Assembly: GCA_051294905.1 (NCBI GenBank) | Contig: CM119379.1 | Coordinates: forward strand, 22,382,001-22,446,000 | Direction of reading: 5' to 3' | Origin: Botryllus schlosseri | Lineage: Eukaryota | Length of the DNA: 64,000 bases | Shown: positions 1-64,000 of the stretch, in pieces | Position numbering within the stretch: position 1 is the first letter of the stretch | Layout of the letters: every line of letters starts with the position of its first letter | Notes under the pieces: generated by a model | What the model saw: the letters and a program-made list of their open reading frames with translations, nothing else | Database searches by the model: none | What the model was told of the DNA's origin: nothing | Translations under genes and position numbers: made by a program

Positions 1-277
1 GTTGCCCAGACACCAGTTGAGCACACGACACTTTAGCATGTGGCTTCATAACCCCAGAACTATCCCTGATATCAACCCTAACTCCGAGATTAACCGTTAC
101 CCAAATCCTAACCCTGAATTTAACCTACATGCTCGATTGCCGCATGCTTATTTGTCCATGGACTCTTAAGATGCCAGGCGGCATCATTCAACGCTCAGCC
201 ACCTGCTTCAATTACATACTGTTGTAAGATGCACTAAGTGCGGGATCGCAAATTTTGGAACCCCGTCCCATTTGCAG

Positions 278-3200
278 TGACTTACCCCCTGACGTCGACT
301 CTTTTGGCGTGACCTTACTCAACGCATCGAAGAAGAAACAAGGCCTCGGACGTATCACGATTCACTTCAGCAAGCTCGGGCTCGGGAAATTTGTCGATGA
401 ATGGTAACGTGCCGATGATAATGATACGGTGGATACTGGATAACGTCACAATGTGCTACTGCTTTTCCAGGTACAACTTATCGCCACCTCCGCAGTCTAC
501 AGGCCTTTTTGGCATGACGGAGGCATTTTTAGCTCCAAACGCGCACACGGCGTCAATCGGATCCGTGCGTTTAAAGGCGAGATTCACAAACGACCTGATC
601 ATGCCGGTCGATGAATATTCGCAACTGAAAAATGTGAGTGGAATATTCAGCCCATATGCAAACGATATTGCATCTAGTTGAAGGGGCATTTCCAAAACTT
701 GAGAGCATAGATTTTAACAGCTTTACAGCCATTGCTACTTGTCAGACTATATATATAATATATACCAGTATCAGACTATAAGAATTATATCAATATTCCC
801 AGTCTAGTAAGCGCAGAGATAGTTTTCTGTCCCCCCTACTGCAATGCTGTGATGTCATGAAAATTTCTGATATTTTTACCTGTCATGGCCGATACCGATA
901 TAAATTTCAATATATTTTTCAATGATATCGACTCGATATTATCACCAAACCTATAATAATTGGTCAGGCTCTAGTTATCGCCCCTTTGGACTTTTTGCAG
1001 TAGTCACAAGTTCCGCGCTAATCTCTTGCGCAATCTCATCTTTTCGCAGGTTCTGCTTGAGAACATGGACGTTGTTTTCGCCCTCTCGGACACGTGCGGA
1101 CAAGACAGAAACGCAATTGCATCGGTACTGCTGAAGGTTTTCAGAGATGAGAGAAAGGTGGATCCCCGTTTCGAATTCTATTTTGGTGCTGCGAATGCGA
1201 TAATTCCAGCGATTCTGGAATTTCAGGCTGTTATTCCAAACTTGGGAAATGGAATACTAGTAGCCTATCTGCAGTCAGCCTCTAAGACCAATTCGTTCAA
1301 ATTAGGGTTGAGTCCCAGTATCATCAATAACTGGATTAGCAAAGTAGGAGGATACACATGCAATCCACTCGAATCACATTTATTTATTATAATACCGACG
1401 CAAAAGCAACAGGGCATCGGGTGTGTCGGTGTTACTATGGGAATATGGAGTGTTCAAACAATCGGCGAATATTTTGAAGCTTGCTTTCAAATCGAACTAG
1501 GCGATATGGCGCTACAACAGCTTTTGTAGATGTTTTAATAGGATTAATCCCTGGATTGGGATCATAAAAACAGATTGAAATACCGGGATCAGGATTTTTC
1601 CAGGGTACCCACCCTAGTTCTGATACTTGTTGTTGAATTTCCCGGATAATACGTCTTGTTCGGATCGCGCAGGAGACGGAATTGCTGACGGCCTTGAACG
1701 AGAGAGAAATCTACGCCGAAGATGCAGAACCGGGCACGCTGTTCAGAGCGACTACGCTCGCTTCTACGCTGATGGAGCAGTACATGCGTGCGACTTGCGC
1801 CAGCTTCGTTTCCTTGGCATTGAAAGACGTCGTGAAGCAAGTCAACGAAAGCAAACAGTCGTGTGAGGTGGGTAGCGCTATTCGGTGATGCATTTGACCG
1901 TTTTCTCCGAGTGTATTTGCTCGCGTTGGAAATGTCTCGTGTTGCGTGTCTGTTTAAACTCGGGTTGAAGCCCGGCAATCATCACATTGTCGTCAGCGTT
2001 AGTTAGGGTTATCATATGTCCTTTTTCTAGAAATCTGAAATGTCCTCAGAGGGCGCCTTTTTCGCATTTCGTCCTTCTTTATAGCTTTGTGAGCCGGGCG
2101 ATCGTACACAGACCACTAAAAATGCCGTAATAGAATTGAAATCTGGATATCAACAGCAAGATCGCCTAAAAAAAGGTCAACTCTAACGGGTCTCTCGGGA
2201 GTCGCGACGGAAAAGTGACCTAATCAACCCATCAATGTCAGCAGTAAAATTTCGAGTTAATGGATGCTACTTCATCTTTTGTGACTTGTAAAAAGTGTCC
2301 CTTTTTTCGAATTTCGGAATACGATAACCCTAGTGTTGGTATTCAATTGGAAGGAAAAGTAACGCCATAAATTTCTGCCTGATTAGTACACGTACACGAC
2401 GGAAATAGAATTCACTAGGCCCGATTCTGACATGAATCTCCTGACGGAACATCTTCCGTTGAACGCGGTATCCAAACCACCTTGGCGTGTACGACATATT
2501 TCCTTCATAACATCGGCTGACAACTACATAAAGTTCGATCTCTGCGTGACTGCTGGAGCGTGAAGTTCTTGTGGAAATTTCAATAAATTGCAACTCCCAT
2601 TACGGCGGCGTTATGAAGAAAACGGCTGCGACCAAAAATTTTTTTCGTTCTGCCCTTCAATTTGAGACCACATCACTTTTAGAGTGCAGTGCCCCCTTAA
2701 GATAAAGGTTGGGCTTGAGTTTTTAATTTCCTGTTTGCATTGTTTCAATCAATATTCAATGCTGTCCTGTAGGGATGGTGTGAACGTGAGGTTCACGTTC
2801 GTGTTCTGTGTGTGAACCTCGGAAATTTAGAGGTTCGCGTTCACAACAGAACCTTGGTAGGTTCTACACTGTGAACCTTTTTGGTAAATTGTAATTTGCA
2901 CTTAATTATAAGATCTTTGGTTCAAGTTTATTGCATTTCAACTGCGGGTCACTCTATGCATGGCGCTGGCACCATAAAAAATCAACACTAAACGAGCATG
3001 CACCATGCCAACCTTAAAAGTTTTACTTGCATTTTTGTTACTAAAAATTTCTCGAAATATCCAGCATTCCGTTTGTGAATATTTAGTGACTCTCTGCTGT
3101 GAGCTTGACCCGCAATCACACATCACGAGCGAAATACGTAGTCAGCGAATGATGCTTATTCAACCAATCAATGACATTGATATCGTTTTCTAATGTAAAA

Positions 3201-6200
3201 AATCGAGCGGGCGTACGGGGTCAATCTCGACTTCATATCTTTACTGTATCATTAAAACCAAATCCGTGCGATTAAGGTGCTGGCTACTGCTATATAACTT
3301 GTTGTTTATGGTATCGGTAGCGAGTATAGAAACCCGTTTTACACTCTGCTCAATATCAATGTAGCAATACTCAGATTCCGAACACATTGTCCGGTCTGAC
3401 TAAGACCATTAAGGCGTAAGCTTATATTTCCTGGTAAGTCCTCGTCGAAATTGTTGGCAAAACGACGGAATCTATTGATTTTATGAGATTATTATATCAT
3501 TTGATAACCGCGGTTGATACATTTAGCGACATTTAAAACGCCAATATGTACTTCAGCAATGCGACATTATGTGGCCCGAGTCTTCGCTAGGTATCGTGTA
3601 CAATAATATAGGCTATCACTTCATTGAAAGATAGGGTTGGAATTAGCAATATGACCGCAGGCGCGTATCCAGAGCGCGAAAAAGGGGGGGGGGGTTTGCG
3701 TTACGAAATTGGCTATTGTGACGTCATCATTGCGATCACACGTCTCCACGCCGTGGCGAATATTTATAGTTTATTAATAAACAGAGATTTGCGGTGAGTG
3801 GGAGATGTACGAATACGATACAAAATCGCGTTTCTTTTACGGTATGATTGAAAGAAATTCGTAAATGCTCACATTTAGTCATGAGCCGGCAAACGCCGCC
3901 CGTCTTCAAGCGCCTAGTTCCGGCCAGAGATGCGCGATTTTGTTGGGTTTTGACGATATTATGCGCACGGTCGGTAGTATCGCAGCGGACGAACAAGCGC
4001 GGAATAAGGCGGTAGCCTAAACGAGGGCGATCGCGATCGCCACAGAGAGGTGTGGTGTGAACAGTGTACGTCGTACACGAATGTGTGCTTTTCGATGGCT
4101 TTACTAGCCATACGGCTGAGCGTGTAGTACGCGCGAAGATAATTAGACTTTAATTGCAAGCACGCAAGTCAGTCAATTAATACAGAGTACACACTGGGAT
4201 AATAACTAGATCGACAGAGAAACTTGTCAGCCGATAAATTAGGTTGACTTTACTACTAGGCCTACTCAATTCTCGCGTTCAGCGACAACATAGGCCTGTA
4301 TTTGGACGACAGCAAGCCACCTAACAATCGAGAACGTGGATTGCTAGGCTTGTATTTTGAAATGTGAATGTCAATCGTAGGTCATTTCTCGCCAATAATC
4401 GCGAATACAATGTGGATTTGAGAATAGCATTGTCGTACTGGTGCCGTCGTGTCTGCGTCTCGCTGATCAATCAACACGCCGTGCAATTCTTAATTAGGAC
4501 TTCAAGGCGAGCAGGTGCAGCGAATTCGCGAGCGATGTTGATTGCCGACAACTTCGTCTTTGCAATTACGTATCACATCGGCCAATTAGATTAGATTTTC
4601 CTAAAATGCGTCTCTCGTTTTAGCAAGGCGAGAGAGAAATCGAGGGAAGAAAGTTGAGAACGTCAGCAACCGCCACAGCTGAAATGTAGCTGACCAAGCG
4701 CAGAATTCTTATGGAATTAGCGAATTATAATGACCTATTTTATCCTTTCGACTAATTCAGCGCATAATTCCAATATTTTGTAGGGGTGTTAGTCCCCTTA
4801 AATAACATTAAGACGCCATATTCGCCTTCTCATACGTAAAAACGAATATGTTAAACTGATAAATTAGCAAATATTAGAGGCTATATTTGACATTAATTTT
4901 TAGGATTTTGAAAAGGGGGGGGTTCCGACCCCCTAAAACCCCCCCCTGGATACGCCACTGAATGACGTCACGAGGTTCACGTTCGTGTTCACACAGAACC
5001 TTTCAAAAAGGTTCGCGTTCACACGAACCCGAACCTTTCAGAGGTTCACACCATCCCTACTATCCTGTGAGTAGATGATTATTATTGGAGTTTTTGGAAC
5101 CGGATCGAGATGTCATTTCTACAATCCGGCCTAGGAGTCCGACCAGAGCTTTAAAAACAGGATCAGAGTAGGACCAGAGATCCAGCACTGCTGTATGGCC
5201 GCATGCGGCCGTAGAAATAAATTTGTGTGGTCGTCGACACATATTTCAATTAGCATGTGTTTGTGGTCGCCGACAACATGCCAGTTGAATTTACAAACCG
5301 ACTCTTACGAATTGAGAGATTTTAAATTCGCTACTTCATCTTCCAACTTCAATATAGTAGTGCCCTTTGCAATGTGAGCCCCACAGTACAGATACGAACA
5401 GCAGAAGAAAATGATGCGCCCCATATAGTAATACCAACTTGGAATCGTGTGCTCCTCACGAAAGAAATTTGTTTCTGGTATGTTCGGACGTTTCCAATAT
5501 CTTTCCACTATATACCGACAATCCTGATGGCAGGTCAAGAAATAACAGAAACAAAGTAACTAATAACAATTGGCCCACCCGAAGATGCATCATCATTTAT
5601 TACTTGCCCTAAAACTTTGGAAAACACTCCCTTCATCAACTCAACCGGTGATTCTGATCACATGGGCTAAGAAAGCATAAATTTTCGTAGTAATATGTGA
5701 AGCTACTGATACTAATGACGCAATTCATTCGTGAAACTGAAAAACATTCCGTGCGGCCATAGCGAGTCCTGCTTCAAAACATGACCATGACCACTCGCGA
5801 TTTCGGTGCGTTTAGTAAGGCGATATGAAAAATAGGTTAGTCCGAACTTCACCGGAAATGAGCATGGACAGCTTAATTGGGTATCTGGTGTCCAGTTTGT
5901 TCATTACGGCTATGCCTTGGAATGCGGCCGTAAGTTACATAAGTAATCGAAATTCGGCCGTGAATAGCAAAAACGTTGGCCACCCCTGTTCTGGTGCTGA
6001 CTATATTCACCGCGGCATCCATACTCAACCATGATTTAGTCACTACGTCTTTGTCTGCTAGTTGTATAACCAGATCAAATTTCGACAGCTCAACCCCGCA
6101 AAACTACCGGACAACCACGGCGATGTCAACCTCAACAGAGAATGCCTTCTCGGCCATTTGCGGGCGACCGTCGCTTCCATTATGCAAAGCCAGTCGATAT

Positions 6201-8422
6201 TTCCGAAGGATTTGCGTTACGTCTTCGGCAAATTACAGCAACTCGTGCACAAGAGATGGACCTACGATAAATGCGTCAGAACGCGCGTCGTGAGGTATTG
6301 AAACGATTACGATATCGGCTTGAGCACTCTGACAATATGAGAACGTCTCTTCGTTGATTGTTTTTCAGCGGTTTCGTGTTTCTGCGATTGATCTGCCCAG
6401 CGATTATCACCCCAAAAATGTTCAACATCATTTCTGAAACGCCAACACCGACGGCGGCACGAAATCTTTTGCTCGTCGCCAAGTGCTTGCAGGTGCGTCG
6501 CGTTTGTAGTAGTCAATAACATACATCATGATTCCATTTACAATCTATGGTGAAGACATTTTACCTATTCCTAATAAAACTCCTCACTGTTTCACCTCAA
6601 TTGAATCACTCTTCAAGAAGCTGTATTAGTTGTGGCTGTATAAAAGTCTTTGAATGGACTCAAGTTAACTTGTAATTACTTTTCATGTCATGTTTTATCC
6701 TGCTGCCTTCTGCTTCCTGTTTGCTATGCTTACTATGAGAGTGGAGTGTGATAGATTCCTATTGTACGAGGGTGGAAGTCTTCTTATAGCATCTTTTTCA
6801 ATCAAAGAAACTATAGGCCTAGCCCAATTGGCATCAATACTGATAGCTGGTGTTTTGTAGGTTCATTTCTCCTGGAATGATTTTCGCTGCTCAAATCAAT
6901 GAGAGTAGTGTTTTCCTAACCCTAGCTAGATTGCTCTTTCTCTAACTGAAAAATTAGATAGCGTTCATTGTTCTACATGAGATGAAATAAAAATTTCAAT
7001 TGTCCGTCACAATGCATCAACAATAAAATGGCCTATGTCCAATTACTTCAAGCAAGGTGATGGAAAAGGCCTATGTCACATCAAGTCGAGGAACAGGCCC
7101 AATATATGAGAAGGTCTCATTGCCATCTGAAAGAGCTGTATCCATATACTAGAAAAAATCAAAAAAAGTTAAATTATGAATAATGGACATAGGCCCTTTC
7201 TATTCTGGACGAACGATACCTTTCACATTATTAGCACACTGTTCACAATAAATTGCTTTCATCACATCAACCATTGCAACAGAACACTCATTGTAACTTT
7301 CCGGGTGTTTCTTTCGAAGAGTTATCAGCACGAAAAAAGAATTCAAACAGATTCAAATGTAAGGCCAATATGCCACATTAAGACTTAGCAATCAAAATTA
7401 CAGACCATGAAATTCGCTTTGTAACACTGGAAGTATAAGGTACGATAGTAGCAACACAAAATGTCAAAAACGAAAGCGACATACGCAGCAATTTTATGTT
7501 AACAAAACGTGTTTCTGTATAGCTTACAAATCTATTAGTTTGCTCTGTTGTTACTATTGGCGATCAAATGTTACCGTTTGTGTTGTAAAGTGTCGCCTAC
7601 CTATATTTCTGTGATTTCTACTACAGAATCTCGCTAACCTAATCGAGTTTGGGGCCAAGGAAGATTTCATGAGATGCATCAACCCGTTCATCGTCGAAAA
7701 CAAGAACAAAATCGTACAGTTCATCGACAATATCGGGAGCAACGAAACCCAGGTTCGCCGACCGCGTTTATACATCAAATCTAGACGCGTAAAACGTTGC
7801 ATTCGCAGACCAAGCACGTCGCTCCGAATAGCTTCGGGCAGAAAGTCGACCTGTCCCGAGACCTGGCACTTCTTCATCATATTTGCGTCGATCATCTGCA
7901 TGAGCTTCAAGCGTTGTCCACGAAAAAGGTTGGTTTTACTCGCAAAAGATGGCGCAGCCTGTATAATCTTAACTTCGGGACAAGTGGATGGTTTTTGTTG
8001 TATAATTAGACTAATTAGAGCGATTCTAATCTATATTGTGAAATGTCTCTATGCTATAATTTCAATTCTAATCTAACCTGCGGTTTTTCTGAAAATGCTA
8101 CACTATAACTGTATATTGCGAAAGGTGCCAAGCTTGGTGTACAGACATTTTCCATTCTCTCGCTTTTGAGAATGAACCCTGACCTGATATGAACTGAACC
8201 TAATTGTCGTTGTTGTCTTTCTTTATAATTCGGAATTGAATTCAATTTGCAAGTTTTTGCTAATTCAGTAATTCTAATCTAATTTGGAAAAGCTGTAGTG
8301 TAATCTGATCTTCCTGTGCGTGTTTTGTCTTCCAGCCATTTTTGAAAACGCTACTCGGCGTGTTGGAGCTGCTGAATCAACGGCAGAACAGCTACCTCCA
8401 GAAGCTGCGCGCCGAAAGATAA
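278..8422 (+). CDS. RASA1: Ras GTPase-activating protein (p120GAP/RASA1-like), 3' part: end of C2 domain, RasGAP domain and C-terminus; 5' exons lie upstream of the window
   Basis: Nine exons with AG/GT boundaries in continuous frame: 278-403, 471-633, 1050-1157, 1673-1867, 6089-6294, 6369-6492, 7627-7752, 7809-7928, 8336-8422 (TAA). The translation has RasGAP signatures TLFRATTLASTLMEQYM (arginine finger), SGFVFLRLICPAI (FLR motif), LQNLANLIEFGAKE and DLSRDLALLH, collinear with my recollection of human RASA1. Confidence 0.95.
1303..1616. mobile_element. hAT-like MITE in RASA1 intron
   Basis: Ends TAGGGTTGAG...ACCCACCCTA; flanking 8-mers GTTCAAAT / GTTCTGAT (6/8 match, degraded TSD). Confidence 0.5.
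2004..2332. mobile_element. hAT-like MITE, TAGGGTTACCAT family (copy 1)
   Basis: Ends TAGGGTTATCAT...GATAACCCTA; flanks GCGTTAGT / GTGTTGGT (6/8); similar in structure to the copies at 19077 and 45729. Confidence 0.7.
2770..5059. mobile_element. Non-autonomous hAT-like element containing a nested insertion
   Basis: Perfect 16-bp terminal inverted repeat (TIR) TAGGGATGGTGTGAAC (2770-2785) / GTTCACACCATCCCTA (5044-5059); 8-bp TSD CTGTCCTG / CTATCCTG; GTTCAC/GAACC subterminal repeats at both ends. Confidence 0.85.
3658..4960. mobile_element. Nested non-autonomous DNA element (CAG..GCGTATCCAG termini)
   Basis: Left end CAGGCGCGTATCCAG followed by a G-run; right end a C-run followed by CTGGATACGCCACTG (13/15 inverted match). 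TSD is only partly visible (ATGAC on both sides). Confidence 0.65.
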
Positions 8423-8712
8423 TCTCAACAAACCCGAGAGTTCCTTCCTAAGCCAACCTCTTTTTTATCATCCATCTTCAACTTGTGTGTATGTTCAGTT
8501 GTTCACAATGCAGTTATTTTTCGCTCCATCCCGTGCAGCGTCTCTTTTCCGTTTCGTTTCGTTTTGAACAGTGTTATGGCGTGCAATATAATCGACAAAT
8601 ACACAGAATGCTCATGTAAGAAAAGTTGTAATCGACTGTTGTGCTGGGGACTTGGGCCCGGCGATTAATACGAGGCACTGGTGAAATAGAGAATACAAAC
8701 GGCGCCGATTGA

Positions 8713-9181
8713 TAGGACTGGGCACAATAATTCCAGTACTCGAATCCGAATCGAGTAATAATTCGAGTCGAGTAGTAAAAGACGATTTTTTCGAGTACTG
8801 AAATTATACGCTTCTCGCGACTCAAAGTTAATTTACTCACGAGAATTATAGTTTTGATACTATTTTCCATTGAGAAAACCTTGATTGACCGTATCGCAGC
8901 ATACCAGACACAGTACAAAGCTTCGAACGCTGCTGGAAATGAAGTCATGATCATCCCACGACATTGTCAACAAGTGCAATGAAATCGGTATGGTCGAAAA
9001 AATACCAAAGTATCTTTAATATGATGGATAACAGGCATTCTATTCTTTGTGGTGGCATAAAAGGTACGTAATTGAACTTTGACATAGGACATCCTGTTGT
9101 GACGTAATAATCAGTGATACTCGACTCGCAATACTTGATTCACAATCGAATCACTCAGGTACTCGATTTAGCCCAGCCCTA
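8713..9181. mobile_element. MITE, TAGGGCTGGGC family (copy 1)
   Basis: Ends TAGGACTGGGCAC...GCCCAGCCCTA; internal sequence colinear with the copy at 40562-41065 (shared GAGTACTGAAATTATACGCTTCTCGC and TGTTGTGACGT..TAAT blocks). Confidence 0.8.
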
Positions 9182-10782
9182 AGTGATTGATGATGAAGTC
9201 AGTTCTCAGTTCGGTAGATGCTGGTTACAGATATCTTGCGCGTTTTCAAGGTCTGCCGGAATCCCGAGTATGAAAGGGGTTTGACAGAATATTAATTACT
9301 GTACTAATCGGTGGCGGTAAAGATAAGACCTATCACATGATTAAGGTTTAAAGTGGTATTTTTCGACCGAGTTATATGCCGGTGTTGGGATAACTCGAGT
9401 AAAGTTATCTGAATGACTTGTCTCAGTTACGGCAATAAATGAAATGTGCGATGATTCGTGAGCCGGAGATAAATTTTCGAGTCATTTTTAGTTCATCAAA
9501 TATTCTACTTGACAAAGCCACGTGATGAATACTTTCCATGTTTACTGGATTCCGTTTACGTTTTCGATATGGTAAGTTCCATCAGCAACTCGGCTAGCCT
9601 TTACCTTTCATCATATAGGCATATACTCGCCTTCACTGGCATTCTAGCATAATATAACAACCATGGGACAGTCATGCAGGTGTTAGAACCAAAGTTGATT
9701 CTCTCTTGGCAATTTCGACCAAGTTTGGGTACAAACTTATGTTACATGCTCAAAAATTGTGTTTGCTGTGCAAAAATATGAGACCCTACTGAATTTTCAG
9801 CACATCAGTCAATAAACGATACTTATACCTCATAATCATCATGCATCATACATCATGATCAATTTACATGAATTACCGTGGTGACTCATATTGCGTTAGT
9901 AGTTTGGAATTGGCATGACACCAATTTTGAATATTATTGACATGTCAACGCACATTAAAATTAAACAACACAAACAGAAAATATGATTTCGATGAAATAA
10001 GCGTGACTGACTTGAAAAAATTTGCAAAGACCTGACTTTTAACTCTAGTAGAAATTTGCCACGATTCGAAATGACTTATAATTCTTACTCGAAATTAGCC
10101 ACTTGTAATCTGGATTGTTATCATGGTGAAGGGAAAACGGAAGGGCGCAGGATCTATCAATTAGCCTAGTTCCAAGATAATGGATGGTAGGCTATATAGC
10201 CAGAAGCTCGGTGTATTTACTGACAGGCAGTTAGGCAGTGTCGTAATCGATGGGAATTTGATATACTACTCCATTGAAGCCGTTTCAACTGTTCATTATA
10301 TTAAGCCTATTACTAAACACGCTTTTGTACTGACGCCGCTGTCTGATTAGCGAATCGAACTTATATCGGTGGCGAGCTTGAAAGCGTGGAAATCATTCAG
10401 GAATATAACATCTGTCGTTAGTTAATACAGAGTGCTAATGGAATTTAGAGGGGTGGATAAGTAGGTCAATTGGCGGTCATGAAAATTCTGAGCATCCTCT
10501 CGTGATTCCAAATAAATTAAATTTAAACAATAAAATAAGGTGCGTTCATACACGCTTAGTAGTTAGTAATCGTCATTTGAAGTTTGGCGAACTCCTGGCC
10601 ACCTAGTACACCTATAGGCCTACGCAGTGAATTATTAACAGTATTGTGGATTGAAGTATTTTGTGTTCGAGCATGCCGCTTTGTATACATCATGTCGATA
10701 CTGAAAGCGAACAAGTTGTTTAGATACCACTTCAGATCCTATTCGGTAGGCTACAGGTAACCTCTACCACACAAAAGGCGTT

Positions 10783-13700
10783 ATGGATCTCGACACCGAT
10801 TTGGACTTGAAACTCGATTATGATGATGATATCCTGCGGGGTGATGGAATGCTGAGTGAGGAGGTAAGCATGTGTCTCGTATGATTGCAATTCTACCTTC
10901 TAGAATCTATAGATGTCGATACGATTGCAATTCTGCATTTTGTAGTGAGGTAAAGTTACGCAGTCGGTCAATATTCAATGTTCATAGGCGAGACGATACA
11001 AATATGTGAGTTGCTGTAAGCTAAGCAAGCTCTTTTACAGCCAGTCGGGATTGTTCGTAATCCATGGATTATTTCTAATAGAATATCTATTTGAACACGC
11101 AGGGCTCCGCTAGTCGGGTACACACACAATCGAACTTCGTCTCCTCATACGAAAATAGCGAATTGGACTTGCGTCTTCAAGCGCAAGAGCATATGTATCG
11201 ACAAACGCTGATCAGGGAGAGAAATAAAGTCAGTCTGCATTCTTTGGAAGAAGTCGGCCGCTCAATAACAGCCATTTCTCAACGACGAAGACAGTACTTT
11301 TTGGATTACAAAACCTGTAACAGTATTCGACAAATCCGACAATGGTTCTCGTGGGAAACGAAGGTACGCACTCCGATTTTAGTGTGTTGCTCTCAGACTT
11401 TCACAATAAAAGTGAATAAAAATGTTTAGTCACATGTTCTCAACTGCATTAGCAATCACTTGTGGACAAAGCTAAGTAGGCCTACATATGTTTAGAATAT
11501 AGGATTGAGAGATGTAAATTTTGTAAATATTTTCGGAACACGTTTTCAGCTATTTTGTTTGCCATTATTTCTTATGGTTTTCATTAGCTGTCATTCGCGG
11601 CATTTCCATTTTCTATATAAGATCACACTCCATTCAAAATGTAACTGTACAGTACATACAGCCCACCGTTAGCATGTCCAAAATATTGTGAGATCTGCTC
11701 ACTGGAGCATTGACTTTAATTCGTAAATGAGAATTTTATGCTCCTACACTGCATTCAGATCGAGTCCTGGAGCCATCAACATGCCCAATCGACACTTGGT
11801 AATACGCTATGTTACTGTTGTGTATTAGTTTGGCATTAAGAAAGCACGTTTTTTTCATTTTCAAATAAAACAGTTCATGTTCTCATTCCGCCGCATTACG
11901 TGCTGGAAATCGCCAACCTCCAACATTATCCGCCAACAAAGTTTTGCTATTAAACTGATGCTATTGCTTATCTAATGCAGAGAAATCTCGACACTAATCA
12001 CGTAGCTGGGTCGAAGCCCGATAACGCTGCCACCCGGGGTCTGAAAAATTTCCTGAACAAAATCGATTTCTACCTCACGCTCATCACACGTTTCGGTGAA
12101 TATGTGATTGACACACTGTTAAGACATTACACTATAGAGTTGGAAAGTGACTACGAAGTGACAAAGACGAAGGAAAAGATGCTTGAGCTTCAGGTGAGTA
12201 AAACATTCTGTGACAATTGACAAGGTATAATTCACCTCTATACTATCCATTTCAGGAGAAATGTACAATCCTTTTGAGTGACAACAACGAAGTAGAGCTG
12301 GAAAGTCCTAATTACACGGAGGTCGAGTTGAAATTCCCTATCATTTCCATTTTACGGCAAGTTCACGATACTCTGTGCACTATGACCGATCTTTCAACGC
12401 TATGGAGGATGCACGCAAGGTAATACAACAACTGTGAATGTCTGGTGTTCACGGATGCCTTATTTTTGCCTTTTGATAAATTCATTCATTTTGCCCTTGA
12501 ATTCGTCATCTTCAAACATAGCGATAGTTTCGATCATACATTTTATGTCTGCTGGTTATTGGTCAAATTTAATATCTTTCCGGCCAGTTGAAAGTATCTC
12601 TTCCCCTACTTCTCTGAACCTTGACCCTCAATTTCCTTTCTTCCAGATATGCAGCCCGATATGAACACATAAATTACAAGCGATCGCGCCTGGCTTCGGT
12701 CGAAAGAATGGATGATAAAATGGAAGAGATCAAGAGTTTGGAAAGTCGCATAAGGTTGATTTTACTGACAAAGGGATGGTCATCATTAAGTTTTTCACTC
12801 ACAATATCTTTTTGATAAGGTTGAACAAATACGATATATCGGAGGTGGAAGGTGATTTGAAAGACAGAGAAGCGATGATGGCCTCAACTGAGTTTTGCGA
12901 AGTTTACAGTAAATGCACAGACCGCATTGAGGAGCTCTCCATCATCGCCGACGAAATGAAATTGGAAATCAAGTCGCTGGACACCACGATCAAATAGTAT
13001 GTATGTGCTATCATCGAATTCGGCCTTCATTCATTCGTTGTATTGGGCGATGCTTCGGACGATATCTCCCTGATCAATTCATCGAAGACAACAATTTTGA
13101 TGATCGATGTTTTATACACCAGCATTCTCTTGTCCGTTGAAAAGTCCTGATATTTATCTAGTCAGTTTTAGCGGCACCCGATTTTTATTACGTACAAGTA
13201 TCCAAGGCGCAACCAATTGACCACATGACAGTGTGTTAAATCGCTTCGATCACCTCGATACGTCTATTGATCATGATCATCTAGTTTTTTTTGTTCTATT
13301 TACAAAATCTGGTATACATACAAGATTGTAAAATTCTAAAAAATGAGTCAAGAGCAAATTAACGCAGTGAAAATTTGTGGCATATGGTATCATATCTGAC
13401 GGCTTTTTGCGGATCATCCCAGAAAATATATGGGATTTGTGCCAGCTTTAATGAGTATTTTAGCGAAAAGGTGGTTTTATACATAATGCACAATGATATC
13501 TAAAGGGAAATCCAATGGCTATCTATTTAAAGTCAGTCTTTACATCCCGAATTACCGTCCAACATATCAGCAAGTTCAATGAATTCGATTTCGCCAAATT
13601 GTTCGTTGCGAATTATGGATCGTTAGCCCATACTCTCGAATTAATACGAGTTTGTTGAATAATGTCGCTCATGCCCAGTTTACACGAAAAAGCGGAAAGT

Positions 13701-15657
13701 TTCAAGAAGGTACACCAACACAAACGAAAGCAAAAGCGAGACGAAAATTTGAGAAAGCGAGAAGAAAAATTGAAAGAGCTGGAAGCTATTGAAGGCGAAA
13801 TACGTCGCTTGGAAGTGAGTGCAATAATGATGCATCGGTATACCATGATAGGACAATGGCGAATGCTCACTTCAACCGATCATTATTTTGATTCCTTTAA
13901 CATATGTGTAGGAACACAAGACTATGTTGGATATGAAAGAAGAAACCTGGCTGCGGGGTGGATTCGAACAAGAGTTGGGAGTCATTCAAGACTTGAAAAA
14001 TCGACAAGACAAATTGAAAAAGATCGTGATAGACCTTCAACAGAGAAAAGAGCAAGGACACCAATTTTACCACGAAACGCGCGAAAAGGTGGAGTAAAGT
14101 TTGCTGTATGCGATCATGGGTAGGGTATATATAGTCCGGATTGGAATGATAGCCTATCAGCTCTGCGGAATTCAGGGCAGCATGATTGCTGATGAACAGT
14201 AGAAAAAGACTGGAATAAAAATAAGAAACCACCAGACTTCGCATCTCAATGACCAAGCGTACTTATTTGTTACTGCAGATTATGCACCTGGACTCCGAAT
14301 ACGAGCAACTCGACCGCGAGTACGAGTACGTCAAACGGCTCGCCGCGGCGATGCTCCCGATGTTATGGAAGACAGGCGCGTTCCAGCAACTTCCCATCAA
14401 TTCAGTGAAACCGAACCGAGTGAGCAATTTCGATATTTATTAACGGATCAGGCAGTGACAGTATTTGACTCTCGTCACGTTAAGGAAGAGGGATTGATAT
14501 ATACCTGATTTTCACATCATATAGGTTATACATTTTTACTATCGTTTTTCATTATACAACATCTTACCGGCCCAGTTTCGCTATATGTATGCTCCATAGG
14601 CCTATCGACCTTTCGCGTTATAGTTGGTTTTGGGGATCTAAGTTACCTTGTATCTATTCATTAGTCGGATGACTGAACCTTCTCAAATTACATTTAGATA
14701 TCTCACGATAAAGAAGCTGAGGAGCAAATCTATCCCATGACGCAACCGAAGGGAGTTGCCATGGTGATCAGCAACGACGAAGATATGCTGCATAAGCCAA
14801 GTTCGAGAAAGCTTGCCACGACAAGAGAGAGAATCACTCCTCTACCAGGCTCACACGTAACCCCTGTCGCTCCAGCTGGATCGCCAACAGAAAACAGCCT
14901 GCCTGCTCTAATCAATTGCTTCACCGCGCTGAGCGCACAGCTGGGATTTTACATCATGCCGCGTCGCCAGTTGACGAGTTCGGCTGTAAATCACAACCTG
15001 GCATCTCTTTCTGAGCAATACAGAGGGTTCGCCTGCGGCCTGAATTCGATAATGCTCTTTTTGTCGGCGAGGTCAGACGAATACGGTAGGCCGCTGGGCG
15101 CGGACGAGACAAAGTCACAGGCGTCCGTCGCTAGATACTTGAAACATTTCTCCCATTCCCAATGTCCGTCCTTGATAGGTAAGCCGAAAATATTCGTGCT
15201 GCTGCTGAGAGTTACAGTCCGTGACCCGAAAGCGCCTACTTTGAAAGGAACACAGAAAAAGAAGCCAGAATTATTTTCAAACGCTACTAAATCTGATTTA
15301 GCAACCAGTGTCTTCAAACCTGAAACCATAGACATATCCGAATTCGGAGAGGATATTCTTTTGATAAGAATCATGCACCAGAATGCAGGCGGGGTCGAAG
15401 CCGCGCCCACCTTCGGCGGTACTAACGTGTCTCACGCTGACAAACTACCGTGGTACCTTCAGATTCTGATTGGGGCGATGATGGAGCAATGTTGCTACAA
15501 AGACCTTCTATCCATACTCGGGTATGTGAAAGAAGAAATCGCTTTAGGACCAAAAGCGAGGGCGTCTCCGACTCCAAAAACCGATGTAGACGATGACGTT
15601 GAAATGTTCATCGATCACTCGCTCAAGAAAAAGCTTTATCTTATGCCTGGCATCTGA
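10783..15657 (+). CDS. Coiled-coil protein with C-terminal catalytically dead caspase-like domain (~805 aa)
   Basis: Ten exons with canonical AG/GT in continuous frame: 10783-10863, 11103-11363, 11981-12193, 12256-12419, 12647-12754, 12820-12996, 13679-13814, 13912-14088, 14279-14419, 14698-15657 (2418 nt including the stop). Exons 5-9 are E/K/R/L-rich heptad-like sequence. Exon 10 has caspase hallmarks YPM..PKGVAMVISN, LGF, F....CPSLIGKPKIF, PWYLQ.L, DLLSILGYV and SLKKKLYLMPG. The start ATG is the first plausible one; upstream exons are not excluded. Confidence 0.85.
14698..15657 (+). CDS. Terminal exon encoding a complete pseudo-caspase domain (p20 + linker + p10)
   Basis: Acceptor CATTTAG at 14691-14697 lies 39 nt upstream of, and in frame with, ORF 14737..15657. 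The LSHG position reads LSAR (15061-15072) and the QACRG position reads LLLRV (~15199-15213). Confidence 0.88.
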   Translation: MSHDKEAEEQIYPMTQPKGVAMVISNDEDMLHKPSSRKLATTRERITPLPGSHVTPVAPAGSPTENSLPALINCFTALSAQLGFYIMPRRQLTSSAVNHNLASLSEQYRGFACGLNSIMLFLSARSDEYGRPLGADETKSQASVARYLKHFSHSQCPSLIGKPKIFVLLLRVTVRDPKAPTLKGTQKKKPELFSNATKSDLATSVFKPETIDISEFGEDILLIRIMHQNAGGVEAAPTFGGTNVSHADKLPWYLQILIGAMMEQCCYKDLLSILGYVKEEIALGPKARASPTPKTDVDDDVEMFIDHSLKKKLYLMPGI

Positions 15658-16042
15658 TCCGTCCACGTGGGCTATACGTCATTAATCAATCAAAGTATAG
15701 ATTGATGATAATGATATGGAATGGAAGGATTTAGCCTGTTATTCATGTTGTATATGTACGTGAGGTACGTAGAGGTCTTTGTAAAATGTATTAGAGCCTA
15801 TCTATGAATATACGCAGATTTCGCGGTGACTGTAATAGATATTTCTTTGCAATCAATCAGCGCGGCGAAGCATAATTGGTGCTGTCAGCAACGATGATAC
15901 GTGATGCTGGTACAAGCATGCCTTACCCAAGTATACCGTTAAAATCTCAGATAAAATTGCCTTGCCGATGTGGGCAATCTCATAAATTATGTGCAAATAC
16001 TTGAGATCGTCTTTTATGGAGTTGGTCAGTTTTTGGTGTATA

Positions 16043-16105
16043 TTTTTTTTGTGGTGTATTGAACTGATAAAATTGCTAATAAACCAATGATGATGATGAT
16101 GATGA
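16043..16105 (+). mobile_element. LINE (CR1/L2-group-like) extreme 3' end with (ATG)n tail
   Basis: TTTTTGTGGTGTATTGAACTGATAAAATTGCTAATAAACCAATGATGATG is identical to 63064-63123. Confidence 0.7.
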
Positions 16106-17440
16106 CATAATATTTCAACTTCGTTGTTTTAATCTGAAATTCAACTGTAATACGGTAACCTCGCATTAACGTAGCCTTTACCGTGTTACAGTTAAAATAA
16201 ATGGTACCTCTCGTTCTCATTGTAAATCCAGCGGCCATGAGTTCAGTTCTATTGTTTTGTGTTTTATATTACAGAGCATTATTCTCGTTTCCGTATTCTT
16301 GCTATTTGAACGACGTGTAGTCATGTAAGACCATTGAATGATGAAAGCTTTTTAGTGCAACACATAACACGTGTGAATGGAAGTATTAACGCTAGTGAAC
16401 GCAGCTCGTGTAGCCGAGTGGCATCATGTTATCGGCTTTATTATTCAATGCTACGATACCAGTGTGTAGGTGTACGACTGTGTACGTGCGTGCATTTGTA
16501 CTATTTAAATTGATCGGTAGTTCTGAAGTCTCAAGATGATGTGTAACCATTCACTAATCAAAATCGTCAGGAGCATCGTTTCTGGGAAATCGTGATTTCA
16601 TTCGGCAAATAGTTTCCCAATTATGAGGGTTGAGATAGATTCAATGATCATTTTTCGCATCATAAATGCCCATTGCTTGTAGGCAACTAACTAACTACGT
16701 TTGTCCAGCAGTGGCGTAGGTAGGTAGCAAAGGCCTATGTCGCTATTTACGAATATCATGTTATGTAAATATCCAAGCAATGTAATGACCTTTCGTCGAG
16801 GGCCCTCATGAGAATATTGCGTTAACATAGATCTGTAGCTATCGTTAGATCTTTGGATATACCGAATTTAGCGCGTAGCCTGCGATATGAAGCGAGCGAG
16901 TCACAGGTTAGTGATACATGATATGACGAACAGTTCAGCACATATTCGTCAGAAAGGAATTAGCAAGTGTGCACGAAATCTGTATTTTGCCATGACAGAT
17001 CAGATAGTAATGCTCTGCTATGGCTTGTTAACTACTGTCTAACGAATTCTGCAATCATCCATATTTTGTGGATTACATAGCTTAGCTCGGTGGTGATGAC
17101 TTGTTAAGCCAGCTAAGGCATAGCATTTCCAGTTACCAATTTTACGCTTCGACGGGTCACCAGCGAGCAATCTGAGATCGCGTTTGCGTTACGCCAGCTG
17201 ATTTGAAGATTTGCGGATTGTTGTTGCAACGCTATATTCAACATAGGCTACTTCCTCTGATGGTGGCCGCGAAAGCGCAGTTGTATTTGAGGCTCGTAGC
17301 AATCATCCAGATATAAGAACTATGCGAAAAGGCTTCTGTCTTGAGAATCAAAAATAAGACGTCAGGCGAACGACCGGATAAATGTGAGCAGAGCGAGACG
17401 CTTCAGATTAGATATGATTGGAATAGTCTTGCTTTTCTAT

Positions 17441-17548
17441 ATTATATTCTTTTACTTTTCATTCAGTGTGCAGTGTGCAGTGCAGTGTGCATGCCTCCTC
17501 GTTACATCCCTTAGGCCAAGGTGGGTGTCTGATTTCAAAGACTACTCC
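17441..17548 (+). mobile_element. LINE 3'UTR fragment
   Basis: TTTACTTTTCATTCAGTGTGC...ATGCCTCCTC.TTACATC.C.TAGGCCAAGGTGGGTGTC.GATT.CA.AGACTACTCC matches 62945-63024 and, inverted, ~62420-62500. Confidence 0.7.
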
Positions 17549-17761
17549 AAATTTCCGTACAATTCTGTATGAATACCGTACATTGAAGGGGTTCAGATAT
17601 ATCCCTATCGAAGTCGACCACATTCAATATACTGTGTTCTATTGTTCACAAAACAACATGCAATGCGAGTGAAAATTATTGATACCTTTCATTAATATTT
17701 CAGGCCTATTGCAAAACGATCTATGCGCCATTATCGGGTGTCAGATAGAGCCTTTTGACTT

Positions 17762-18259
17762 TTGACAATGTCAGAAGCTACGTCTATGACCGATGGTGGT
17801 CAGTCGTATTCTCTATTATTTGAGATTACGGTCGCTATTGGAACTACTATTTTAGCGGCGTTTCTGTGTAACAATAGACGGAGAAAGTCTGCGGCTTCCA
17901 CCGGTAGGTCGGATGAGCTTGACTCTGAGAACGAACTAAAAAGCAGTGATGACGACAAAGGAGAAATTCCAGATGTCTCTAGAAAGGAAGAGAAACCTCT
18001 ACTCTCTGACACAAAAGAAATCGAATTAGGCGGACAAAATAAGAAACCCGAGTCCGTCTCAACACAAACGGAATTATCCCCAATCGAAGAGCGAATCATC
18101 TGGAAAGCCATACTCGTCGATCCGTTTGAAAGTTCGAAGCTACGCTACAAATCGGAACTATACATCGACGTCGATGGTACCATTACTCGGACTGAGTCAT
18201 TTCAGCGCGAAGGACTGGTCGGGGTTGGCATGAAACAAATATTGGCAAAATTACAATGA
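17762..18259 (+). CDS. Intronless 165-aa protein: N-terminal TM/signal-anchor, acidic linker, unknown C-terminal domain
   Basis: Open ATG..TGA reading frame. Hydrophobic LLFEITVAIGTTILAAFLC is followed by NNRRRK (positive-inside rule). The C-terminal YKSELYIDVDGTITRTESF motif is shared with the last exon at 48317-48545. Confidence 0.75.
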   Translation: MTMSEATSMTDGGQSYSLLFEITVAIGTTILAAFLCNNRRRKSAASTGRSDELDSENELKSSDDDKGEIPDVSRKEEKPLLSDTKEIELGGQNKKPESVSTQTELSPIEERIIWKAILVDPFESSKLRYKSELYIDVDGTITRTESFQREGLVGVGMKQILAKLQ

Positions 18260-19076
18260 AGTATTCGTCAGTCATGCACGTAACAATGAGAAGATCATGC
18301 GCCTCGTGGATCTTAGATATGACCAATATTCAAAATGCCTTACAGCCGAACTTCCGCAGGCCTATAGAGAACGCATTCCTTCAGTAACCAAGTCGTGAGT
18401 CACGCTATTGATCACCGACGCATTTGTGTGCAGTATATATAGTACAATGTACGTACGGACACTGAACAATTTATCTGGTTCGAAGTAATTGATACGGGCA
18501 TACTTTTGTAACAACTAAAGCGTGTTGTATTAGATTTTAATATATATCAGAAACGGGTTTGGTTTATCAGTGCTGGCAATGAATTAACAAATTTGGAAGA
18601 TGCCGTTTGCAGATTAATAAGCAAATGATCATCGCATTCATACGCCGTCGCTGTTATCAGTGTTCAGAATAGTTAATAAACTCAGACGGCTCGGAGACGT
18701 ATGTGAATTGCATCGTTATTTTCAAATAAAAACAACTAATTACTGTTAGTAGCAATTAATATACGTAAAATTGTGATGATATAATTTACATTAGAATGTT
18801 CTACAAGTACGGGTAAATAAGCTGATTCTACCCTTCTGCCATCAAGATGTCATCATCTAGAAAAATGAAGAATCATTGTCGACTCCCAGCATGTTACAAT
18901 GTTCTGAGTTCATGGATGGCATTGCCGAATGCTGATAATCCTACAATTGACATCAATATTATGAAGATACTGAGTTAAAAATATAGAAGTTTCCCTGAAC
19001 CGGATTGTATGTTCATTTACAATGAAAGTTTATCATCGGGATAGCTTCTTATCCTACAGCACCAGTGGCTATAGTG

Positions 19077-19372
19077 TAGGGTTACCATACGTACTCCTTT
19101 AGGAGGATTTGTCCTCCTTTTTAAGGTTTTTGAAAATGTCTCCCGAGGATGCCTAAATGTCCTCCTGTCCTCCTTTTTGGCAATTCGTCCTCCTTTACAG
19201 CTTTTAGAGCTAAGATGAGGGATAGATTTTGGGCATAAATGACGATAAACAGGAAATTCGTGGTTCGAACGTAAGTGGTCATTTTTTCTAGTCAACCAAC
19301 CACAAGTTCGTGGTAAATTTACCATTTTAAAAATGTGTCCTCCCTTCCCGATTCCAATATATAGTAACCCTA
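19077..19372. mobile_element. hAT-like MITE, TAGGGTTACCAT family (copy 2)
   Basis: Ends TAGGGTTACCAT...ATAGTAACCCTA; perfect 8-bp TSD CTATAGTG on both sides. Confidence 0.9.
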
Positions 19373-20573
19373 CTATAGTGGCTATTGATATATCTGTAGT
19401 TTACGTTGCATACGACTTGTTCTCAAATCGTAGTGGCTTGTGTTTAATTAGCATAGGTATTACATACGGCGTGGCAAAAAAGGAAATACTTTTTCTTGAT
19501 TTGACTGTAACCTTGCACTTTTCGGCAGACTTTGGTAGCCGATCCGTTGTTATATAGGTTGCATTTATTTTGAGTTTTAGTGTGGCCACCAAGCGTCTAG
19601 TGCTGAGTATGGTTAATGAACACTTGGTGGACACAAGACCAAGAATTGTTTATATAGCTCAGTGATTGTCACATATTAGAACGCCTAAAACTGAGGGCAA
19701 CAATAAAGTATCACCGCGGAAAATTGAATGGGGATCCAGTCTCCCATGCTCTCTCTGAAAACAACAGTATCAAGTGTTTTTCCGCATATGCTAGCGTCTT
19801 GCGCGATATAAATTTGTAGGCTGTACCTAAAGATAAAATCTTGTCGCGATCCTGATCCAGCATATCGGTTGAAAAGCGAAATCCTGCTCTTATCCTGTTC
19901 GACTTACGAATCCAAAAATGTTGCAGGATTCGAGTCCCGTATTCCTGATCCAGTACACCTCTACCGGAGAGTGAACCCATCGCCATCGCTAAGTCCGCGC
20001 ATTTTCTACATGCGTGACGTCATTATGCGCGATAGATGGTACCCCTGTATAGTAGGTAGCGTCGTTGAAACGTGATTTCCTTCATTCCTGGATTGTTACA
20101 TCTTACCGTTAAAATCGTGAAACAAGCTTACATACCATTACGGTAACCACGGGCAAACCGTCCGCATGTCGGTACATCGCCCTAAAGTCGACTCATCAGG
20201 ATCATAATAAGAAATATATCCAGCGGCGTGGGAGCATATGCTGCCGCCCATGGCTTTCGTTGAAAATGTCGCCCAAATAGTTTCAATCCTCCCAATTCTA
20301 TTTACTGGGAATCTTGTTGTGTTGACTAAAAAAGATCACAGCCTCACATTTTGCCGCCCCGTAGCAGCGTGCGGCCCATGGCGCAGTGCCATAAGCGCTA
20401 AGTGGCTGCTACGCCACTGAATATATCGACTTGGTGTAAAAGGAAAATAGTGGTCGAAATACCACGAATACCACAACAACAACAACAAAACAAGATTGCA
20501 TCTGAAAAAGTTGACTCGGGTCGTTCCAACACTGCTTGGTGTGTCTTTTTGGCGCTGCAAAGCTGGTGCCTAA

Positions 20574-20966
20574 TAGTGCGGAGCGGATCGACAAATTCTC
20601 TGGTCCGGCTCCGATCCGGTTGTTCAATGCTCTGGTCCGGCTCCGGCCGTATCAGGAAAAAGTACTGATCCGGCTCCGGCCAAAAATGAAAAAATCCGGC
20701 CCTATACGGTACGGGGGTTCCGTGAATTGATAAATATGTCTCGTTTATGTTCGCAATGGCTTGGCGGTTACTTGCATGTGATTGGTTGGTAGTTATTTAG
20801 TTATAAAAGTCATGCTTATCCATAAAGATTCTGGCCGTATCAAAAAAGTAGCGATCCGGCTCCGGCCGTAACAGAAAGAATACTGATCCGGCTCCAATCC
20901 GGTCCGACCAAAATTGTAAAAATCCGGCCGGATATCCAATCCGGCTCCGGTCCATGCTCCGCACTA
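20574..20966. mobile_element. hAT-like MITE with CCGGCTCCGG subterminal repeats
   Basis: 11-bp TIR TAGTGCGGAGC / GCTCCGCACTA; TSD GTGCCTAA / GTGCATAA (7/8). Confidence 0.85.
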
Positions 20967-21195
20967 GTGCATAATAGTCCCGCAACCGCGGGGAGTTGGA
21001 TTCAATTCTGCACATCATGCGTATGACCGAGGGGCGAAGAAAATTCCAAGTTGGATCCATCTGCTCAAAAATACGCCACCTTATGTTAATTTACGAAAAA
21101 ATTTACGGGGGACATGGCCTCTTTGCCCCTTGCTACGCCTTTGTTCTAATCGACTCAAACTATCGTGTGCTACTCTTTGCCGATTTCTGCTACAG

Positions 21196-24100
21196 GGTTG
21201 GTTCGATTGGTTTGAAATAAGGACAGATTTGTTTGAAATGAGGAGAGTCTCATGTTTGAAATGAGGATAGTCATGTCAGAAATAAGGATAGTCATGTTTG
21301 AAATAAGGATAGTCGCTATATTCACTATAAAGTCAGTTGCAGTACCAGACACGACTTCCCAGTGGTAACCCAGTCCGAATACATCCCAGACATGATGTCC
21401 GAACACGCCCCAGACACGATGTCCTAGCGTCAACACAGTCCTAACATACCCCAGACATGATGTCCGAACACGCCCCAGACACGATGTCCGAATAGCAGCA
21501 CAGGCCGAACACACCCCAGACATGATGTTCAAACACGTGCAAGACACGATGTACGAGTGTCAATACAGGCCTAACATCACGCCCAAGACACCATGTCAGA
21601 ATGGCAACACAGACCGAACAGGCCCCAGACACCATGTCCTAGTGTCAACTCAGATCCGAAAACAACCCAGACACCATGTTTGAATGGCCAAACATGCCCC
21701 AGACAAGATGTCCGACTGGCAGCACAGGCCGAACACACCCCAGACATGATGTCCAAACACGCCCCAGACACGATGTCCGGGTATCAACACAGGCCGAAAA
21801 CGCCCAAGACACCATGTCCGAATGGCAACACAGGTCGAACATACCCCAGACATTATGTCAAAACACGCCCAAGACACCATGTCCGAATGGCAACACGGAC
21901 CGAACACGCCCCAGACAGGATGTCCGATTATTGGCAACACAGGCCGAACACACCCTAGACATGATGTCCAAACACGCCCAAGACACGATGACCGATTGGC
22001 AGCACAGGCCGAACACACCCCAGACATGATGTTCAAACACGCGCCAGACACGATGTACGAGTGTCATTACAGGCCTAACACGCCCAAGACACTATTCTGA
22101 ATGTCAACACAGACCGAACACTCCCCAGACACGATGTCCTAGAGTCAACTCAGATCCGAAAACAACCCAGACACCATGTTTGAATGGTCGAACATGCCCC
22201 AGACACGATGTCCGATTGGCAGCACAGGCCGAACACACCCCAGACATGATGTCCAAACATGCCCCAGACACGATGTCCAATTGCCAGCACAGGCCGAACA
22301 CGCCCTAGACACCATGTCCGAATGACAATACAGACCGAACACGCCCCAGACACGATATCCGAGTGTCAACTCAGACCGAACACAACCCAGATACCATGTT
22401 TGAATGGCCGAACACGGCCCAGACACGAAGTCCGATTGGCAGCACAGGCCGAACATACTCCAGACATAATGTCCAAACACGCCTCAGACACCCCCCCCCT
22501 AACCCCCCCCCCCAGACACGATGTTAACAAGGTTAGTCATGTTTGAAATACGGTCAGTCTCGTGTTTGAAATAAGGATAGTCATGTTAGAAATGAGGATA
22601 GTCATGTTTGATATAAGGATAGTCATGTTTGAAATAAGGTTAGTCTCATGTTTGAAATGAGGATAGTCATGTTAGAAATAAGGATAGTCATGTTTCAAAT
22701 AAGGATAGTCGCTATATTCACTTTAAAGACAGTTGCAGTACCAGGCACGACTTCCCGGTGGTAACCAGTCCGAACACATCCCAGACATGATGTCCGAACA
22801 CGCCCCAGACGCGATGTCCTAGCGTCAACACAGTCCTAACATACCCCAGACATAATGTCTGAATGGCAGCGCATGCCGAACACGTCCCAGACACGTTGTG
22901 CGATTGGCAACACAGCCCCCCTCCCCAGACATGATGTTAATAAGGTTGGTCATGTTTGAAATACGGTCAGTCTCGAGTTTGAAATAAGGATAGTCATGTT
23001 AGAAATGAGGATAGTCATGTTTGATATAAGGATAGTCATGTTTGAAATAAGGTTAGTCTCATGTTTGAAATGAGGATAGTCATGTTAGAAATAAGGATAG
23101 TCATGTTTGAAATAAGGATAGTCGCTATATTCACTATAAAGACAGTTGCAGTACCAGGCACGACTTCCCGGTGGTAACCAGTCCGAACACATCCCAGACA
23201 TGATGTCCGAACACGCCCCAGACACGATGTCCTAGCGTCAACACAGTCCTAACATACCCCAGACATATTGTCTGAATGGCAGCGCATGCCGAACACGTCC
23301 CAGACACGTTGTGCGATTGGCAACACAGTCCCCCCCCCCCATCCCCCCAGACATGATGTTAATAAGGTTGGTCATGTTTGAAATACGGTCAGTCTCGAGT
23401 TTGAAATAAGGATAGTCATGTTAGAAATGAGGATAGTCATGTTTGATATAAGGATAGTCATGTTTGAAATAAGGTTAGTCTCATGTTTGAAATGAGGATA
23501 GTCATGTTAGAAATAAGGATAGTCATGTTTGAAATAAGGATAGTCGCTATATTCACTATAAAGTCAGTTGCAGTACCAGGCACGACTTCCCAGTGGTAAC
23601 CAGTCCGAACACATCCCAGACATGATGTCCGAACACGCCCCAGACACGATGTCCTAGCGTCAACACAGTCCTAACATACCCCAGACATAATGTCTGAATG
23701 GCAGCACATGCCGAACACGTCCCAGACACGTTGTGCGATTGGCAACACAGTCCCACCCCCCCCCCCCCCCACCCCCCAGACACGATGTTAATAAGGTTGG
23801 TCATGTTTGAAATACGGTCAGTCTCGTGTTTGAAATAAGGATAGTCATGTTAGAAATGAGGATAGTCATGTTTGATATAAGGATAGTCATGTTTGAAATA
23901 AGGTTAGTCTCATGTTTGAAATGAGGATAGTCATGTTAGAAATAAGGATAGTCATGTTTGAAATAAGGATGGTCGCTATATTCACGATAAAGTCAGTTGC
24001 AGTACCAGGCACGACTTCCCAGTGGTAACCAGTCCGAACACATCCCAGACATGATGTCCGAACACGCCCCAGACACGATATCCGAGTGTCAACTCAGTCC

Positions 24101-24484
24101 GAACACAACCCAGACACCATGTTTGAATGGCCGAACACGCCCCAGACACGATGTCCTATTGGCAGCACAGGCCGAACACACCCCAGACATGATGTCCAAA
24201 CACGTCCCCGACACGATATCCGATTGGCAACACAGGCCGAACACGCCCCAGACACCATGTTTGAATGGCAATAGCACAGGCTGAACACGCCCCAGACATG
24301 ATGTCCGAACTCGCCGCAGACACGATGTCCGAGTGTCAACACAGGCCGACACGCCCCAGACATAATGTCTGAATGGCAGCACATACCGAACACGTCCCAG
24401 TCACGATGTGCGATTGGCAACACAGTCACAACACCCCCCCCCCAGACACGATGTTAACAAGGTTGGTCATGTTTGAAATACGGT
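21196..24484 (+). repeat. Left arm: 21-bp minisatellite (ATGTTTGAAATAAGGATAGTC) blocks, 24-bp CCGAACACGCCCCAGACACGATGT units with ~17-bp linkers, and ~420-bp higher-order units
   Basis: Direct reading; higher-order units restart after poly-C tracts near 22510, 22925, 23345 and 23775. Confidence 0.9.
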
Positions 24485-24744
24485 CCTTGTCAAATGAGCC
24501 CAGCGGCAAACACAGGCGACCCGCAATAAATGCAAGGGACATTAGTATTGGCCGAACTCATACATTAACTTTGAAACCCCAATTTAACAATACCGATCTT
24601 GATCGAAAGCTATTCCGGAAATACAATTTTAAAGATGGCAGGTCAACGGAACCACCCAGAAATATAGCCGTCCAAGTCTGAAATCTGAAAATCGGCATTG
24701 TTCCTAATGATCGCTCGATAAAATTCCCATTATCCTGGTCAATT

Positions 24745-27700
24745 ATTCATTCGGACATGGTGTCTTGGGAGTGTTCGGCCTGTGTTGATACTCGGACATC
24801 GTGTCTGAGGCGTGTTTGGACATCATATCTAGGGTGTGTTCGGCCTGTGCTGCCTATCGGACATGGTGTCTTGGGCGTGTTCGGCCTGTGTTGATACTCG
24901 GACTTCGTGTCTGAGGAGTGTTTGGACAGCATGTCTGGGGTGTGTTCGGCCTGTGCTGCCAATCGGACATCGTGTCTGGGGCGTGTTTGGCCATTCAAAC
25001 ATGGTGTCTAAGTTGTGTTCGGACTGAGTTGACACTCGCACATCGTGTCTGGGGCGTGTTCGGTCTGTGTTGTCATTCATACATGGTGTCTTGGGCGTGT
25101 TAGGCCAGTATTGACGCTCGGACATCGTGGCTTGCGCGTGTTTGGATATTATGTCAGGGGTGTGTTCGGCCTGTGCTTCCAATCGGAAATCGTGTCTGGG
25201 GCGTGTTTGGACATCATGTCTGGGGTGTGTTCGGCCTGTGCTGCCAATCGGACATCGTGTCTGGGGCGTGTTCGGCCATTCAAACATGGTGTCCGGGTTG
25301 TGTCTGGACTGAGTTGACACTCGGATATCGTGTCTGGGGCGTGTTCGGCCATTCAAACATGGTGTCCGGGTTGTGTTTGGACTGAGTTGACACTCGGATA
25401 TCATGTCTGGGGTGTGTTCGGCCTGTGCTGCCAATCGGACATCGTGTCTGGGGCGTGTTCGGCCATTCAAACATGGTGTCCGGGTTGTGTTTGGACTGAG
25501 TTGACACTCGGATATCATGTCTGGGGTGTGTTCGGCCTGTGCTGCCAATCGGATATCGTGTCTGGGGCGGGTTCGGCCATTAAAACATGGTGTTTGGGTT
25601 GTGTTCGGACTGAGTTGACACTCGGATATCGTGTCTGGGGCGTGTTCGGACATCATGTCTGGGATGTGTTCGGACTGGTTACCACTGGGAAGTCGTGCCT
25701 GGTACTGCAACTGACTTTATAGTGAATATAGCGACTATCCTTATTTCAAACATGACTATCCTCATTTCTAACATGACTATCCTCATTTGAAACATGAGAC
25801 TAACTTTATTTCAAACATGACTATCCTTATATCAAACATGACTATCCTCATTTCTAACATGACTATCCTTATTTCAAACACGACACTGACCTTATTTCAA
25901 ACATGACCAACCTTATTATCATCGTGTCTGGGGGGTGAGGGGGGTGGGGGGGGTGGGGGTTGGGACTGTGTTGCCAATCGCACATCGTGTCTGGGCGTGT
26001 TCCGACATCATGTCTGGGTTGTGTTCGGCATGTGCTGCCATTCAGACATTATGTCTGGGGCGTGTCGGCCTGTGTTGACACTCGGACATCGTGTCTGGCG
26101 CGTGTTTGGACATCATGTCAGGGGTGTGTTCGGCCTGTGCTGGCAATTGGACATCGTGTCTGGGGCGTGTTTGGACATCATGTCTGGGGTGTGTTCGGCA
26201 TGTGCTGCCAATCGGATATCGTGTCTGGGGCGGGTTCGGCCATTTAAACATGGTGTTTGGGTTGTGTTCGGACTGAGTTGACACTCGGATATCGTGTCTG
26301 GGGCGTGTTCGGTCTGTATTGTCATTCGGACATGGTGTCTTGGGCGTGTTTGGCCTGTGTTGATACTCGGACATCTTGTCTGAGGCGTGTTTGGACAACA
26401 TGTCCGGGGTGTGTTCGGCCTGTGCTGCCAATCGGACATCGTGTCTGGAGCGTGTTCGGCCATTCAAACATGGTATCTGGGTTGTGTTCGGACAGAGTTG
26501 ACACTCGGACATTGTGTCTGGGGCGTGCTCGGTCTGTGTTGTCATTCACACATGGTGTCTTGGGCGTGTTAGGCCAGTATTGACACTCGGACATCGTGGC
26601 TTGCGCGTGTTTGGATATTATGTCAGGGGTGTGTTCGGCCTGTGCTTCCAATCGGACATCGTGTCTGGGGCGTGTTTGGACATCATGTCTGGGGTGTGTT
26701 CGGCCTGTGCTGCCAATCGGACATCGTGTCTGGGGCGTGTTCGGCCATTCAAACATGGTGTCCGGGTTGTGTTCGGACTGAGTTGACACTCGGATATCGT
26801 GTCTGGGGCGTGTTCGGTCTGTATTGTCATTCGGACATGGTGTCTAGGGCGTGTTCGGCCTGTGTTGATACTCGGACATCGTGTCTGGGGCATGTTTGGA
26901 CATCATGTCTGGGGTGTGTTCGGCCTGTGCTGCCAATCGGACATCGTGTCTGGGGCGTGTTTGGACATCATGTCTGGGGTGTGTTCGGCATGTGCTGCCA
27001 ATCGGATATCGTGTCTGGGGCGGGTTCGGCCATTAAAACATGGTGTTTGGGTTGTGTTCGGACTGAGTTGACACTCGGATATCGTGTCTGGGGCGTGTTC
27101 GGACATCATGTCTGGGATGTGTTCGGACTGGTTACCACTGGGAAGTCGTGCCTGGTACTGCAACTGACTTTATAGTGAATATAGCGACTATCCTTATTTC
27201 AAACATGACTATCCTCATTTCTAACATGACTATCCTCATTTGAAACATGAGACTAACCTTATTTCAAACATGACTATCCTTATATCAAACATGACTATCC
27301 TCATTTCTAACATGACTATCCTTATTTCAAACACGACACTGACCTTATTTCAAACATGACCAACCTTATTATCATCGTGTCTGGGGGGTGGGGGGGGGGG
27401 GGTTGGGACTGTGTTGCCAATCGCACATCGTGTCTGGGCGTGTTCCGACATCATGTCTGGTTTGTGTTCGGCATGTGCTGCCATTCAGACATTATGTCTG
27501 GGGCGTGTCGGCCTGTGTTGACACTCGGACATCGTGTCTGGCGCGTGTTTGGACATCATGTCAGGGGTGTGTTCGGCCTGTGCTGGCAATTGGACATCGT
27601 GTCTGGGGCGTGCTTGGACATCATGTCTGGGGTGTGTTCGGCATGTGCTGCCAATCGGATATCGTGTCTGGGGCGGGTTCGGCCATTTAAACATGGTGTT

Positions 27701-30642
27701 TGGGTTGTGTTCGGACTGAGTTGACACTCGGATATCGTGTCTGGGGCGTGTTCGGTCTGTATTGTCATTCGGACATGGTGTCTTGGGCGTGTTTGGCCTG
27801 TGTTGATACTCGGACATCTTGTCTGAGGCGTGTTTGGACAACATGTCCGGGGTGTGTTCGGCCTGTGCTGCCAATCGGACATCGTGTCTGGAGCGTGTTC
27901 GGCCATTCAAACATGGTATCTGGGTTGTGTTCGGACAGAGTTGACACTCGGACATTGTGTCTGGGGCGTGCTCGGTCTGTGTTGTCATTCACACATGGTG
28001 TCTTGGGCGTGTTAGGCCAGTATTGACACTCGGACATCGTGGCTTGCGCGTGTTTGGATATTATGTCAGGGGTGTGTTCGGCCTGTGCTTCCAATCGGAC
28101 ATCGTGTCTGGGGCGTGTTTGGACATCATGTCTGGGGTGTGTTCGGCCTGTGCTGCAAATCGGACATCGTGTCTGGGGCGTGTTCGGCCATTCAAACATG
28201 GTGTCCGGGTTGTGTTCGGACTGAGTTGACACTCGGATATCGTGTCTGGGGCGTGTTCGGTCTGTATTGTCATTCGGACATGGTGTCTAGGGCGTGTTCG
28301 GCCTGTGTTGATACTCGGACATCGTGTCTGGGGCATGTTTGGACATCATGTCTGGGGTGTGTTCGGCCTGTGCTGCCAATCGGACATCGTGTCTGGGGCG
28401 TGTTTGGACATCATGTCTGGGGTGTGTTCGGCATGTGCTGCCAATCGGATATCGTGTCTGGGGCGGGTTCGGCCATTAAAACATGGTGTTTGGGTTGTGT
28501 TCGGACTGAGTTGACACTCGGATATCGTGTCTGGGGCGTGTTCGGACATCATGTCTGGGATGTGTTCGGACTGGTTACCACTGGGAAGTCGTGCCTGGTA
28601 CTGCAACTGACTTTATAGTGAATATAGCGACTATCCTTATTTCAAACATGACTATCCTCATTTCTAACATGACTATCCTCATTTGAAACATGAGACTAAC
28701 CTTATTTCAAACATGACTATCCTTATATCAAACATGACTATCCTCATTTCTAACATGACTATCCTTATTTCAAACACGACACTGACCTTATTTCAAACAT
28801 GACCAACCTTATTATCATCGTGTCTGGGGGGTGGGGGTTGGGACTGTGTTGCCAATCGCACATCGTGTCTGGGCGTGTTCCGACATCATGTCTGGTTTGT
28901 GTTCGGCATGTGCTGCCATTCAGACATTATGTCTGGGGCGTGTCGGCCTGTGTTGACACTCGGACATCGTGTCTGGCGCGTGTTTGGACATCATGTCAGG
29001 GGTGTGTTCGGCCTGTGCTGGCAATTGGACATCGTGTCTGGGGCGTGTTTGGACATCATGTCTGGGGTGTGTTCGGCATGTGCTGCCAATCGGATATCGT
29101 GTCTGGGGCGGGTTCGGCCATTTAAACATGGTGTTTGGGTTGTGTTCGGACTGAGTTGACACTCGGATATCGTGTCTGGGGCGTGTTCGGTCTGTATTGT
29201 CATTCGGACATGGTGTCTTGGGCGTGTTTGGCCTGTGTTGATACTCGGACATCTTGTCTGAGGCGTGTTTGGACAACATGTCCGGGGTGTGTTCGGCCTG
29301 TGCTGCCAATCGGACATCGTGTCTGGAGCGTGTTCGGCCATTCAAACATGGTATCTGGGTTGTGTTCGGACAGAGTTGACACTCGGACATTGTGTCTGGG
29401 GCGTGCTCGGTCTGTGTTGTCATTCACACATGGTGTCTTGGGCGTGTTAGGCCAGTATTGACACTCGGACATCGTGGCTTGCGCGTGTTTGGATATTATG
29501 TCAGGGGTGTGTTCGGCCTGTGCTTCCAATCGGACATCGTGTCTGGGGCGTGTTTGGACATCATGTCTGGGGTGTGTTCGGCCTGTGCTGCCAATCGGAC
29601 ATCGTGTCTGGGGCGTGTTCGGCCATTCAAACATGGTGTCCGGGTTGTGTTCGGACTGAGTTGACACTCGGATATCGTGTCTGGGGCGTGTTCGGTCTGT
29701 ATTGTCATTCGGACATGGTGTCTAGGGCGTGTTTGGCCTGTGTTGATACTCGGACATCGTGTCTGGGGCGTGTTTGGACATCATGTCTGGGGTGTGTTCG
29801 GCCTGTGCTGCCAATCGGACATCGTGTCTGGGGCATGTTCGGCCATTCAAACACGGTGTCTGGGTGGTTTTCGGATCTGAGTTGACACTAAGACATGGTG
29901 TCTGGGGCGTGTTCGGTCTGTGTTGCCATTCAGACATGGTGTCTTGGGCGTGTTAGGCCTGTATCGACACTCGTACATCGTGTCTGGCGCGTGTTTGAAC
30001 ATCATGTCTGGGGTGTGTTCGGCCTGTGCTGCCAATCGGACTTCGTGTCTGGGACGTATTTGGACATCATGTGTGTGGTGTGTTCGGCCTGTGCTGCCAA
30101 TCGGACATCGTGTCTGGGGCGTGTTCGGTCCGTGTTGCCATTCGGACATGGTGTCTTGGGCGTGTTCGGCCTGTGTTGATACTCGGACATCGTGTCTGGG
30201 GTGTGTTTGGACATCATATCTGGGGTGTGTTCGGCCTGTGTTGCCATTCGGACATGGTGTCTGGCAGTCTGGGGCATGTTCGGCCATTCAAGCATGGTGT
30301 CTGGGTTGTTTTCGGATCTGAGTTGACACTCGGACATGGTGTCTGGGGCGTGTTCGGTCTGTGTTGCCCTTCATACATGGTGTCTTGGGCGTGTTGGGCC
30401 TGTATTGACACTGGTACATCGTGTCTGGGGCGTGTTCGTACATCATGTCTGGGATGTGTTCGGACTGGGTTACCACTGGGAAGTCGTGCCTGGTACTGTA
30501 ACTGACTTTATAGTGAATATAGCGACTATCCTCATTTCAAACATGACTATCCTTATTTCTGACATGACTATCCTCATTTCAAACATGAGACTCTCCTCAT
30601 TTCAAACAAATCTGTCCTTATTTCAAACCAATCGAACCAACC
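24745..30642 (-). repeat. Right arm: the same modules in reverse orientation, with ~1.44-kb higher-order repeats
   Basis: Near-identical ORF translations recur at offsets of 1443 and 1435 nt (26042/27485/28920); 21-bp blocks at ~25735, ~27180, ~28625 and ~30520. Confidence 0.9.
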
Positions 30643-32030
30643 TTCCTCGATTTCTGCGCAATTTTGACACAAACTCAGGTTGAGCTCTGGAAGTTACGTT
30701 TTTTAATACGGTCCGAATTGTCCGTAATTACAACATCATATACGATTCCTCGTAAAATTAAATCAATAATGGCGTGGATGGTCAATGGTCATTGACACAT
30801 TGGTCATTGCTTGATAGGCCTATAGGGGCCGACTATTACGTACGTGCACCGTGGATATCTCTGTGTAGCCTACTTCTTCGTAGCTAATGCTAGTGCCCGG
30901 CCATCGTCTCCAAATCCTTATTTCCGAGATTGTTAGTGGTCACCATCAAAACGTCACTGAGTATAGTGTAGCCTCGCATTTCGGCTATAGCAAATCAGCC
31001 AACTCAGTGTTCTTCACGATGTCGCTTGCAGTCTGAACTGCAATAGCACCTCATCAATGACAAATGTATCAATCAGCAGCGTACTTCGCATGAGATCTTT
31101 AAAAAGCAGAGCCAGTCGTAGCGCGGCAGTGCTATTTTCGCAATTCGCCCTCCACAAGTTCTACGCTTGCTCATCAAATTCTCACATTTGAAGAATTTTG
31201 TCGGAAGTGTAAAGTGCGACGCGATGGAGTGTAGTCTCTCCGGTCGGCAATAATTTCGAGCTCTCTGACGTATCGTGTTAGCGCTGTTAGAATATCAGCT
31301 ATTCGACTTGAGAACTCCAGTCAGAAAAAGTATGGACTCGACAATTCCGGTAAGTAGAAAAATCGATCAAGCTTATTTATTATACTAGTTCGTGATATTG
31401 TGTTACTGCCTTATGGCATGATGGTTGATAGATTGATAGATAGATTGATAGTTGCGTCGACTTAATACAGAGTCAAGTTTCCAACTCTTCGAATTGATTG
31501 CGACAGCTATACCGATAACTGATATGACCGTTTGGTGTTCAAATGCTGTTTCTTCCCGCAAACCTGGTCCAGTAGTATTGGTCTCCATTTTGACTAAACA
31601 GTAAATGAGACATCTCATCGTTATGGGTAAAACGCAACGAACATTTCAAAACAACACGCCCGTTCGTAGCCTGCCTAATATTACGCATAGGCCCCTCCCT
31701 ACTTGTTCACTATTCAGTGGCATTATGACGGTTGAAGAAATCCTAGCACAATAACCATCTCTAAGCCCAAATACACAATATTACGAATGGATAGTCCGCT
31801 CACGATGCTCATGAACACTTACAGGCAAGGAAATTCAATAGGCTGAAGATATGAAACCGCTAAATATTTTGATTTCTTTATCCAAATTTACGCCAATGAC
31901 AAATTGCGTGGTGCTGCGATTGACGCTTTTGGATCATTGGTCGAGACAACCGATAATTTGTGTATCATTATATATGTATACGATGTGAACTAAAACAAAG
32001 GTATGAGAATTGAGATTGAAGGCCAGAAAC

Positions 32031-32620
32031 CAGGGTTGTAACCAGTCACAAGGCTCCGAGTCACAAGTCAATCTAACTTTTATATTTTTGACTCGAGTCA
32101 AGTCGAGTCATTTTCAATTCCCACCGAGTCAAGTCCGAGTCCAAGTCAGCGAACAGAGGATCGAGTCCGAGTCATGGTATTATGACTCGAGTCCAAGTCC
32201 AAGTCATTTTGTTGACTGCTCAGTGCTCAGTTTACATTTAAAGTCTTCATAAAACCACTTTTTTAACTCTGTTTGGTGATATTGAATAGTTCGCATTTAT
32301 AATATATCAATTTTCGTCACTTTTAGCAGTTTCTGGTCGCATTTTCAAGCACCAGTACCAACAAACGAAATCCCAATAGTGTGTTGGCTTCGAAATTACA
32401 ATGAAATGTCGGTCTTGGTCGTCTGAATCTCGAGTCAATGACTTGCTTCGAGTCATGCGCAATGACTCGAGTCCAAGTCGAGTCAATACAAAGATTGACT
32501 CGAGTCGAGTCGAGTCATTTCCGTATTTTGAGAAAATGACTCGAGTCGAGTCGAGTCATCCGAAAATCGTGACTCGAGTCTGACTCGAGTCGAGTCATGA
32601 CTCGAGTCATTACAACCCTG
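32031..32620. mobile_element. hAT-like MITE with GACTCGAGTC palindromic subterminal repeats
   Basis: TIR CAGGGTTGTAA / TTACAACCCTG; perfect 8-bp TSD CCAGAAAC. Confidence 0.92.
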
Positions 32621-32989
32621 CCAGAAACGCCCGTTTCACTGTATCTTGTTTGCATGGCTCAAAACGATTTTATACTCGTGGACATGGCGTATATGGATTG
32701 ATGAGCTCAGTCATGCGGTTTGCAAGATTTCGCATATTCAGTATAGTTCTGAAATGTTACCGATCGATTTTCACAGACGGAAATAATTTAGCGTCTGTTA
32801 TCAATTATCAGTCACGAAGCATTCTGTATGTCATTATTCAAGTTGCTATTCTTATCCGCGATCGTGCTCGAATAGCAACGAAATTCCACATAGCAATTTA
32901 GCAATATGCTGAACTAGTGGGGCTACTTTGCATCTCATCGCACACGTACGACGGCGCGAGGCACCCCATCGCCGACGATATCTACAATT

Positions 32990-33300
32990 TAGTTTAGTTC
33001 AATTCAGTATCTTCATAATCTCATCATTCCAAAACAGCACACGATGATGCAGCAATGAAAAAAAAGAAAGGCCTTTTACTCCTAGGACTGAAGACTCAAT
33101 AAAAACCGATATTGGCCTACGGATGTTAATAAAATAACATGGAAATAAGACGCGTGTACAGTACAATGTATTTGTACATGTACAGTACAATGTACATACA
33201 CTCAATGAAAAGTAACAGAAGATAACATGCAATGAAAACGAAGTGGTATGTGTTGTTAGGCGAAATCGATATGCCAAATCGTGACCCTGCATGTAATGGC
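32990..33300 (-). mobile_element. Possible degraded LINE 3' end
   Basis: The minus strand ends in a TGAATTGAACTAAACTAAA simple-repeat tail resembling the tail at ~62325-62345; the boundaries are approximate. Confidence 0.3.
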
Positions 33301-33495
33301 AAGCACCGACTGTGTAGGTGGTCGCAAGGACTTGCATGACAAGCTGTGTAGTGCGGATCTTGATTCGAGTCGGTATTACAGTTTCTGTCGTAACTAACGA
33401 CGACCTTGAGCTATGCTGCAAATCAGTAATCCGTAGACGTCTTATCTTCTCAGACACATACTGACGAGGGAGTGGAGAGGGAAGAGATTTTTGTT

Positions 33496-36400
33496 ATGAC
33501 TCAGACAGAAGTGACAAACATCACGGAAGAAAATACGACCGTGGAACAACCTGTAGCTATTGCAACTGAGCCACCAGTTACTATGGAACAGTTCCTTGAG
33601 GGTCATTACGATGACGAGCGTTTGCCCTCATCCGCTGACAAAGTGGACGAATTGCCTACCGCCGAAGACGAAACTGCAGGTGTAAACGAATTGGACGATA
33701 CATCGAAAGTAACTTCAGTTGAAGAGGACAACGATGACGCTAATTTTACTTCGGTGAAAATCTACAGATTTCTGTTTGGGTATGTCATCAACTCCGCAGT
33801 TTTGAAACAGAACAATACACCGCTCAGAAACTTACTTGCTTATTCTTGATAATGTACACACAGTTACTGGTGAACTGCGGTCAACTATTGACCATTATGT
33901 ATTGCGATTATAATCACTAACAATTCACGAAATCAAGATAATGGAGTCGACCTCTAGGGTGAGTCCGAAGAAAATTTAGATTTCATCGAGATGGGTGAAT
34001 TAAAAATAGTCGGAAGCCTTTTCACATCCGAACCTTGTTCAAGAATTCAGCTTCAAATCCAAGTTCAAATGACATTTCTGAATTCATTTTGTATTTCGTG
34101 CATCTATTATCTATGTTAAATTTGGGGATGTGCAGTAGGGCTGTTCAAAAATAACTTTTTTCTTCGGATTCCAGCCATTCACTGATTAAATTGTCAGGTT
34201 ACCCTAAGAAACTCTGCACACCAAATTTGGTTCGATTCCATCAAGTATAGGACTCCGCAGATCCAATTAAAATTTTTAATTTATTATGGAAAATTAAAAA
34301 AAAAAATTCCCAATTTTCCTGCCAACCCCATGAAATTGTTGAGCTGTCTTCAGAGACGTTGCAAAACAAATTTGAGTCAATTCCGACCAGTAGAAGCGGA
34401 GTTATGTGAGTTTTTCGTTGATAAATCGCGGATTATCCACCAATCAAGGATAATCCGAGAAATTTCAACGAAAAACTCCAATAACTACGCTTCTACTGGT
34501 TGGAATTGACTCAAATTTGTTTTGCAACGTCTTTGAAGACAGCTCAACAATTTCACGGGGTTGGCAGAAAAATTTGGAAATTTTTTTTTTTAATTTTCCA
34601 TAATAAATAAAAAAATTTAATTGGATCTGCGGAGGCCTTCACTGGTTGGAATCGAGTGAAATTTGGTGAGCAAGGTTTTCTACTGCAACCTGACGATTTA
34701 AGAGGTGACCGGCTTGAATCGGGAAAAAAAAGTTATTTTTGAACAGCCCTAATGTGCAGCCTGAAAATAGACTTCTGCCGCTCGATACCATGTCATATCT
34801 TTTTAATCTATCGCCAGTGGCTCGATGAAGGACAAGGAAACGATTTCTGCAGACGAATACGACGACGAGGTACAAGATGGCGAAGAAAAAATTTCCTCCG
34901 TCGATCCCGATCCGCCTCGTGATATATCGGAGCCTACAGAGTCGTAAGTAACTTTATCGATAGTCAGTGCTAATCTGCTAAAACGTTAACCTGACAATCT
35001 ATACGAAATCTGTTTATCCTGTAAAATTCCGATATTGTACTCAGGGAAAAAACAGAGGAGGTGTTAGAGAAGATACCGGCCGCGGAAAATGAAAACATCG
35101 AATCTGCAAATGATACCTCTCCGTCCCTAACAGGAAGATTTCTTAACATTTTCAAAAGAGGGTGTGTGAATAATATTTATAACACACTGTATCATGAAGG
35201 CTGTATCATGAAGTAATCCTTACGAGCTCCCGTCATTTCTATTCTTGCATCGAACGATTGCTATGAATCTGAGAACGAATTAAAATCCCGCGCTGTCGGC
35301 CCGTTCTATCATTTCCTACGATATTCTTGTCTTAGAACTACCGAAGGCGACCAGGAAAGAAAATTAGACGACGAGGCAATCGAAGATACTCCAGCCGATC
35401 GTCGCAAATCACTCGAAAATCGGTGAGTTTCCTACATAACGATCGACATACTATAATGTAGCTGCATATCAATTTCTACAAACCTCTATACGCATTATGG
35501 TGTGTCTATAAATAACCAATGATATATACACCATTGATATAACTGACTTAATTTACCTCGCCTTTGAAGCAGCAGTGGCGATGAAAAGCTGTTTTAAAGC
35601 AGTGGAAGTTGCTAACTTCAACGCCCATGCTAGCGATATCCCGGAGGCGGAACTATAACCATCAACGCCAACGCGACACACTTTATCCACAATATCGTGT
35701 TAGTTATTATTACAAGCAAACGCGCATGTAAATTACATGAAGTGCAACTTATTCGACAGTGAAAATATATTGCATTCAGCAAACTCATCTTTAATAACAT
35801 TCATGCAAAACGATATCCGTAGATTTGCATAAATCACTTTGTGCAATTGCACATTTACAGGGAATCGGAAATTCTAGTCGAGTACGAAACGGCACAGGAT
35901 GAAAACGACGAAAAAGAGTCAGCAGAAAACCTACCAATTCTTCTTGCTGGAAAGTTTAGGAATATATTTCAGACGAGGCAGTATGTTTTCGTCTTCTCCT
36001 TCGTTCTCTCACGTGTGCTTGATTACAGATGCACTGTAAAAAATCTGGTAGATTTACTGGGAAATCTCTCTAAATTTTACCACGAATTACCGGTCGCAGC
36101 CAATTACTGTGCGTAGCTTGTCATTTTACATTTTGATTTGTAATATTACCTTAATATAGCTGTAAAGTAAGTTACCAGAATTTCTTCGCAAAATTACTGA
36201 CAGTTACTTGTTACTGCAGTTTACCGGGCTATTGGCAAAATTGATTAGCATCAAAATCGCTGCAGCCAATGTATACGTAGAACTGAATGTTACTGATATA
36301 TCATTCTAGAGGTGATTTGACCTGATTGAACCTCGTTTGCGAGACTGGGGTCTGTCATACCGAAATTGTTGGCCCTAGTATCAATTTAAGCTTAGTAGGG

Positions 36401-39400
36401 TACAAGAAATAACTGACAATCGTAGCTAATGTGTTATACCGTAGCCATGTTATATTATAAGTAGAGCCCGACCGATTATCGGCTCGCCGATAATATCGAG
36501 TCGATATCACGCTTGGAGAGAAATATCGGTATCGGCCATTGAAGGTAAAAAAATATCGGCCATTTCGTGACGTCACAACATGGTGGCAGAGAGTCAAGAG
36601 AAGTCGATAAAAGACGTGAGAGCGGTCAATTATAAAAATAAATGGCCAAGCTGCATATAGTGCATACAGCATAGTGCATACAGGGTAGTAGGCGTGTCAA
36701 TCTGAAAAATATTATCGATAACTAACCCCCGTTATGCCCCACTGACTTCGTGGGAATCCCCCTGCAGTAATCGATCACCAAAGACAGAGAGCAGCTGGAT
36801 GGATAGTTGTCTGCAGAAGATTTCAATCAGTAAGAGAAATGAGAACTTCAATCATGCTGGACTGACCCTCGTAATGATAGAGAAAAGCGTCGCGTCGAAA
36901 CATTTCCCGGTTCGGTACCAACAGAGCTAATTATACCAGTAATGTATGAAGTCATCTGACTGAGGCCTGCGGCTGCGGCCTGCGGGGCCACCATGATAGG
37001 AAATATGCGAGCATAGAGGGCAAGAAAATCAAGCAAACGTGGAGTGAAGCCAATAATTGATACAAAAATTTTTGATTCCGTGATGACATTGGCCAATTCT
37101 GACAAAAGAGTGTAAAATATTGATCAATTGATTGTTGAAATGCTGGTCAAGGCCCATGGGGGATGGGTGGAGCAGTTGCAGACGTGGACAATTTGAGTTG
37201 TTTTGCACATTCTTCAGCTATTTGTTAATGATGTGCTGAAGGCTCCAGGTGCATTGTCAGAAGAATATCAATATCAATATTTGGCTAAACCATTGAAGGA
37301 AAGATCCCCTGCAAGGGAGCGGTGGAACCGAAATGAAGAAAGATTTCCTGCTGTGCCACTAACTATGCTACCTAGTGAAAGACTGCTCACTGTGTTTAGT
37401 ACTATACACATCATCTATGGAAGACCACAGAAGTTCACTCCTTGGAGAAAGGGCCGAGAAATTGTGCTTCGTGAACTGTAATCTGCAACTGCTGGATTGG
37501 TGCTTTTGATACATTTTGATAGTTCCTTGATCATTTATTTCATGTTCAAGCAAATCAATGGCTGTAAAGTTGTTGAAAGAAATGCTCTTGAGGTGTTAAA
37601 TATGGGCCTTGAGCTAGATTCCATATATTTTGAATATCGGCTGAATATATCGGGGTTATCGGTGGAGGTACTGGATATCGGTCTTATCGGTATCGGCTCA
37701 GAAATCCAATATCGGTCGGGCTCTAATTATAAGGCAATGGCTGTACGCCGTACGGCCAGTCTCGCTGGTTACATTCGTTGTCACGGATAAGGCTGATAAG
37801 TTAGAAAATTAGTTCAGGATGTATAATATTGCTCGGGGAAACTAGAAATATCAGCACCGAATGCTCAGCTGACCATTTGTTAATGGCGGACAAGGCGACC
37901 TGTAATAGGTTACATTAGGTGACTGCTTTTTCTGAGATTCGTAGTAAACAACCAACGCACAACTGTGACATCACAAGCAGCGTCTGGTTAGGTAAGTACA
38001 GTAAGTAGTGAACAACACATGGAATATATATCAATTTATACGAAATTAGATGAAAAAAGGGACTATGTGCAATGCTAAATGTTTCTGTATGGAAAAAACG
38101 ACCCAGATCAAACATTATAACGTGGCCAGTAAATATTATTGGTGTCATGTGTCAGCGGATGAATACCATTTATTTCGAAATCGTTCGAGTGTCGTCTGGC
38201 CAGTGGTCATTAGTGAGATTTGAGCAAAGGGTGGAGCGAAGCTTGTTGTGCTTGAAGAAAGTGGACGCGACCGTTGAAGATTCCTAGGAATGCTGAATGG
38301 AATACGCATCTTAAAAGGTAATACAGTACTACATAGTATTTGTTACCGTGAATATCTGACTCTGCACACCAGCCCTCGATGACTTAGATTTCATGATTGA
38401 AATATTTCGTTCGCCGCATTCTCTGTTCTATTTTGGGATATTTGTCGACTTATATAGTGACCACATACTCCGCTGCGGAGGAGTTGAAACTGTTGGCTTG
38501 GTAATGTCATTTTCGGGCCATAGCATAGATATGTTTTCATCCACTGCTGGATTTGTTTGCCACACAAGCCACCTTAAATTAGGAACCTTTTGCGTCAATA
38601 CAGAGATAAAGTCTGAATCTCTGCTATGTCGTGTAAAAGGCGGAGCCGTCATCACACAATGTGCCAGTACCGGTACTTCAAAACATGTTATATTTTTGTT
38701 AGCCCATTTGTCTTAGTCTTTATAATGTCATGTCCACTGTCCAGGTTAGGAACTTTGCTTTATATAGCGACTTACGCATGAATTCTTTTTAGTGGAACTG
38801 CAAGATACTACTTACACAGAAGGAATGAGAACGAGAAAAAGAAACAATTGGAAGTTTGGCCGGTGGTGGAATTAATTCACGTTTTCTTGAGACCACTCGT
38901 GTTACTGCATGTCTTCTAAAGAAGAATTAGACCTCCAGCAGCAATATTTTTCCATCGATAACCACTTCATCGTAATATCATGAATGAATATACAGTTTGT
39001 TCCAATGTCGTTTTGGGGATGTGAAGAAATTGTTGCGATATTTTTGCATCGGGTTGCTTTGCGATAGGTATGGATGTACGTGAATTTACAAGCTGGTATG
39101 TAATCGTGATTTACAGGGACAGCATGTAGGTAGGTAGGCGGTAACATGACAGTCTCGATCGCAAATGTACAGTAGAACATGTAGATTAGATATACTGGAG
39201 GTGACTGTAACATTACAGTCTGGCGTGTAAAGTGAGATTACCGGACGAGTGTAAGTTAAATTTACATTGACTAACGGTAATGTTAGATTACCACGAAATG
39301 TCTGGCTACCGTGCTTCCAAACATTTCGCGGTAAATCGAGGTTTTTATTTTTTACAGTGTGGCTCATAGAATTTATAATCTGAACTATTCGGTTTAGAGA

Positions 39401-42400
39401 TGACGAAAAAGAGGACCATTCTTTATCACAATCTACTCAAGATGTTGAAGTGGAGATCGCTGCAGCATCGCGGCAGCAAGAATTAGACGATGGGTGAGGA
39501 CAATCTATATAACATTTACACAAATTGCGAAGCATGACTCGGTAACTTCTTTCAGACACCACGAGACGGGAGATGAGGACGAGGTTGAACTTCTGGGCGC
39601 AGCAAAAACTTTTCCAGTGTACGTGGGTTCCGAGATTCGAATTTATCATGAATCATAATTTATAGAACTATAATGAGCTTCATAACGCGTTTGCAAATGT
39701 AGCGATAGCGTAGTCGATGTTTGTTGGCTAGTAGATGAAGTAAAGAACAGTAACCCATATAGCATTATTAACTAGGCAGAAAGACACAATAAATGTGTTG
39801 CAGGGATATCAGCAGCGGGCGATATGACGGGAATGAAAGCAAATCAGAAGTCGTCGATGAGATTTCGGAAACGATAGTTGTTGGTGTAGAGTCCATTCCG
39901 CAACAACTGGAAGAATACCGGACTGACAAAGATACACAAATATCGTCACCAGAAGAATACTCGGTCGCAGAAAAAATAATGATATTTGAGACACCGAGAA
40001 AGTAACTAAATATAATAATCATTAATGCATGGATTTTTCATATCCTTCATTTTCCTTCTCACCTTTTTAATCACCATAATAATTTTGTTAAGTGAGGATG
40101 ATACAGACCGAGCTTCTGTAACCGAAGAAATAGATAATGAGATAGCTGCAGCATCTTCACGGACTGAAAGAGACAATGATTATAAGTAATCTATTGCTGA
40201 CTGCATATGTCACGGCTATCGTGCTTTTACCAAATTTACTTAATAAAGAAACACCAGTGAAACCGAGGAGCCGCAGTCTGCCGGAGCAATTGAATACCTT
40301 CCGATGCTCATCGCATCTAAGTTGAGGAATGTATTCACTAGGAAGTATGCGTTACATATATACACATGAAATTAATCATCGTATATATTCAAGCTTATTA
40401 TAATATGCACAGTGCTGCTGCTGATGATGATGATGATGAAACCATGACTGCGGAAGAAATTGTGACTGACCCCGACCGCGAGATTGACACTGCATCACCC
40501 CAGGACCTTGCTGATTATAAGTATGGAATAGAATTTATACTTTTTCACGATTCCGTGTTCATAGGGCTGGGCACAATGATTCGAGTACTCGAATCTGAAT
40601 CGAATATTAACTTTAATGATTCGAGTCGAGTATAGTAGAAGATGTTTTTTTCGAGTACTGAAATTATACGCTTCTCGCCACTAAAAGTTAATTTATCAAC
40701 GAGAATTATAGTTTCACTGTTGAAGCCATGAAACCTTGATTGGCGGTATCGTAGCCTACCAAATATATATATTACAAAGATAGAATAGCGTATACTAAGG
40801 TTACTGGACGTAGCACATTCCTGAAGTCATGATTATCCCGTGACATTGTCACCAAGTGGTCGGAAAGATACCAAAGTCTCATTTATGAGATGGATAACAG
40901 ACATTATATTCTATGTATTGGCAGAAACGGTACATATTTGAACTTTGACGTATTACATTCTGTTGTGACGTCATAATGGGTGATACTCGATTACTCGACA
41001 TGACTCGAAGCATATTACGTGATTCAGAATCGAATCATTCAGGTATTCGATTTTGCCCAGCCCTATACTTGTTCATTATCTAGTATATACCGTCGTCTGC
41101 TCATATGCAGCTCTTGTAAGTTCGATATTATTCATGCTTTCGATTCTTAACGCTACGATTATGTCCGTCACTCGCACAGGCATCGTTATTCCACATGTCG
41201 TTTAGTGTAATCAAATTCAATTCAAAGGTGCGTGCATATGCTTGTTTTAAAATAAAAGTGTGAATTTCATAAATATCGTTGTTCATGCCTAAAATTGTCG
41301 AATACCTGCTAAATGTCGTATGAAAAGGTTTGATACCAGTCGAGTAATGGGCTATATAGGGGCTGGGGTGCAACGAAACCTTGTTTCAGTGATTGCTACT
41401 CATAGATGACACACAAAAATCATGGCGGCGTCTAAAAATTCTAGATATCATTGCAAAATTCGGGCACTTTCTGCGCACGGCCACGCATGTTCATTGTTCA
41501 TGGAGATAACATTCCATTCTATTGGTAAGCGTGTGCAAAATTGTCGTGATGCCTCATGCCAAACTTTTGGGCTGGCAACAATATCAGAAAGACAGATAGA
41601 TTTATTGTTTAGTTTCAGACCATAAGCGAAGAACAAAAATAACAAAGTGAAACGTATTTATAGGCTGCACCGAAGTGAGTGCATGCTCAGTCCCAAAGTC
41701 TGACCCTGCCTTGAGATAACAGAAATTCAATAATAGGTTTAGCAAGTCTTTTTCAATATGGTTTCAACTGAGATTCGGCGATCTTTACGTTATAGCGACG
41801 ACAATCAAGATTCCAATCAACCTGAAGCGACTGTGACAGAAGGAATCTCCGAGCCTAAGGTTGCCGCCGTACAAAATGAGCCAGAGGAAGTGTCGTTGAC
41901 CACAGCTGAGTATGCTGAAAACGATCTGTCAATTACACGCTCGTAATAGACAATTATTATCTGACAGTGACAGCGATAGAGTACGGGAATCTGTTTCGGA
42001 ATCACCGAAACAAAAAGTACCAGAAGTTGGTATCGCAGAAAGAATTATAGGATTCCTCCGACCCAAGCGGTGAGTTGTTTCGTTAACACGCAGTGTTTAA
42101 GTATCCTCCCAATATCTTGCTGACACACATTATAAACGAAAAATATTATTGATCCCAAATGCGATCTCTATGCAAAACATCTTATTCAGATTTGGAAAAG
42201 ATGAAAGGTTAGACGCTGAAAACGCCGGAACTACAGAATTCGGCAGCCGTTACAGTGATGAGTCACAAGAAGAAAGACTCCATGGCATGTCAGTAGAGAA
42301 GCGACTCGTGGTCATTATAATTCTAACATAACGATGAAGAAGAAAATAGCGCTTATAAATCCATATATAATATAAATATATATGTCACTGGGCGCATGAA

Positions 42401-45400
42401 TAATGACACTAAATCCGAAAAATGGCGATGACATTATCATATCCGCGTTATACGCATTATTACTTCATAGTAATTAAGTAGAAAACGTTGCCAATGGTGG
42501 TCTCATAGCGAGTGCATTATAATTTATAGTAGCTAATGCTCATCCAAACTATTTTGTTCTTAGTGAGGAAGAATCTAAAGATGCCGATACAGAACAAAAC
42601 GACTTGATAGTCAGCGAGGAAATCACGGAGACAACAGCCACGGTGGTTGAGTCTCAATATCAGGAAGAGCTTCCAGACGAGAGCGAGTATGGAATGCGCG
42701 AAACGGTCGATCCAACGGCGAAACCGTCGTCAAATTTGGCAGATAGAATCAGGGAGTTTCTACAACCAAAGAGGTGAGTGGAACGCGAGAATAAACGTAG
42801 GCCTATATCGATTCTTCGTTGCTACCGATAGGGCGTCGCGGTCAATTACTGGGCCGAGAATAAGAAAATATGCATATCACGGAGTTGTAGCACATGTAGG
42901 GCTATGTTTACAGACATAGACTTGCTGCTGCTAAATCCCTCAGCTATATAATTTTCAATCGACTATAATTCTTAATTTTCTTTCATGGAGTGGCGATGGT
43001 ACAGACGAAGAAAATGCCTTACGTCCAATCCAAAACAGAGCTAGAGCTTATTACATCCGAAATTGCTACGAATTTATTCAATAAATTTATACAGAGACCA
43101 GAGTTCCCAAGAAGAAACTGTTTCTCAAGCGACTGATGATGCGTCTTCATCCCAGTCGCAACATGAAGAGCCTGATCAATCGTAAGATTATGTTATGTCA
43201 AAATATTCTATGAGTGCTTACAAAAATAATTGATCTACTCACATCACGCCGTCCTAATATTGCCCTAGTTTCCGCCGAGCCCAATCCAAAAGTTGATCGG
43301 CTTACTACTACTTACTACTACTATAAGGAAACTTTTATGTTATCGCCGAAGGTAACTGAACTATTTTTAGACTTGCGACATCAGAAATTGGACAGGAGAC
43401 GGAATCCCTTTATCGGACAGATAACAATGACAGCTCTACAAGCGATTCGTTTGATATTGGAAGAAAGATTCGAAATTTCTTTCAACCGGGGCGGTAAGTG
43501 GTTTAGGCCTGATAGATGCAAATTATCGCTATCCAGCGTATAGTACAGTTCCAGTTGTACATTAAGGTTGCATTTAAAACAAAAATCATTCTAAAACAAA
43601 CATGTTCAAAACAAAGCCCTTGTTTAAAACATGATTTTTATGTTTTTGTTTTCACCATCACGTCAATAATGTTGAATTGTGACGCCACAGTGGATTGACA
43701 TTGACAATGTACAAAATATAGGGTGAATATGACTCATTGACGAAAAAGACTTCTGGCCCCCATAGTTAAACGGACCAAAAATATCTCTCGCCAGGACTAC
43801 TTCGTTATGCAGCATTTTTACGATCGTCGGTCATTTTCATCAGGGCACTCATTCCGTACCAATGATCTATAACTATACGTGCTATAACTGTTGAACCGAC
43901 GACGATTTCGAGGGTTCCAACCGTTCCATATCATATACGTCGACTCTATTGGATGGAAATGGTCCGTAGGCTCTAACTACGTGTTTTTTCGAATGCATTT
44001 ACACAATTCTGGCATAATTTTACAAATTTTGAAAAAAAAACTTTTTTAATTTTTTTTTTATTACAAACAAAGTGTTTTATATGAAACCGTATGTACAATC
44101 ATGTATAGGTACAGTACAGTGTACAAATGACTTCGCGAATTCAGAAGAGGATTGACAAAAGATGGTACCTGTAACCCTCACTAGCCTACAACGACACTAT
44201 AGCTGAAATAATATCGTTCATAGTTATTCTTCCGGAAATGCAATAGGGTATTTCCGTGCCGCAGCGATCTGCGTAGTCACAGCTATAGTACCGACGCCTT
44301 CATATACGTGCTCTGGTGGTGATTCCGGATTCAAAATGATCTGAACATGCCACCAAAACAGTGGATACGAAATGGATCGGCGTTACTGAGATTAAGAAAG
44401 CGGTTATACAACGACCTTGGCAAGAGCCACCTTTGATATCTTCAGCGATATTCTTAATACACACTTTACATAGGCATATGGTAACGACCAGGCAGTAATA
44501 GGACTTGACAGCGACATATAGGCTCTGCCTAACAATATATTACAATAGCGCTTTTGAAGAATTCGCTTTGACAATCAAATCAATTGGTATTCTATTCTTA
44601 AAGAACAAAAAAGGATTTATCCGTATCACTTGACCAAGAAATCAAAACGGACGCTCGTACAGCAAACCAGCCGCCCGAAAGGTATAGATTTCTCTATATA
44701 GTTGAATATCATATTCATGCGCACCATCATAGTATAGTCGTAGAGATATAGCAGAGCTATTATAATAGCTTCCAGATGTCTCAAGTAGGCCTGCCAGGAT
44801 TCTCACTATGCTTTGTTTTGAAATCTAATACGTGCGCTCGATTGACGCACACCTCTGATTTGAAACGATCTATTTCTACAATTCACACCGAATAAGTATA
44901 TTGTGTAGGGAATCCGGCCATATCGCTGACGATAACATGGAGTCAGGGGAGAACCTTCATATATTTTTGGCAGAAAAGCTCGTGGAACGGTAATAGTTCC
45001 TTCATGCAATAAGTTTGACGCATGTGATTTATTTGTAACGAAACTTCATGTGCTATCAGTCTCAGCGAGGAAGAATTGGATTCGGAAGAAAATGCAGAGC
45101 CACAGAAGCAGATTGTAAGTGAAGGACAACTGGAAGCGAAAAGAGTACAATCTACCCTTCCTGAAGACTCACGCGATGAATTGTGAGACACTTCATCAGT
45201 TATAGGTTATTGGTAAAGCACCAACAACGTCTTTGGTGAGCCTTCCAACCGTGTCTATATCTAATATGTTTGAGATTACCACTGCATGTTATCCGCATGT
45301 CCTGCATGTGATCCGAAATTACATTGCGTCTTTTATCTCCAGGGTACTAATGGAAAACAGAACCGAGGTGAATATGGACTATACAGAAGATCCAAATGAA

Positions 45401-48400
45401 CTAAGGGATGCTTCCGATAGCCTCGACGCGTTTCTGCAGGAAGACCTTAATCAACATACGAGGTGGATGATTTTCTACTCTCTCTGACAGCGTTTGATTA
45501 TTATATATAGGCGCACTCTTCACTCATTTTCCATTGGGAAAATAGATACCAATTGAAAATTATAAAAGTGTGATACAAAGGGTTTCGTTGTACGCACGCA
45601 TGTGCTATCTCAGAGATGAGCGATATTTTCAAATCCGGTTCCGGAATTGAGATTGCAATCCACCTCCTAATTCTAATCCCCAGAATACTTTCAAATCATG
45701 TCCAAATCCGCGACTATAGTGACTAAAGTAGGGTTACCATATGTCCACCTTTAGGAGGATTTGTCCTCCTTTTTCAGGAAATCGAAAATCCCCTCTATTT
45801 TGAGAATTCGCCTTCCCTTATAGCTTTGACAGCCAGATTGCTAGACAGGCACAACTAAAAAACGCCATAAACGACGCGAAACATATAATGTGATGCTCCA
45901 GCTGGACTTTCGGGAGTAGAACTTGAAAACTGACCTTTTTTAGTCAACACAAGAGGCTTTCCCGTAAAAAATTTAGAATCAGCAGTTTTCTAGTTCTAGT
46001 CCGTTGAACTAAATTTTATGCTTTGTGAAAGTGTCCTCCGTTCCGGTTCCCAAATTATGGTAACCCTAACTAAAGTATATTCAACAATCGCATGAAAATT
46101 GGAAGCTTTTGGGAGTTCTAGGTCCAACTGCTACTTCAGGAGCGTCGTAAATCAAAATCCCGCCAAGTTCTTCAAATCGAAATCCAAACCAATCCTCATA
46201 CAACTATAATGACCAGTTTGAGCCATTTTATTTTAGCTGATTTACGAGCAGGCCGATCTAGCTGAAATATATCGTCCTCGGGATTGGCGTTAACCACTGC
46301 TCTAGGCGTGTTGTATGGTAACATGAGGTGAATCACTTGATGAGCTAATAATAATGTCGCATGAAACTACTCTGCTTTCGCACTTTGTATAGATCATGAC
46401 TATATAAATTATTATTCAACTTCGCAGAGACCAACACCAAGAGAGTGATTGTACAGGGTTCGCGATTCGCAATTATGATCAAGGGTCAATTCCTTGCCAA
46501 TTTATTTAGTCGTGTCAAAAGAATTACGGATCATAAATTATAAATAAATTCATCTCGGAGGCGCTTTCAACTGTCTTCTTTGTTATTGCTTATTCAGTTA
46601 CGAACAAGGGTTTACTGAGGAGGATGGCGATGACACGAAACGGGAGGAAATCATTTCTGAAACCAAAGTGAAAGCAGTGGAGTCGCAGACGAATGACATG
46701 CCAGAAATTCAGTAAATTTGCAGGGATTTCGGTTAATTTTTTGATTGTATAATCCTGCTGTTTTCGCTTGAGCAGCAACGAAGAATCGCCTTTCGATGAC
46801 CAATCGGAGAAATCCAAGTCATCGCGTCTACCTGGAATCCTAGCCTCAGCATTCAAAGGATTCTTTCAGTCGAATAGGTTTCATTTTTATATTCAATTTA
46901 CTGCTCATTGGATTTATAGTTATTGCGCAAATTGAGCGCATATATCCGCTCTAAGCTCTGAAATGACGGTCACGCAATATCTTGGTTTCTTGTACCTGCT
47001 GGGACCGCGGCCTAATTGCGTATAATTGCGTTAGGCAAATAAATTTCAAACGTTACAGTATTCTTTTCTGATATCAAAATTGGTGACCCCGATTATACAA
47101 TTTATGTTTGACAGTGACGAAACCCCAGTAGATGAAACTGGAGAATCAGCATTATCCACTTCGGTTGATATGGAAGAGCAAGTAGAAATGGCTCACGTAT
47201 CCTCTGTGGAATCTGGTCCGCCGGCATCCTCACATGAGTAAGTGCATTGTGGGTTCTACTATTCCGCGATATATGAAAGAGTACATACTTTCAGCATGGT
47301 GGAAGATTCATCTGGCCGAGAAGCAATTGCAGACAAAATCGAAGAAAAAGAAACTGCCGAAAATCTTCCTCTGTATCTCGCAGCCAGGATGAAGAAGTTA
47401 TTGGAGCCTTCAAAGTAACTTCAAATTTAGAACAGCTGTTCATGGTCCAATTATTATTGATTTGGTTGCGGATAATGTAGAATCTGAAACGCCTATGGAA
47501 GGATTCACATATTTGTGACTTTAATATATCTATTTGCTGTCTGAGCCTGTTTCCCTGTTTATGGTAAAAGTACATTTTTGATGACGTTGTAGTGTAAAAC
47601 AGCCCATGTCCTTTGAACTTTTTTACGTGCGTAATGTTGTATATATTTCCGACTGTTGACCCTTTACATCATTGTGCTGCAGCAAAAGCAAGGAAGACAC
47701 GACCGTGGTATCAGACGAACAGGAATCATTGCAAGAAGACCTAGAAAAGGACATCTCTTATGTTGATCAACCGGAAACTTCACATCGACAATTGTATGTG
47801 TATCTGTAGTGGTATGGATATCAGACTAATGAAAAGTGATGTTCTCACACAGAGATTCAGTGAATAATAGATCCGAGAGCATATCAGGAAATGAAGCAGC
47901 ATCGGTGGATGAAGAAAAAGAAACCGCTGAAAACCTACCGATTTACCTTGCGAACAGATTAAAAGGGTTCCTGCGGCCCACACGGTTCGGACGCCGATAA
48001 ATTAATTTATTTATTCGTATCTCTGATCGCTATATCTATTCTATACCTCAGTCGGTCTAATAATATATTTCCGCGGGAAATAGTTCAATTAGGGAAGTTA
48101 TTTTGTAATACGCTTCATACGCTTCCATCGATGTGCATTGTGTATTTAGTCATTTAAGCGTTCGTTAATAATATGGATTAGTTGGAGAGTTATTTAATTT
48201 CTCCACCCAATTACCAATGCTTCCAGGTATTTATTATAAATTATACGCGCGCTTTATATCACTATATATATCATGTGTAACACTAATCGACGACATTAAT
48301 CAGAACTGTTTTTCAGTCCCGAACAAAACATGCACGACTGTCCGTTATGCGGCCAAAAGGTATCCGAGGATGCGTTCAAAGATATAGAAATGAATAGCAA

Positions 48401-48545
48401 TGACGGGAAGTTGTGGAAGGTGCGTGGAGTGAACCTGAAATGCAATCTTGTTTCGGAAATTCGTGGAGGAGTCTACAAGACTGAGATTCGCATCGCTGCT
48501 GACGGAACAAGATCGATGGCAGAATCCTATTATAAATTGGTGTAG
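33496..48545 (+). CDS. Large acidic, intrinsically disordered protein (~1080+ aa) built from symmetric exons, ending in an unknown small domain
   Basis: Exons: 33454(ATG 33496)-33779, 34818-34943, 35045-35161, 35336-35422, 35861-35980, 39398-39493, 39556-39618, 39804-40001, 40093-40185, 40249-40344, 40413-40520, 41796-41909, 41968-42069, 42190-42288, 42564-42773, 43095-43181, 44604-44681, 45066-45182, 45343-45462, 46598-46711, 46776-46877, 47115-47237, 47295-47414, 47683-47793, 47853-47984, 48317-48545. All have AG/GT boundaries, are stop-free and D/E/S/T-rich. The true N-terminus is uncertain and extra exons may have been missed. Confidence 0.8.
34136..34751. mobile_element. hAT-like palindromic MITE (TAGGGCTGTTCAAAAAT family, copy 1)
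   Basis: TIR TAGGGCTGTTCAAAAATAAC / GTTATTTTTGAACAGCCCTA; perfect 8-bp TSD ATGTGCAG; long internal inverted arms. Confidence 0.92.
36462..37725 (+). mobile_element. Internally deleted hAT transposon with transposase remnants
   Basis: 15-bp TIR TAGAGCCCGACCGAT / ATCGGTCGGGCTCTA; perfect TSD ATTATAAG; frameshifted CFA(H)ILQLFVNDVLK (~37199-37240) and DPL..WNRNEERFP...PSER.L..FS (~37303-37400). Confidence 0.88.
40562..41065. mobile_element. MITE, TAGGGCTGGGC family (copy 2)
   Basis: Perfect 11-bp TIR TAGGGCTGGGC / GCCCAGCCCTA; homologous to 8713-9181; TSD unclear. Confidence 0.82.
45729..46068. mobile_element. hAT-like MITE, TAGGGTTACCAT family (copy 3)
   Basis: Ends TAGGGTTACCAT / ATGGTAACCCTA; ACTAAAGT occurs at both junctions (offset by 1 nt on the left); shares CTTTAGGAGGATTTGTCCTCC with the 19077 copy. 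Confidence 0.85.
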
Positions 48546-48617
48546 TGTGACTCTTATGCACCAGACGTAATAATCATGGAGTTGTTGATACACGCTTTTA
48601 TTTGCATTCGTATAGAG

Positions 48618-49531
48618 CAGTGGTTCTCAACCTTTTTGTCTTCGCGGACCCCTTTTCGACCGTCACGGATCCCGCGGACCCCCTCAAGTTTTAGTTATTT
48701 ATTATCATCTAACCGTCATCTGTCTTGTGCAAATATCAACTATGGACTAGTTATGAACAGCAACAAAATTACTTTTCGTGGAAATAACATCATACTATAT
48801 GTAGAAATTTGGTATCAGTACGCAGTTGTGTCTTGGAAATCCGCGCGTTCGATTTGATACAAACGATTGCCGAAAATCGATTTCCGTAATGATAGCTGGT
48901 GGCGAATGTGTTATTAGCGCGTAACGCTTGCTACAACACCTTTGGGTATGATCGCAACATAGAAAGCACCAAAATTGAGACATTTTATTTGTAATTACCG
49001 TTAAGCCCAGTCATTTCCATGTACCAGTTCACTTTGAATTTATTCTGTAAAAGTGGTTATGTATATTACAGATGAAAATGGATTCCATGGCGAGGCTTCA
49101 ATGCCGTTACTGAGATAGATTAGGAAACAATTTCAGGAATTTATGTTTCAAACTATTGTTCACTAATTTGCTGAGACTGGCGACGTCAAATCCAAGATGA
49201 TTTGTAAACCTTTTGAAGTCACCCTGATTGACCTTCTACTCCAACTTGTTGTTATGTCCAAAAACTCCATCAAAACACCCCTAAACGACGATATGTTTAT
49301 ATCAGTTGACTATTGGGACTTCGACAATTAAAATGAGTTTTCACAGTAGGATGTTTTATCTCAAACGGTCATGCTGTTGATGTGAGTCTTGAAGTTTTAG
49401 CAGGTATGAAACAAAACTACATCGTAATTTCCTTATAATTAAAAAAAGTTGGATTATTAATCATGTTTCAAATTTAGAGGCTTCGCGGACCCCCTGAAAT
49501 TGCGTCGCGGACCCTCGGTTGAGAACCAATG
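48618..49531. mobile_element. hAT/Charlie-like non-autonomous element (CAGTGGTTCTCAAC termini)
   Basis: Ends CAGTGGTTCTCAACC / GGTTGAGAACCAATG; TSD GTATAGAG / GTATAGAA (7/8); CGCGGACCC subterminal repeats. Confidence 0.88.
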
Positions 49532-51953
49532 GTATAGAAATTAATCATCATTGATTTTACCTTGTATATTTTATGTTGTTCTCTCTATGTATGATGATGC
49601 GGTTACCGATGTTAACCAAATCCTTACACGATGTCTGCCGTTCAGGCATAGATTCATTCGATGATTTCTGGATGTTCTGCTATCGTATAGTTCTAGGATC
49701 AGTCGAATTTGAATCGCGACCATCTGCTGCCGAAACACTCAAAGTTATCCTCGAGTCGTCCATACAGGGTAAATTTGTTATCCTGCAAAATTAAGTATTG
49801 CTATATTTTCCCTAATATATACGATGTATTCAAACGTTGTATTTACGCTATACACCCACCCTCTCTTAAACCTTTGTTGCCTATATAATAATCTCAGCGA
49901 CTAGGCATTTTTTAGATAACGATAGTGTCGAATTATAGTATTTGAAAATTGACAAAACAATTGCGATAGGCTATCTATAGTATGTAATCTATTCAAATAT
50001 TTCGCTCGGATAATACTACGAAACAGGCGTGGCCTTCAATATACCATGAGTTTGTAAACAATATTACAAGTATAATTGTATATAATAGCCTGTGATAGGA
50101 ATATAAAGACTAATAAAAATGTCTGTGAGAGTAATTTCTGCGTCTGCCCTGTCTAAATCGATCGATTAGATACAAATCATTGTATATGCTCATGGTTATA
50201 GTCAGGTTGACTCCTTTAAAAAGAGTGTGGGCTGGCTATGGGATATGTTGGGTTCTACGTAAGGACTGAGGACTGCTCCAAAGCATGAATATGTATAGTT
50301 TTCACGTTTTCGCCACCTGATGCGATTAATGCCTAAATTGAAAAGGGAACGCTGGTAAGTCAGGGGGATAAGCGTTGGTTGGGATAATTAACAGCTATGT
50401 AGACCAACAACCATTACTTGACATATTTATTGGTACATATGAATTTATCCGAGACATACATAGTATCAAGTCACAGGAAGTATGGTTTCTAATTTGTGTG
50501 AGCATTGTGCAGTGTGCACACAACTCAATGGGCACTGATTGTATCAAACCTTGATCATGTAGGCTACGGAGGACATTTCATACCTCAAACCATCGAATTC
50601 CTAACCGGAAAGATCGAGTGAATTACGCCGACCTGCAAATCACATGCAGGTCTATGAATGGCATAACCCTTTATTAAAGCAATAGAAACAATAAAATGAA
50701 ACGAAAACTAGTTTATAGTATTCGAATAAAAGGATATATTGAAAATAATACTCCATATCGTATGTGATTATCGCAGAATTTTTCAAATTCTTATTTCAAA
50801 GAGAAGTCTGAATTAACTTGAAGCCATAAGTATCCGAGATCAGTAAACCTGCGTAATAAGGAGCAAGACATCGAGGCAGATTTCTACCTATAGGTGAATG
50901 TGCGACACGGGTTTCGATTGACCTAAATTGATATCATGATTGGCTTCTATCACCTCTACGCAAACATAGAACTTCATTCCTTAAAAGTTAGAACATGTTG
51001 ATCTAATGTTTGCTCTGTACCAGATTAGAATCGATGATCATCTCACCACCACTATCTTTGGATTTCGAATGCGGCGCAGGTCTGAAATATTGTGGTGTTC
51101 GTGTTAAAAATAGGCTCTGATGCAAGTTACGGGTAGACAGGCTCTCGCAGTAGTGATTCTTGTGTATGTTGCGATTGATCACGTTTTCTGTCAATTTACA
51201 TCTCAATCGTCGCAATCAACAATTCTGGTAAGCAAGAGATTTTGGGACAAATAAGTCTCCATTGAATTATCTCTCTTTCTCTATCCCACCATTACGTAAA
51301 TATAGTCACTAGTAGGCGATTGGACTTCGCTAGTCGCTACGCTATCACAACAACGCTTTGCTACGATGCAGGTTATGGTTGGTTTTCGCCAGGCTCTGGA
51401 ACCTGCAACTGGAAGTATTCTTGAGGAATTCAATTATGTTCCGGGGAATAGCTAAACAGGAATGCTAATGGTAGAAGGGATAGATAATCTTTGAATCTAA
51501 TCGAATTATCGCCTTCACCAAAGCACGGCATAGTAATTACAGTAGGCCTACAATAGCATTACAGTGCCACTGTGGCTGTGATCGCATTTCTATAGAGTTG
51601 ATGGTGAAAGTGAATATCACTACATATGCAAGGTAAAAACTCGTGTCCGATGAATCGAACTGATTTGCATTGAATAAATTGAGTAGTTTCCGGAAACAGT
51701 AAGATCCAAGAAGCAAGAATAGAGATTGAAATTGTCTTGCGCTCGATGTTACAAATTATCCCTTAATTTCAGTCCGCAATGTCTGCGATTTGGGCCTAAA
51801 CTTCCGCATGGTTTGCCATTTTGTGTCGGTGGCTCTTTCTTTCTGACAATGATGAATGTACTGGAATATCTAAAATCTAGTTAGTTTATATGCGTAACCC
51901 TGTTCCAACGAGCCCATGGAATTATCCTACCATACTACTCACCATACTTTCAG

Positions 51954-54900
51954 CGTCAGGCCTGGAATTTTGGTTCAAGACGCCAACAAAGAGCATGGCA
52001 AGCAAATCAGGAAAGAATCAGCAGGAGGTACGAGAAAAATCTTCTCAATTTACAAAGTCAAATGTTTTCACTCGAGAGCAGATTGAGTTCATCGATTTCG
52101 GCAACAATAAACGAGCGTTTAACAGGTTGGTTTTGGTACCAATAGCTTCCACATTGTGGCTATAGACTTAACAACGCAATCCATTGCAATACTATTTACT
52201 GAATTGCGAGATTATGGAAATACTGCATTATTGATGTGCGGGCACATGTTGAAGCAGTTAAAAAGAACTTGTTTCGTTTTCTGCATATGTTAAACAAGCC
52301 AAGTTCACATATTTCCATCAACCGCTAACGCATTTCGCCAGGACTGATATAGCCCCATGATAGTAATGCAGAAAGTAAATTCTCGCAATTGAAATATCTT
52401 TCAAATGAAATGCCCTTCCGAACCTGTTTGAAACTATGAAGAGATTTGTGTTATCTCATCTCTGCAGATGTATGAAGGTGAAAACTATGCTTGCTATCCT
52501 AATATTATTAGACTTGCATAGAAGATGTAGCAGTGTTCAAGTTAGTTGTTGATGTGGACATAACATACAATCTTTGCTCCCAACCTTACAATCTCTAGGC
52601 ATACGAATATGTAGTATTCTGGTTAGGTTGCCTAATGTGTGTGTGTAATTTGCTAAGCTTTTGTAGTGAAGTCTTTATGAATTTATCCAAATGTGATTAA
52701 GCATAGTATAAATTACATGCATGCCATTTTACGGCTTCCGTCTAGAGATATGAAATCATCAAGTCAACTGCAATCTGAGTATAACAGAAAAATAAGTCGT
52801 GGTAGACCAGCACATTTTTGTTAGCTGTTGCATTGTTGTTACACCAGATCACATGCTTACTATACTACTATGCATTTATGACATGATAGGATGGGTACTC
52901 TTTTTACTCTGTAGATATCGTTTCACCACCAAGTATCCAGAACTCAGAACTTCGTATAATAACTGGGAGACTGGACAATGTAGAAGGTGAATTACAGGCA
53001 CTTCAAGACCAACCGCACGTGACTGGAAATGCATGGGCAGGAAGTGAAAATGTCAAAGGTGGGTTCCACAGCAGAAATGCTGTATGGATTCATGAAATGA
53101 TAATGAAAAGTTGAAAAATATTGGAAGTCAATTGCCATAATTTATGGGCCTACTATTAGCACATATCCCCTTCTATGCTGTAGAATAGAAATCAGTATGT
53201 TATACTGAACCATTGTAGTCTTATCTGGACTCTGTTTCAGCTGTTACATCCAGAATCACGAACTTGGAAGAAGCTATCGAATTTCTCAGCAGCGCAGTTG
53301 GTGATAGATCTCTCACACAAGAAAACTCGACGGAATACAATGATATACCAAAGCATAGGTATAATTTTATTTGATTTTTGAAAAACTGAAAGTCAATTGT
53401 TGAGCTACCATAATTATATCAAAACGATTTCATGTTATTATTTGTTCATAGCTGATAAGCGTCATATTCATATCATGGATGAAATCCTGCAACTCAAATG
53501 TTATTCCTTGGTCTTTGTCCGTAGGCAATCAGACATTTTTGCACTCCATACAAAATGTGAAGAGTCTGTAGAGAATCTTCGCAAAGAAGTGTACAGGAAT
53601 ATAAGCAAAATTTCTGGAAGCAGCCTGCGTCAAATAAAACAGGTGAGACTGGATGAATATCATTCATGGAACATTGGTATAAACAATCATAAGAGACACA
53701 ATAAATTGATTTCAATTCATAATAGTCAGAGATGCGGAAATTAGTTGTTGATGGCACAGATTCTCAAGTACACATAATCGACTGCTTGAATCACAAAACG
53801 GCAGGTATGAAAAGTACTCAAGGAGTTCTAATGAGTAGATTAAGTGAGAATCATCTTCACAATTGACACAGCATCGATAATGACATCACAAATAGGCTCA
53901 ATTTTCGAAATTATATTTTTTATTCCACATTCACGGGCTGTGTTCTACGTCGTAAAGTTCACATACGAATTTCACACGTACCAGTGGTACTAATCCCCTC
54001 GAATGCTGCATTCAATCTGATAAAATTTAAATTGCAAAGTCCTCAAAAACTGCTGAAGTAGAAGTGAAAATACCGTGGTCTAATAGCATCACTACTCGAG
54101 AATGTAGTGCAAATAACCAAAATATGCTTATGTACTTGAAGAACTTCTCGGAGGTACATAACTTCAATTCACAATTGAATAGTGTACTTGGCTACACTAA
54201 ATAAGTAGAAGTATGCCACTTCTTTACTGGCCACCTCTGGAAATAGCTGGTATTACCTTTATACATCAAAGCTGAAATTGATGAATACCAACATCCTTAG
54301 GGTCATCTAACAACAATTTGGTCATATAATTGTATCAATTTATTGTTTTTCATCTTGTTTTTCCAGCGAAAGCTACGGTAAACTATTTTGATTTTCTTAG
54401 AATCATGATATATCAAAGAGAAGCAGCCCGCTAGACAGAGAGACTTCATTACAGTATAACGGCAACGATGTTCAACGTCATATGATTGGTGCGGACCTGT
54501 ACCACGATTACCCGGCAGACGATAACTCAACCTTAACAAAGAGAGGAGTAAATGATGATGCAGGAAATCGAATCGATGGCGGCGGCGATCCGCAATCGAA
54601 TTCGGAAACGAGACAGATTTTGGACGGCATCAACTTCCGGCTTTCGAGTCACGAAACTTTCCTCTCCGATCTCCTGGAAATGTACACCAACAACTCGCTG
54701 ATTTTGACGGGCTACGAGAATCGTTTCAACACGATCGTGACGGCGTTTAACAGGGCGGACAGGAAAGACACGGAGCTCAATGGCGGCATCAGGTCGAACA
54801 GGAGAATGCTGGAGTCTTTCGCCAAGTCCTTCAGAGAACTTGTCCTCGACAGCAGGAGGCAGAGCTCGGCGATCGTTCAGTTGCGGAAAAGAATCAGGAA

Positions 54901-57900
54901 TATAGAAGGCGAGACGCGTTATTTTTATCGGCGTGCAACTGGTGTTACATGATAACTGATAATTAGGGCGATTTTTTTGTTGACCTAAAACGGAAGATTT
55001 TGACCGAAAAAATTAAAATTTTGACTTTTTTTGACCTTGTAAAACTTGATTTTGACAAAATTTTGACCTCATGTATGTGAATTAGGTGTTTGCGCACATA
55101 ATGTTGGAATTGTACTACTTATCTTCATTTCTGGTTGGAACTGCCTGTTCTTAAGAAGTAATTTGGCCTCAAAAAACTTCTTCGACTCGAAAACTGACAA
55201 TTTTTTACATGAAAAAACTTTATTTTAACGAAACCTGGACCTATGAAGAATTCCAGTAGTTGAATCATGCATTATGGTAGAAATAATTAAAATTTGTTGT
55301 AGTGCAACGAAAGATACTTTCATACCTTCTCGGGTAGAAAGTGTCTGTCCTTACCAAGTAGCTTGCCGAGAACGGAGAAAGAACGTTCAACAGCAGCAGT
55401 TGTTGGCTGACAACACTGAAGTTGTGCGTACACTGCTGGTGGACAAACCGTGTAGCTTCATTCTGGCAATGGTGTCTACATCACAATTTTTCATCACGCG
55501 CTTCTTGATATTAGAACCATGCAATGCCCACGCAGTCTTGCTTCAGTTGGGATATTGCGGTACGTTCACGTTGAGTATGACACCATGTCAACCTATTTAT
55601 TTCATTTGAATGTTTATGATTTACAATGAGCAGACAATGGATCGTCTACAACGGTAGGCCTATAGAGTAGGCTACAAGCTGTAAAATGTCAAATGCTAAG
55701 TTCACCGACAGTGCAAAATCTACGATACAAATGAAATGCAGGTTGCAAAAAAGTTTTAACTTTGTAAACAATTTTGACATTTTTTGACATGTCAGAAAAA
55801 AATCGCCCTGATGATGAGGAATTTACATTTAAAATTGAAACACTTGGATCCATCTGTAGTCTGCCTACTATAGTCCCAACATGCATTGGGTAGTTATTAC
55901 AAATTTTATATCTTCTTTTTCCACATGATGGGGTTTTGTTTGGCAAAGAAAGCTCTTCTGGTTCATTATGAGTAAAGTTGACAACACAATCTAGGAATCC
56001 AGTACTTTTGTGCCATCTGTGACCATATTTCTTTTCTCTGTTTGCGCCATATTAGAAGAGCTCATTAGTGACCTGTTGTATGACTTGTCAACTTGTAAGA
56101 TTAGATTCTCCTTAAATATGTGCTTTTCTCTCCATCCTTCCAGGTGCCTCGCCGAAAAGTTTTGCCCGCGCCACTGATCTTCAATCTCTACGCCAGTATG
56201 TGGATCAGACCATATCGAGATTGAGTAGTAATGAACCCAGCACAACACAGAGAGCAATGGTATCAAACGAAACCATCAAGTCAATCGTGAAATCCACAAT
56301 ATCTACTCTACATGACTCGGTAGTTCGTAATCAAGAAGCTATTGATGGTATGAAGAATCTGCGTAGAACTGTCCGCATTCTGGAATCGGAGGTATCAATA
56401 TGGCGTCTTAGCCTTATTTATCACATTTTGAAAAATTTGAAGGATGTATAATATGAAAGTCACGCTACTGCACTGGTACAACTGCGCTTATCTCGGTGGG
56501 AGTCGTGTTATTTATGGATTGTTTATCAATATCTACATTTTGAGGGAAATTACATTTAAAAAAAATGTCATTTTAGGGCATCACATATAAGATGGTTGAA
56601 ACTTTACATATGTTCAAAATTAGCATACCATGGTCTGCTATGAACTTCAATAATAATTTCATATTTATGAAAAATATTCGAATTATGTCATTTTCAGATG
56701 GCGAGTTATTCATCGGAAGTCGAGTCCATCCCCGAACTCCGTAGCGATGTCGCGGGTATTGTAGCCATGAAAAACTTGGTGTTACGCAACTCGGCTGACA
56801 TCAGCAAGATCCATCAGTCCGTTACGACCGGAGAAGTCTCTTTGATCGAGTTTTATTCGAAACTGAGTAGTCTTGACAAAACCGTTCAGAATCTGCAGAT
56901 ACAAGCGTCCGACATTGCGTAAGTGGGTAGTGATTTTATCTGTTCTCCCAGAGTACCGGCTATGCATTTCATATGGTCTTTTACGCATTGAGCAAATATC
57001 GTCTCTGAAATTAGTTTTGATTGTCAATTTTACTGACGTGAACCTAGCGGAGTGTACGTGCGTACTAGGGCTCTTCAAAAATGACTTTTTTTCTCAAATC
57101 GCACTGGCTACTTGATAAAATTGTTAGGTTACCTAATTTAAGCCTGCACACCAAATTTGGTTCAATTCCAACCAGTAGCCGCATTGCTACAGGAGAAGAA
57201 AGTTTCTATTTATTACATAAAAATAAATGACAAAAACTTTGAAAATTTTCTGTTCACCCCATGAAAGTGTTAGGTTGTCTCTAGAAAGGATGTTCACCAA
57301 ATTTGGTTCAATTCCAACCAGTAGAAGCGGAGTTATTGCCGTCGAAAAAGTTGGATTTGAATAAAATAGTATTTACTGTAATAAATAATTAAAGAATTGG
57401 TCACCGTAAATACTATTTTATTCATAATCCAAATTTTCCGACGGTAATAACTCCGATTCCACTGGTTGGAATTGAACCAAATTTGGTGTGTAGGCTTAAA
57501 TTAGGTAACCTAACAATTTTATCAAGTAGCCAGTACGATTTGTGTAAAAAAGTCATGTTTTAAGACCCCTAGTGTGTACATTAATACGATTTCCTCCCGT
57601 AGAATACTAATGTTCTCAAATCTTAAATCATTTAAAGATGATTTTTCTTTCTACTAGAATCGACACCTCTGCTCTGCACCGCGACATCAGCAGACTCAAT
57701 AGCTCAGCGTTAGATGCAGCTTACGGCTTCTCAAATTTCAAAAACATTGTTGGGTACAACATTTCTCAAGTCATGTACGACGTCAAAGATGTATCTTCCG
57801 CATTGGCAACTACTGATATCCGAGTGAAACGCGTGGATGCTAAGATCAGTAATTTGAAACTTGATGTCGACAATCGAGGCACGTCACTCCAATTGTATAA

Positions 57901-60900
57901 AGCCGGGGTTAATGCGTCTTTTCACCAAGTGGGCAACCGTCTCTCTCAGATTGACTATTCCATTACTCAAGCCAACGATATGATATCGAACACCAACACT
58001 AGATTTGATGAGGAAGTGGACTCCTTCAACCGCAAGACAGGCAAAAACACAGATTTAATCCAAGATTTAACCGGTGATGTCGGAGATTTGAGATCAACCT
58101 GGGAAAGAACACAAGAAGAAGATTTCGGCGCTACTACTGAACGAAATGAAATCATGTCCAGACTGGATGTCTTGACTGGTATGTGTAGTTAGTTATGTTG
58201 TTTATATATTGGTATGTGTTGTTTATATATTCAAATTTTGTATGACACAATATTTTGACTTCCGTTACAGCTAACGTTGGAAATCAGGCTAGGTCTGTGA
58301 CGGCTCTACAGGGCCAAGTTGAAAGTTCCGGATTGGCTCTGGTCACGATGGAGTCGCGTCTCAATTCCTTGGAAAGCGTGGCCAATCGCTTTGGCGATTT
58401 TGAAGAATCTACAAATAGAAGACTCAGAACAGAGGTAACGCTGTGGCATTTTACGACTGTGGATGATATTGTCATTTGTGACTTTATGGTACTATGATGC
58501 TGCAAATTATTGTCAATACTTCATGCATACACAATACGACGTAAAGATTGTCGTAAATTTCAAGACAAATGTCACATGTATAGTATATCACCTTCTTAGT
58601 GTTGTATTTCCTGCTGTACAGAGCAATATTTACGGAGAGGAATTTATAAATTCACTGTGGGATAACCATTTCAGATATTGTCATATATGGGATTAATTCC
58701 AATAACCTCTCAATTTACTGGTATAACCTCTTTCTGATTCGTGCTCTTGTGTTTGGTAACAGCCATCTTAAAATTTGAGTGCTCGTTCTCATGAAGAAGC
58801 CTGTTGAAAGCTGTTTACAGCAAACGTTGTATAATACATAACTACAACATCATATTATATCCATTTCCATAAGATGAATGCGACGAGGGAAGTTAGGCAA
58901 AAGATTTTGGAGCAGTTCTCCAGGCTGGAAAGCATCGACACGCAAATGAACGAGTTGGTAAATTCGGTTCACATAGCGCAGAACAATATTATGGCTCAAC
59001 GAGGTGATTTCAAGTCTTTGCTTGACCGCTCAGCAAACCAGTCACAATCTCTGCGAAGGCTCACTCAAAGACTACACAACGACTTTACAGGTTGGTAATT
59101 GGGTATGTACAGTTACATACTAGTGTCGAGTATTGAGCATAAGCTTGCCGTGTGTATAGTGTACATCAGGAATGCGCACTGCTTGCAGTGGTGCGATTTA
59201 CTTATTTGATGCAGAGGTTACTGTGGTCTCCCAACCTGCTGACTGAATAATATCACTGCTCCACCTTAATGATACCACATTTTCGGGTCTGCTTACTAAA
59301 GAAAAGCCCAAATGCAGCGTATAGCTGTTTATTCTTCAATATGGTGTTAATTTTGGTTGACTTTAGCCCTAATCCAGTCGATTTGGTGTCGACATCGAGC
59401 TTTTTTAGTATATAGCCTAGTAGTATTAGTATTGGTACACGGTGTGGCCGAAAGGTTCTGGCAATCTACTGAAAAAGCTAAACAATCTTCCGGAAATGGC
59501 TTTGCGATATACTGATTTATCCTAATCGCCATAATGACCATTGACCATTAACCACACTTGGGGTACAGCAACAATTCTTCCCTGATTAAAATGTTTGCAA
59601 AGTGTATCTTGGCCTGTATTAAATTTCAATAGACAGATAGTTGTTCTATACGCTGATTCTTGTCACAAGTCTTCAAAGGTTTGTACTCCCCATCGGTCAC
59701 CAAGAGACCTGATCATGTCCAACAGATATGTCTGTCTGTGCAGGAACCAATGTAACGAGAGAGTTGTATCGTAAAATTAACGAGCTTCACCGAATGATTG
59801 GGAGCGTGAAAGGTGAAATTAATGCCTTCTCGGCCAAAGCGACGGCTCAAAAAGCGCGGTTTGAAGATATCGAGAGTGACGTTTCCGAGTTACAAACTAG
59901 GTGGGTCATCGTGGAGCTGATCATTGGTGGCGTATTATTGTGATGCATAATTTTGATTATTCAACCTAAAATCAATAGATTTAGTGTTTGGTCTTTGTTC
60001 TGTTTTTCGACAATTAGAATTCAAGCATTTATTCAACGCAAGAAGTGAAGAAATCTTAAGATTTTTTAACCCTGTTCAGAAGCAAGTAACTCGACTAATA
60101 AATAATTCGTAAACTGTAAAAGCTTCACTTCAGAACAAATTTGAACAGTATTAAAGTACCTTTTGGATATGTGTTGTAGCGACTGGGAACACACAAATAA
60201 AAATACACGACAAGATGATTTGTTGAAGAGCTTGACATCTCAATTGGATCAGAGTAAAGAAAAAGGCCGATCGATGGAAGAGAGTCTTAGTACGACGGGA
60301 AGTCAGTTACAGCAAATTAAGCAGGTGCGGTGGAATAACGCCATTTCTACAACGCCCGTTAGCGCCACTTGGATTAACCGCGTTACAGATTGAATATTAT
60401 TTGACCGCCTTAGAAATTTTGTCAAGATAAATTTTATTTGTGTCCGCAGCGTGTAAGATACATTTGTGGGCAGTGTTTAACTTTTTCTTTCAAATTTTCT
60501 CGCCACCCCATGAAATTGTTAGGTTGCCTCGAAAAACACTTTACATAAAATTTGGCTCGATACCAACCAGTGGAAGCAAAGTTATTAAACTAGAAAATTT
60601 TGGGTTTGACTAAAATAGCATTTACGGTGGGTAGTTTTATAATAAATAATGATTATAATATATATTTATTTTTATTTCATAAATCCAAAACACCAATGCT
60701 TGTACAGGTTGGAACTGGGCAAAAATAGGTGTGCAGCGGTTATTTAGGCAGCCTAGTAATTGTATCATGTACCCGATATAGTTTGAAAAGAAAAGTTATA
60801 TTTGAATTGCTCTATTTCATTGTGAAATTACTATGAAAACAAAGAATTTATACCGTTTATGTCATATTTTACTTCCCACCCTTGAATGTATTTTTTCCGT

Positions 60901-63712
60901 ATTGAAATCACATTCATTTTATGAACATGGACTGGCGTTCATTTTCTATCTTAGTCATGACAACCCCGTGGTTGTTTCTTTAGGCTGCCCGGAATTTTTA
61001 AAGAACATACATTTAATTTTCATCTTTTAAATTGTTTTATTTTAGATATCCGATAGAAATTCCGAGGATCTATCAGATCTGAGAACCTGGCGAGACGACA
61101 TGGACTATACCGTGTATTTCCTCGAAAAATTTACCAACAATCTCATTAACAACAGCAGAGACGCAACTATCGCCAGCCGGCGCCTCTCAACTCGGGTATA
61201 AACGCAATTCAGTTTTAGTAGTGTAATTTGTCTTTTGGCTTCTGTCACTGCATGGAATCATCACAGCTGATCACAAATATCAACATGCAATGAACTTTGT
61301 AGTAGATTAAAACATAATCTCCTTAGTACAGTGGTTCTCAACATTTTTGTGTTCGCGGACCTCCTTTGGACCGCCGCGGACCCCATTCCCCAGTTTTAGT
61401 TTAGATTTAGCTCTACTGTTGTGCATCGTCATCTGTCTTGTGCAAATGTTAACCGTAAGCCTATGCCCGATACACAGCGTCAAAATGAACTTCGTACTAC
61501 TACCGTTTTTAATATTTTGAGATAAACCACATAGTAAACTTTGTTCAATTTTCTTTTGTGTGTGCAAAGCAATCAAATTTATACACCACCATTTTTGACA
61601 CCGTCGAGAATTTTAGCCTGCAAGGATGGTGTTTAAGTGTGTAGCTTCTCAACCTGTTCATTTATAACGACATATCCTAGAAGTTATTAACAGGGAATTG
61701 TGTGATTTTATGATTGAAGGATCTGTGAATTAGCAGCTTACACGGGGTCAATTGTGGAAATAAAGTTCGATGTTTGTGATCCTTGTGCAAACCCAAGTCG
61801 CATGTAAGGATGGGTACAATTTCTGCATAAAGTATAATCTGGCATTTTCATGTGACATAATACATACAAATCTGAATTTCTTCCCTGTTTAAGCCGAGAC
61901 CATTCAAAATTGCTCGGAACTGACCCCCTATGACGGAACCATTCATGACGTGCTGGCCAGCCGCTTCTATAGAACTGAGATGCATAGGATCCCGCCTCGT
62001 GATTTGGAAACTTGTAAATATCATCCTCTCTTGCAGGTGTCACAGCTCGAATCTCAAGGGCAATCCTTCGCTGTGCAAGTCGACGGTGTCAAGAGAATTG
62101 TGAACTCGAATGCCGCCGGTCTCGCGCAACAATACTCGCAAGTTAACGGCCTCGTCGCGAAAGAATCCGAGTTTCAGGTTTCGTTGGAAAGAGTTGAACG
62201 GGAGTTGTCCCGCATAGATACGCTGCAGGCAGACCTGACAACTGTCTCTGATAGGTATGATACTTTACCACGCAGACAGGTTAGTGTTCTAATCGTGGTA
62301 AGGTATTTGGTGGGTGGGTGCTTTCAAAGTTCAATTCAATTTACTGTTAACAATTTCATTATTTCAATACACCACAAGACTGCGATACAAGGAAAGATAG
62401 GAAACTGTCTGAACGACTTGGAGTGGTCTTCGAAATCAGACACCCACCTGACCCAGGCGATGTAAAAATGAGGCATGCACACTGAATGCAAAGTAAAAGC
62501 AGATAATACAGAAGGTCTGGCGACAAAATGAGGTGACATGTGTCAGAGGATCGATATGTCAGTCTGTGGTCTGGTAAACTTGAGGGCTGAGCAGTATTGA
62601 TTCAGTATAAATTGTTTGTATTTCGACTTGAATGTGGACATGCTCAACGACTGTCGGATAGCCGGCGAGATGCTGTTCCACACTGCAGGTGCGGCTTATT
62701 TGATAGAGCGATGATCTTTTACGTCGACCAAATGGTACTTATGCATTTTTGATGCCGAGGTAAAGAAGTCATTGAAATTTTCGTGGCAGTGACCGCAGTG
62801 GAACTGATGCATAAGCTTGGCTAGTTCTTGTTTACGCATATCGTTTATGTTAAGAACACTGAATCTTGCGGGCTTGCCGGCTGAATCTCGCTTCCCATGA
62901 CATGCCGCCCTATTTCTTGTCACTTTCTTTTTCTATACTATCTTCTTTACTTTCATTCAGTGTGCATGCCTCCTCTTTACATCGCCTAGGCCAAGGTGGG
63001 TGTCAGATTCCATAGACTACTCCTTGTCGCTTCGACATCTTCCTGTCTTTTCATTGTATCGCATTTTTTGTGGTGTATTGAACTGATAAAATTGCTAATA
63101 AACCAATGATGATGATGATGATGCATATTGGCGAATAACACAAAACGACCACTGACACCCTAAATAGGTGCAAGATACGGCAATATGTTCAGTTTCCTCG
63201 TTATAGGGGCTCTCTTGCCGAGTTGTCATGATAATTTCATTTAGCGGAGTGATACCAAAACCACTTTCCACTGTGCAAAATCTGAATTCTGAAAAGTAAC
63301 TAGTAAATAAACTGGAGTGGAAGCAGCCTAGGAACATAACAAGTGTGCGAAACTTACTTGAGTATTCGGAAAAAGTTGAATTCGTTTGTTACCGGCCAAC
63401 TCCGATGATGACTTCCACTTCGTCTTCCGATAGGTTTAAAATAGTCCTCATCTAGCCTTATGTTCACTTTTTAGGACAGATAGCATTTCAGAGTCAGTTT
63501 CGAGGCATGGCATGCAGCTCGCGAGTCTCGACGCAAAGTCGAGCTACATCTACGACGAAGTAAACACCACCACTTACAGACTGCACGAGTTGATGTCCGA
63601 TTTCCACGATGGGAATCGAAGGCGATATGCTCGGGAGAGCGAATTGGTGGGCAGTATCGAGGATGCAAAGAGCTTGATTTCCCGAGTGAATTCGAGTGTC
63701 AGTTATAACCGG
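51954..63712 (+). CDS. Long coiled-coil, probably extracellular/luminal glycoprotein (partial, >=1139 codons; 5' and 3' ends unresolved)
   Basis: Sixteen exons in continuous frame: 51954-52125, 52915-53058, 53241-53358, 53525-53642, 53726-53804, 54435-54941, 56144-56391, 56698-56918, 57658-58178, 58271-58434, 58874-59090, 59744-59900, 60180-60324, 61046-61195, 62037-62254, 63475-63712. Heptad-like text (e.g. LESRLSSSI, RLDNVEGELQAL, RLNSLESV) and at least 14 N-x-S/T sequons. No stop codon was reached. Confidence 0.8.
57066..57571. mobile_element. hAT-like palindromic MITE related to the 34136 element
   Basis: Ends TAGGGCTCTTCAAAAATGAC...TAAGACCCCTA; TSD GTGCGTAC / GTGTGTAC (7/8); the first ~110 nt are a near reverse complement of the last ~110 nt; shares CACACCAAATTTGGTTC and ACCAGTAGAAGCGGAGTTAT blocks. 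Confidence 0.85.
60470..60800. mobile_element. Degraded third copy of the palindromic MITE family
   Basis: CCCCATGAAATTGTTAGGTTG, AAATTTGGCTCGATACCAACCAGTGGAAGC and GGTTGGAACT blocks; the boundaries are approximate. Confidence 0.55.
61329..61560 (+). mobile_element. Truncated second copy of the CAGTGGTTCTCAAC element (left end only)
   Basis: Colinear with 48618-48850 (CAGTGGTTCTCAAC.TTTTTGT.TTCGCGGACC; CGTCATCTGTCTTGTGCAAAT). Confidence 0.75.
62325..62870 (-). mobile_element. 5'-truncated LINE (L2/Crack/CR1 group): ORF2 C-terminus, 3'UTR and (TTGAA)n tail
   Basis: The minus strand translates SVLNINDMRKQELAKLMHQFHCGHCHENFNDFFTSASKMHKYH...RSIK*AAPAVWNSISPAIRQSLSMSTFKSKYKQL, typical of the end of L2/Crack ORF2. 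It is followed by the 3'UTR also seen at 17441 and 62945. Confidence 0.8.
62925..63123 (+). mobile_element. LINE 3'UTR with (ATG)n tail
   Basis: Matches 17441-17548 and 16043-16105; ends AATAAACCAATGATGATGATG. Confidence 0.78.
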
Positions 63713-64000
63713 GTATGGACCCAAACTATTGAGGATCATAGGTGTAATAATCATATGAAATGTTCGAATATCTTTTCTGACCAAGGAATCTGTTGTTCCG
63801 GATAATTGGTGAAGTGTGGATAAGGATGAGTTTGGATTCTTTTTCAAATAGATGAAGTTTTTGTTAGAAGTGTATGCCATTCTTACGAAATTGATGTAAA
63901 AATGACATTTCTTTGATCCATTGGCTGTACCGTTGACGCTATTAACGTCCCGCTATTTCGTGCACAGGCCGGTATTCTCTCCGTCACTGCAGATCTATCT

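Follow-up and report, generated by a model that had tools for sequence, protein, structure and literature searches.

A gene on the forward strand of the window (the 64,000-nucleotide stretch of Botryllus schlosseri DNA analyzed here) encodes a protein composed of three parts: a helical domain (approximately residues 45–245), an E/K-rich coiled coil (approximately residues 246–470) and a C-terminal caspase fold. Tunicates and amphioxus share the conserved family to which the protein belongs; within it, the catalytic pair has been lost in the sampled tunicates and in a tandem amphioxus paralogue. Taken as a whole, the observations described below are best explained if this conserved and expressed family includes, in the window protein, a non-catalytic scaffold that employs its dead caspase domain as a binding module, a reading that we regard as reasonably probable.

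Gene structure and transcript evidence

An open reading frame of 306 codons is present at positions 14737..15657 (+ strand). The frame is open further upstream, back to an AG acceptor at 14696–14697, and the start of exon 10 is therefore placed at 14698. The first-pass annotation of this DNA had joined that exon to nine others upstream, to give a protein of approximately 805 residues. RNA-library contigs (X1 and X2) and raw RNA reads (X22), aligned to the window DNA, bear out this model: all nine introns are seen in RNA-derived sequence, each with GT..AG boundaries (9/9), and the joints maintain one frame. After offset correction, the exons correspond to positions 10783–10863, 11103–11363, 11981–12193, 12256–12419, 12647–12754, 12820–12996, 13679–13814, 13912–14088, 14279–14419 and 14698–15657. 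The first joint (10863/11103) is supported by X1, X2 and X22, and the last (14419/14698), which carries the proposed link to exon 10, by X1 and X2 contigs; a single 920-nt RNA contig contains exons 8, 9 and 10 together with the exon 7–8 joint.

The spliced open reading frame comprises 2418 nt (805 codons and a stop) with no internal stop codons, and an in-frame stop is located 33 nt upstream of the ATG at 10783. An X1 contig spanning 10648–10864 extends the 5′ UTR back to at least 10648, and the 3′ UTR extends past 16000. The RNA reads on the locus display no cluster of read starts inside exon 10. The locus is one expressed gene of 10 exons encoding an 805-residue protein. No second caspase-like sequence was found within the 64-kb window.

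A caspase fold with altered catalytic columns

Exon 10 (residues 487–805 and the stop codon) matches the Pfam family Peptidase_C14 (PF00656) with an E-value of 7.3e-07 and a score of 29.5 bits (cut-off 21.4), and relatives of the protein score up to 93 bits against the same family. The AF2 model of the exon (pLDDT 78, pTM 0.78) displays the order of strands and helices of the alpha/beta caspase fold, which has a central six-stranded sheet. Comparison of this model with the PDB using Foldseek returned 384 matches at E ≤ 0.001, and all 50 of the 50 listed are caspases or c-FLIP. The top match among those listed is the protease-like domain of c-FLIP(L) (3h13; E-value 2.6e-13, TM by target 0.86), which is level with caspase-8 on E-value (c-FLIP(L) and caspases-8, -9 and -3 all score about 1e-13). 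The caspase assignment of exon 10 is beyond chance, and the earlier description of a caspase scaffold in the C-terminal ∼320 residues agrees with the Pfam score, the model and the structural matches alike. The motifs quoted in that description (YPM, PKG, VISN, LGF, CPSLIGKPKIF, WYLQ, SLKKKLYL, LSAR and LLLRV) are all found.

The catalytic state of the domain was read from alignment columns alone. In a 40-sequence alignment, Arg611 (in the sequence LSARS; 15070..15072) occupies the column in which active caspases carry the SHG motif's catalytic His, a column that is without His in 10 of 10 tunicate sequences, and the sequence LLLRV (15199..15213) replaces QACRG, with a gap in the Cys column and no catalytic Cys. 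Both catalytic columns are replaced throughout the same ten sequences, the Cys column by deletion, and all tunicate members retain in its place a motif of the form L(L/F)L(R/K/H)V(T/S). These columns indicate that the exon 10 domain is a caspase fold without catalytic His or Cys, as the first-pass annotation had proposed, and that the window protein, so judged, cannot be a caspase-type protease.

Other parts of the former active site have also changed. The region of the P1-binding Arg is replaced by a disordered insert, and the sequence PTFGG (15406..15420), which corresponds to the substrate-groove loop L3 of active caspases, is invariant in seven divergent tunicate members, the loop being modelled at low confidence. 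Within the domain, conservation among those seven members is highest in beta-1, in beta-4 with the ex-Cys loop, in PTFGG and in the interface strand at the C-terminus (HSLKKKLYLMPGI; 15616..15654). In active caspases, the last beta strand forms the dimer interface.

The N-terminal helical domain and coiled coil

Exon 1 carries the start codon, an acidic and poorly conserved N-terminal tail (residues 1–27) and a GT donor. Exon 2 (residues 28–114) encodes the first part of a family-specific helical domain with no Pfam match, and contains the motif QAQEH.YRQTL...EEVGRS..AI.QRRRQYFLDYK.CN....RQW..WETK. This exon is alignable with Ciona, Clavelina and amphioxus proteins, and in a distant locus (L003) no other part of the protein is as well conserved: its amino acid identity is 80% to locus L001 and 68% to L003, as compared to 33% for the L003 caspase exon. 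The remainder of the helical domain is encoded by exons 3 and 4 (residues 115–239), which contain a second motif, FP(V/I)IS...W R.H, with collinear conservation in other loci and relatives. Exons 5–9 (12647..14419, residues 240–486) encode the E/K-rich coiled-coil region, in which residues 246–470 are 44% D/E/K/R and only 3% P+G, and a crude scan of which shows a heptad signal.

Structural modelling of the N-terminal region employed the Ciona orthologue as a stand-in for the window protein (exon 10 was modelled directly). That model is helical over the part corresponding to exons 3 and 4 and contains helices of 40–70 residues over the part corresponding to exons 5–9; the N-terminal ∼485 residues are predicted to be all helical. 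In the AF2 monomer model of the orthologue the long helices fold back on themselves, and the coiled coil, instead of dimerizing the protein, may form a bundle within one chain, which counts against the scaffold reading.

The first-pass annotation had described this region as a long helical, coiled-coil prodomain without a death fold, and searches for DED, CARD, Death or PYD domains, by Pfam and by structure, agree with that description. At E ≤ 1, the translations of eight N-terminal exons gave only noise in Pfam (COX2_TM, DUF349), and neither a recognized family nor a match to DED, CARD or Death in the exon translations. Five full-length relatives gave only Peptidase_C14 plus sub-threshold coiled-coil noise, and no match to DED, CARD or Death at E ≤ 0.1. 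Searches of the PDB, PDB wide, Swiss-Prot and the Atlas with the N-terminal model returned generic long-helix or coiled-coil matches only and no death fold. In ESM Atlas feature searches, neither exon 2 nor amphioxus residues 35–255 gave a hit above 0.68.

The family and its relationship to known caspases

The fusion of these parts recurs in related sequences. Exons 2–10 are collinear in locus L001 (71–91% amino acid identity) and most of them are collinear in L003/L005 (23–68%). Both halves of the protein display pN far below pS (0.13 and 0.15 versus approximately 0.8, the latter saturated), indicating that strong purifying selection acts on the whole architecture in two further loci; a dN/dS ratio is not computable because the synonymous sites are saturated. 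The same three parts are present, collinearly, in proteins of Ciona intestinalis (LOC104265773), Clavelina lepadiformis (LOC143465426/7) and Branchiostoma (LOC118404675, LOC109476238 and LOC109476237). BLASTP aligns residues 43–805, and in full-length alignments the identity is 37% to LOC104265773, 37% to LOC143465426 and 26% to LOC118404675. The family layout consists of N-terminal motifs (QAQEH.YRQ...QRRRQY...W.WETK and FPV.S...WR.H), a coiled coil, and a caspase-like domain ending in L.KKLY..PG, all of which align in the window protein. The dead motifs of the tunicate relatives are identical in kind to those of the window protein, which differs from its relatives by its additional acidic N-terminal tail and by a longer disordered insert after beta-1.

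An HMM of the N-terminal region matches every family member and nothing else among 172 proteins compared. Word-indexed searches were run with two queries, the N-terminal profile and amphioxus residues 35–255; limited in sensitivity because only 8000 and 597 candidates were scored, respectively, they returned family members only and no relatives from vertebrates or other phyla.

The proposal that this architecture was new stands in part. No description of a tunicate or amphioxus coiled-coil caspase family was found in the literature, including by locus name, but the family is already deposited in NCBI and UniProt, as ‘uncharacterized’ entries from Ciona, Clavelina and Branchiostoma. A 2024 census of Ciona caspases omits the family; it reports one DED caspase and does not mention cFLIP. 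Ci-caspase Y of that census is not a family member but a different protein.

In amphioxus, a dead paralogue lies in tandem with a paralogue (‘A’) that keeps both catalytic residues, its AHG and QTC sequences aligning to the His and Cys of caspase-3. Paralogue A reads QTCME rather than QACxG and contains no recognizable SWR/GSWF motif, and judging from these motifs an ancestral Asp-directed activity is not assured. In a phylogenetic tree, the tunicate members form a clade (SH-aLRT 99) that groups with amphioxus A (SH-aLRT 93), and the neighbors of the family are assorted invertebrate caspases, both CED-3-like and caspase-2-like, with weak support. The family probably originated as a caspase on a helical/coiled-coil rather than a death-fold platform, with catalysis lost on the tunicate stem.

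The first-pass annotation had called the protein ‘cFLIP-like’, a term that survives only as an analogy. The two proteins share a C-terminal caspase fold without catalytic Cys and His, and the tandem amphioxus paralogues resemble the neighboring CASP8 and CFLAR genes, which adjoin in vertebrates. However, cFLIP(L) contains two DEDs whereas the window protein contains none and has instead a helical/coiled-coil prodomain of ∼485 residues, and the family was found, by the word-indexed searches, in tunicates and amphioxus only. Compared by sequence with the PDB, amphioxus A, the least diverged member, matches caspase-3, caspase-9 and CED-3 best; neither those matches nor the weakly supported tree, which places the family among invertebrate caspases, gave a positive sign of affinity to caspase-8. 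Since caspase-8 and cFLIP are by sequence no nearer to the protein than caspase-3 or caspase-9 is, catalysis would have been lost independently, and by sequence comparison the likeness to cFLIP is probably one of analogy, not orthology.

Two other systems bear comparison. Death-fold initiator caspases (caspase-2, -8, -9 and -10, CED-3 and Dronc) also have a long recruitment region, which lies N-terminal to the p20/p10 caspase domain, and the amphioxus member resembles them in keeping the His-Cys pair; their recruitment region, however, is the six-helix bundle of a CARD or DED, while the family has its own helical domain and coiled coil. CARD9/CARMA proteins and the paracaspase MALT1 have a coiled coil and a caspase-like domain on separate proteins, joined via CARD and BCL10. 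By analogy, the window protein may likewise present a caspase-fold domain on a coiled-coil oligomer, with both on one chain; it differs in having no detectable CARD and in a domain that scores as caspase-type Peptidase_C14 and has caspases as its nearest solved relatives.

Possible roles of the protein

If the protein acts as a scaffold, its coiled coil and N-terminal domain would assemble or localize it, and the dead caspase domain would serve as a putative binding module. Binding might take place in either of two ways. In the manner of cFLIP(L), the conserved dimer-interface strand could pair with the protomer of an active caspase; alternatively, a ligand could be bound via the remodelled ex-active-site groove (LLLRVT and PTFGG). 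Neither the N-terminal profile nor a caspase profile, when used for searching, found an active tunicate paralogue with the same N-terminus, which leaves no evident coiled-coil caspase as a dedicated partner.

That same result favors a different role, possible but distinctly less probable than the scaffold, in which the protein has no part in caspase control: it would be a coiled-coil protein of cell structure or trafficking, in the cytoskeleton or cilia for instance, and its dead caspase domain, repurposed for binding, would grip a non-caspase ligand in the remodelled groove. The former active-site loops have been kept in a new form rather than decayed, and exon 2 is more conserved than the caspase domain in L003. 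The structural neighbors of the N-terminal model (SMC, Rad50 and axonemal proteins) are generic rods, as this role would suggest, but those matches lack specificity (TM below 0.4, Z below 13). Moreover, the C-terminal dimer-interface strand is caspase-like and highly conserved, and the amphioxus member with its His-Cys pair ties the origin of the family to proteolysis.

A retained protease activity, employing other residues or another nucleophile, is very improbable: Cys642 (in an RCPSL-type motif; C156 in exon 10) is invariant in a five-sequence alignment and present in amphioxus A members, and the domain is under strong constraint, but ordinary caspases conserve the equivalent Cys too, without its being their nucleophile, and the replaced catalytic columns and the insert at the P1-binding Arg region argue against it. 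Least credible of all is an artefact (read-through or mis-assembly of two neighboring genes, or a decaying pseudogene), for which one might cite that no one RNA contig covers all ten exons and that X1 depth is higher on exon 10 than on the upstream exons, but which is opposed by overlapping contigs that link all nine joints in a single frame, by two other loci and the annotated full-length proteins of three genera, all of which repeat the exon order, by the low pN of both halves and by the absence of read-start clustering in exon 10.

Returning to the scaffold reading, we can extend it, as a tentative and rather unlikely proposal, to an old caspase lineage (chordate-stem or older, possibly bilaterian) with helical/coiled-coil recruitment or activation, in which the tunicate members have taken on a cFLIP-type regulatory role and the N-terminal module may also occur in invertebrate proteins whose final domain is a Death domain. 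If so, that module would represent a new cell-death adaptor module. Candidate wider relatives are the AlphaFold DB cluster hits C3ZPJ3, A0A6P4Z1N5, V4B687, A0A6J8E6W1, A0A7D9D759 and R7VL93, together with Owenia CAH1776205.

To our knowledge, animal initiator-type caspases are recruited via death-fold domains, and pseudo-caspases beyond cFLIP and caspase-12 have been little studied. The family described here, which joins the caspase fold to a different platform, has been conserved under selection and is expressed in the invertebrates most closely related to vertebrates. The amphioxus form that keeps the His-Cys pair and the dead forms (those of tunicates and the second amphioxus paralogue) provide a before-and-after series from protease to pseudo-enzyme. 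In Ciona, a tractable model whose caspase-dependent tail regression has been studied in detail, the family also supplies a candidate apoptosis regulator.

Gene structure and transcription

The window contains a 306-aa ORF at 14737..15657 whose frame remains open 5'-ward as far as an AG acceptor at 14696-14697. A first-pass annotation had proposed that this ORF is joined through the acceptor at 14697 to nine upstream exons, in a protein of ~805 aa, and the RNA evidence bears this out. Alignment of RNA data from the same organism (two sets of RNA-library contigs plus two runs of raw RNA-seq reads) to 10200-16000 gave nine exon joints, all of them GT..AG. The exon boundaries, taken from these joints and corrected by stated cut offsets, place ten exons on the + strand at 10783-10863, 11103-11363, 11981-12193, 12256-12419, 12647-12754, 12820-12996, 13679-13814, 13912-14088, 14279-14419 and 14698-15657. 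Exons 8, 9 and 10 lie together on a single 920-nt RNA contig that also carries the exon 7-8 joint, and which thereby covers the 14419/14698 junction that had been singled out for checking. Exons 3-5 share a 494-nt contig, which also extends across the joint between exons 5 and 6; the other joints are on overlapping contigs, and none of the contigs aligned to 10200-16000 spans the entire transcript.

The spliced coding sequence of 2418 nt (805 codons plus stop) has no internal stop, and 33 nt upstream of its ATG (10783) there is an in-frame stop. Read starts did not cluster inside exon 10 in the RNA alignments over 10200-16000, which speaks against transcripts that begin there and never join the upstream exons. 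In one raw RNA run (X22), four reads have a loose end resembling a template-switch oligo immediately before 10837, in exon 1. The true start of the protein is uncertain because its first ~45 residues, which are acidic, lack a counterpart in Ciona or Clavelina in the full-length alignment. Some cDNAs may start within exon 1, 3' of ATG 10783, after which the reading frame next offers a Met at 10849 (aa 23).

A caspase fold without its catalytic pair and a helical N-terminus

The translation of exon 10 (319 aa) scores 29.5 bits against Pfam Peptidase_C14 (curated cut-off 21.4; E 7.3e-07), and its best solved relatives by sequence are caspase-3 and caspase-8. An AlphaFold2 model computed from a 40-sequence alignment (pLDDT 78, pTM 0.78) displays strands and helices in the order found in caspases. 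Foldseek comparison of that model with the PDB gave 384 matches at E <= 0.001, the best 50 of which are caspases or c-FLIP only; the top match is the protease-like domain of c-FLIP(L) (3h13; E 2.6e-13, TM by target 0.86), with caspase-8 level with it on E-value. The caspase scaffold previously recognized in the C-terminal ~320 aa is thus upheld. An Arg occupies the catalytic His column of the alignment (LSARS; codon 15070-15072), and at 15199-15213 QACRG is replaced by LLLRV, with a gap in the Cys column. The catalytic pair is therefore gone, in agreement with the reading of LSHG as LSAR and QACRG as LLLRV, and exon 10 is a caspase fold without it. A Pro/Ser/Thr-rich insert after beta-1 (exon 10 residues 34-61; 14797-14880), modelled as disordered with pLDDT below 50, stands where active caspases have the region of the P1-binding Arg; in the full-length alignment it is longer in the subclade of this gene than in Ciona, Clavelina or amphioxus.

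For the N-terminal 486 residues, Pfam searches found no family among the exon translations and nothing except the caspase domain in five full-length relatives. Residues 1-462 of the Ciona orthologue were modelled as a stand-in, with exons of the gene under study and of related loci included as alignment rows. The model (pLDDT 82) is all helical, with five helices of 18-34 residues first, then a short one, and finally five of 40-71 residues; it is a monomer model, and fits a dimeric coiled coil and an intramolecular bundle alike. Residues 246-470 of the protein itself are 44% charged and 3% Pro plus Gly, and a crude scan picks up a heptad signal in them. Structure searches returned generic long-helix proteins only, whether against the PDB (Foldseek, best E 6e-3), 48,161 chains (VIA-align, best Z 12.5, short of the threshold of about 13 set for helical models), Swiss-Prot models (best the Rad50 coiled coil, E 9e-4) or the ESM Atlas, and no death fold appeared among them. 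The description of the prodomain as ~485 aa of helical sequence with a coiled coil and no death fold consequently holds.

Foldseek searches of AlphaFold DB clusters with the N-terminal model gave best matches at E 8e-8 to 1e-4, with TM at most 0.36, to proteins of 446-951 aa that are mostly uncharacterized; two are named 'Death domain-containing protein'. The matched proteins, V4B687, A0A6J8E6W1, C3ZPJ3, A0A6P4Z1N5 and A0A7D9D759 among them, are, judging from their accession numbers, presumably from invertebrates: a coral, amphioxus, annelids, sea urchins and molluscs. The matches could reflect real homology or mere coiled-coil likeness, and one helical module may occur in combination with different cell-death domains.

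Relatives and evolution of the dead site

Searches with exon 10 identified four gene calls, each a single ORF, with identities of 74, 73, 50 and 33%, and contigs carrying two of them also hold the upstream exons in the same order. At one such locus (L001), amino-acid identity is 78-91% for exons 2-9 where cleanly aligned and 71% for exon 10; at a more distant one (L003/L005) it is 68% for exon 2, 40-54% for exons 3, 4, 8 and 9, and 33% for exon 10. Compared with L001, the N-terminal half has a pN of 0.13 and the caspase half one of 0.15, synonymous sites being saturated (pS about 0.8); both halves are thus under strong purifying selection.

A profile search, exhaustive over 1.84 billion representatives, recovered annotated full-length relatives in Clavelina lepadiformis (LOC143465426, 742 aa) and Branchiostoma (LOC109476238, 770 aa, and LOC118404675, 761 aa, hereafter paralogue A; and a second paralogue, B, LOC109476237, 722 aa); a profile of the N-terminus added Ciona intestinalis LOC104265773 (751 aa). 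Over residues 43-805, identity is 37% with the Ciona protein and with that of Clavelina, and 26% with that of amphioxus. By these identities the source organism is very probably a tunicate, as far from Ciona as from Clavelina. The same fusion is present in all of these relatives, and databases label every one 'uncharacterized' or 'Caspase family p20 domain-containing'. Three family loci (LOC143465426, LOC143465427 and LOC143465308) lie on one 20-Mb Clavelina record. Some Clavelina isoforms (651 aa) do not have the exon-2-type N-terminal motif, so family members may come with alternative N-termini.

His and Cys are missing in all ten tunicate sequences, which have the common replacement motif L(L/F)L(R/K/H)V(T/S). 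Amphioxus A retains AHG and QTC, in register with the zebrafish caspase-3 His and Cys; B has neither residue. A and B are tandem neighbours, fused B then A in one Branchiostoma belcheri gene model, an arrangement reminiscent of vertebrate CASP8 and CFLAR, which also lie side by side. A quick maximum-likelihood tree was built from 110 caspase domains. It unites the tunicate members in one clade (SH-aLRT 99) and groups this clade with amphioxus A (93); B, a family member by its N-terminus, sits apart on a very long branch. The simplest reading of these sequences is two separate losses of catalysis, one on the tunicate stem and one in amphioxus B.

In the same tree an annelid protein, Owenia fusiformis CAH1776205 (932 aa), is sister to the chordate family (SH-aLRT 87). 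It combines a long helical N-terminus with a C-terminal caspase-like domain whose p20 part shares 37% identity with amphioxus A, and it has TQG for SHG (Gln replacing His) and QRC, with Cys retained. Profile comparison of its N-terminus with those of the family is weak (probability 6.5%). Inspected by eye, the Owenia sequence includes hydrophobic stretches that look transmembrane.

Across seven divergent tunicate members, conservation is highest in beta-1 (QPKGVA), beta-4 with the former Cys loop (GKPKIF.LLLRVT), PTFGG in the loop equivalent to substrate loop L3, and the C-terminal strand (L.KKLY..PG), which in active caspases is the dimer interface. The former active-site region of the tunicate members was remodelled and then frozen; it did not decay.

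Known families and a candidate function

The protein had been called a cFLIP-like dead caspase. The dead caspase fold and the top match to 3h13 agree with this, and cFLIP(L) appears to be its nearest functional analogue; cFLIP, however, has DEDs, which this protein does not, and the family shows no positive sign, by sequence, of kinship with the caspase-8/10 lineage to which cFLIP belongs. The least diverged member is closest by sequence to caspase-3, caspase-9 and CED-3, and the neighbours of the family in the tree are assorted invertebrate caspases. Nor is it a death-fold initiator caspase, given its prodomain.

A 2024 census counted 13 caspase genes in Ciona, with Ci-caspase 8/10 as the sole DED caspase; the Ciona member of the family is absent from those 13, and the divergent 'Ci-caspase Y' was ruled out as that member by its different sequence. 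An amphioxus caspase paper reports seven 'unknown' caspases and does not describe a coiled-coil plus caspase architecture, and literature searches with the family's locus names found no paper. The earlier remark that no described protein with this architecture was known stands for the literature searched, but public databases already hold uncharacterized predictions. What they hold, as such predictions only, is a conserved pseudo-caspase family with a non-death-fold prodomain.

The gene itself is established, as are its expression, its architecture and fold, the absence of the catalytic pair through loss, and selection acting on all its parts. The first-pass observation is confirmed and its structural interpretation supported; its functional interpretation is plausible. 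We consider it fairly probable that the protein is a non-catalytic scaffold, in which the N-terminal domain and coiled coil would assemble or localise the molecule and the dead caspase domain would bind a partner. Whether that partner would be a caspase or another protein is roughly an even question; against a dedicated partner, the exhaustive and N-terminal profile searches found no active paralogue with the same N-terminus in tunicates. Two binding modes of the scaffold are proposed because both fit the conservation pattern: the interface strand might pair with an active caspase protomer in the fashion of cFLIP(L), or a ligand might be held in the remodelled groove.

What the first reader, a model, noticed from the sequence alone, without database searches (positions are those of the whole stretch)
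34818..47984. 24 consecutive internal exons are all phase 2-2 and multiples of three
Seen: every internal exon I could resolve (63-210 nt) begins with 1 leftover base, ends with 2, and has a length divisible by 3. Known: phase-2 introns are the least common class in animals and symmetric exons can be skipped or duplicated without a frameshift. The neighbouring genes in this window mix phases freely. Inference: the gene grew by tandem exon duplication and may give a combinatorial set of length-variable isoforms, acting as a tunable molecular ruler or spacer.
Basis: partly seen in the sequence, partly recalled or inferred. Interest (0 to 1): 0.7.

Follow-up and report, generated by a model that had tools for sequence, protein, structure and literature searches.

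The report
Acidic repeat gene, all phase-2 introns
This is a real, expressed animal gene whose 25 small exons all sit in the same reading-frame phase because it grew by repeated copying of a two-exon unit; this is a known way of building floppy repeat proteins, though the rarest phase class, and the protein's job is unknown.

Summary
They are 63-210 nt long, every length is a multiple of 3, and every exon starts with 1 leftover base and ends with 2. Transcriptome contigs and RNA reads confirm 12 consecutive junctions between 42773 and 47853. They also confirm the 47984>48317 junction and a contig that joins 42069 directly to 42564.

With one 5' exon (33454-33779) and the terminal exon (48317-48545), 26 introns in a row are phase 2. 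Chance would give about 3e-18.

The exons are related to each other: 18 exon pairs score z>4. The gene is about 12-13 copies of one module. Each module has an acidic spacer exon followed by an exon ending in a proline-bounded basic amphipathic helix (ENLPxYLAxRLKxFLxPx). DNA similarity survives only inside the motif, so the duplications are old.

The core is 948 aa, pI 4.1, net charge -160, and predicted to be disordered. A 75-residue Cys-containing tail is 97% conserved in a sister species.

Exon duplication is supported. Combinatorial isoforms and a "tunable ruler" are not: only one minor cassette exon (42190-42288) was seen. No homologue was found outside the close relative. This is a new member of a known kind.

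The parts
33454..33779 (+). Exon 0 (326 nt, phase 0 in, phase 2 out). An acidic stretch ending in the first helix-like motif, VKIYRFLF. The true 5' end and start codon are unknown.
   Evidence: Predicted. The sister-species genomic ORF P0003 is 69% identical without gaps. No RNA check.
34818..34943 (+). Exon 1, 126 nt, phase 2-2, acidic spacer (A type).
   Evidence: Predicted.
35045..35161 (+). Exon 2, 117 nt, phase 2-2, B type, ends ...SLTGRFLNIFKR.
   Evidence: Predicted. Matches profile A2.
35336..35422 (+). Exon 3, 87 nt, phase 2-2, A type.
   Evidence: Predicted.
35861..35980 (+). Exon 4, 120 nt, phase 2-2, B type, ...KESAENLPILLAGKFRNIFQTR.
   Evidence: Predicted. Best profile match in the genome. 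The motif is conserved in sister-species fragment P0001.
39398..39493 (+). Exon 5, 96 nt, phase 2-2, A type. Shares EIAAAS with exon 8.
   Evidence: Predicted. Similar to exon 8 at z=5.7. DNA repeat family D3.
39556..39618 (+). Exon 6, 63 nt, phase 2-2, degenerate B type (VELLGAAKTFP).
   Evidence: Predicted.
39804..40001 (+). Exon 7, 198 nt, phase 2-2. It looks like a fused A+B module (ISETIVVGVES ... VAEKIMIFETPR).
   Evidence: Predicted. Similar to exons 10 and 20.
40093..40185 (+). Exon 8, 93 nt, phase 2-2, A type.
   Evidence: Predicted.
40413..40520 (+). Exon 9, 108 nt, phase 2-2, A type.
   Evidence: Predicted.
41796..41891 (+). Exon 10, 96 nt, phase 2-2, A type. The donor is uncertain (41891 or 41894); both keep phase 2.
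   Evidence: Predicted.
41950..42069 (+). Exon 11, 120 nt, phase 2-2, B type, ...VGIAERIIGFLRPK.
   Evidence: Donor at 42069 supported by RNA: a contig ends there and continues with the first 10 letters of exon 13.
42190..42288 (+). Exon 12, 99 nt, phase 2-2. Cassette exon, included in a minority of transcripts.
   Evidence: An X3 contig includes it at depth about 4. Another X3 contig joins 42069 to 42564. Depth is zero in X1. All 4 variants seen in it are non-synonymous.
42564..42773 (+). Exon 13, 210 nt, phase 2-2, fused A+B module, ...SNLADRIREFLQPK.
   Evidence: RNA contigs and junction 42773>43095.
43095..43181 (+). Exon 14, 87 nt, phase 2-2, A type.
   Evidence: Both junctions seen in RNA.
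43371..43493 (+). Exon 15, 123 nt, phase 2-2, B type, ...FDIGRKIRNFFQPG.
   Evidence: Both junctions seen in RNA.
44604..44681 (+). Exon 16, 78 nt, phase 2-2, A type.
   Evidence: Both junctions seen in RNA.
44909..44989 (+). Exon 17, 81 nt, phase 2-2, B type, ...ESGENLHIFLAEKLVE.
   Evidence: Both junctions seen in RNA.
45060..45182 (+). Exon 18, 123 nt, phase 2-2, A type.
   Evidence: Both junctions seen in RNA. The acceptor is at 45060, not 45066.
45343..45462 (+). Exon 19, 120 nt, phase 2-2, degenerate acidic B type (SDSLDAFLQEDL).
   Evidence: Both junctions seen in RNA.
46598..46711 (+). Exon 20, 114 nt, phase 2-2, A type (ISETKVKAVESQ).
   Evidence: Both junctions seen in RNA.
46776..46877 (+). 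Exon 21, 102 nt, phase 2-2, B type, ...SRLPGILASAFKGFFQSN.
   Evidence: Both junctions seen in RNA, with allelic letters at the 46877 junction.
47115..47237 (+). Exon 22, 123 nt, phase 2-2, A type.
   Evidence: Both junctions seen in RNA.
47295..47414 (+). Exon 23, 120 nt, phase 2-2, B type, ...EEKETAENLPLYLAARMKKLLEPS.
   Evidence: Both junctions seen in RNA. 61% identical to exon 25.
47683..47793 (+). Exon 24, 111 nt, phase 2-2, A type.
   Evidence: Both junctions seen in RNA.
47853..47984 (+). Exon 25, 132 nt, phase 2-2, B type, ...EEKETAENLPIYLANRLKGFLRPT. The predicted helix is residues 25-39 of the exon peptide.
   Evidence: Acceptor and donor supported by RNA. AlphaFold2 with the paralogue alignment gives a helix at pLDDT about 80.
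48317..48545 (+). Terminal exon (phase 2 in, stop TAG at 48543-48545). A conserved 75-residue tail beginning PEQNMHDCPLCGQKV...
   Evidence: An X1 contig continues from 47984 into this sequence. Sister-species ORF P0002 is 97% identical over all 71 residues up to the stop. A splice at the possible donor 48419 was not excluded.

Best explanation
This is a single-copy, expressed gene. The host is probably amphioxus, inferred from a 495-Mb genome with notes on 19 pieces. The gene encodes a long (over 1,100 aa), very acidic, intrinsically disordered protein.

The gene is an array of about 12-13 old tandem copies of a two-exon module. An "A" exon gives an acidic Ser/Thr-rich spacer with a weak [IV]SE..V..V[EQ]S motif. 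A "B" exon gives more acidic spacer and then a roughly 15-residue basic amphipathic helix bounded by prolines (ENLP-x-Y-L-A-x-R-L-K-x-F-L-x-P-x). The intron always falls two bases into the codon that follows the motif.

Both introns of the ancestral module were phase 2, so every duplicate inherited phase 2 on both sides. The uniform 2-2 pattern is therefore a frozen footprint of module duplication by unequal recombination in introns. It was also the condition that let each duplication stay in frame. It is not a design for splicing. Two long exons (7 and 13) look like modules that lost their inner intron.

Splicing is essentially constitutive, with one minor cassette exon.

Function is inferred, not shown. 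The helices are the constrained parts and the spacers drift almost neutrally. The protein therefore most likely works as a multivalent array of short helix-forming binding motifs held apart by acidic spacers. The conserved C-terminal 75-residue domain would act as an anchor or effector end. The architecture resembles calpastatin, but there is no homology.
For: Thirteen consecutive exon junctions from exon 13 to the terminal exon, plus one skip junction, are seen in RNA.

Exon homology: 18 pairs with z>4, with B exons aligning on the motif and A exons aligning weakly.

Old duplications: DNA similarity is confined to 40-70 nt of the motif and no intron similarity remains.

Disorder: 27% D+E, no Cys or Trp, pI 4.14, mean hydropathy 0.378 against a boundary of 0.474.

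Helix: hydrophobic-moment peaks fall on the motifs, and AlphaFold2 predicts a helix at residues 25-39 with pLDDT about 80 next to a low-confidence spacer.

Constraint: the motif is conserved and the spacer is not in sister-species fragment P0001. Exon 0 is 69% identical, about the same as the translated intron beside it. The tail is 97% identical. Among transcript variants there are 4 synonymous to at most 1 non-synonymous in the helices, against 9 to 23 in the spacers (Fisher p=0.04).

Single locus: the motif profile hits only this gene in the 495-Mb genome.

Known kind: disordered proteins are often built from same-phase symmetric exons by internal tandem duplication and carry repeated short motifs (PMC3632108).
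Against: Exons 0-11 and the 5' end have no RNA support here. The function has no experimental or homology support. Pfam, PDB sequences, the ESM Atlas and a profile search of 1.84 billion proteins gave nothing beyond one fragment from a close relative.

The variant counts are small, and the tool listed only the best-supported differences. Seven further joints in the read table were not shown, so more alternative splicing may exist. The helix model used paralogous repeats as its alignment. The organism is inferred, not shown.
Confidence: 0.78

Rival explanations
1. One reading: the uniform symmetric phase is exploited by splicing. Exons are skipped in many combinations to give a graded series of lengths, so the protein acts as a tunable ruler or spacer.
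For: All exons can be skipped without a frameshift. One cassette exon exists, 42190-42288. Seven joints were not displayed. The strongly charged chain should be extended.
Against: A 954-nt contig and the other contigs carry exons 13-25 in unbroken order in two studies. The only skipped exon is the least acidic one, carries no motif, and shows only non-synonymous variants. The conserved element is a binding-type helix, not length.
Confidence: 0.1
2. A secreted polyprotein precursor. Acidic pro-regions alternate with amphipathic cationic peptides that are cut out at the Arg/Lys residues closing most B exons (RPKR, QPKR, FKR, RPTR). This would resemble multi-copy antimicrobial or neuropeptide precursors.
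For: Many B exons end in basic or furin-like sites (RPKR|, QPKR|, RPTR|). The modules alternate acidic and amphipathic-basic segments.
Against: No signal peptide was found, though the 5' end is unresolved. There is no basic site on the N-terminal side of the helices, so released pieces would be 70-80-residue acidic peptides. The helix segments have a net charge of only about +1 to +3. Several modules lack the basic end (exons 21, 23).
Confidence: 0.07
3. A bulk polyanion: a cation or Ca2+ buffer, or a histone or basic-protein chaperone. On this view the acidic charge is the function and the helices are incidental or serve only for self-interaction.
For: Net charge -160 over 948 residues and 51 S/T-x-x-D/E sites.
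Against: The spacers diverge almost as fast as the neighbouring intron translation, while the helices are kept. A pure charge function would not preserve ENLPxYLAxRLKxF.
Confidence: 0.05

Closest known systems
Disordered proteins built from arrays of same-phase symmetric exons by internal tandem duplication (Schad et al. 2013, PMC3632108)
   Same: There is a long run of symmetric exons of one phase class. The product is predicted to be disordered. Neighbouring exons are similar in sequence. A short linear motif is repeated in tandem.
   Different: The documented human examples are class 1-1 or 0-0. Class 2-2 is the rarest, and in that survey it was not significantly enriched. Here 26 introns in a row are phase 2.
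Calpastatin
   Same: It is fully disordered and acidic, with repeated units containing short segments that fold into amphipathic helices on binding. The gene is made of symmetric exons that match the protein modules.
   Different: There is no sequence match to any Pfam family, including calpain-inhibitor repeats. Calpastatin exons are phase 1-1. It has 4 units of about 140 residues, against about 13 units of about 75 residues here. The TIPPxY motif is absent.
Combinatorially spliced acidic mini-exon arrays (troponin T N-terminus, titin PEVK; from my own knowledge, not checked here)
   Same: Small frame-preserving exons encode acidic, unstructured sequence, and skipping is possible without a frameshift.
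   Different: Those arrays give many isoforms. Here only one minor cassette exon was seen, and the rest is joined constitutively in the RNA examined.
UBZ4-type zinc finger (RAD18/WRNIP1 type; a resemblance from memory for the tail's DCPLCGQKVSE)
   Same: It has a CPxCG knuckle followed by a short helix-like stretch.
   Different: The second ligand pair (His, Cys) is absent at the expected spacing. Pfam hits to zinc-binding families all fall below threshold.

Membership tests
Symmetric-exon tandem-duplication arrays encoding disordered proteins | Consecutive internal exons all of one symmetric phase class | tested here: met
   25 exons are 2-2. Thirteen consecutive exon junctions plus one skip join are confirmed by RNA.
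Symmetric-exon tandem-duplication arrays encoding disordered proteins | Significant sequence similarity between exons of the array | tested here: met
   18 of 325 exon pairs have z>4 against shuffles. Alignments A1 and A2.
Symmetric-exon tandem-duplication arrays encoding disordered proteins | Encoded region intrinsically disordered | tested here: met
   The charge-hydropathy plot places it on the unfolded side. The spacer has low pLDDT in the AF2 model. This is prediction only.
Calpastatin / calpain-inhibitor repeat family | Match to the calpain-inhibitor repeat profile (TIPPxY subdomain B) | tested here: not met
   No Pfam family reached even E=0.1 for ten exons of the array.
Calpastatin / calpain-inhibitor repeat family | Phase 1-1 exon structure | tested here: not met
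   The exons here are 2-2. Calpastatin exons are 1-1 (PMC3632108).
Combinatorial cassette-exon arrays | Many exons of the array skipped independently in mature RNA | tested here: inconclusive
   One cassette exon was found. Exons 13-25 are contiguous in contigs of two studies. Contigs drop rare forms, and 7 joints were not displayed.
Multi-copy secreted peptide precursors | N-terminal signal peptide | not testable with these tools
   The 5' end was not resolved. Only weak candidate first exons were found.
Multi-copy secreted peptide precursors | Processing sites on both sides of each repeated peptide | tested here: not met
   Basic sites occur only after the helix, and not in all modules.
UBZ4 zinc finger (C-terminal tail) | CCHC ligand set with C-x2-C ... 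H-x3-C spacing | tested here: not met
   Only CPLC is present, with no His or Cys at the second positions in the sequence. Pfam hits are below the cut-offs.

The most novel reading that the evidence does not exclude
This is a lineage-specific multivalent scaffold whose roughly 13 proline-capped basic helices each recruit one copy of the same partner, for example an EF-hand or other groove-bearing protein. Valency is adjusted by frame-neutral exon skipping in particular cells. It would be an independently evolved, phase-2 counterpart of calpastatin- or Sfi1-like repeat binders, with an orphan conserved Cys-containing end domain.
Probability: 0.15. Interest if true: 0.55.

Novelty: new member of a known kind. 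Interest (0 to 1): 0.38.

Why it matters
This is a clean natural example of how intron-phase symmetry lets a disordered, motif-bearing protein grow by copying exon modules. It uses the rarest phase class, and with 26 introns it runs unusually long. It shows the expected split between a constrained short motif and nearly neutral spacers within one gene. The gene may be a lineage-restricted protein of unknown role that could be followed up cheaply. It does not open a new mechanism.

Tried and rejected
- **Pfam:** scans of 20 exon or ORF peptides gave no family above threshold.
- **Profile search:** the helix-motif profile against 1.84 billion representative proteins gave one hit, an 89-aa genomic ORF from a close relative.
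- **Word-indexed protein searches:** three searches (tail, exon 0, exon 13) gave two genomic ORFs from the same Logan sample and one blank.
- **Own genome:** no second locus was found.
- **C-terminal tail:** AlphaFold2 gave pLDDT 47, which is unusable, so no fold search was run.
- **ESM Atlas and PDB sequence searches:** these gave nothing.
- **Literature:** searches for an amphioxus acidic repeat protein or for phase-2 arrays gave only the general paper on symmetric exons. The TNNT3 paper's stored text holds no phase data.
- **Neighbouring gene models:** my de novo models to test the "mixed phases" remark contained stops, and I discarded them.
- **Chance or an ORF artefact:** rejected, because the junctions are seen in RNA.
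- **Recent copy-number-variable array:** rejected, because there is no intron similarity.
- **Unexplained reads:** three RNA reads diverge at 45451 into letters absent from the window. This remains unexplained.
Full report
**What is there.** The + strand of 34818-47984 carries a chain of short open segments, each preceded by AG and followed by GT. A search for exons with one leading and two trailing bases, followed by a chain optimisation, recovered them. Spliced together, 25 exons give 2,847 nt with no stop in 948 codons. Lengths are 63-210 nt and every one is a multiple of three. I count 25 exons rather than 24.

**RNA evidence.** Sixteen runs guessed to be RNA hold 6-14% of the sampled words of 41700-47990, as expected for exons only. 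I laid two of them (contigs, two studies) and two raw RNA-seq runs on 42001-48000.
- Twelve GT..AG junctions appeared at exactly the predicted positions, from 42773>43095 to 47793>47853.
- One contig carried seven exons, from 43371 through 46874, in order.
- A contig that ends at 47984 continues with letters that match 48317 onward, so the weak donor ACG|GTTCGG is used.
- A contig ending at 42069 continues with ten letters that occur only once in the window, at 42564. Another contig of lower depth includes 42190-42288. That exon is therefore a cassette with minor inclusion: about 4 against 17 in k-mer depth in one run, and absent in the other.
- Exons 1-11 could not be checked, because only one call of at most 6 kb was allowed.

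**Ends of the gene.** Upstream, 33454-33779 is an acidic exon that enters in phase 0, leaves in phase 2, and ends in a motif-like VKIYRFLF. The true first exon was not found.

Downstream, the exon at 48317 enters in phase 2. A genomic ORF from a closely related organism (P0002) is 97% identical over all 71 residues up to the stop. Exon 0 of the same relative (P0003) is only 69% identical, about the same as the translated intron next to it. I therefore read 48317-48545 as the terminal coding exon with a strongly constrained 75-residue tail. A splice at 48419 is not excluded.

In all, 26 consecutive introns are phase 2. With the human phase-2 frequency of 21% (PMC3632108), chance gives about 3e-18. 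For the RNA-supported subset alone it gives about 3e-10.

**Repeat anatomy.** All-against-all comparison of exon peptides against shuffles gives 18 pairs with z>4, and the best is z=18 for exons 23 and 25. The exons alternate between two classes.
- **B exons** end in ENLP-x-Y-L-A-x-R-L-K-x-F-L-x-P-x, and the intron follows two bases into the next codon.
- **A exons** are acidic spacers with a weak [IV]SE..V..V[EQ]S pattern.
- **Exons 7 and 13** contain both parts, and their lengths fit a fused module. Intron loss is an inference.

About 13 helix motifs are present, some of them degenerate. DNA similarity is limited to 40-70 nt of the motif and no intron similarity remains. The duplications are therefore old. 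The motif profile finds only this locus in the 495-Mb genome.

**The protein.** The core has 16% Glu, 11% Asp and 11% Ser, no Cys or Trp, a net charge of -160 and a pI of 4.14. It lies well on the unfolded side of the charge-hydropathy boundary. Hydrophobic-moment maxima coincide with the motifs. AlphaFold2 on exon 25, with the paralogous repeats as its alignment, gives a helix at residues 25-39 (AENLPIYLANRLKGF) with pLDDT about 80 beside a low-confidence spacer.

Variants seen in transcripts split 13 synonymous to 24 non-synonymous overall. In the helix cores the split is 4 to at most 1, and in the spacers it is 9 to 23 (p=0.04; small numbers). In the relative's fragment P0001 the motif KESAENLP.YLAG.FR.IF is kept, while the spacer is unrecognisable. 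The helices and the tail are the constrained parts, and the spacers drift.

**Identity.** Nothing names the gene. There is no Pfam family. There is no PDB or Atlas relative of the tail or a B exon. The tail model is unusable. Only one hit came from 1.84 billion representatives. The absence of any more distant hit suggests a lineage-restricted, fast-evolving gene.

The genome size, the 19 annotated pieces, the high polymorphism of the reads, and a neighbouring-gene note that mentions sea squirts and amphioxus together make amphioxus likely. This is an inference.

**Explanation.** The uniform phase is best read as inheritance. An ancestral two-exon module flanked by phase-2 introns was copied repeatedly by unequal recombination within introns, and only such symmetric units can be copied in frame. 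This is the known route by which disordered, motif-carrying proteins expand (PMC3632108). In that paper calpastatin is the closest architectural analogue, but it is class 1-1 and unrelated in sequence.

The combinatorial-isoform and ruler ideas are not supported by the RNA seen, although rare isoforms cannot be excluded.

My functional reading is a multivalent array of helix-forming binding motifs spaced by polyanionic linkers, with a conserved end domain. This is an inference from constraint and anatomy only.

**Context from the scan.** Other notes on this genome describe several symmetric exon arrays, all phase 1-1. Another note on this same stretch describes the helix motif, and my analysis agrees with it.

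Noticed in passing
window 34142-34745 and 57113-57524: The intron after exon 0 holds a roughly 600-bp element whose two halves are inverted copies (86% identity). Related copies at 74-88% identity lie in another intron-like region at 57113-57524. It looks like a MITE or foldback-type repeat.
   Followed up: partly
window 54401-63802, + strand: There is a series of long open segments of up to 193 codons with coiled-coil-like sequence and no Pfam family above threshold. This is probably a separate downstream gene. I could not model it reliably.
   Followed up: partly
window 26000-30000: This block has GC of about 0.52 with strong GC skew (+0.22) and AT skew (-0.35). It lies inside the stretch that another note calls a foldback-like palindrome of minisatellites.
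   Followed up: no
window 43401-44000 and 45601-45800: Contig depth in one of the putative RNA runs (X1) is very high here (about 100-600, against about 20 on the exons), inside two introns of the gene. These are presumably transcribed dispersed repeats.
   Followed up: no
window 45451: Three RNA reads leave the exon at 45451 and continue with about 40 letters that occur nowhere in the window, even allowing 3 mismatches. They could be a divergent allele, another locus or an unassembled exon.
   Followed up: partly
window 47295-47298: Reads and a contig replace the first four bases of exon 23 (CATG) with TATT. This is an allelic Met-to-Ile change right at the acceptor, and it does not alter splicing.
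   Followed up: partly

What the first reader, a model, noticed from the sequence alone, without database searches (positions are those of the whole stretch)
33740..47984. Basic amphipathic helix motif repeated about nine times, always at an exon's 3' end
Seen at exon ends: TSVKIYRFLFG (33779, weak), SPSLTGRFLNIFKRG (35161), ENLPILLAGKFRNIFQTR (35980), EYLPMLIASKLRNVFTRK (40344), VPEVGIAERIIGFLRPKR (42069), KPSSNLADRIREFLQPKR (42773), RLPGILASAFKGFFQSNR (46877), ENLPLYLAARMKKLLEPSK (47414), ENLPIYLANRLKGFLRPTR (47984). Consensus is roughly LPxx[LI]Ax[RK][hydrophobic]xx[FIVL][FL]xxx[RK]. In much of the gene these exons alternate with purely acidic exons. Inference: a multivalent docking motif (AKAP-like or calmodulin-like helix) or a membrane-binding helix strung on an acidic disordered chain.
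Basis: partly seen in the sequence, partly recalled or inferred. Interest (0 to 1): 0.7.

Follow-up and report, generated by a model that had tools for sequence, protein, structure and literature searches.

The report
Acidic disordered protein with repeated helix
An expressed gene with no detectable relatives, in what looks like an amphioxus genome, encodes a very acidic, floppy protein of about 1,100 residues. About ten to twelve of its small exons each end in the same short, conserved amphipathic helix, which probably acts as a repeated docking site; the partner is unknown.

Summary
All nine peptides sit on the + strand, and each ends exactly at a GT donor. Three more copies exist, at exon ends 40001, 43493 and 44989. 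RNA contigs and reads confirm the splice joints from 42 to 48 kb.

The array is 27 exons long: a phase 0-to-2 entry exon, 25 exons of phase 2-2, and a phase 2-to-0 exit exon. It translates without a stop into about 1,050 acidic residues (pI 4.1). The motifs are the main hydrophobic islands in this chain.

Core motif: L-P-x-x-[LIV]-[AG]-x-[RK]-[LIFM]-x-[GN]-[FIV]-[FL]-x-P-x-[RK]. AlphaFold2 models it as a 11-13-residue helix. A nine-residue core pattern occurs 8 times against 0.011 expected.

The motif is unique to this locus in the 495-Mb genome. It has no match in Pfam or PDB, and only one ORF fragment from a relative matched among 1.84 billion proteins. Two fragments from a relative, and the polymorphisms, show the motif conserved while the acidic flanks drift.

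Most likely it is a multivalent helix-docking array built by exon duplication. AKAP, IQ, BH3, PIP, MIM1 and dileucine patterns fail. Membrane binding remains a rival. The gene ends and the function are unresolved.

The parts
31332..31349 (+). candidate first coding exon MDSTIP, phase-0 donor CCG|gtaagt (unverified)
   Evidence: ATG with A at -3 and G at +4, followed by a consensus donor. No RNA evidence. No signal-peptide-like exon found in 30.66-33.45 kb.
33454..33779 (+). entry exon (phase 0 to 2), acidic; weak motif copy m1 TSVKIYRFLF at 33748-33779
   Evidence: Strong acceptor tcttatcttctcag| at 33453. Open frame and GT donor. m1 is not recovered by the leave-one-out profile.
34818..34943 (+). 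acidic spacer exon, phase 2-2, 126 nt
   Evidence: Splice signals and open frame; part of the stop-free 27-exon model.
35045..35161 (+). motif exon m2, SPSLTGRFLNIFKR at 35118-35161
   Evidence: Leave-one-out score 10.9, above every non-copy.
35336..35422 (+). acidic spacer exon, 87 nt
35861..35980 (+). motif exon m3, ENLPILLAGKFRNIFQTR at 35925-35980
   Evidence: Leave-one-out score 33 bits. One of the two best window matches of the relative's fragment P0001; it ties with m9.
39398..39493 (+). acidic spacer exon, 96 nt
39556..39618 (+). acidic spacer exon, 63 nt
39816..40001 (+). motif exon mB, EEYSVAEKIMIFETPR at 39952-40001; acceptor could be 39804, 39813 or 39816
   Evidence: The relative's ORF P0002 is identical over the last 25 residues. 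Not recovered by the leave-one-out profile.
40093..40185 (+). acidic spacer exon, 93 nt
40258..40344 (+). motif exon m4, EYLPMLIASKLRNVFTR at 40292-40344; acceptor 40249 or 40258
   Evidence: Leave-one-out score 14.4.
40413..40520 (+). acidic spacer exon, 108 nt
41796..41909 (+). acidic spacer exon, 114 nt
41950..42069 (+). motif exon m5, VPEVGIAERIIGFLRPK at 42017-42069
   Evidence: Donor joint 42069 to 42564 seen in three runs.
42190..42288 (+). optional acidic cassette exon, 99 nt
   Evidence: A contig of run X3 has it spliced at both ends, while joints in X1-X3 skip it.
42564..42773 (+). motif exon m6, KPSSNLADRIREFLQPK at 42721-42773
   Evidence: RNA joints on both sides. AlphaFold2 gives helix SNLADRIREFL; pLDDT averages 86 over the exon's last nine residues, which include most of it; the rest is coil.
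43095..43181 (+). acidic spacer exon, 87 nt
   Evidence: RNA joints.
43371..43493 (+). motif exon mC, SFDIGRKIRNFFQPG at 43447-43493 (new copy)
   Evidence: RNA joints; leave-one-out score 14.9.
44604..44681 (+). spacer exon, 78 nt
   Evidence: RNA joints.
44909..44989 (+). motif exon mA, truncated copy ENLHIFLAEKLVE at 44949-44989 (new copy)
   Evidence: RNA joints. Weak in the leave-one-out search, 6.2 bits.
45060..45182 (+). acidic spacer exon, 123 nt
   Evidence: RNA joints.
45343..45462 (+). acidic spacer exon, 120 nt; contains an acidic amphipathic stretch DSLDAFLQEDL
   Evidence: RNA joints.
46598..46711 (+). acidic spacer exon, 114 nt
   Evidence: RNA joints.
46776..46877 (+). motif exon m7, RLPGILASAFKGFFQSN at 46825-46877
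   Evidence: RNA joints. Weak in the leave-one-out search, 5.9 bits.
47115..47237 (+). acidic spacer exon, 123 nt
   Evidence: RNA joints; acceptor checked.
47295..47414 (+). motif exon m8, ENLPLYLAARMKKLLEPS at 47359-47414
   Evidence: RNA joints; leave-one-out score 14.8.
47683..47793 (+). acidic spacer exon, 111 nt
   Evidence: joint 47793 to about 47853 in run X1.
47853..47984 (+). motif exon m9, ENLPIYLANRLKGFLRPT at 47929-47984
   Evidence: RNA; acceptor cacag| checked; leave-one-out score 37.9 bits. AlphaFold2 gives helix LPIYLANRLKGFL at pLDDT 83-87.
48317..48419 (+). exit exon (phase 2 to 0), PEQNMHDCPLCGQKVSEDAFKDIEMNSNDGKLWK. The frame also stays open to a stop at 48543, so this could be the last exon.
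   Evidence: An X1 contig runs from 47984 into 48317. Best donor is TGGAAG|gtgcgt at 48419. No Pfam family above threshold.

Best explanation
This is most likely a stand-alone gene, roughly 31.3 to 48.5-50.9 kb on the + strand. It encodes a strongly acidic, intrinsically disordered protein of about 1,100-1,200 residues.

Shown: it is built from about 27 small exons that share one reading phase. Spacer exons encode only acidic, Ser/Thr-rich chain. Ten to twelve module exons encode acidic chain followed, at their last 15-18 codons, by one conserved motif: L-P-x-x-[LIV]-[AG]-x-[RK]-[LIFM]-x-[GN]-[FIV]-[FL]-x-P-x-[RK]. The motif is predicted to form a short helix of 11-13 residues, often bounded by prolines. 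The L before P and positions 3, 7, 10 and 11 form one hydrophobic face. The small residue lies at its edge, and Arg/Lys flank it on both sides.

Inferred: the array grew by tandem duplication of phase-2 exons, which is why the motif always lies at an exon's 3' end. The shared phase lets copy number change by duplication, loss or exon skipping without breaking the frame. Each helix is a fold-upon-binding docking element for one and the same partner surface, most likely a groove on a folded protein. The acidic spacers, 58-148 residues between cores, keep the chain expanded and soluble. The protein would thus act as a multivalent scaffold or sink that binds many copies of its partner, or binds one oligomeric partner with avidity. 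The partner is unknown.
For: Gene structure: the nine peptides plus three more all end at GT donors. GT..AG joints in spliced contigs of three runs and in raw RNA reads cover 42069 to 48317. The 27-exon concatenation of 3,366 nt has no stop.

Disorder and helix: 26% Asp+Glu and pI 4.1. Ten of the 14 hydrophobic islands are motif copies. AlphaFold2 puts a confident helix only on the motif, in both subfamilies.

Non-randomness: the core pattern occurs 8 times against 0.011 expected. Eight copies are recovered by leave-one-out profiles.

Selection: in RNA contigs of the same species the flanks carry 22 nonsynonymous and 10 synonymous differences. The nine-residue cores, together with the Pro of the preceding LP, carry 0 nonsynonymous and 3 synonymous differences. 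A relative's ORF P0002 is identical over the last 25 residues of exon mB but has 8 substitutions and a one-residue gap upstream. P0001, from the same sample, keeps every consensus position (ENLPAYLAGRFRGIFKPK) while its flank diverges. A neighbouring protein is only 54% identical between the two genomes.

Stereospecific features that favour a protein partner: Ala at position 4 in 9 of 12 copies and Gly in one more, Gly/Asn at position 9 in 7 of 12, and fixed Pro boundaries.

Uniqueness: a six-frame profile search of the 495-Mb genome finds only these 12 sites.
Against: No partner is known and no binding was tested. The motif matches no curated family: Pfam, PDB sequences, 1.84 billion representative proteins. 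The selection evidence is thin: three core polymorphisms, my own Fisher estimate about 0.04, and two fragments from one unnamed sample. AlphaFold2 readily draws helices for short peptides. The charge layout (basic at the polar/non-polar boundary, acidic in mid-polar face in four copies) is equally typical of lipid-binding class A helices. The 5' and 3' ends of the gene are not fixed by RNA, so the cellular compartment is inferred only from the lack of a signal peptide.
Confidence: 0.42

Rival explanations
1. The helices bind membranes or lipids. Each copy would be a short class-A-type amphipathic helix that lies on a lipid surface. Twelve weak binders on one chain would give avidity, much as the K-segments of acidic plant dehydrins do.
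For: Basic residues at positions 6 and 8 sit at the edges of the hydrophobic face, and Asp/Glu at position 5 lies in the polar face in four copies (helical geometry is my own calculation). Core hydrophobicity is 0.3-0.84 and hydrophobic moment 0.4-0.6. The HeliQuest-type discriminant is 0.76-1.38 for 8 copies, the 'possible lipid binder' range; formula and thresholds are from memory. m6 NLADRIREFLQP resembles the canonical K-segment EKKGIMDKIKEKLPG (PMC5415607) and the LL-37 core KRIVQRIKDFLR.
Against: The helix has only 11-13 residues and is often bounded by prolines, which is short for a surface-bound helix. The chain carries about 175 net negative charges, which should be repelled by anionic cytosolic membranes. 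The conserved Ala/Gly at position 4 and Gly/Asn at position 9 are not needed for lipid binding. Pfam Dehydrin does not match.
Confidence: 0.22
2. The array is not a separate gene. It is the N-terminal cytoplasmic tail of the giant coiled-coil FN3-MAM-MAM-lectin protein that starts 2.7 kb downstream. The hydrophobic segment at 51.14 kb would then serve as a type II membrane anchor, and the helices would be docking sites for adaptors or the cytoskeleton.
For: The exit exon ends in phase 0 at a good donor, 48419. An AG at 51112-51113 would open an exon in phase 0 reading ALMQVTGRQ-ALAVVILVYVAIDHVFCQF, with Lys/Arg on the N-terminal side. The downstream rod is heavily glycosylated and ends in FN3, two MAM domains and a C-type lectin domain.
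Against: That acceptor is weak, scoring 2.8 against 3.2 or more for most of the array's predicted acceptors. In-frame stops lie 3 and 5 codons upstream of the Met. The exon MQVTGR..STIL|gtaag is conserved, with its Met and about 200 bp of upstream DNA, in the tandem paralogue. The paralogue starts right after this rod gene ends and has no acidic array before it. The motif profile finds no second array in the genome.
Confidence: 0.12
3. The helices are 'stickers' for self-association. Hydrophobic/basic helices would bind each other or the acidic spacers, so the protein condenses or gels (sticker-and-spacer behaviour) with no outside partner.
For: Hydrophobic/basic islands recur at broadly regular intervals in a long acidic chain. 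The blocks carry opposite charge.
Against: Position-specific conservation (Pro, Ala/Gly, Gly/Asn) goes beyond what generic stickers need. The huge net negative charge argues against self-coacervation without a polycation.
Confidence: 0.1
4. The protein is a secreted polyprotein, cut after each motif to release cationic amphipathic peptides whose charge is masked by acidic propieces, as in host-defence peptide precursors.
For: The motifs end near basic residues: RPKR, QPKR, RPTR, FKRG, QPGR. Copy mC has a weak Pfam match to the cathelicidin CAP18 C-terminal peptide, E = 0.29, and the cores resemble KR-12.
Against: No signal peptide exon was found upstream. Only one strict furin site is present. 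There are no consistent cleavage sites on the N-terminal side of the helices. Several copies (m7, m8) lack a terminal basic residue.
Confidence: 0.05

Closest known systems
Plant dehydrins (group 2 LEA proteins), K-segments, especially acidic SKn types
   Same: Both are disordered proteins with several copies of a roughly 15-residue segment that forms an amphipathic helix with basic residues. In both, the segment ends at a Pro and is separated by polar or acidic stretches. The run I-x-D-[KR]-I-[KR]-E-x-L..P is shared between the consensus EKKGIMDKIKEKLPG (PMC5415607) and copy m6.
   Different: There is no Pfam Dehydrin match. Our motif has 2-3 basic residues instead of 5-6 Lys, and is far more hydrophobic (Phe/Leu pair, Leu-Pro cap). 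It is an animal gene with one repeat per exon. The likeness covers about 9 residues and may be convergence or chance.
Calpastatin
   Same: From my own knowledge: an intracellular disordered protein made of repeated units, encoded by many small exons, whose short helix-forming subdomains dock onto a folded partner (the calmodulin-like domains of calpain).
   Different: From my own knowledge, calpastatin's helices are acidic and it has the TIPPxY inhibitory motif. Nothing like that occurs here, and no sequence similarity was detected.
Cathelicidin LL-37 core (KR-12, KRIVQRIKDFLR)
   Same: Both share the pattern hydrophobic-small/x-x-R-I-[KR]-[DE]-F-L and form a cationic amphipathic helix. Copy mC has a weak Pfam CAP18_C match, E = 0.29.
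   Different: The match is below threshold. There is no cathelin domain, no signal peptide, and no processing sites on both sides. The helices are embedded in a 1,000-residue acidic chain.
AKAP RII-binding helices, IQ/calmodulin-binding motifs and ESCRT-III MIM1 helices
   Same: All are short amphipathic helices used as docking elements. The spacing L-x-x-[RK]-hydrophobic-x-x-hydrophobic of MIM1 fits 9 of 12 copies.
   Different: The AKAP pattern fits 1 of 12 copies, IQ 0 of 12, and strict MIM1 0 of 12. The helix is shorter than an RII-binding helix.

Membership tests
AKAP (PKA RII-binding amphipathic helix) | A helix of 14-18 residues fitting [AVLISE]xx[AVLIF][AVLI]xx[AVLI][AVLIF]xx[AVLISE] (pattern recalled from memory) | tested here: not met
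   The pattern fits 1 of 12 copies, m5 only. The predicted helix has 11-13 residues and is Pro-bounded in most copies.
AKAP (PKA RII-binding amphipathic helix) | Binds the RII dimerisation/docking domain | not testable with these tools
   No binding assay is available; an RII overlay would be needed.
IQ calmodulin-binding motif (Pfam PF00612) | [FILV]Qxxx[RK]Gxxx[RK]xx[FILVWY] | tested here: not met
   No regex matches. No Pfam IQ hit even at E up to 10. Only the fragment hydrophobic-xxxx-[RK]-G is present, in 3 copies.
Classical basic calmodulin-binding helices (1-5-10, 1-8-14, 1-14) | Bulky hydrophobic anchors at the named spacings within a basic amphipathic helix of about 14-20 residues | tested here: inconclusive
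   1-5-10 fits 4 stretches in 3 copies and 1-8-14 fits none. Most 1-14 matches run out of the helix into the acidic flank. These patterns are permissive, and binding was not testable.
Dehydrin (Pfam PF00257) | At least one Lys-rich K-segment close to EKKGIMDKIKEKLPG (PMC5415607) | tested here: not met
   No Pfam Dehydrin match for seven motif exons at E up to 10. The copies have 2-3 basic residues and no KKG or KEKLPG.
Cathelicidin (CAP18_C, Pfam PF12153) | C-terminal cationic peptide after a cathelin prodomain and signal peptide | tested here: not met
   One copy scores 11.5 bits against a cut-off of 20.5. No cathelin domain or signal peptide was found.
ESCRT-III MIM1 (MIT-interacting motif) | [DE]xxLxxRLxxL[KR] at a protein's C-terminus (recalled from memory) | tested here: not met
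   The strict pattern gives 0 matches. The loose spacing fits 9 of 12 copies, but it is generic. The copies are internal, not C-terminal.
BH3 motif / PCNA PIP box / acidic dileucine signal | BH3: an invariant Gly/Ala-Asp after the third hydrophobic residue. PIP: Qxx[LIVM]xx[FY][FY]. Dileucine: [DE]xxxL[LIM]. | tested here: not met
   BH3 gives 0 matches and PIP gives 0. The dileucine pattern gives 3 matches in the protein, none inside a copy.

The most novel reading that the evidence does not exclude
The acidic array could be spliced onto the neighbouring giant rod-lectin gene by a 48419-to-51114 joint. That 5,000-residue glycosylated coiled coil, so far read as secreted, would then be a type II membrane receptor with a cytoplasmic tail of about 1,100 residues carrying twelve identical helix docking sites. 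No such architecture has been described.
Probability: 0.12. Interest if true: 0.75.

Novelty: new variant of a known kind. Interest (0 to 1): 0.42.

Why it matters
If the helices are true docking sites, this would be a new short linear motif with an unknown reader domain in a basal chordate. Short peptides should make it easy to fish for the partner.

The gene is also a clean natural example of how a multivalent disordered protein is built. One motif sits in each symmetric exon, spacer exons lie between them, and copy number can change without breaking the frame. Selection is visible on about 10 residues, while the acidic spacers drift almost neutrally.

If no partner exists, it is one more lineage-specific acidic repeat protein, and ordinary.

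Tried and rejected
1. Known families. Pfam on acidic and motif exons and on the last exon gave nothing above threshold. A PDB sequence search with the motif profile gave only a chance hit at E = 1.9. ESM Atlas look-ups of a rod exon and of the last exon were uninformative.

2. Homologues. The profile against 1.84 billion representative proteins returned only P0001. A word-indexed search with the entry-exon ORF found nothing. The same search with the exon alignment found only P0001 and P0002. Their contigs could not be fetched because the sample file is too large.

3. Self-association of four motif exons. Complex prediction gave no support (score 0.01). That is not evidence against binding.

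4. The ORF at 17768-18259 as exon 1 supplying a membrane anchor: rejected. Its orthologue P0003 is conserved right up to the same stop codon and lies beside the same caspase-like gene, so it is a separate single-exon gene.

5. A signal peptide or transmembrane exon between 30.66 and 33.45 kb: none convincing.

6. Completion of a Rad18-type CCHC zinc finger after CPLCGQKV in a downstream exon: not found.

7. Recent DNA-level duplication. Only a 29-nt match between exons m8 and m9 survives, so the copies are old.

8. Motif-like hits at 34.3 and 34.56 kb. They lie in an inverted repeat inside an intron and look like chance.

Full report
**Observation.** Each one ends one base into a GT dinucleotide. 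The exon ends are therefore 33779, 35161, 35980, 40344, 42069, 42773, 46877, 47414 and 47984, and each leaves two bases of a split codon.

When the sequences are lined up from the exon end, the copies fall into register. Three more copies turned up in the same position:
- YSVAEKIMIFETPR at exon end 40001
- FDIGRKIRNFFQPG at 43493
- a truncated ENLHIFLAEKLVE at 44989

**Transcription and gene model.** I laid contigs of three runs (X1-X3) and raw reads of one RNA run (X19) of the same organism on 42001-48000. They gave GT..AG joints for these exons:

| Exon | Note |
|---|---|
| 42564-42773 | |
| 43095-43181 | |
| 43371-43493 | |
| 44604-44681 | |
| 44909-44989 | |
| 45060-45182 | |
| 45343-45462 | |
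| 46598-46711 | |
| 46776-46877 | |
| 47115-47237 | |
| 47295-47414 | |
| 47683-47793 | |
| 47853-47984 | |
| 42190-42288 | cassette exon, included in some contigs and skipped in others |

One contig continues from 47984 into 48317.

Upstream of 42 kb I predicted exons from open frames, splice signals and phase. Joined together, 27 exons (3,366 nt) read through without a stop.
- The first of them, 33454-33779, has a strong acceptor and enters in phase 0.
- The next 25 are all phase 2-2 and multiples of three. This agrees with the scan's note s1-246890.
- The exon starting at 48317 has its best donor at 48419 and leaves in phase 0.

**The protein.** The array has 1,046 residues, 273 Asp+Glu against 98 Lys+Arg, and pI 4.1. 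It is rich in Ser and Thr and has no Pfam domain. Ten of its 14 hydrophobic islands are motif copies. The copies are 58-148 residues apart.

**The motif.** The consensus is L-P-x-x-[LIV]-[AG]-x-[RK]-[LIFM]-x-[GN]-[FIV]-[FL]-x-P-x-[RK]. There are two subfamilies. One starts with EKE[ST]AENLP (m3, m8, m9, and more loosely m4, m7 and mA). The other lacks the LP and reads like IAERIIGFLRPKR (m5, m6, mC, mB, m2).

Statistical checks:
- A nine-residue core pattern occurs 8 times in the array, always inside a copy, against 0.011 expected in shuffles. It occurs 11 times elsewhere in the 128,000-residue six-frame translation of the window.
- In leave-one-out profile searches, eight copies beat every non-copy. 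m7 and mA are weak, and mB and m1 are not recovered.

AlphaFold2, run with the copies as the alignment, models LPIYLANRLKGFL as a helix, with block-mean pLDDT of 83-87. For the other subfamily it models SNLADRIREFL as a helix (pLDDT averages 86 over the exon's last nine residues, which include most of the helix), with the acidic part as coil at 60-67. On a helical wheel (my own calculation), the Leu before Pro and positions 3, 7, 10 and 11 share one face. The small residue sits at its edge, and the basic residues at positions 6 and 8 flank it.

**Conservation.** In the RNA contigs the acidic parts carry 22 nonsynonymous and 10 synonymous differences from the assembly. The nine-residue cores, counted with the Pro of the preceding LP, carry none and three. 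The numbers are small.

The protein databases hold three ORF fragments from one sequencing sample of a related animal:
- P0003 is the orthologue of a neighbouring gene and is 54% identical.
- P0002 matches exon mB. It is identical over the last 25 residues, including the motif, but has 8 substitutions and a one-residue gap in the 44 residues before.
- P0001 ends ...EKESAENLPAYLAGRFRGIFKPKT. It keeps every consensus position while its flank diverges.

**Distribution.** A six-frame profile search of the whole 495-Mb assembly finds only these 12 sites; the next best hits have E = 1.2 and 7.4. Against 1.84 billion representative proteins only P0001 passes. I did not verify the species.

**Gene limits.**

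Upstream:
- The ORF at 17768-18259, which has an N-terminal transmembrane helix, is a separate single-exon gene. Its orthologue is conserved up to the same stop codon and lies beside the same caspase-like gene.
- A 9.5-kb minisatellite palindrome fills 21.2-30.66 kb (note s1-246879).
- Between it and the entry exon, the only attractive first coding exon is MDSTIP at 31332-31349, with a good start context and a consensus donor. It is unverified.
- No signal peptide exon was found there.

Downstream:
- From 51.1 kb to about 39 kb beyond the window lies a huge, heavily glycosylated coiled coil. It ends in FN3, two MAM domains and a C-type lectin domain. This is the rod-lectin of note s1-300844.
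- Its first coding exon is 51120-51227, MQVTGRQALAVVILVYVAIDHVFCQFTSQSSQSTIL|gtaag, a signal peptide with in-frame stops just upstream.
- This exon, its Met and about 200 bp before it are conserved in the tandem paralogue. The paralogue begins right after the first rod gene ends.

The simplest reading is therefore two genes, with the array gene ending between 48.42 and 50.9 kb. The frame of the 48317 exon also stays open to a stop at 48543. A splice from 48419 to a weak phase-0 acceptor at 51114 cannot be excluded, and I keep it as the novel case.

**Mechanism.**

Shown:
- a transcribed, exon-modular, acidic chain predicted to be disordered
- 10-12 conserved helical islands

Inferred:
- The islands are docking elements, and the array is multivalent.
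- I favour a protein partner, because the small residue at position 4, Gly/Asn at position 9 and the Pro boundaries are conserved. A helix of 11-13 residues on a chain with about 175 net negative charges is also a poor membrane binder.
- The charge layout and the likeness to dehydrin K-segments (PMC5415607) and to the LL-37 core keep lipid binding alive as the main rival.

The position at the exon's 3' end follows from descent by exon duplication. The copies are old: only 29 nt of DNA similarity survives, between m8 and m9.

**Comparison with known motifs.**

| Motif | Result |
|---|---|
| AKAP RII-binding pattern | 1 of 12 copies |
| IQ | 0 |
| strict MIM1 | 0 (loose spacing 9 of 12) |
| BH3 | 0 |
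| PIP box | 0 |
| acidic dileucine | 0 inside copies |
| strict furin site | 1 |

There is no Pfam Dehydrin hit, and the CAP18_C hit is below threshold. A co-folding test of four motif exons gave no support, which says nothing either way.

**Verdict.** This is a real, non-random, selectively maintained repeat in an expressed gene with no detectable relatives. The general design, an array of short helical motifs on a disordered chain, is familiar. The motif itself is new and its partner is unknown.

Noticed in passing
window 17768-18259 (+): A single-exon gene for a 163-residue protein: a short N-terminus, one transmembrane helix followed by NNRRRK, a divergent acidic middle and a conserved C-terminal 60 residues. 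The relative's orthologue P0003 (171 aa, 54% identical) ends at the same stop codon and lies beside the same caspase-like gene. No Pfam family.
   Followed up: partly
window 51120-51227 (+), and G000:C9 about 22,486,830 (window-extended 104.83 kb): The first coding exon (signal peptide MQVTGRQALAVVILVYVAIDHVFCQ...) of the giant coiled-coil FN3-MAM-MAM-lectin gene lies inside this window. Its tandem paralogue has the same exon. Homology between the two copies begins about 200 bp upstream of the ATG, which marks the edge of the duplicated unit.
   Followed up: partly
window 48332-48391 (+): The exit exon encodes CPLCGQKVSEDAFKDIEMNS. From memory, this follows the spacing of a Rad18-type CCHC zinc finger, but it has Ile and Ser where the last His and Cys should be. 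No Pfam family reaches threshold.
   Followed up: partly
window 42190-42288 (+): An acidic 99-nt cassette exon is included in some RNA contigs and skipped in others. This is direct evidence that the same-phase exons are alternatively spliced.
   Followed up: partly
window 34299-34326 (-) and 34560-34587 (+): An inverted repeat inside the intron after the entry exon translates into motif-like strings (VGRKIGNFF, LAEKFGNFF). It looks like a repeat element that mimics the core pattern by chance.
   Followed up: no
window 57069-57361 and 60431-60610 (+); also L014:2206-2424: Several introns of the rod gene hold copies of a short repeat whose translation reads ...KFGSIPTS...; probably a small interspersed element.
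   Followed up: no
window 42564-47237, acidic exons: RNA contigs of the same species differ from the assembly at many sites in the acidic exons, mostly nonsynonymous (22 against 10). These spacers seem to evolve almost neutrally at the sequence level while keeping their acidic composition.
   Followed up: partly
window 21181-30657: A minisatellite palindrome (units of 21, 24, 41, 65 and about 1,440 nt) ends about 0.7 kb upstream of the candidate first exon of the array gene.
   Followed up: no
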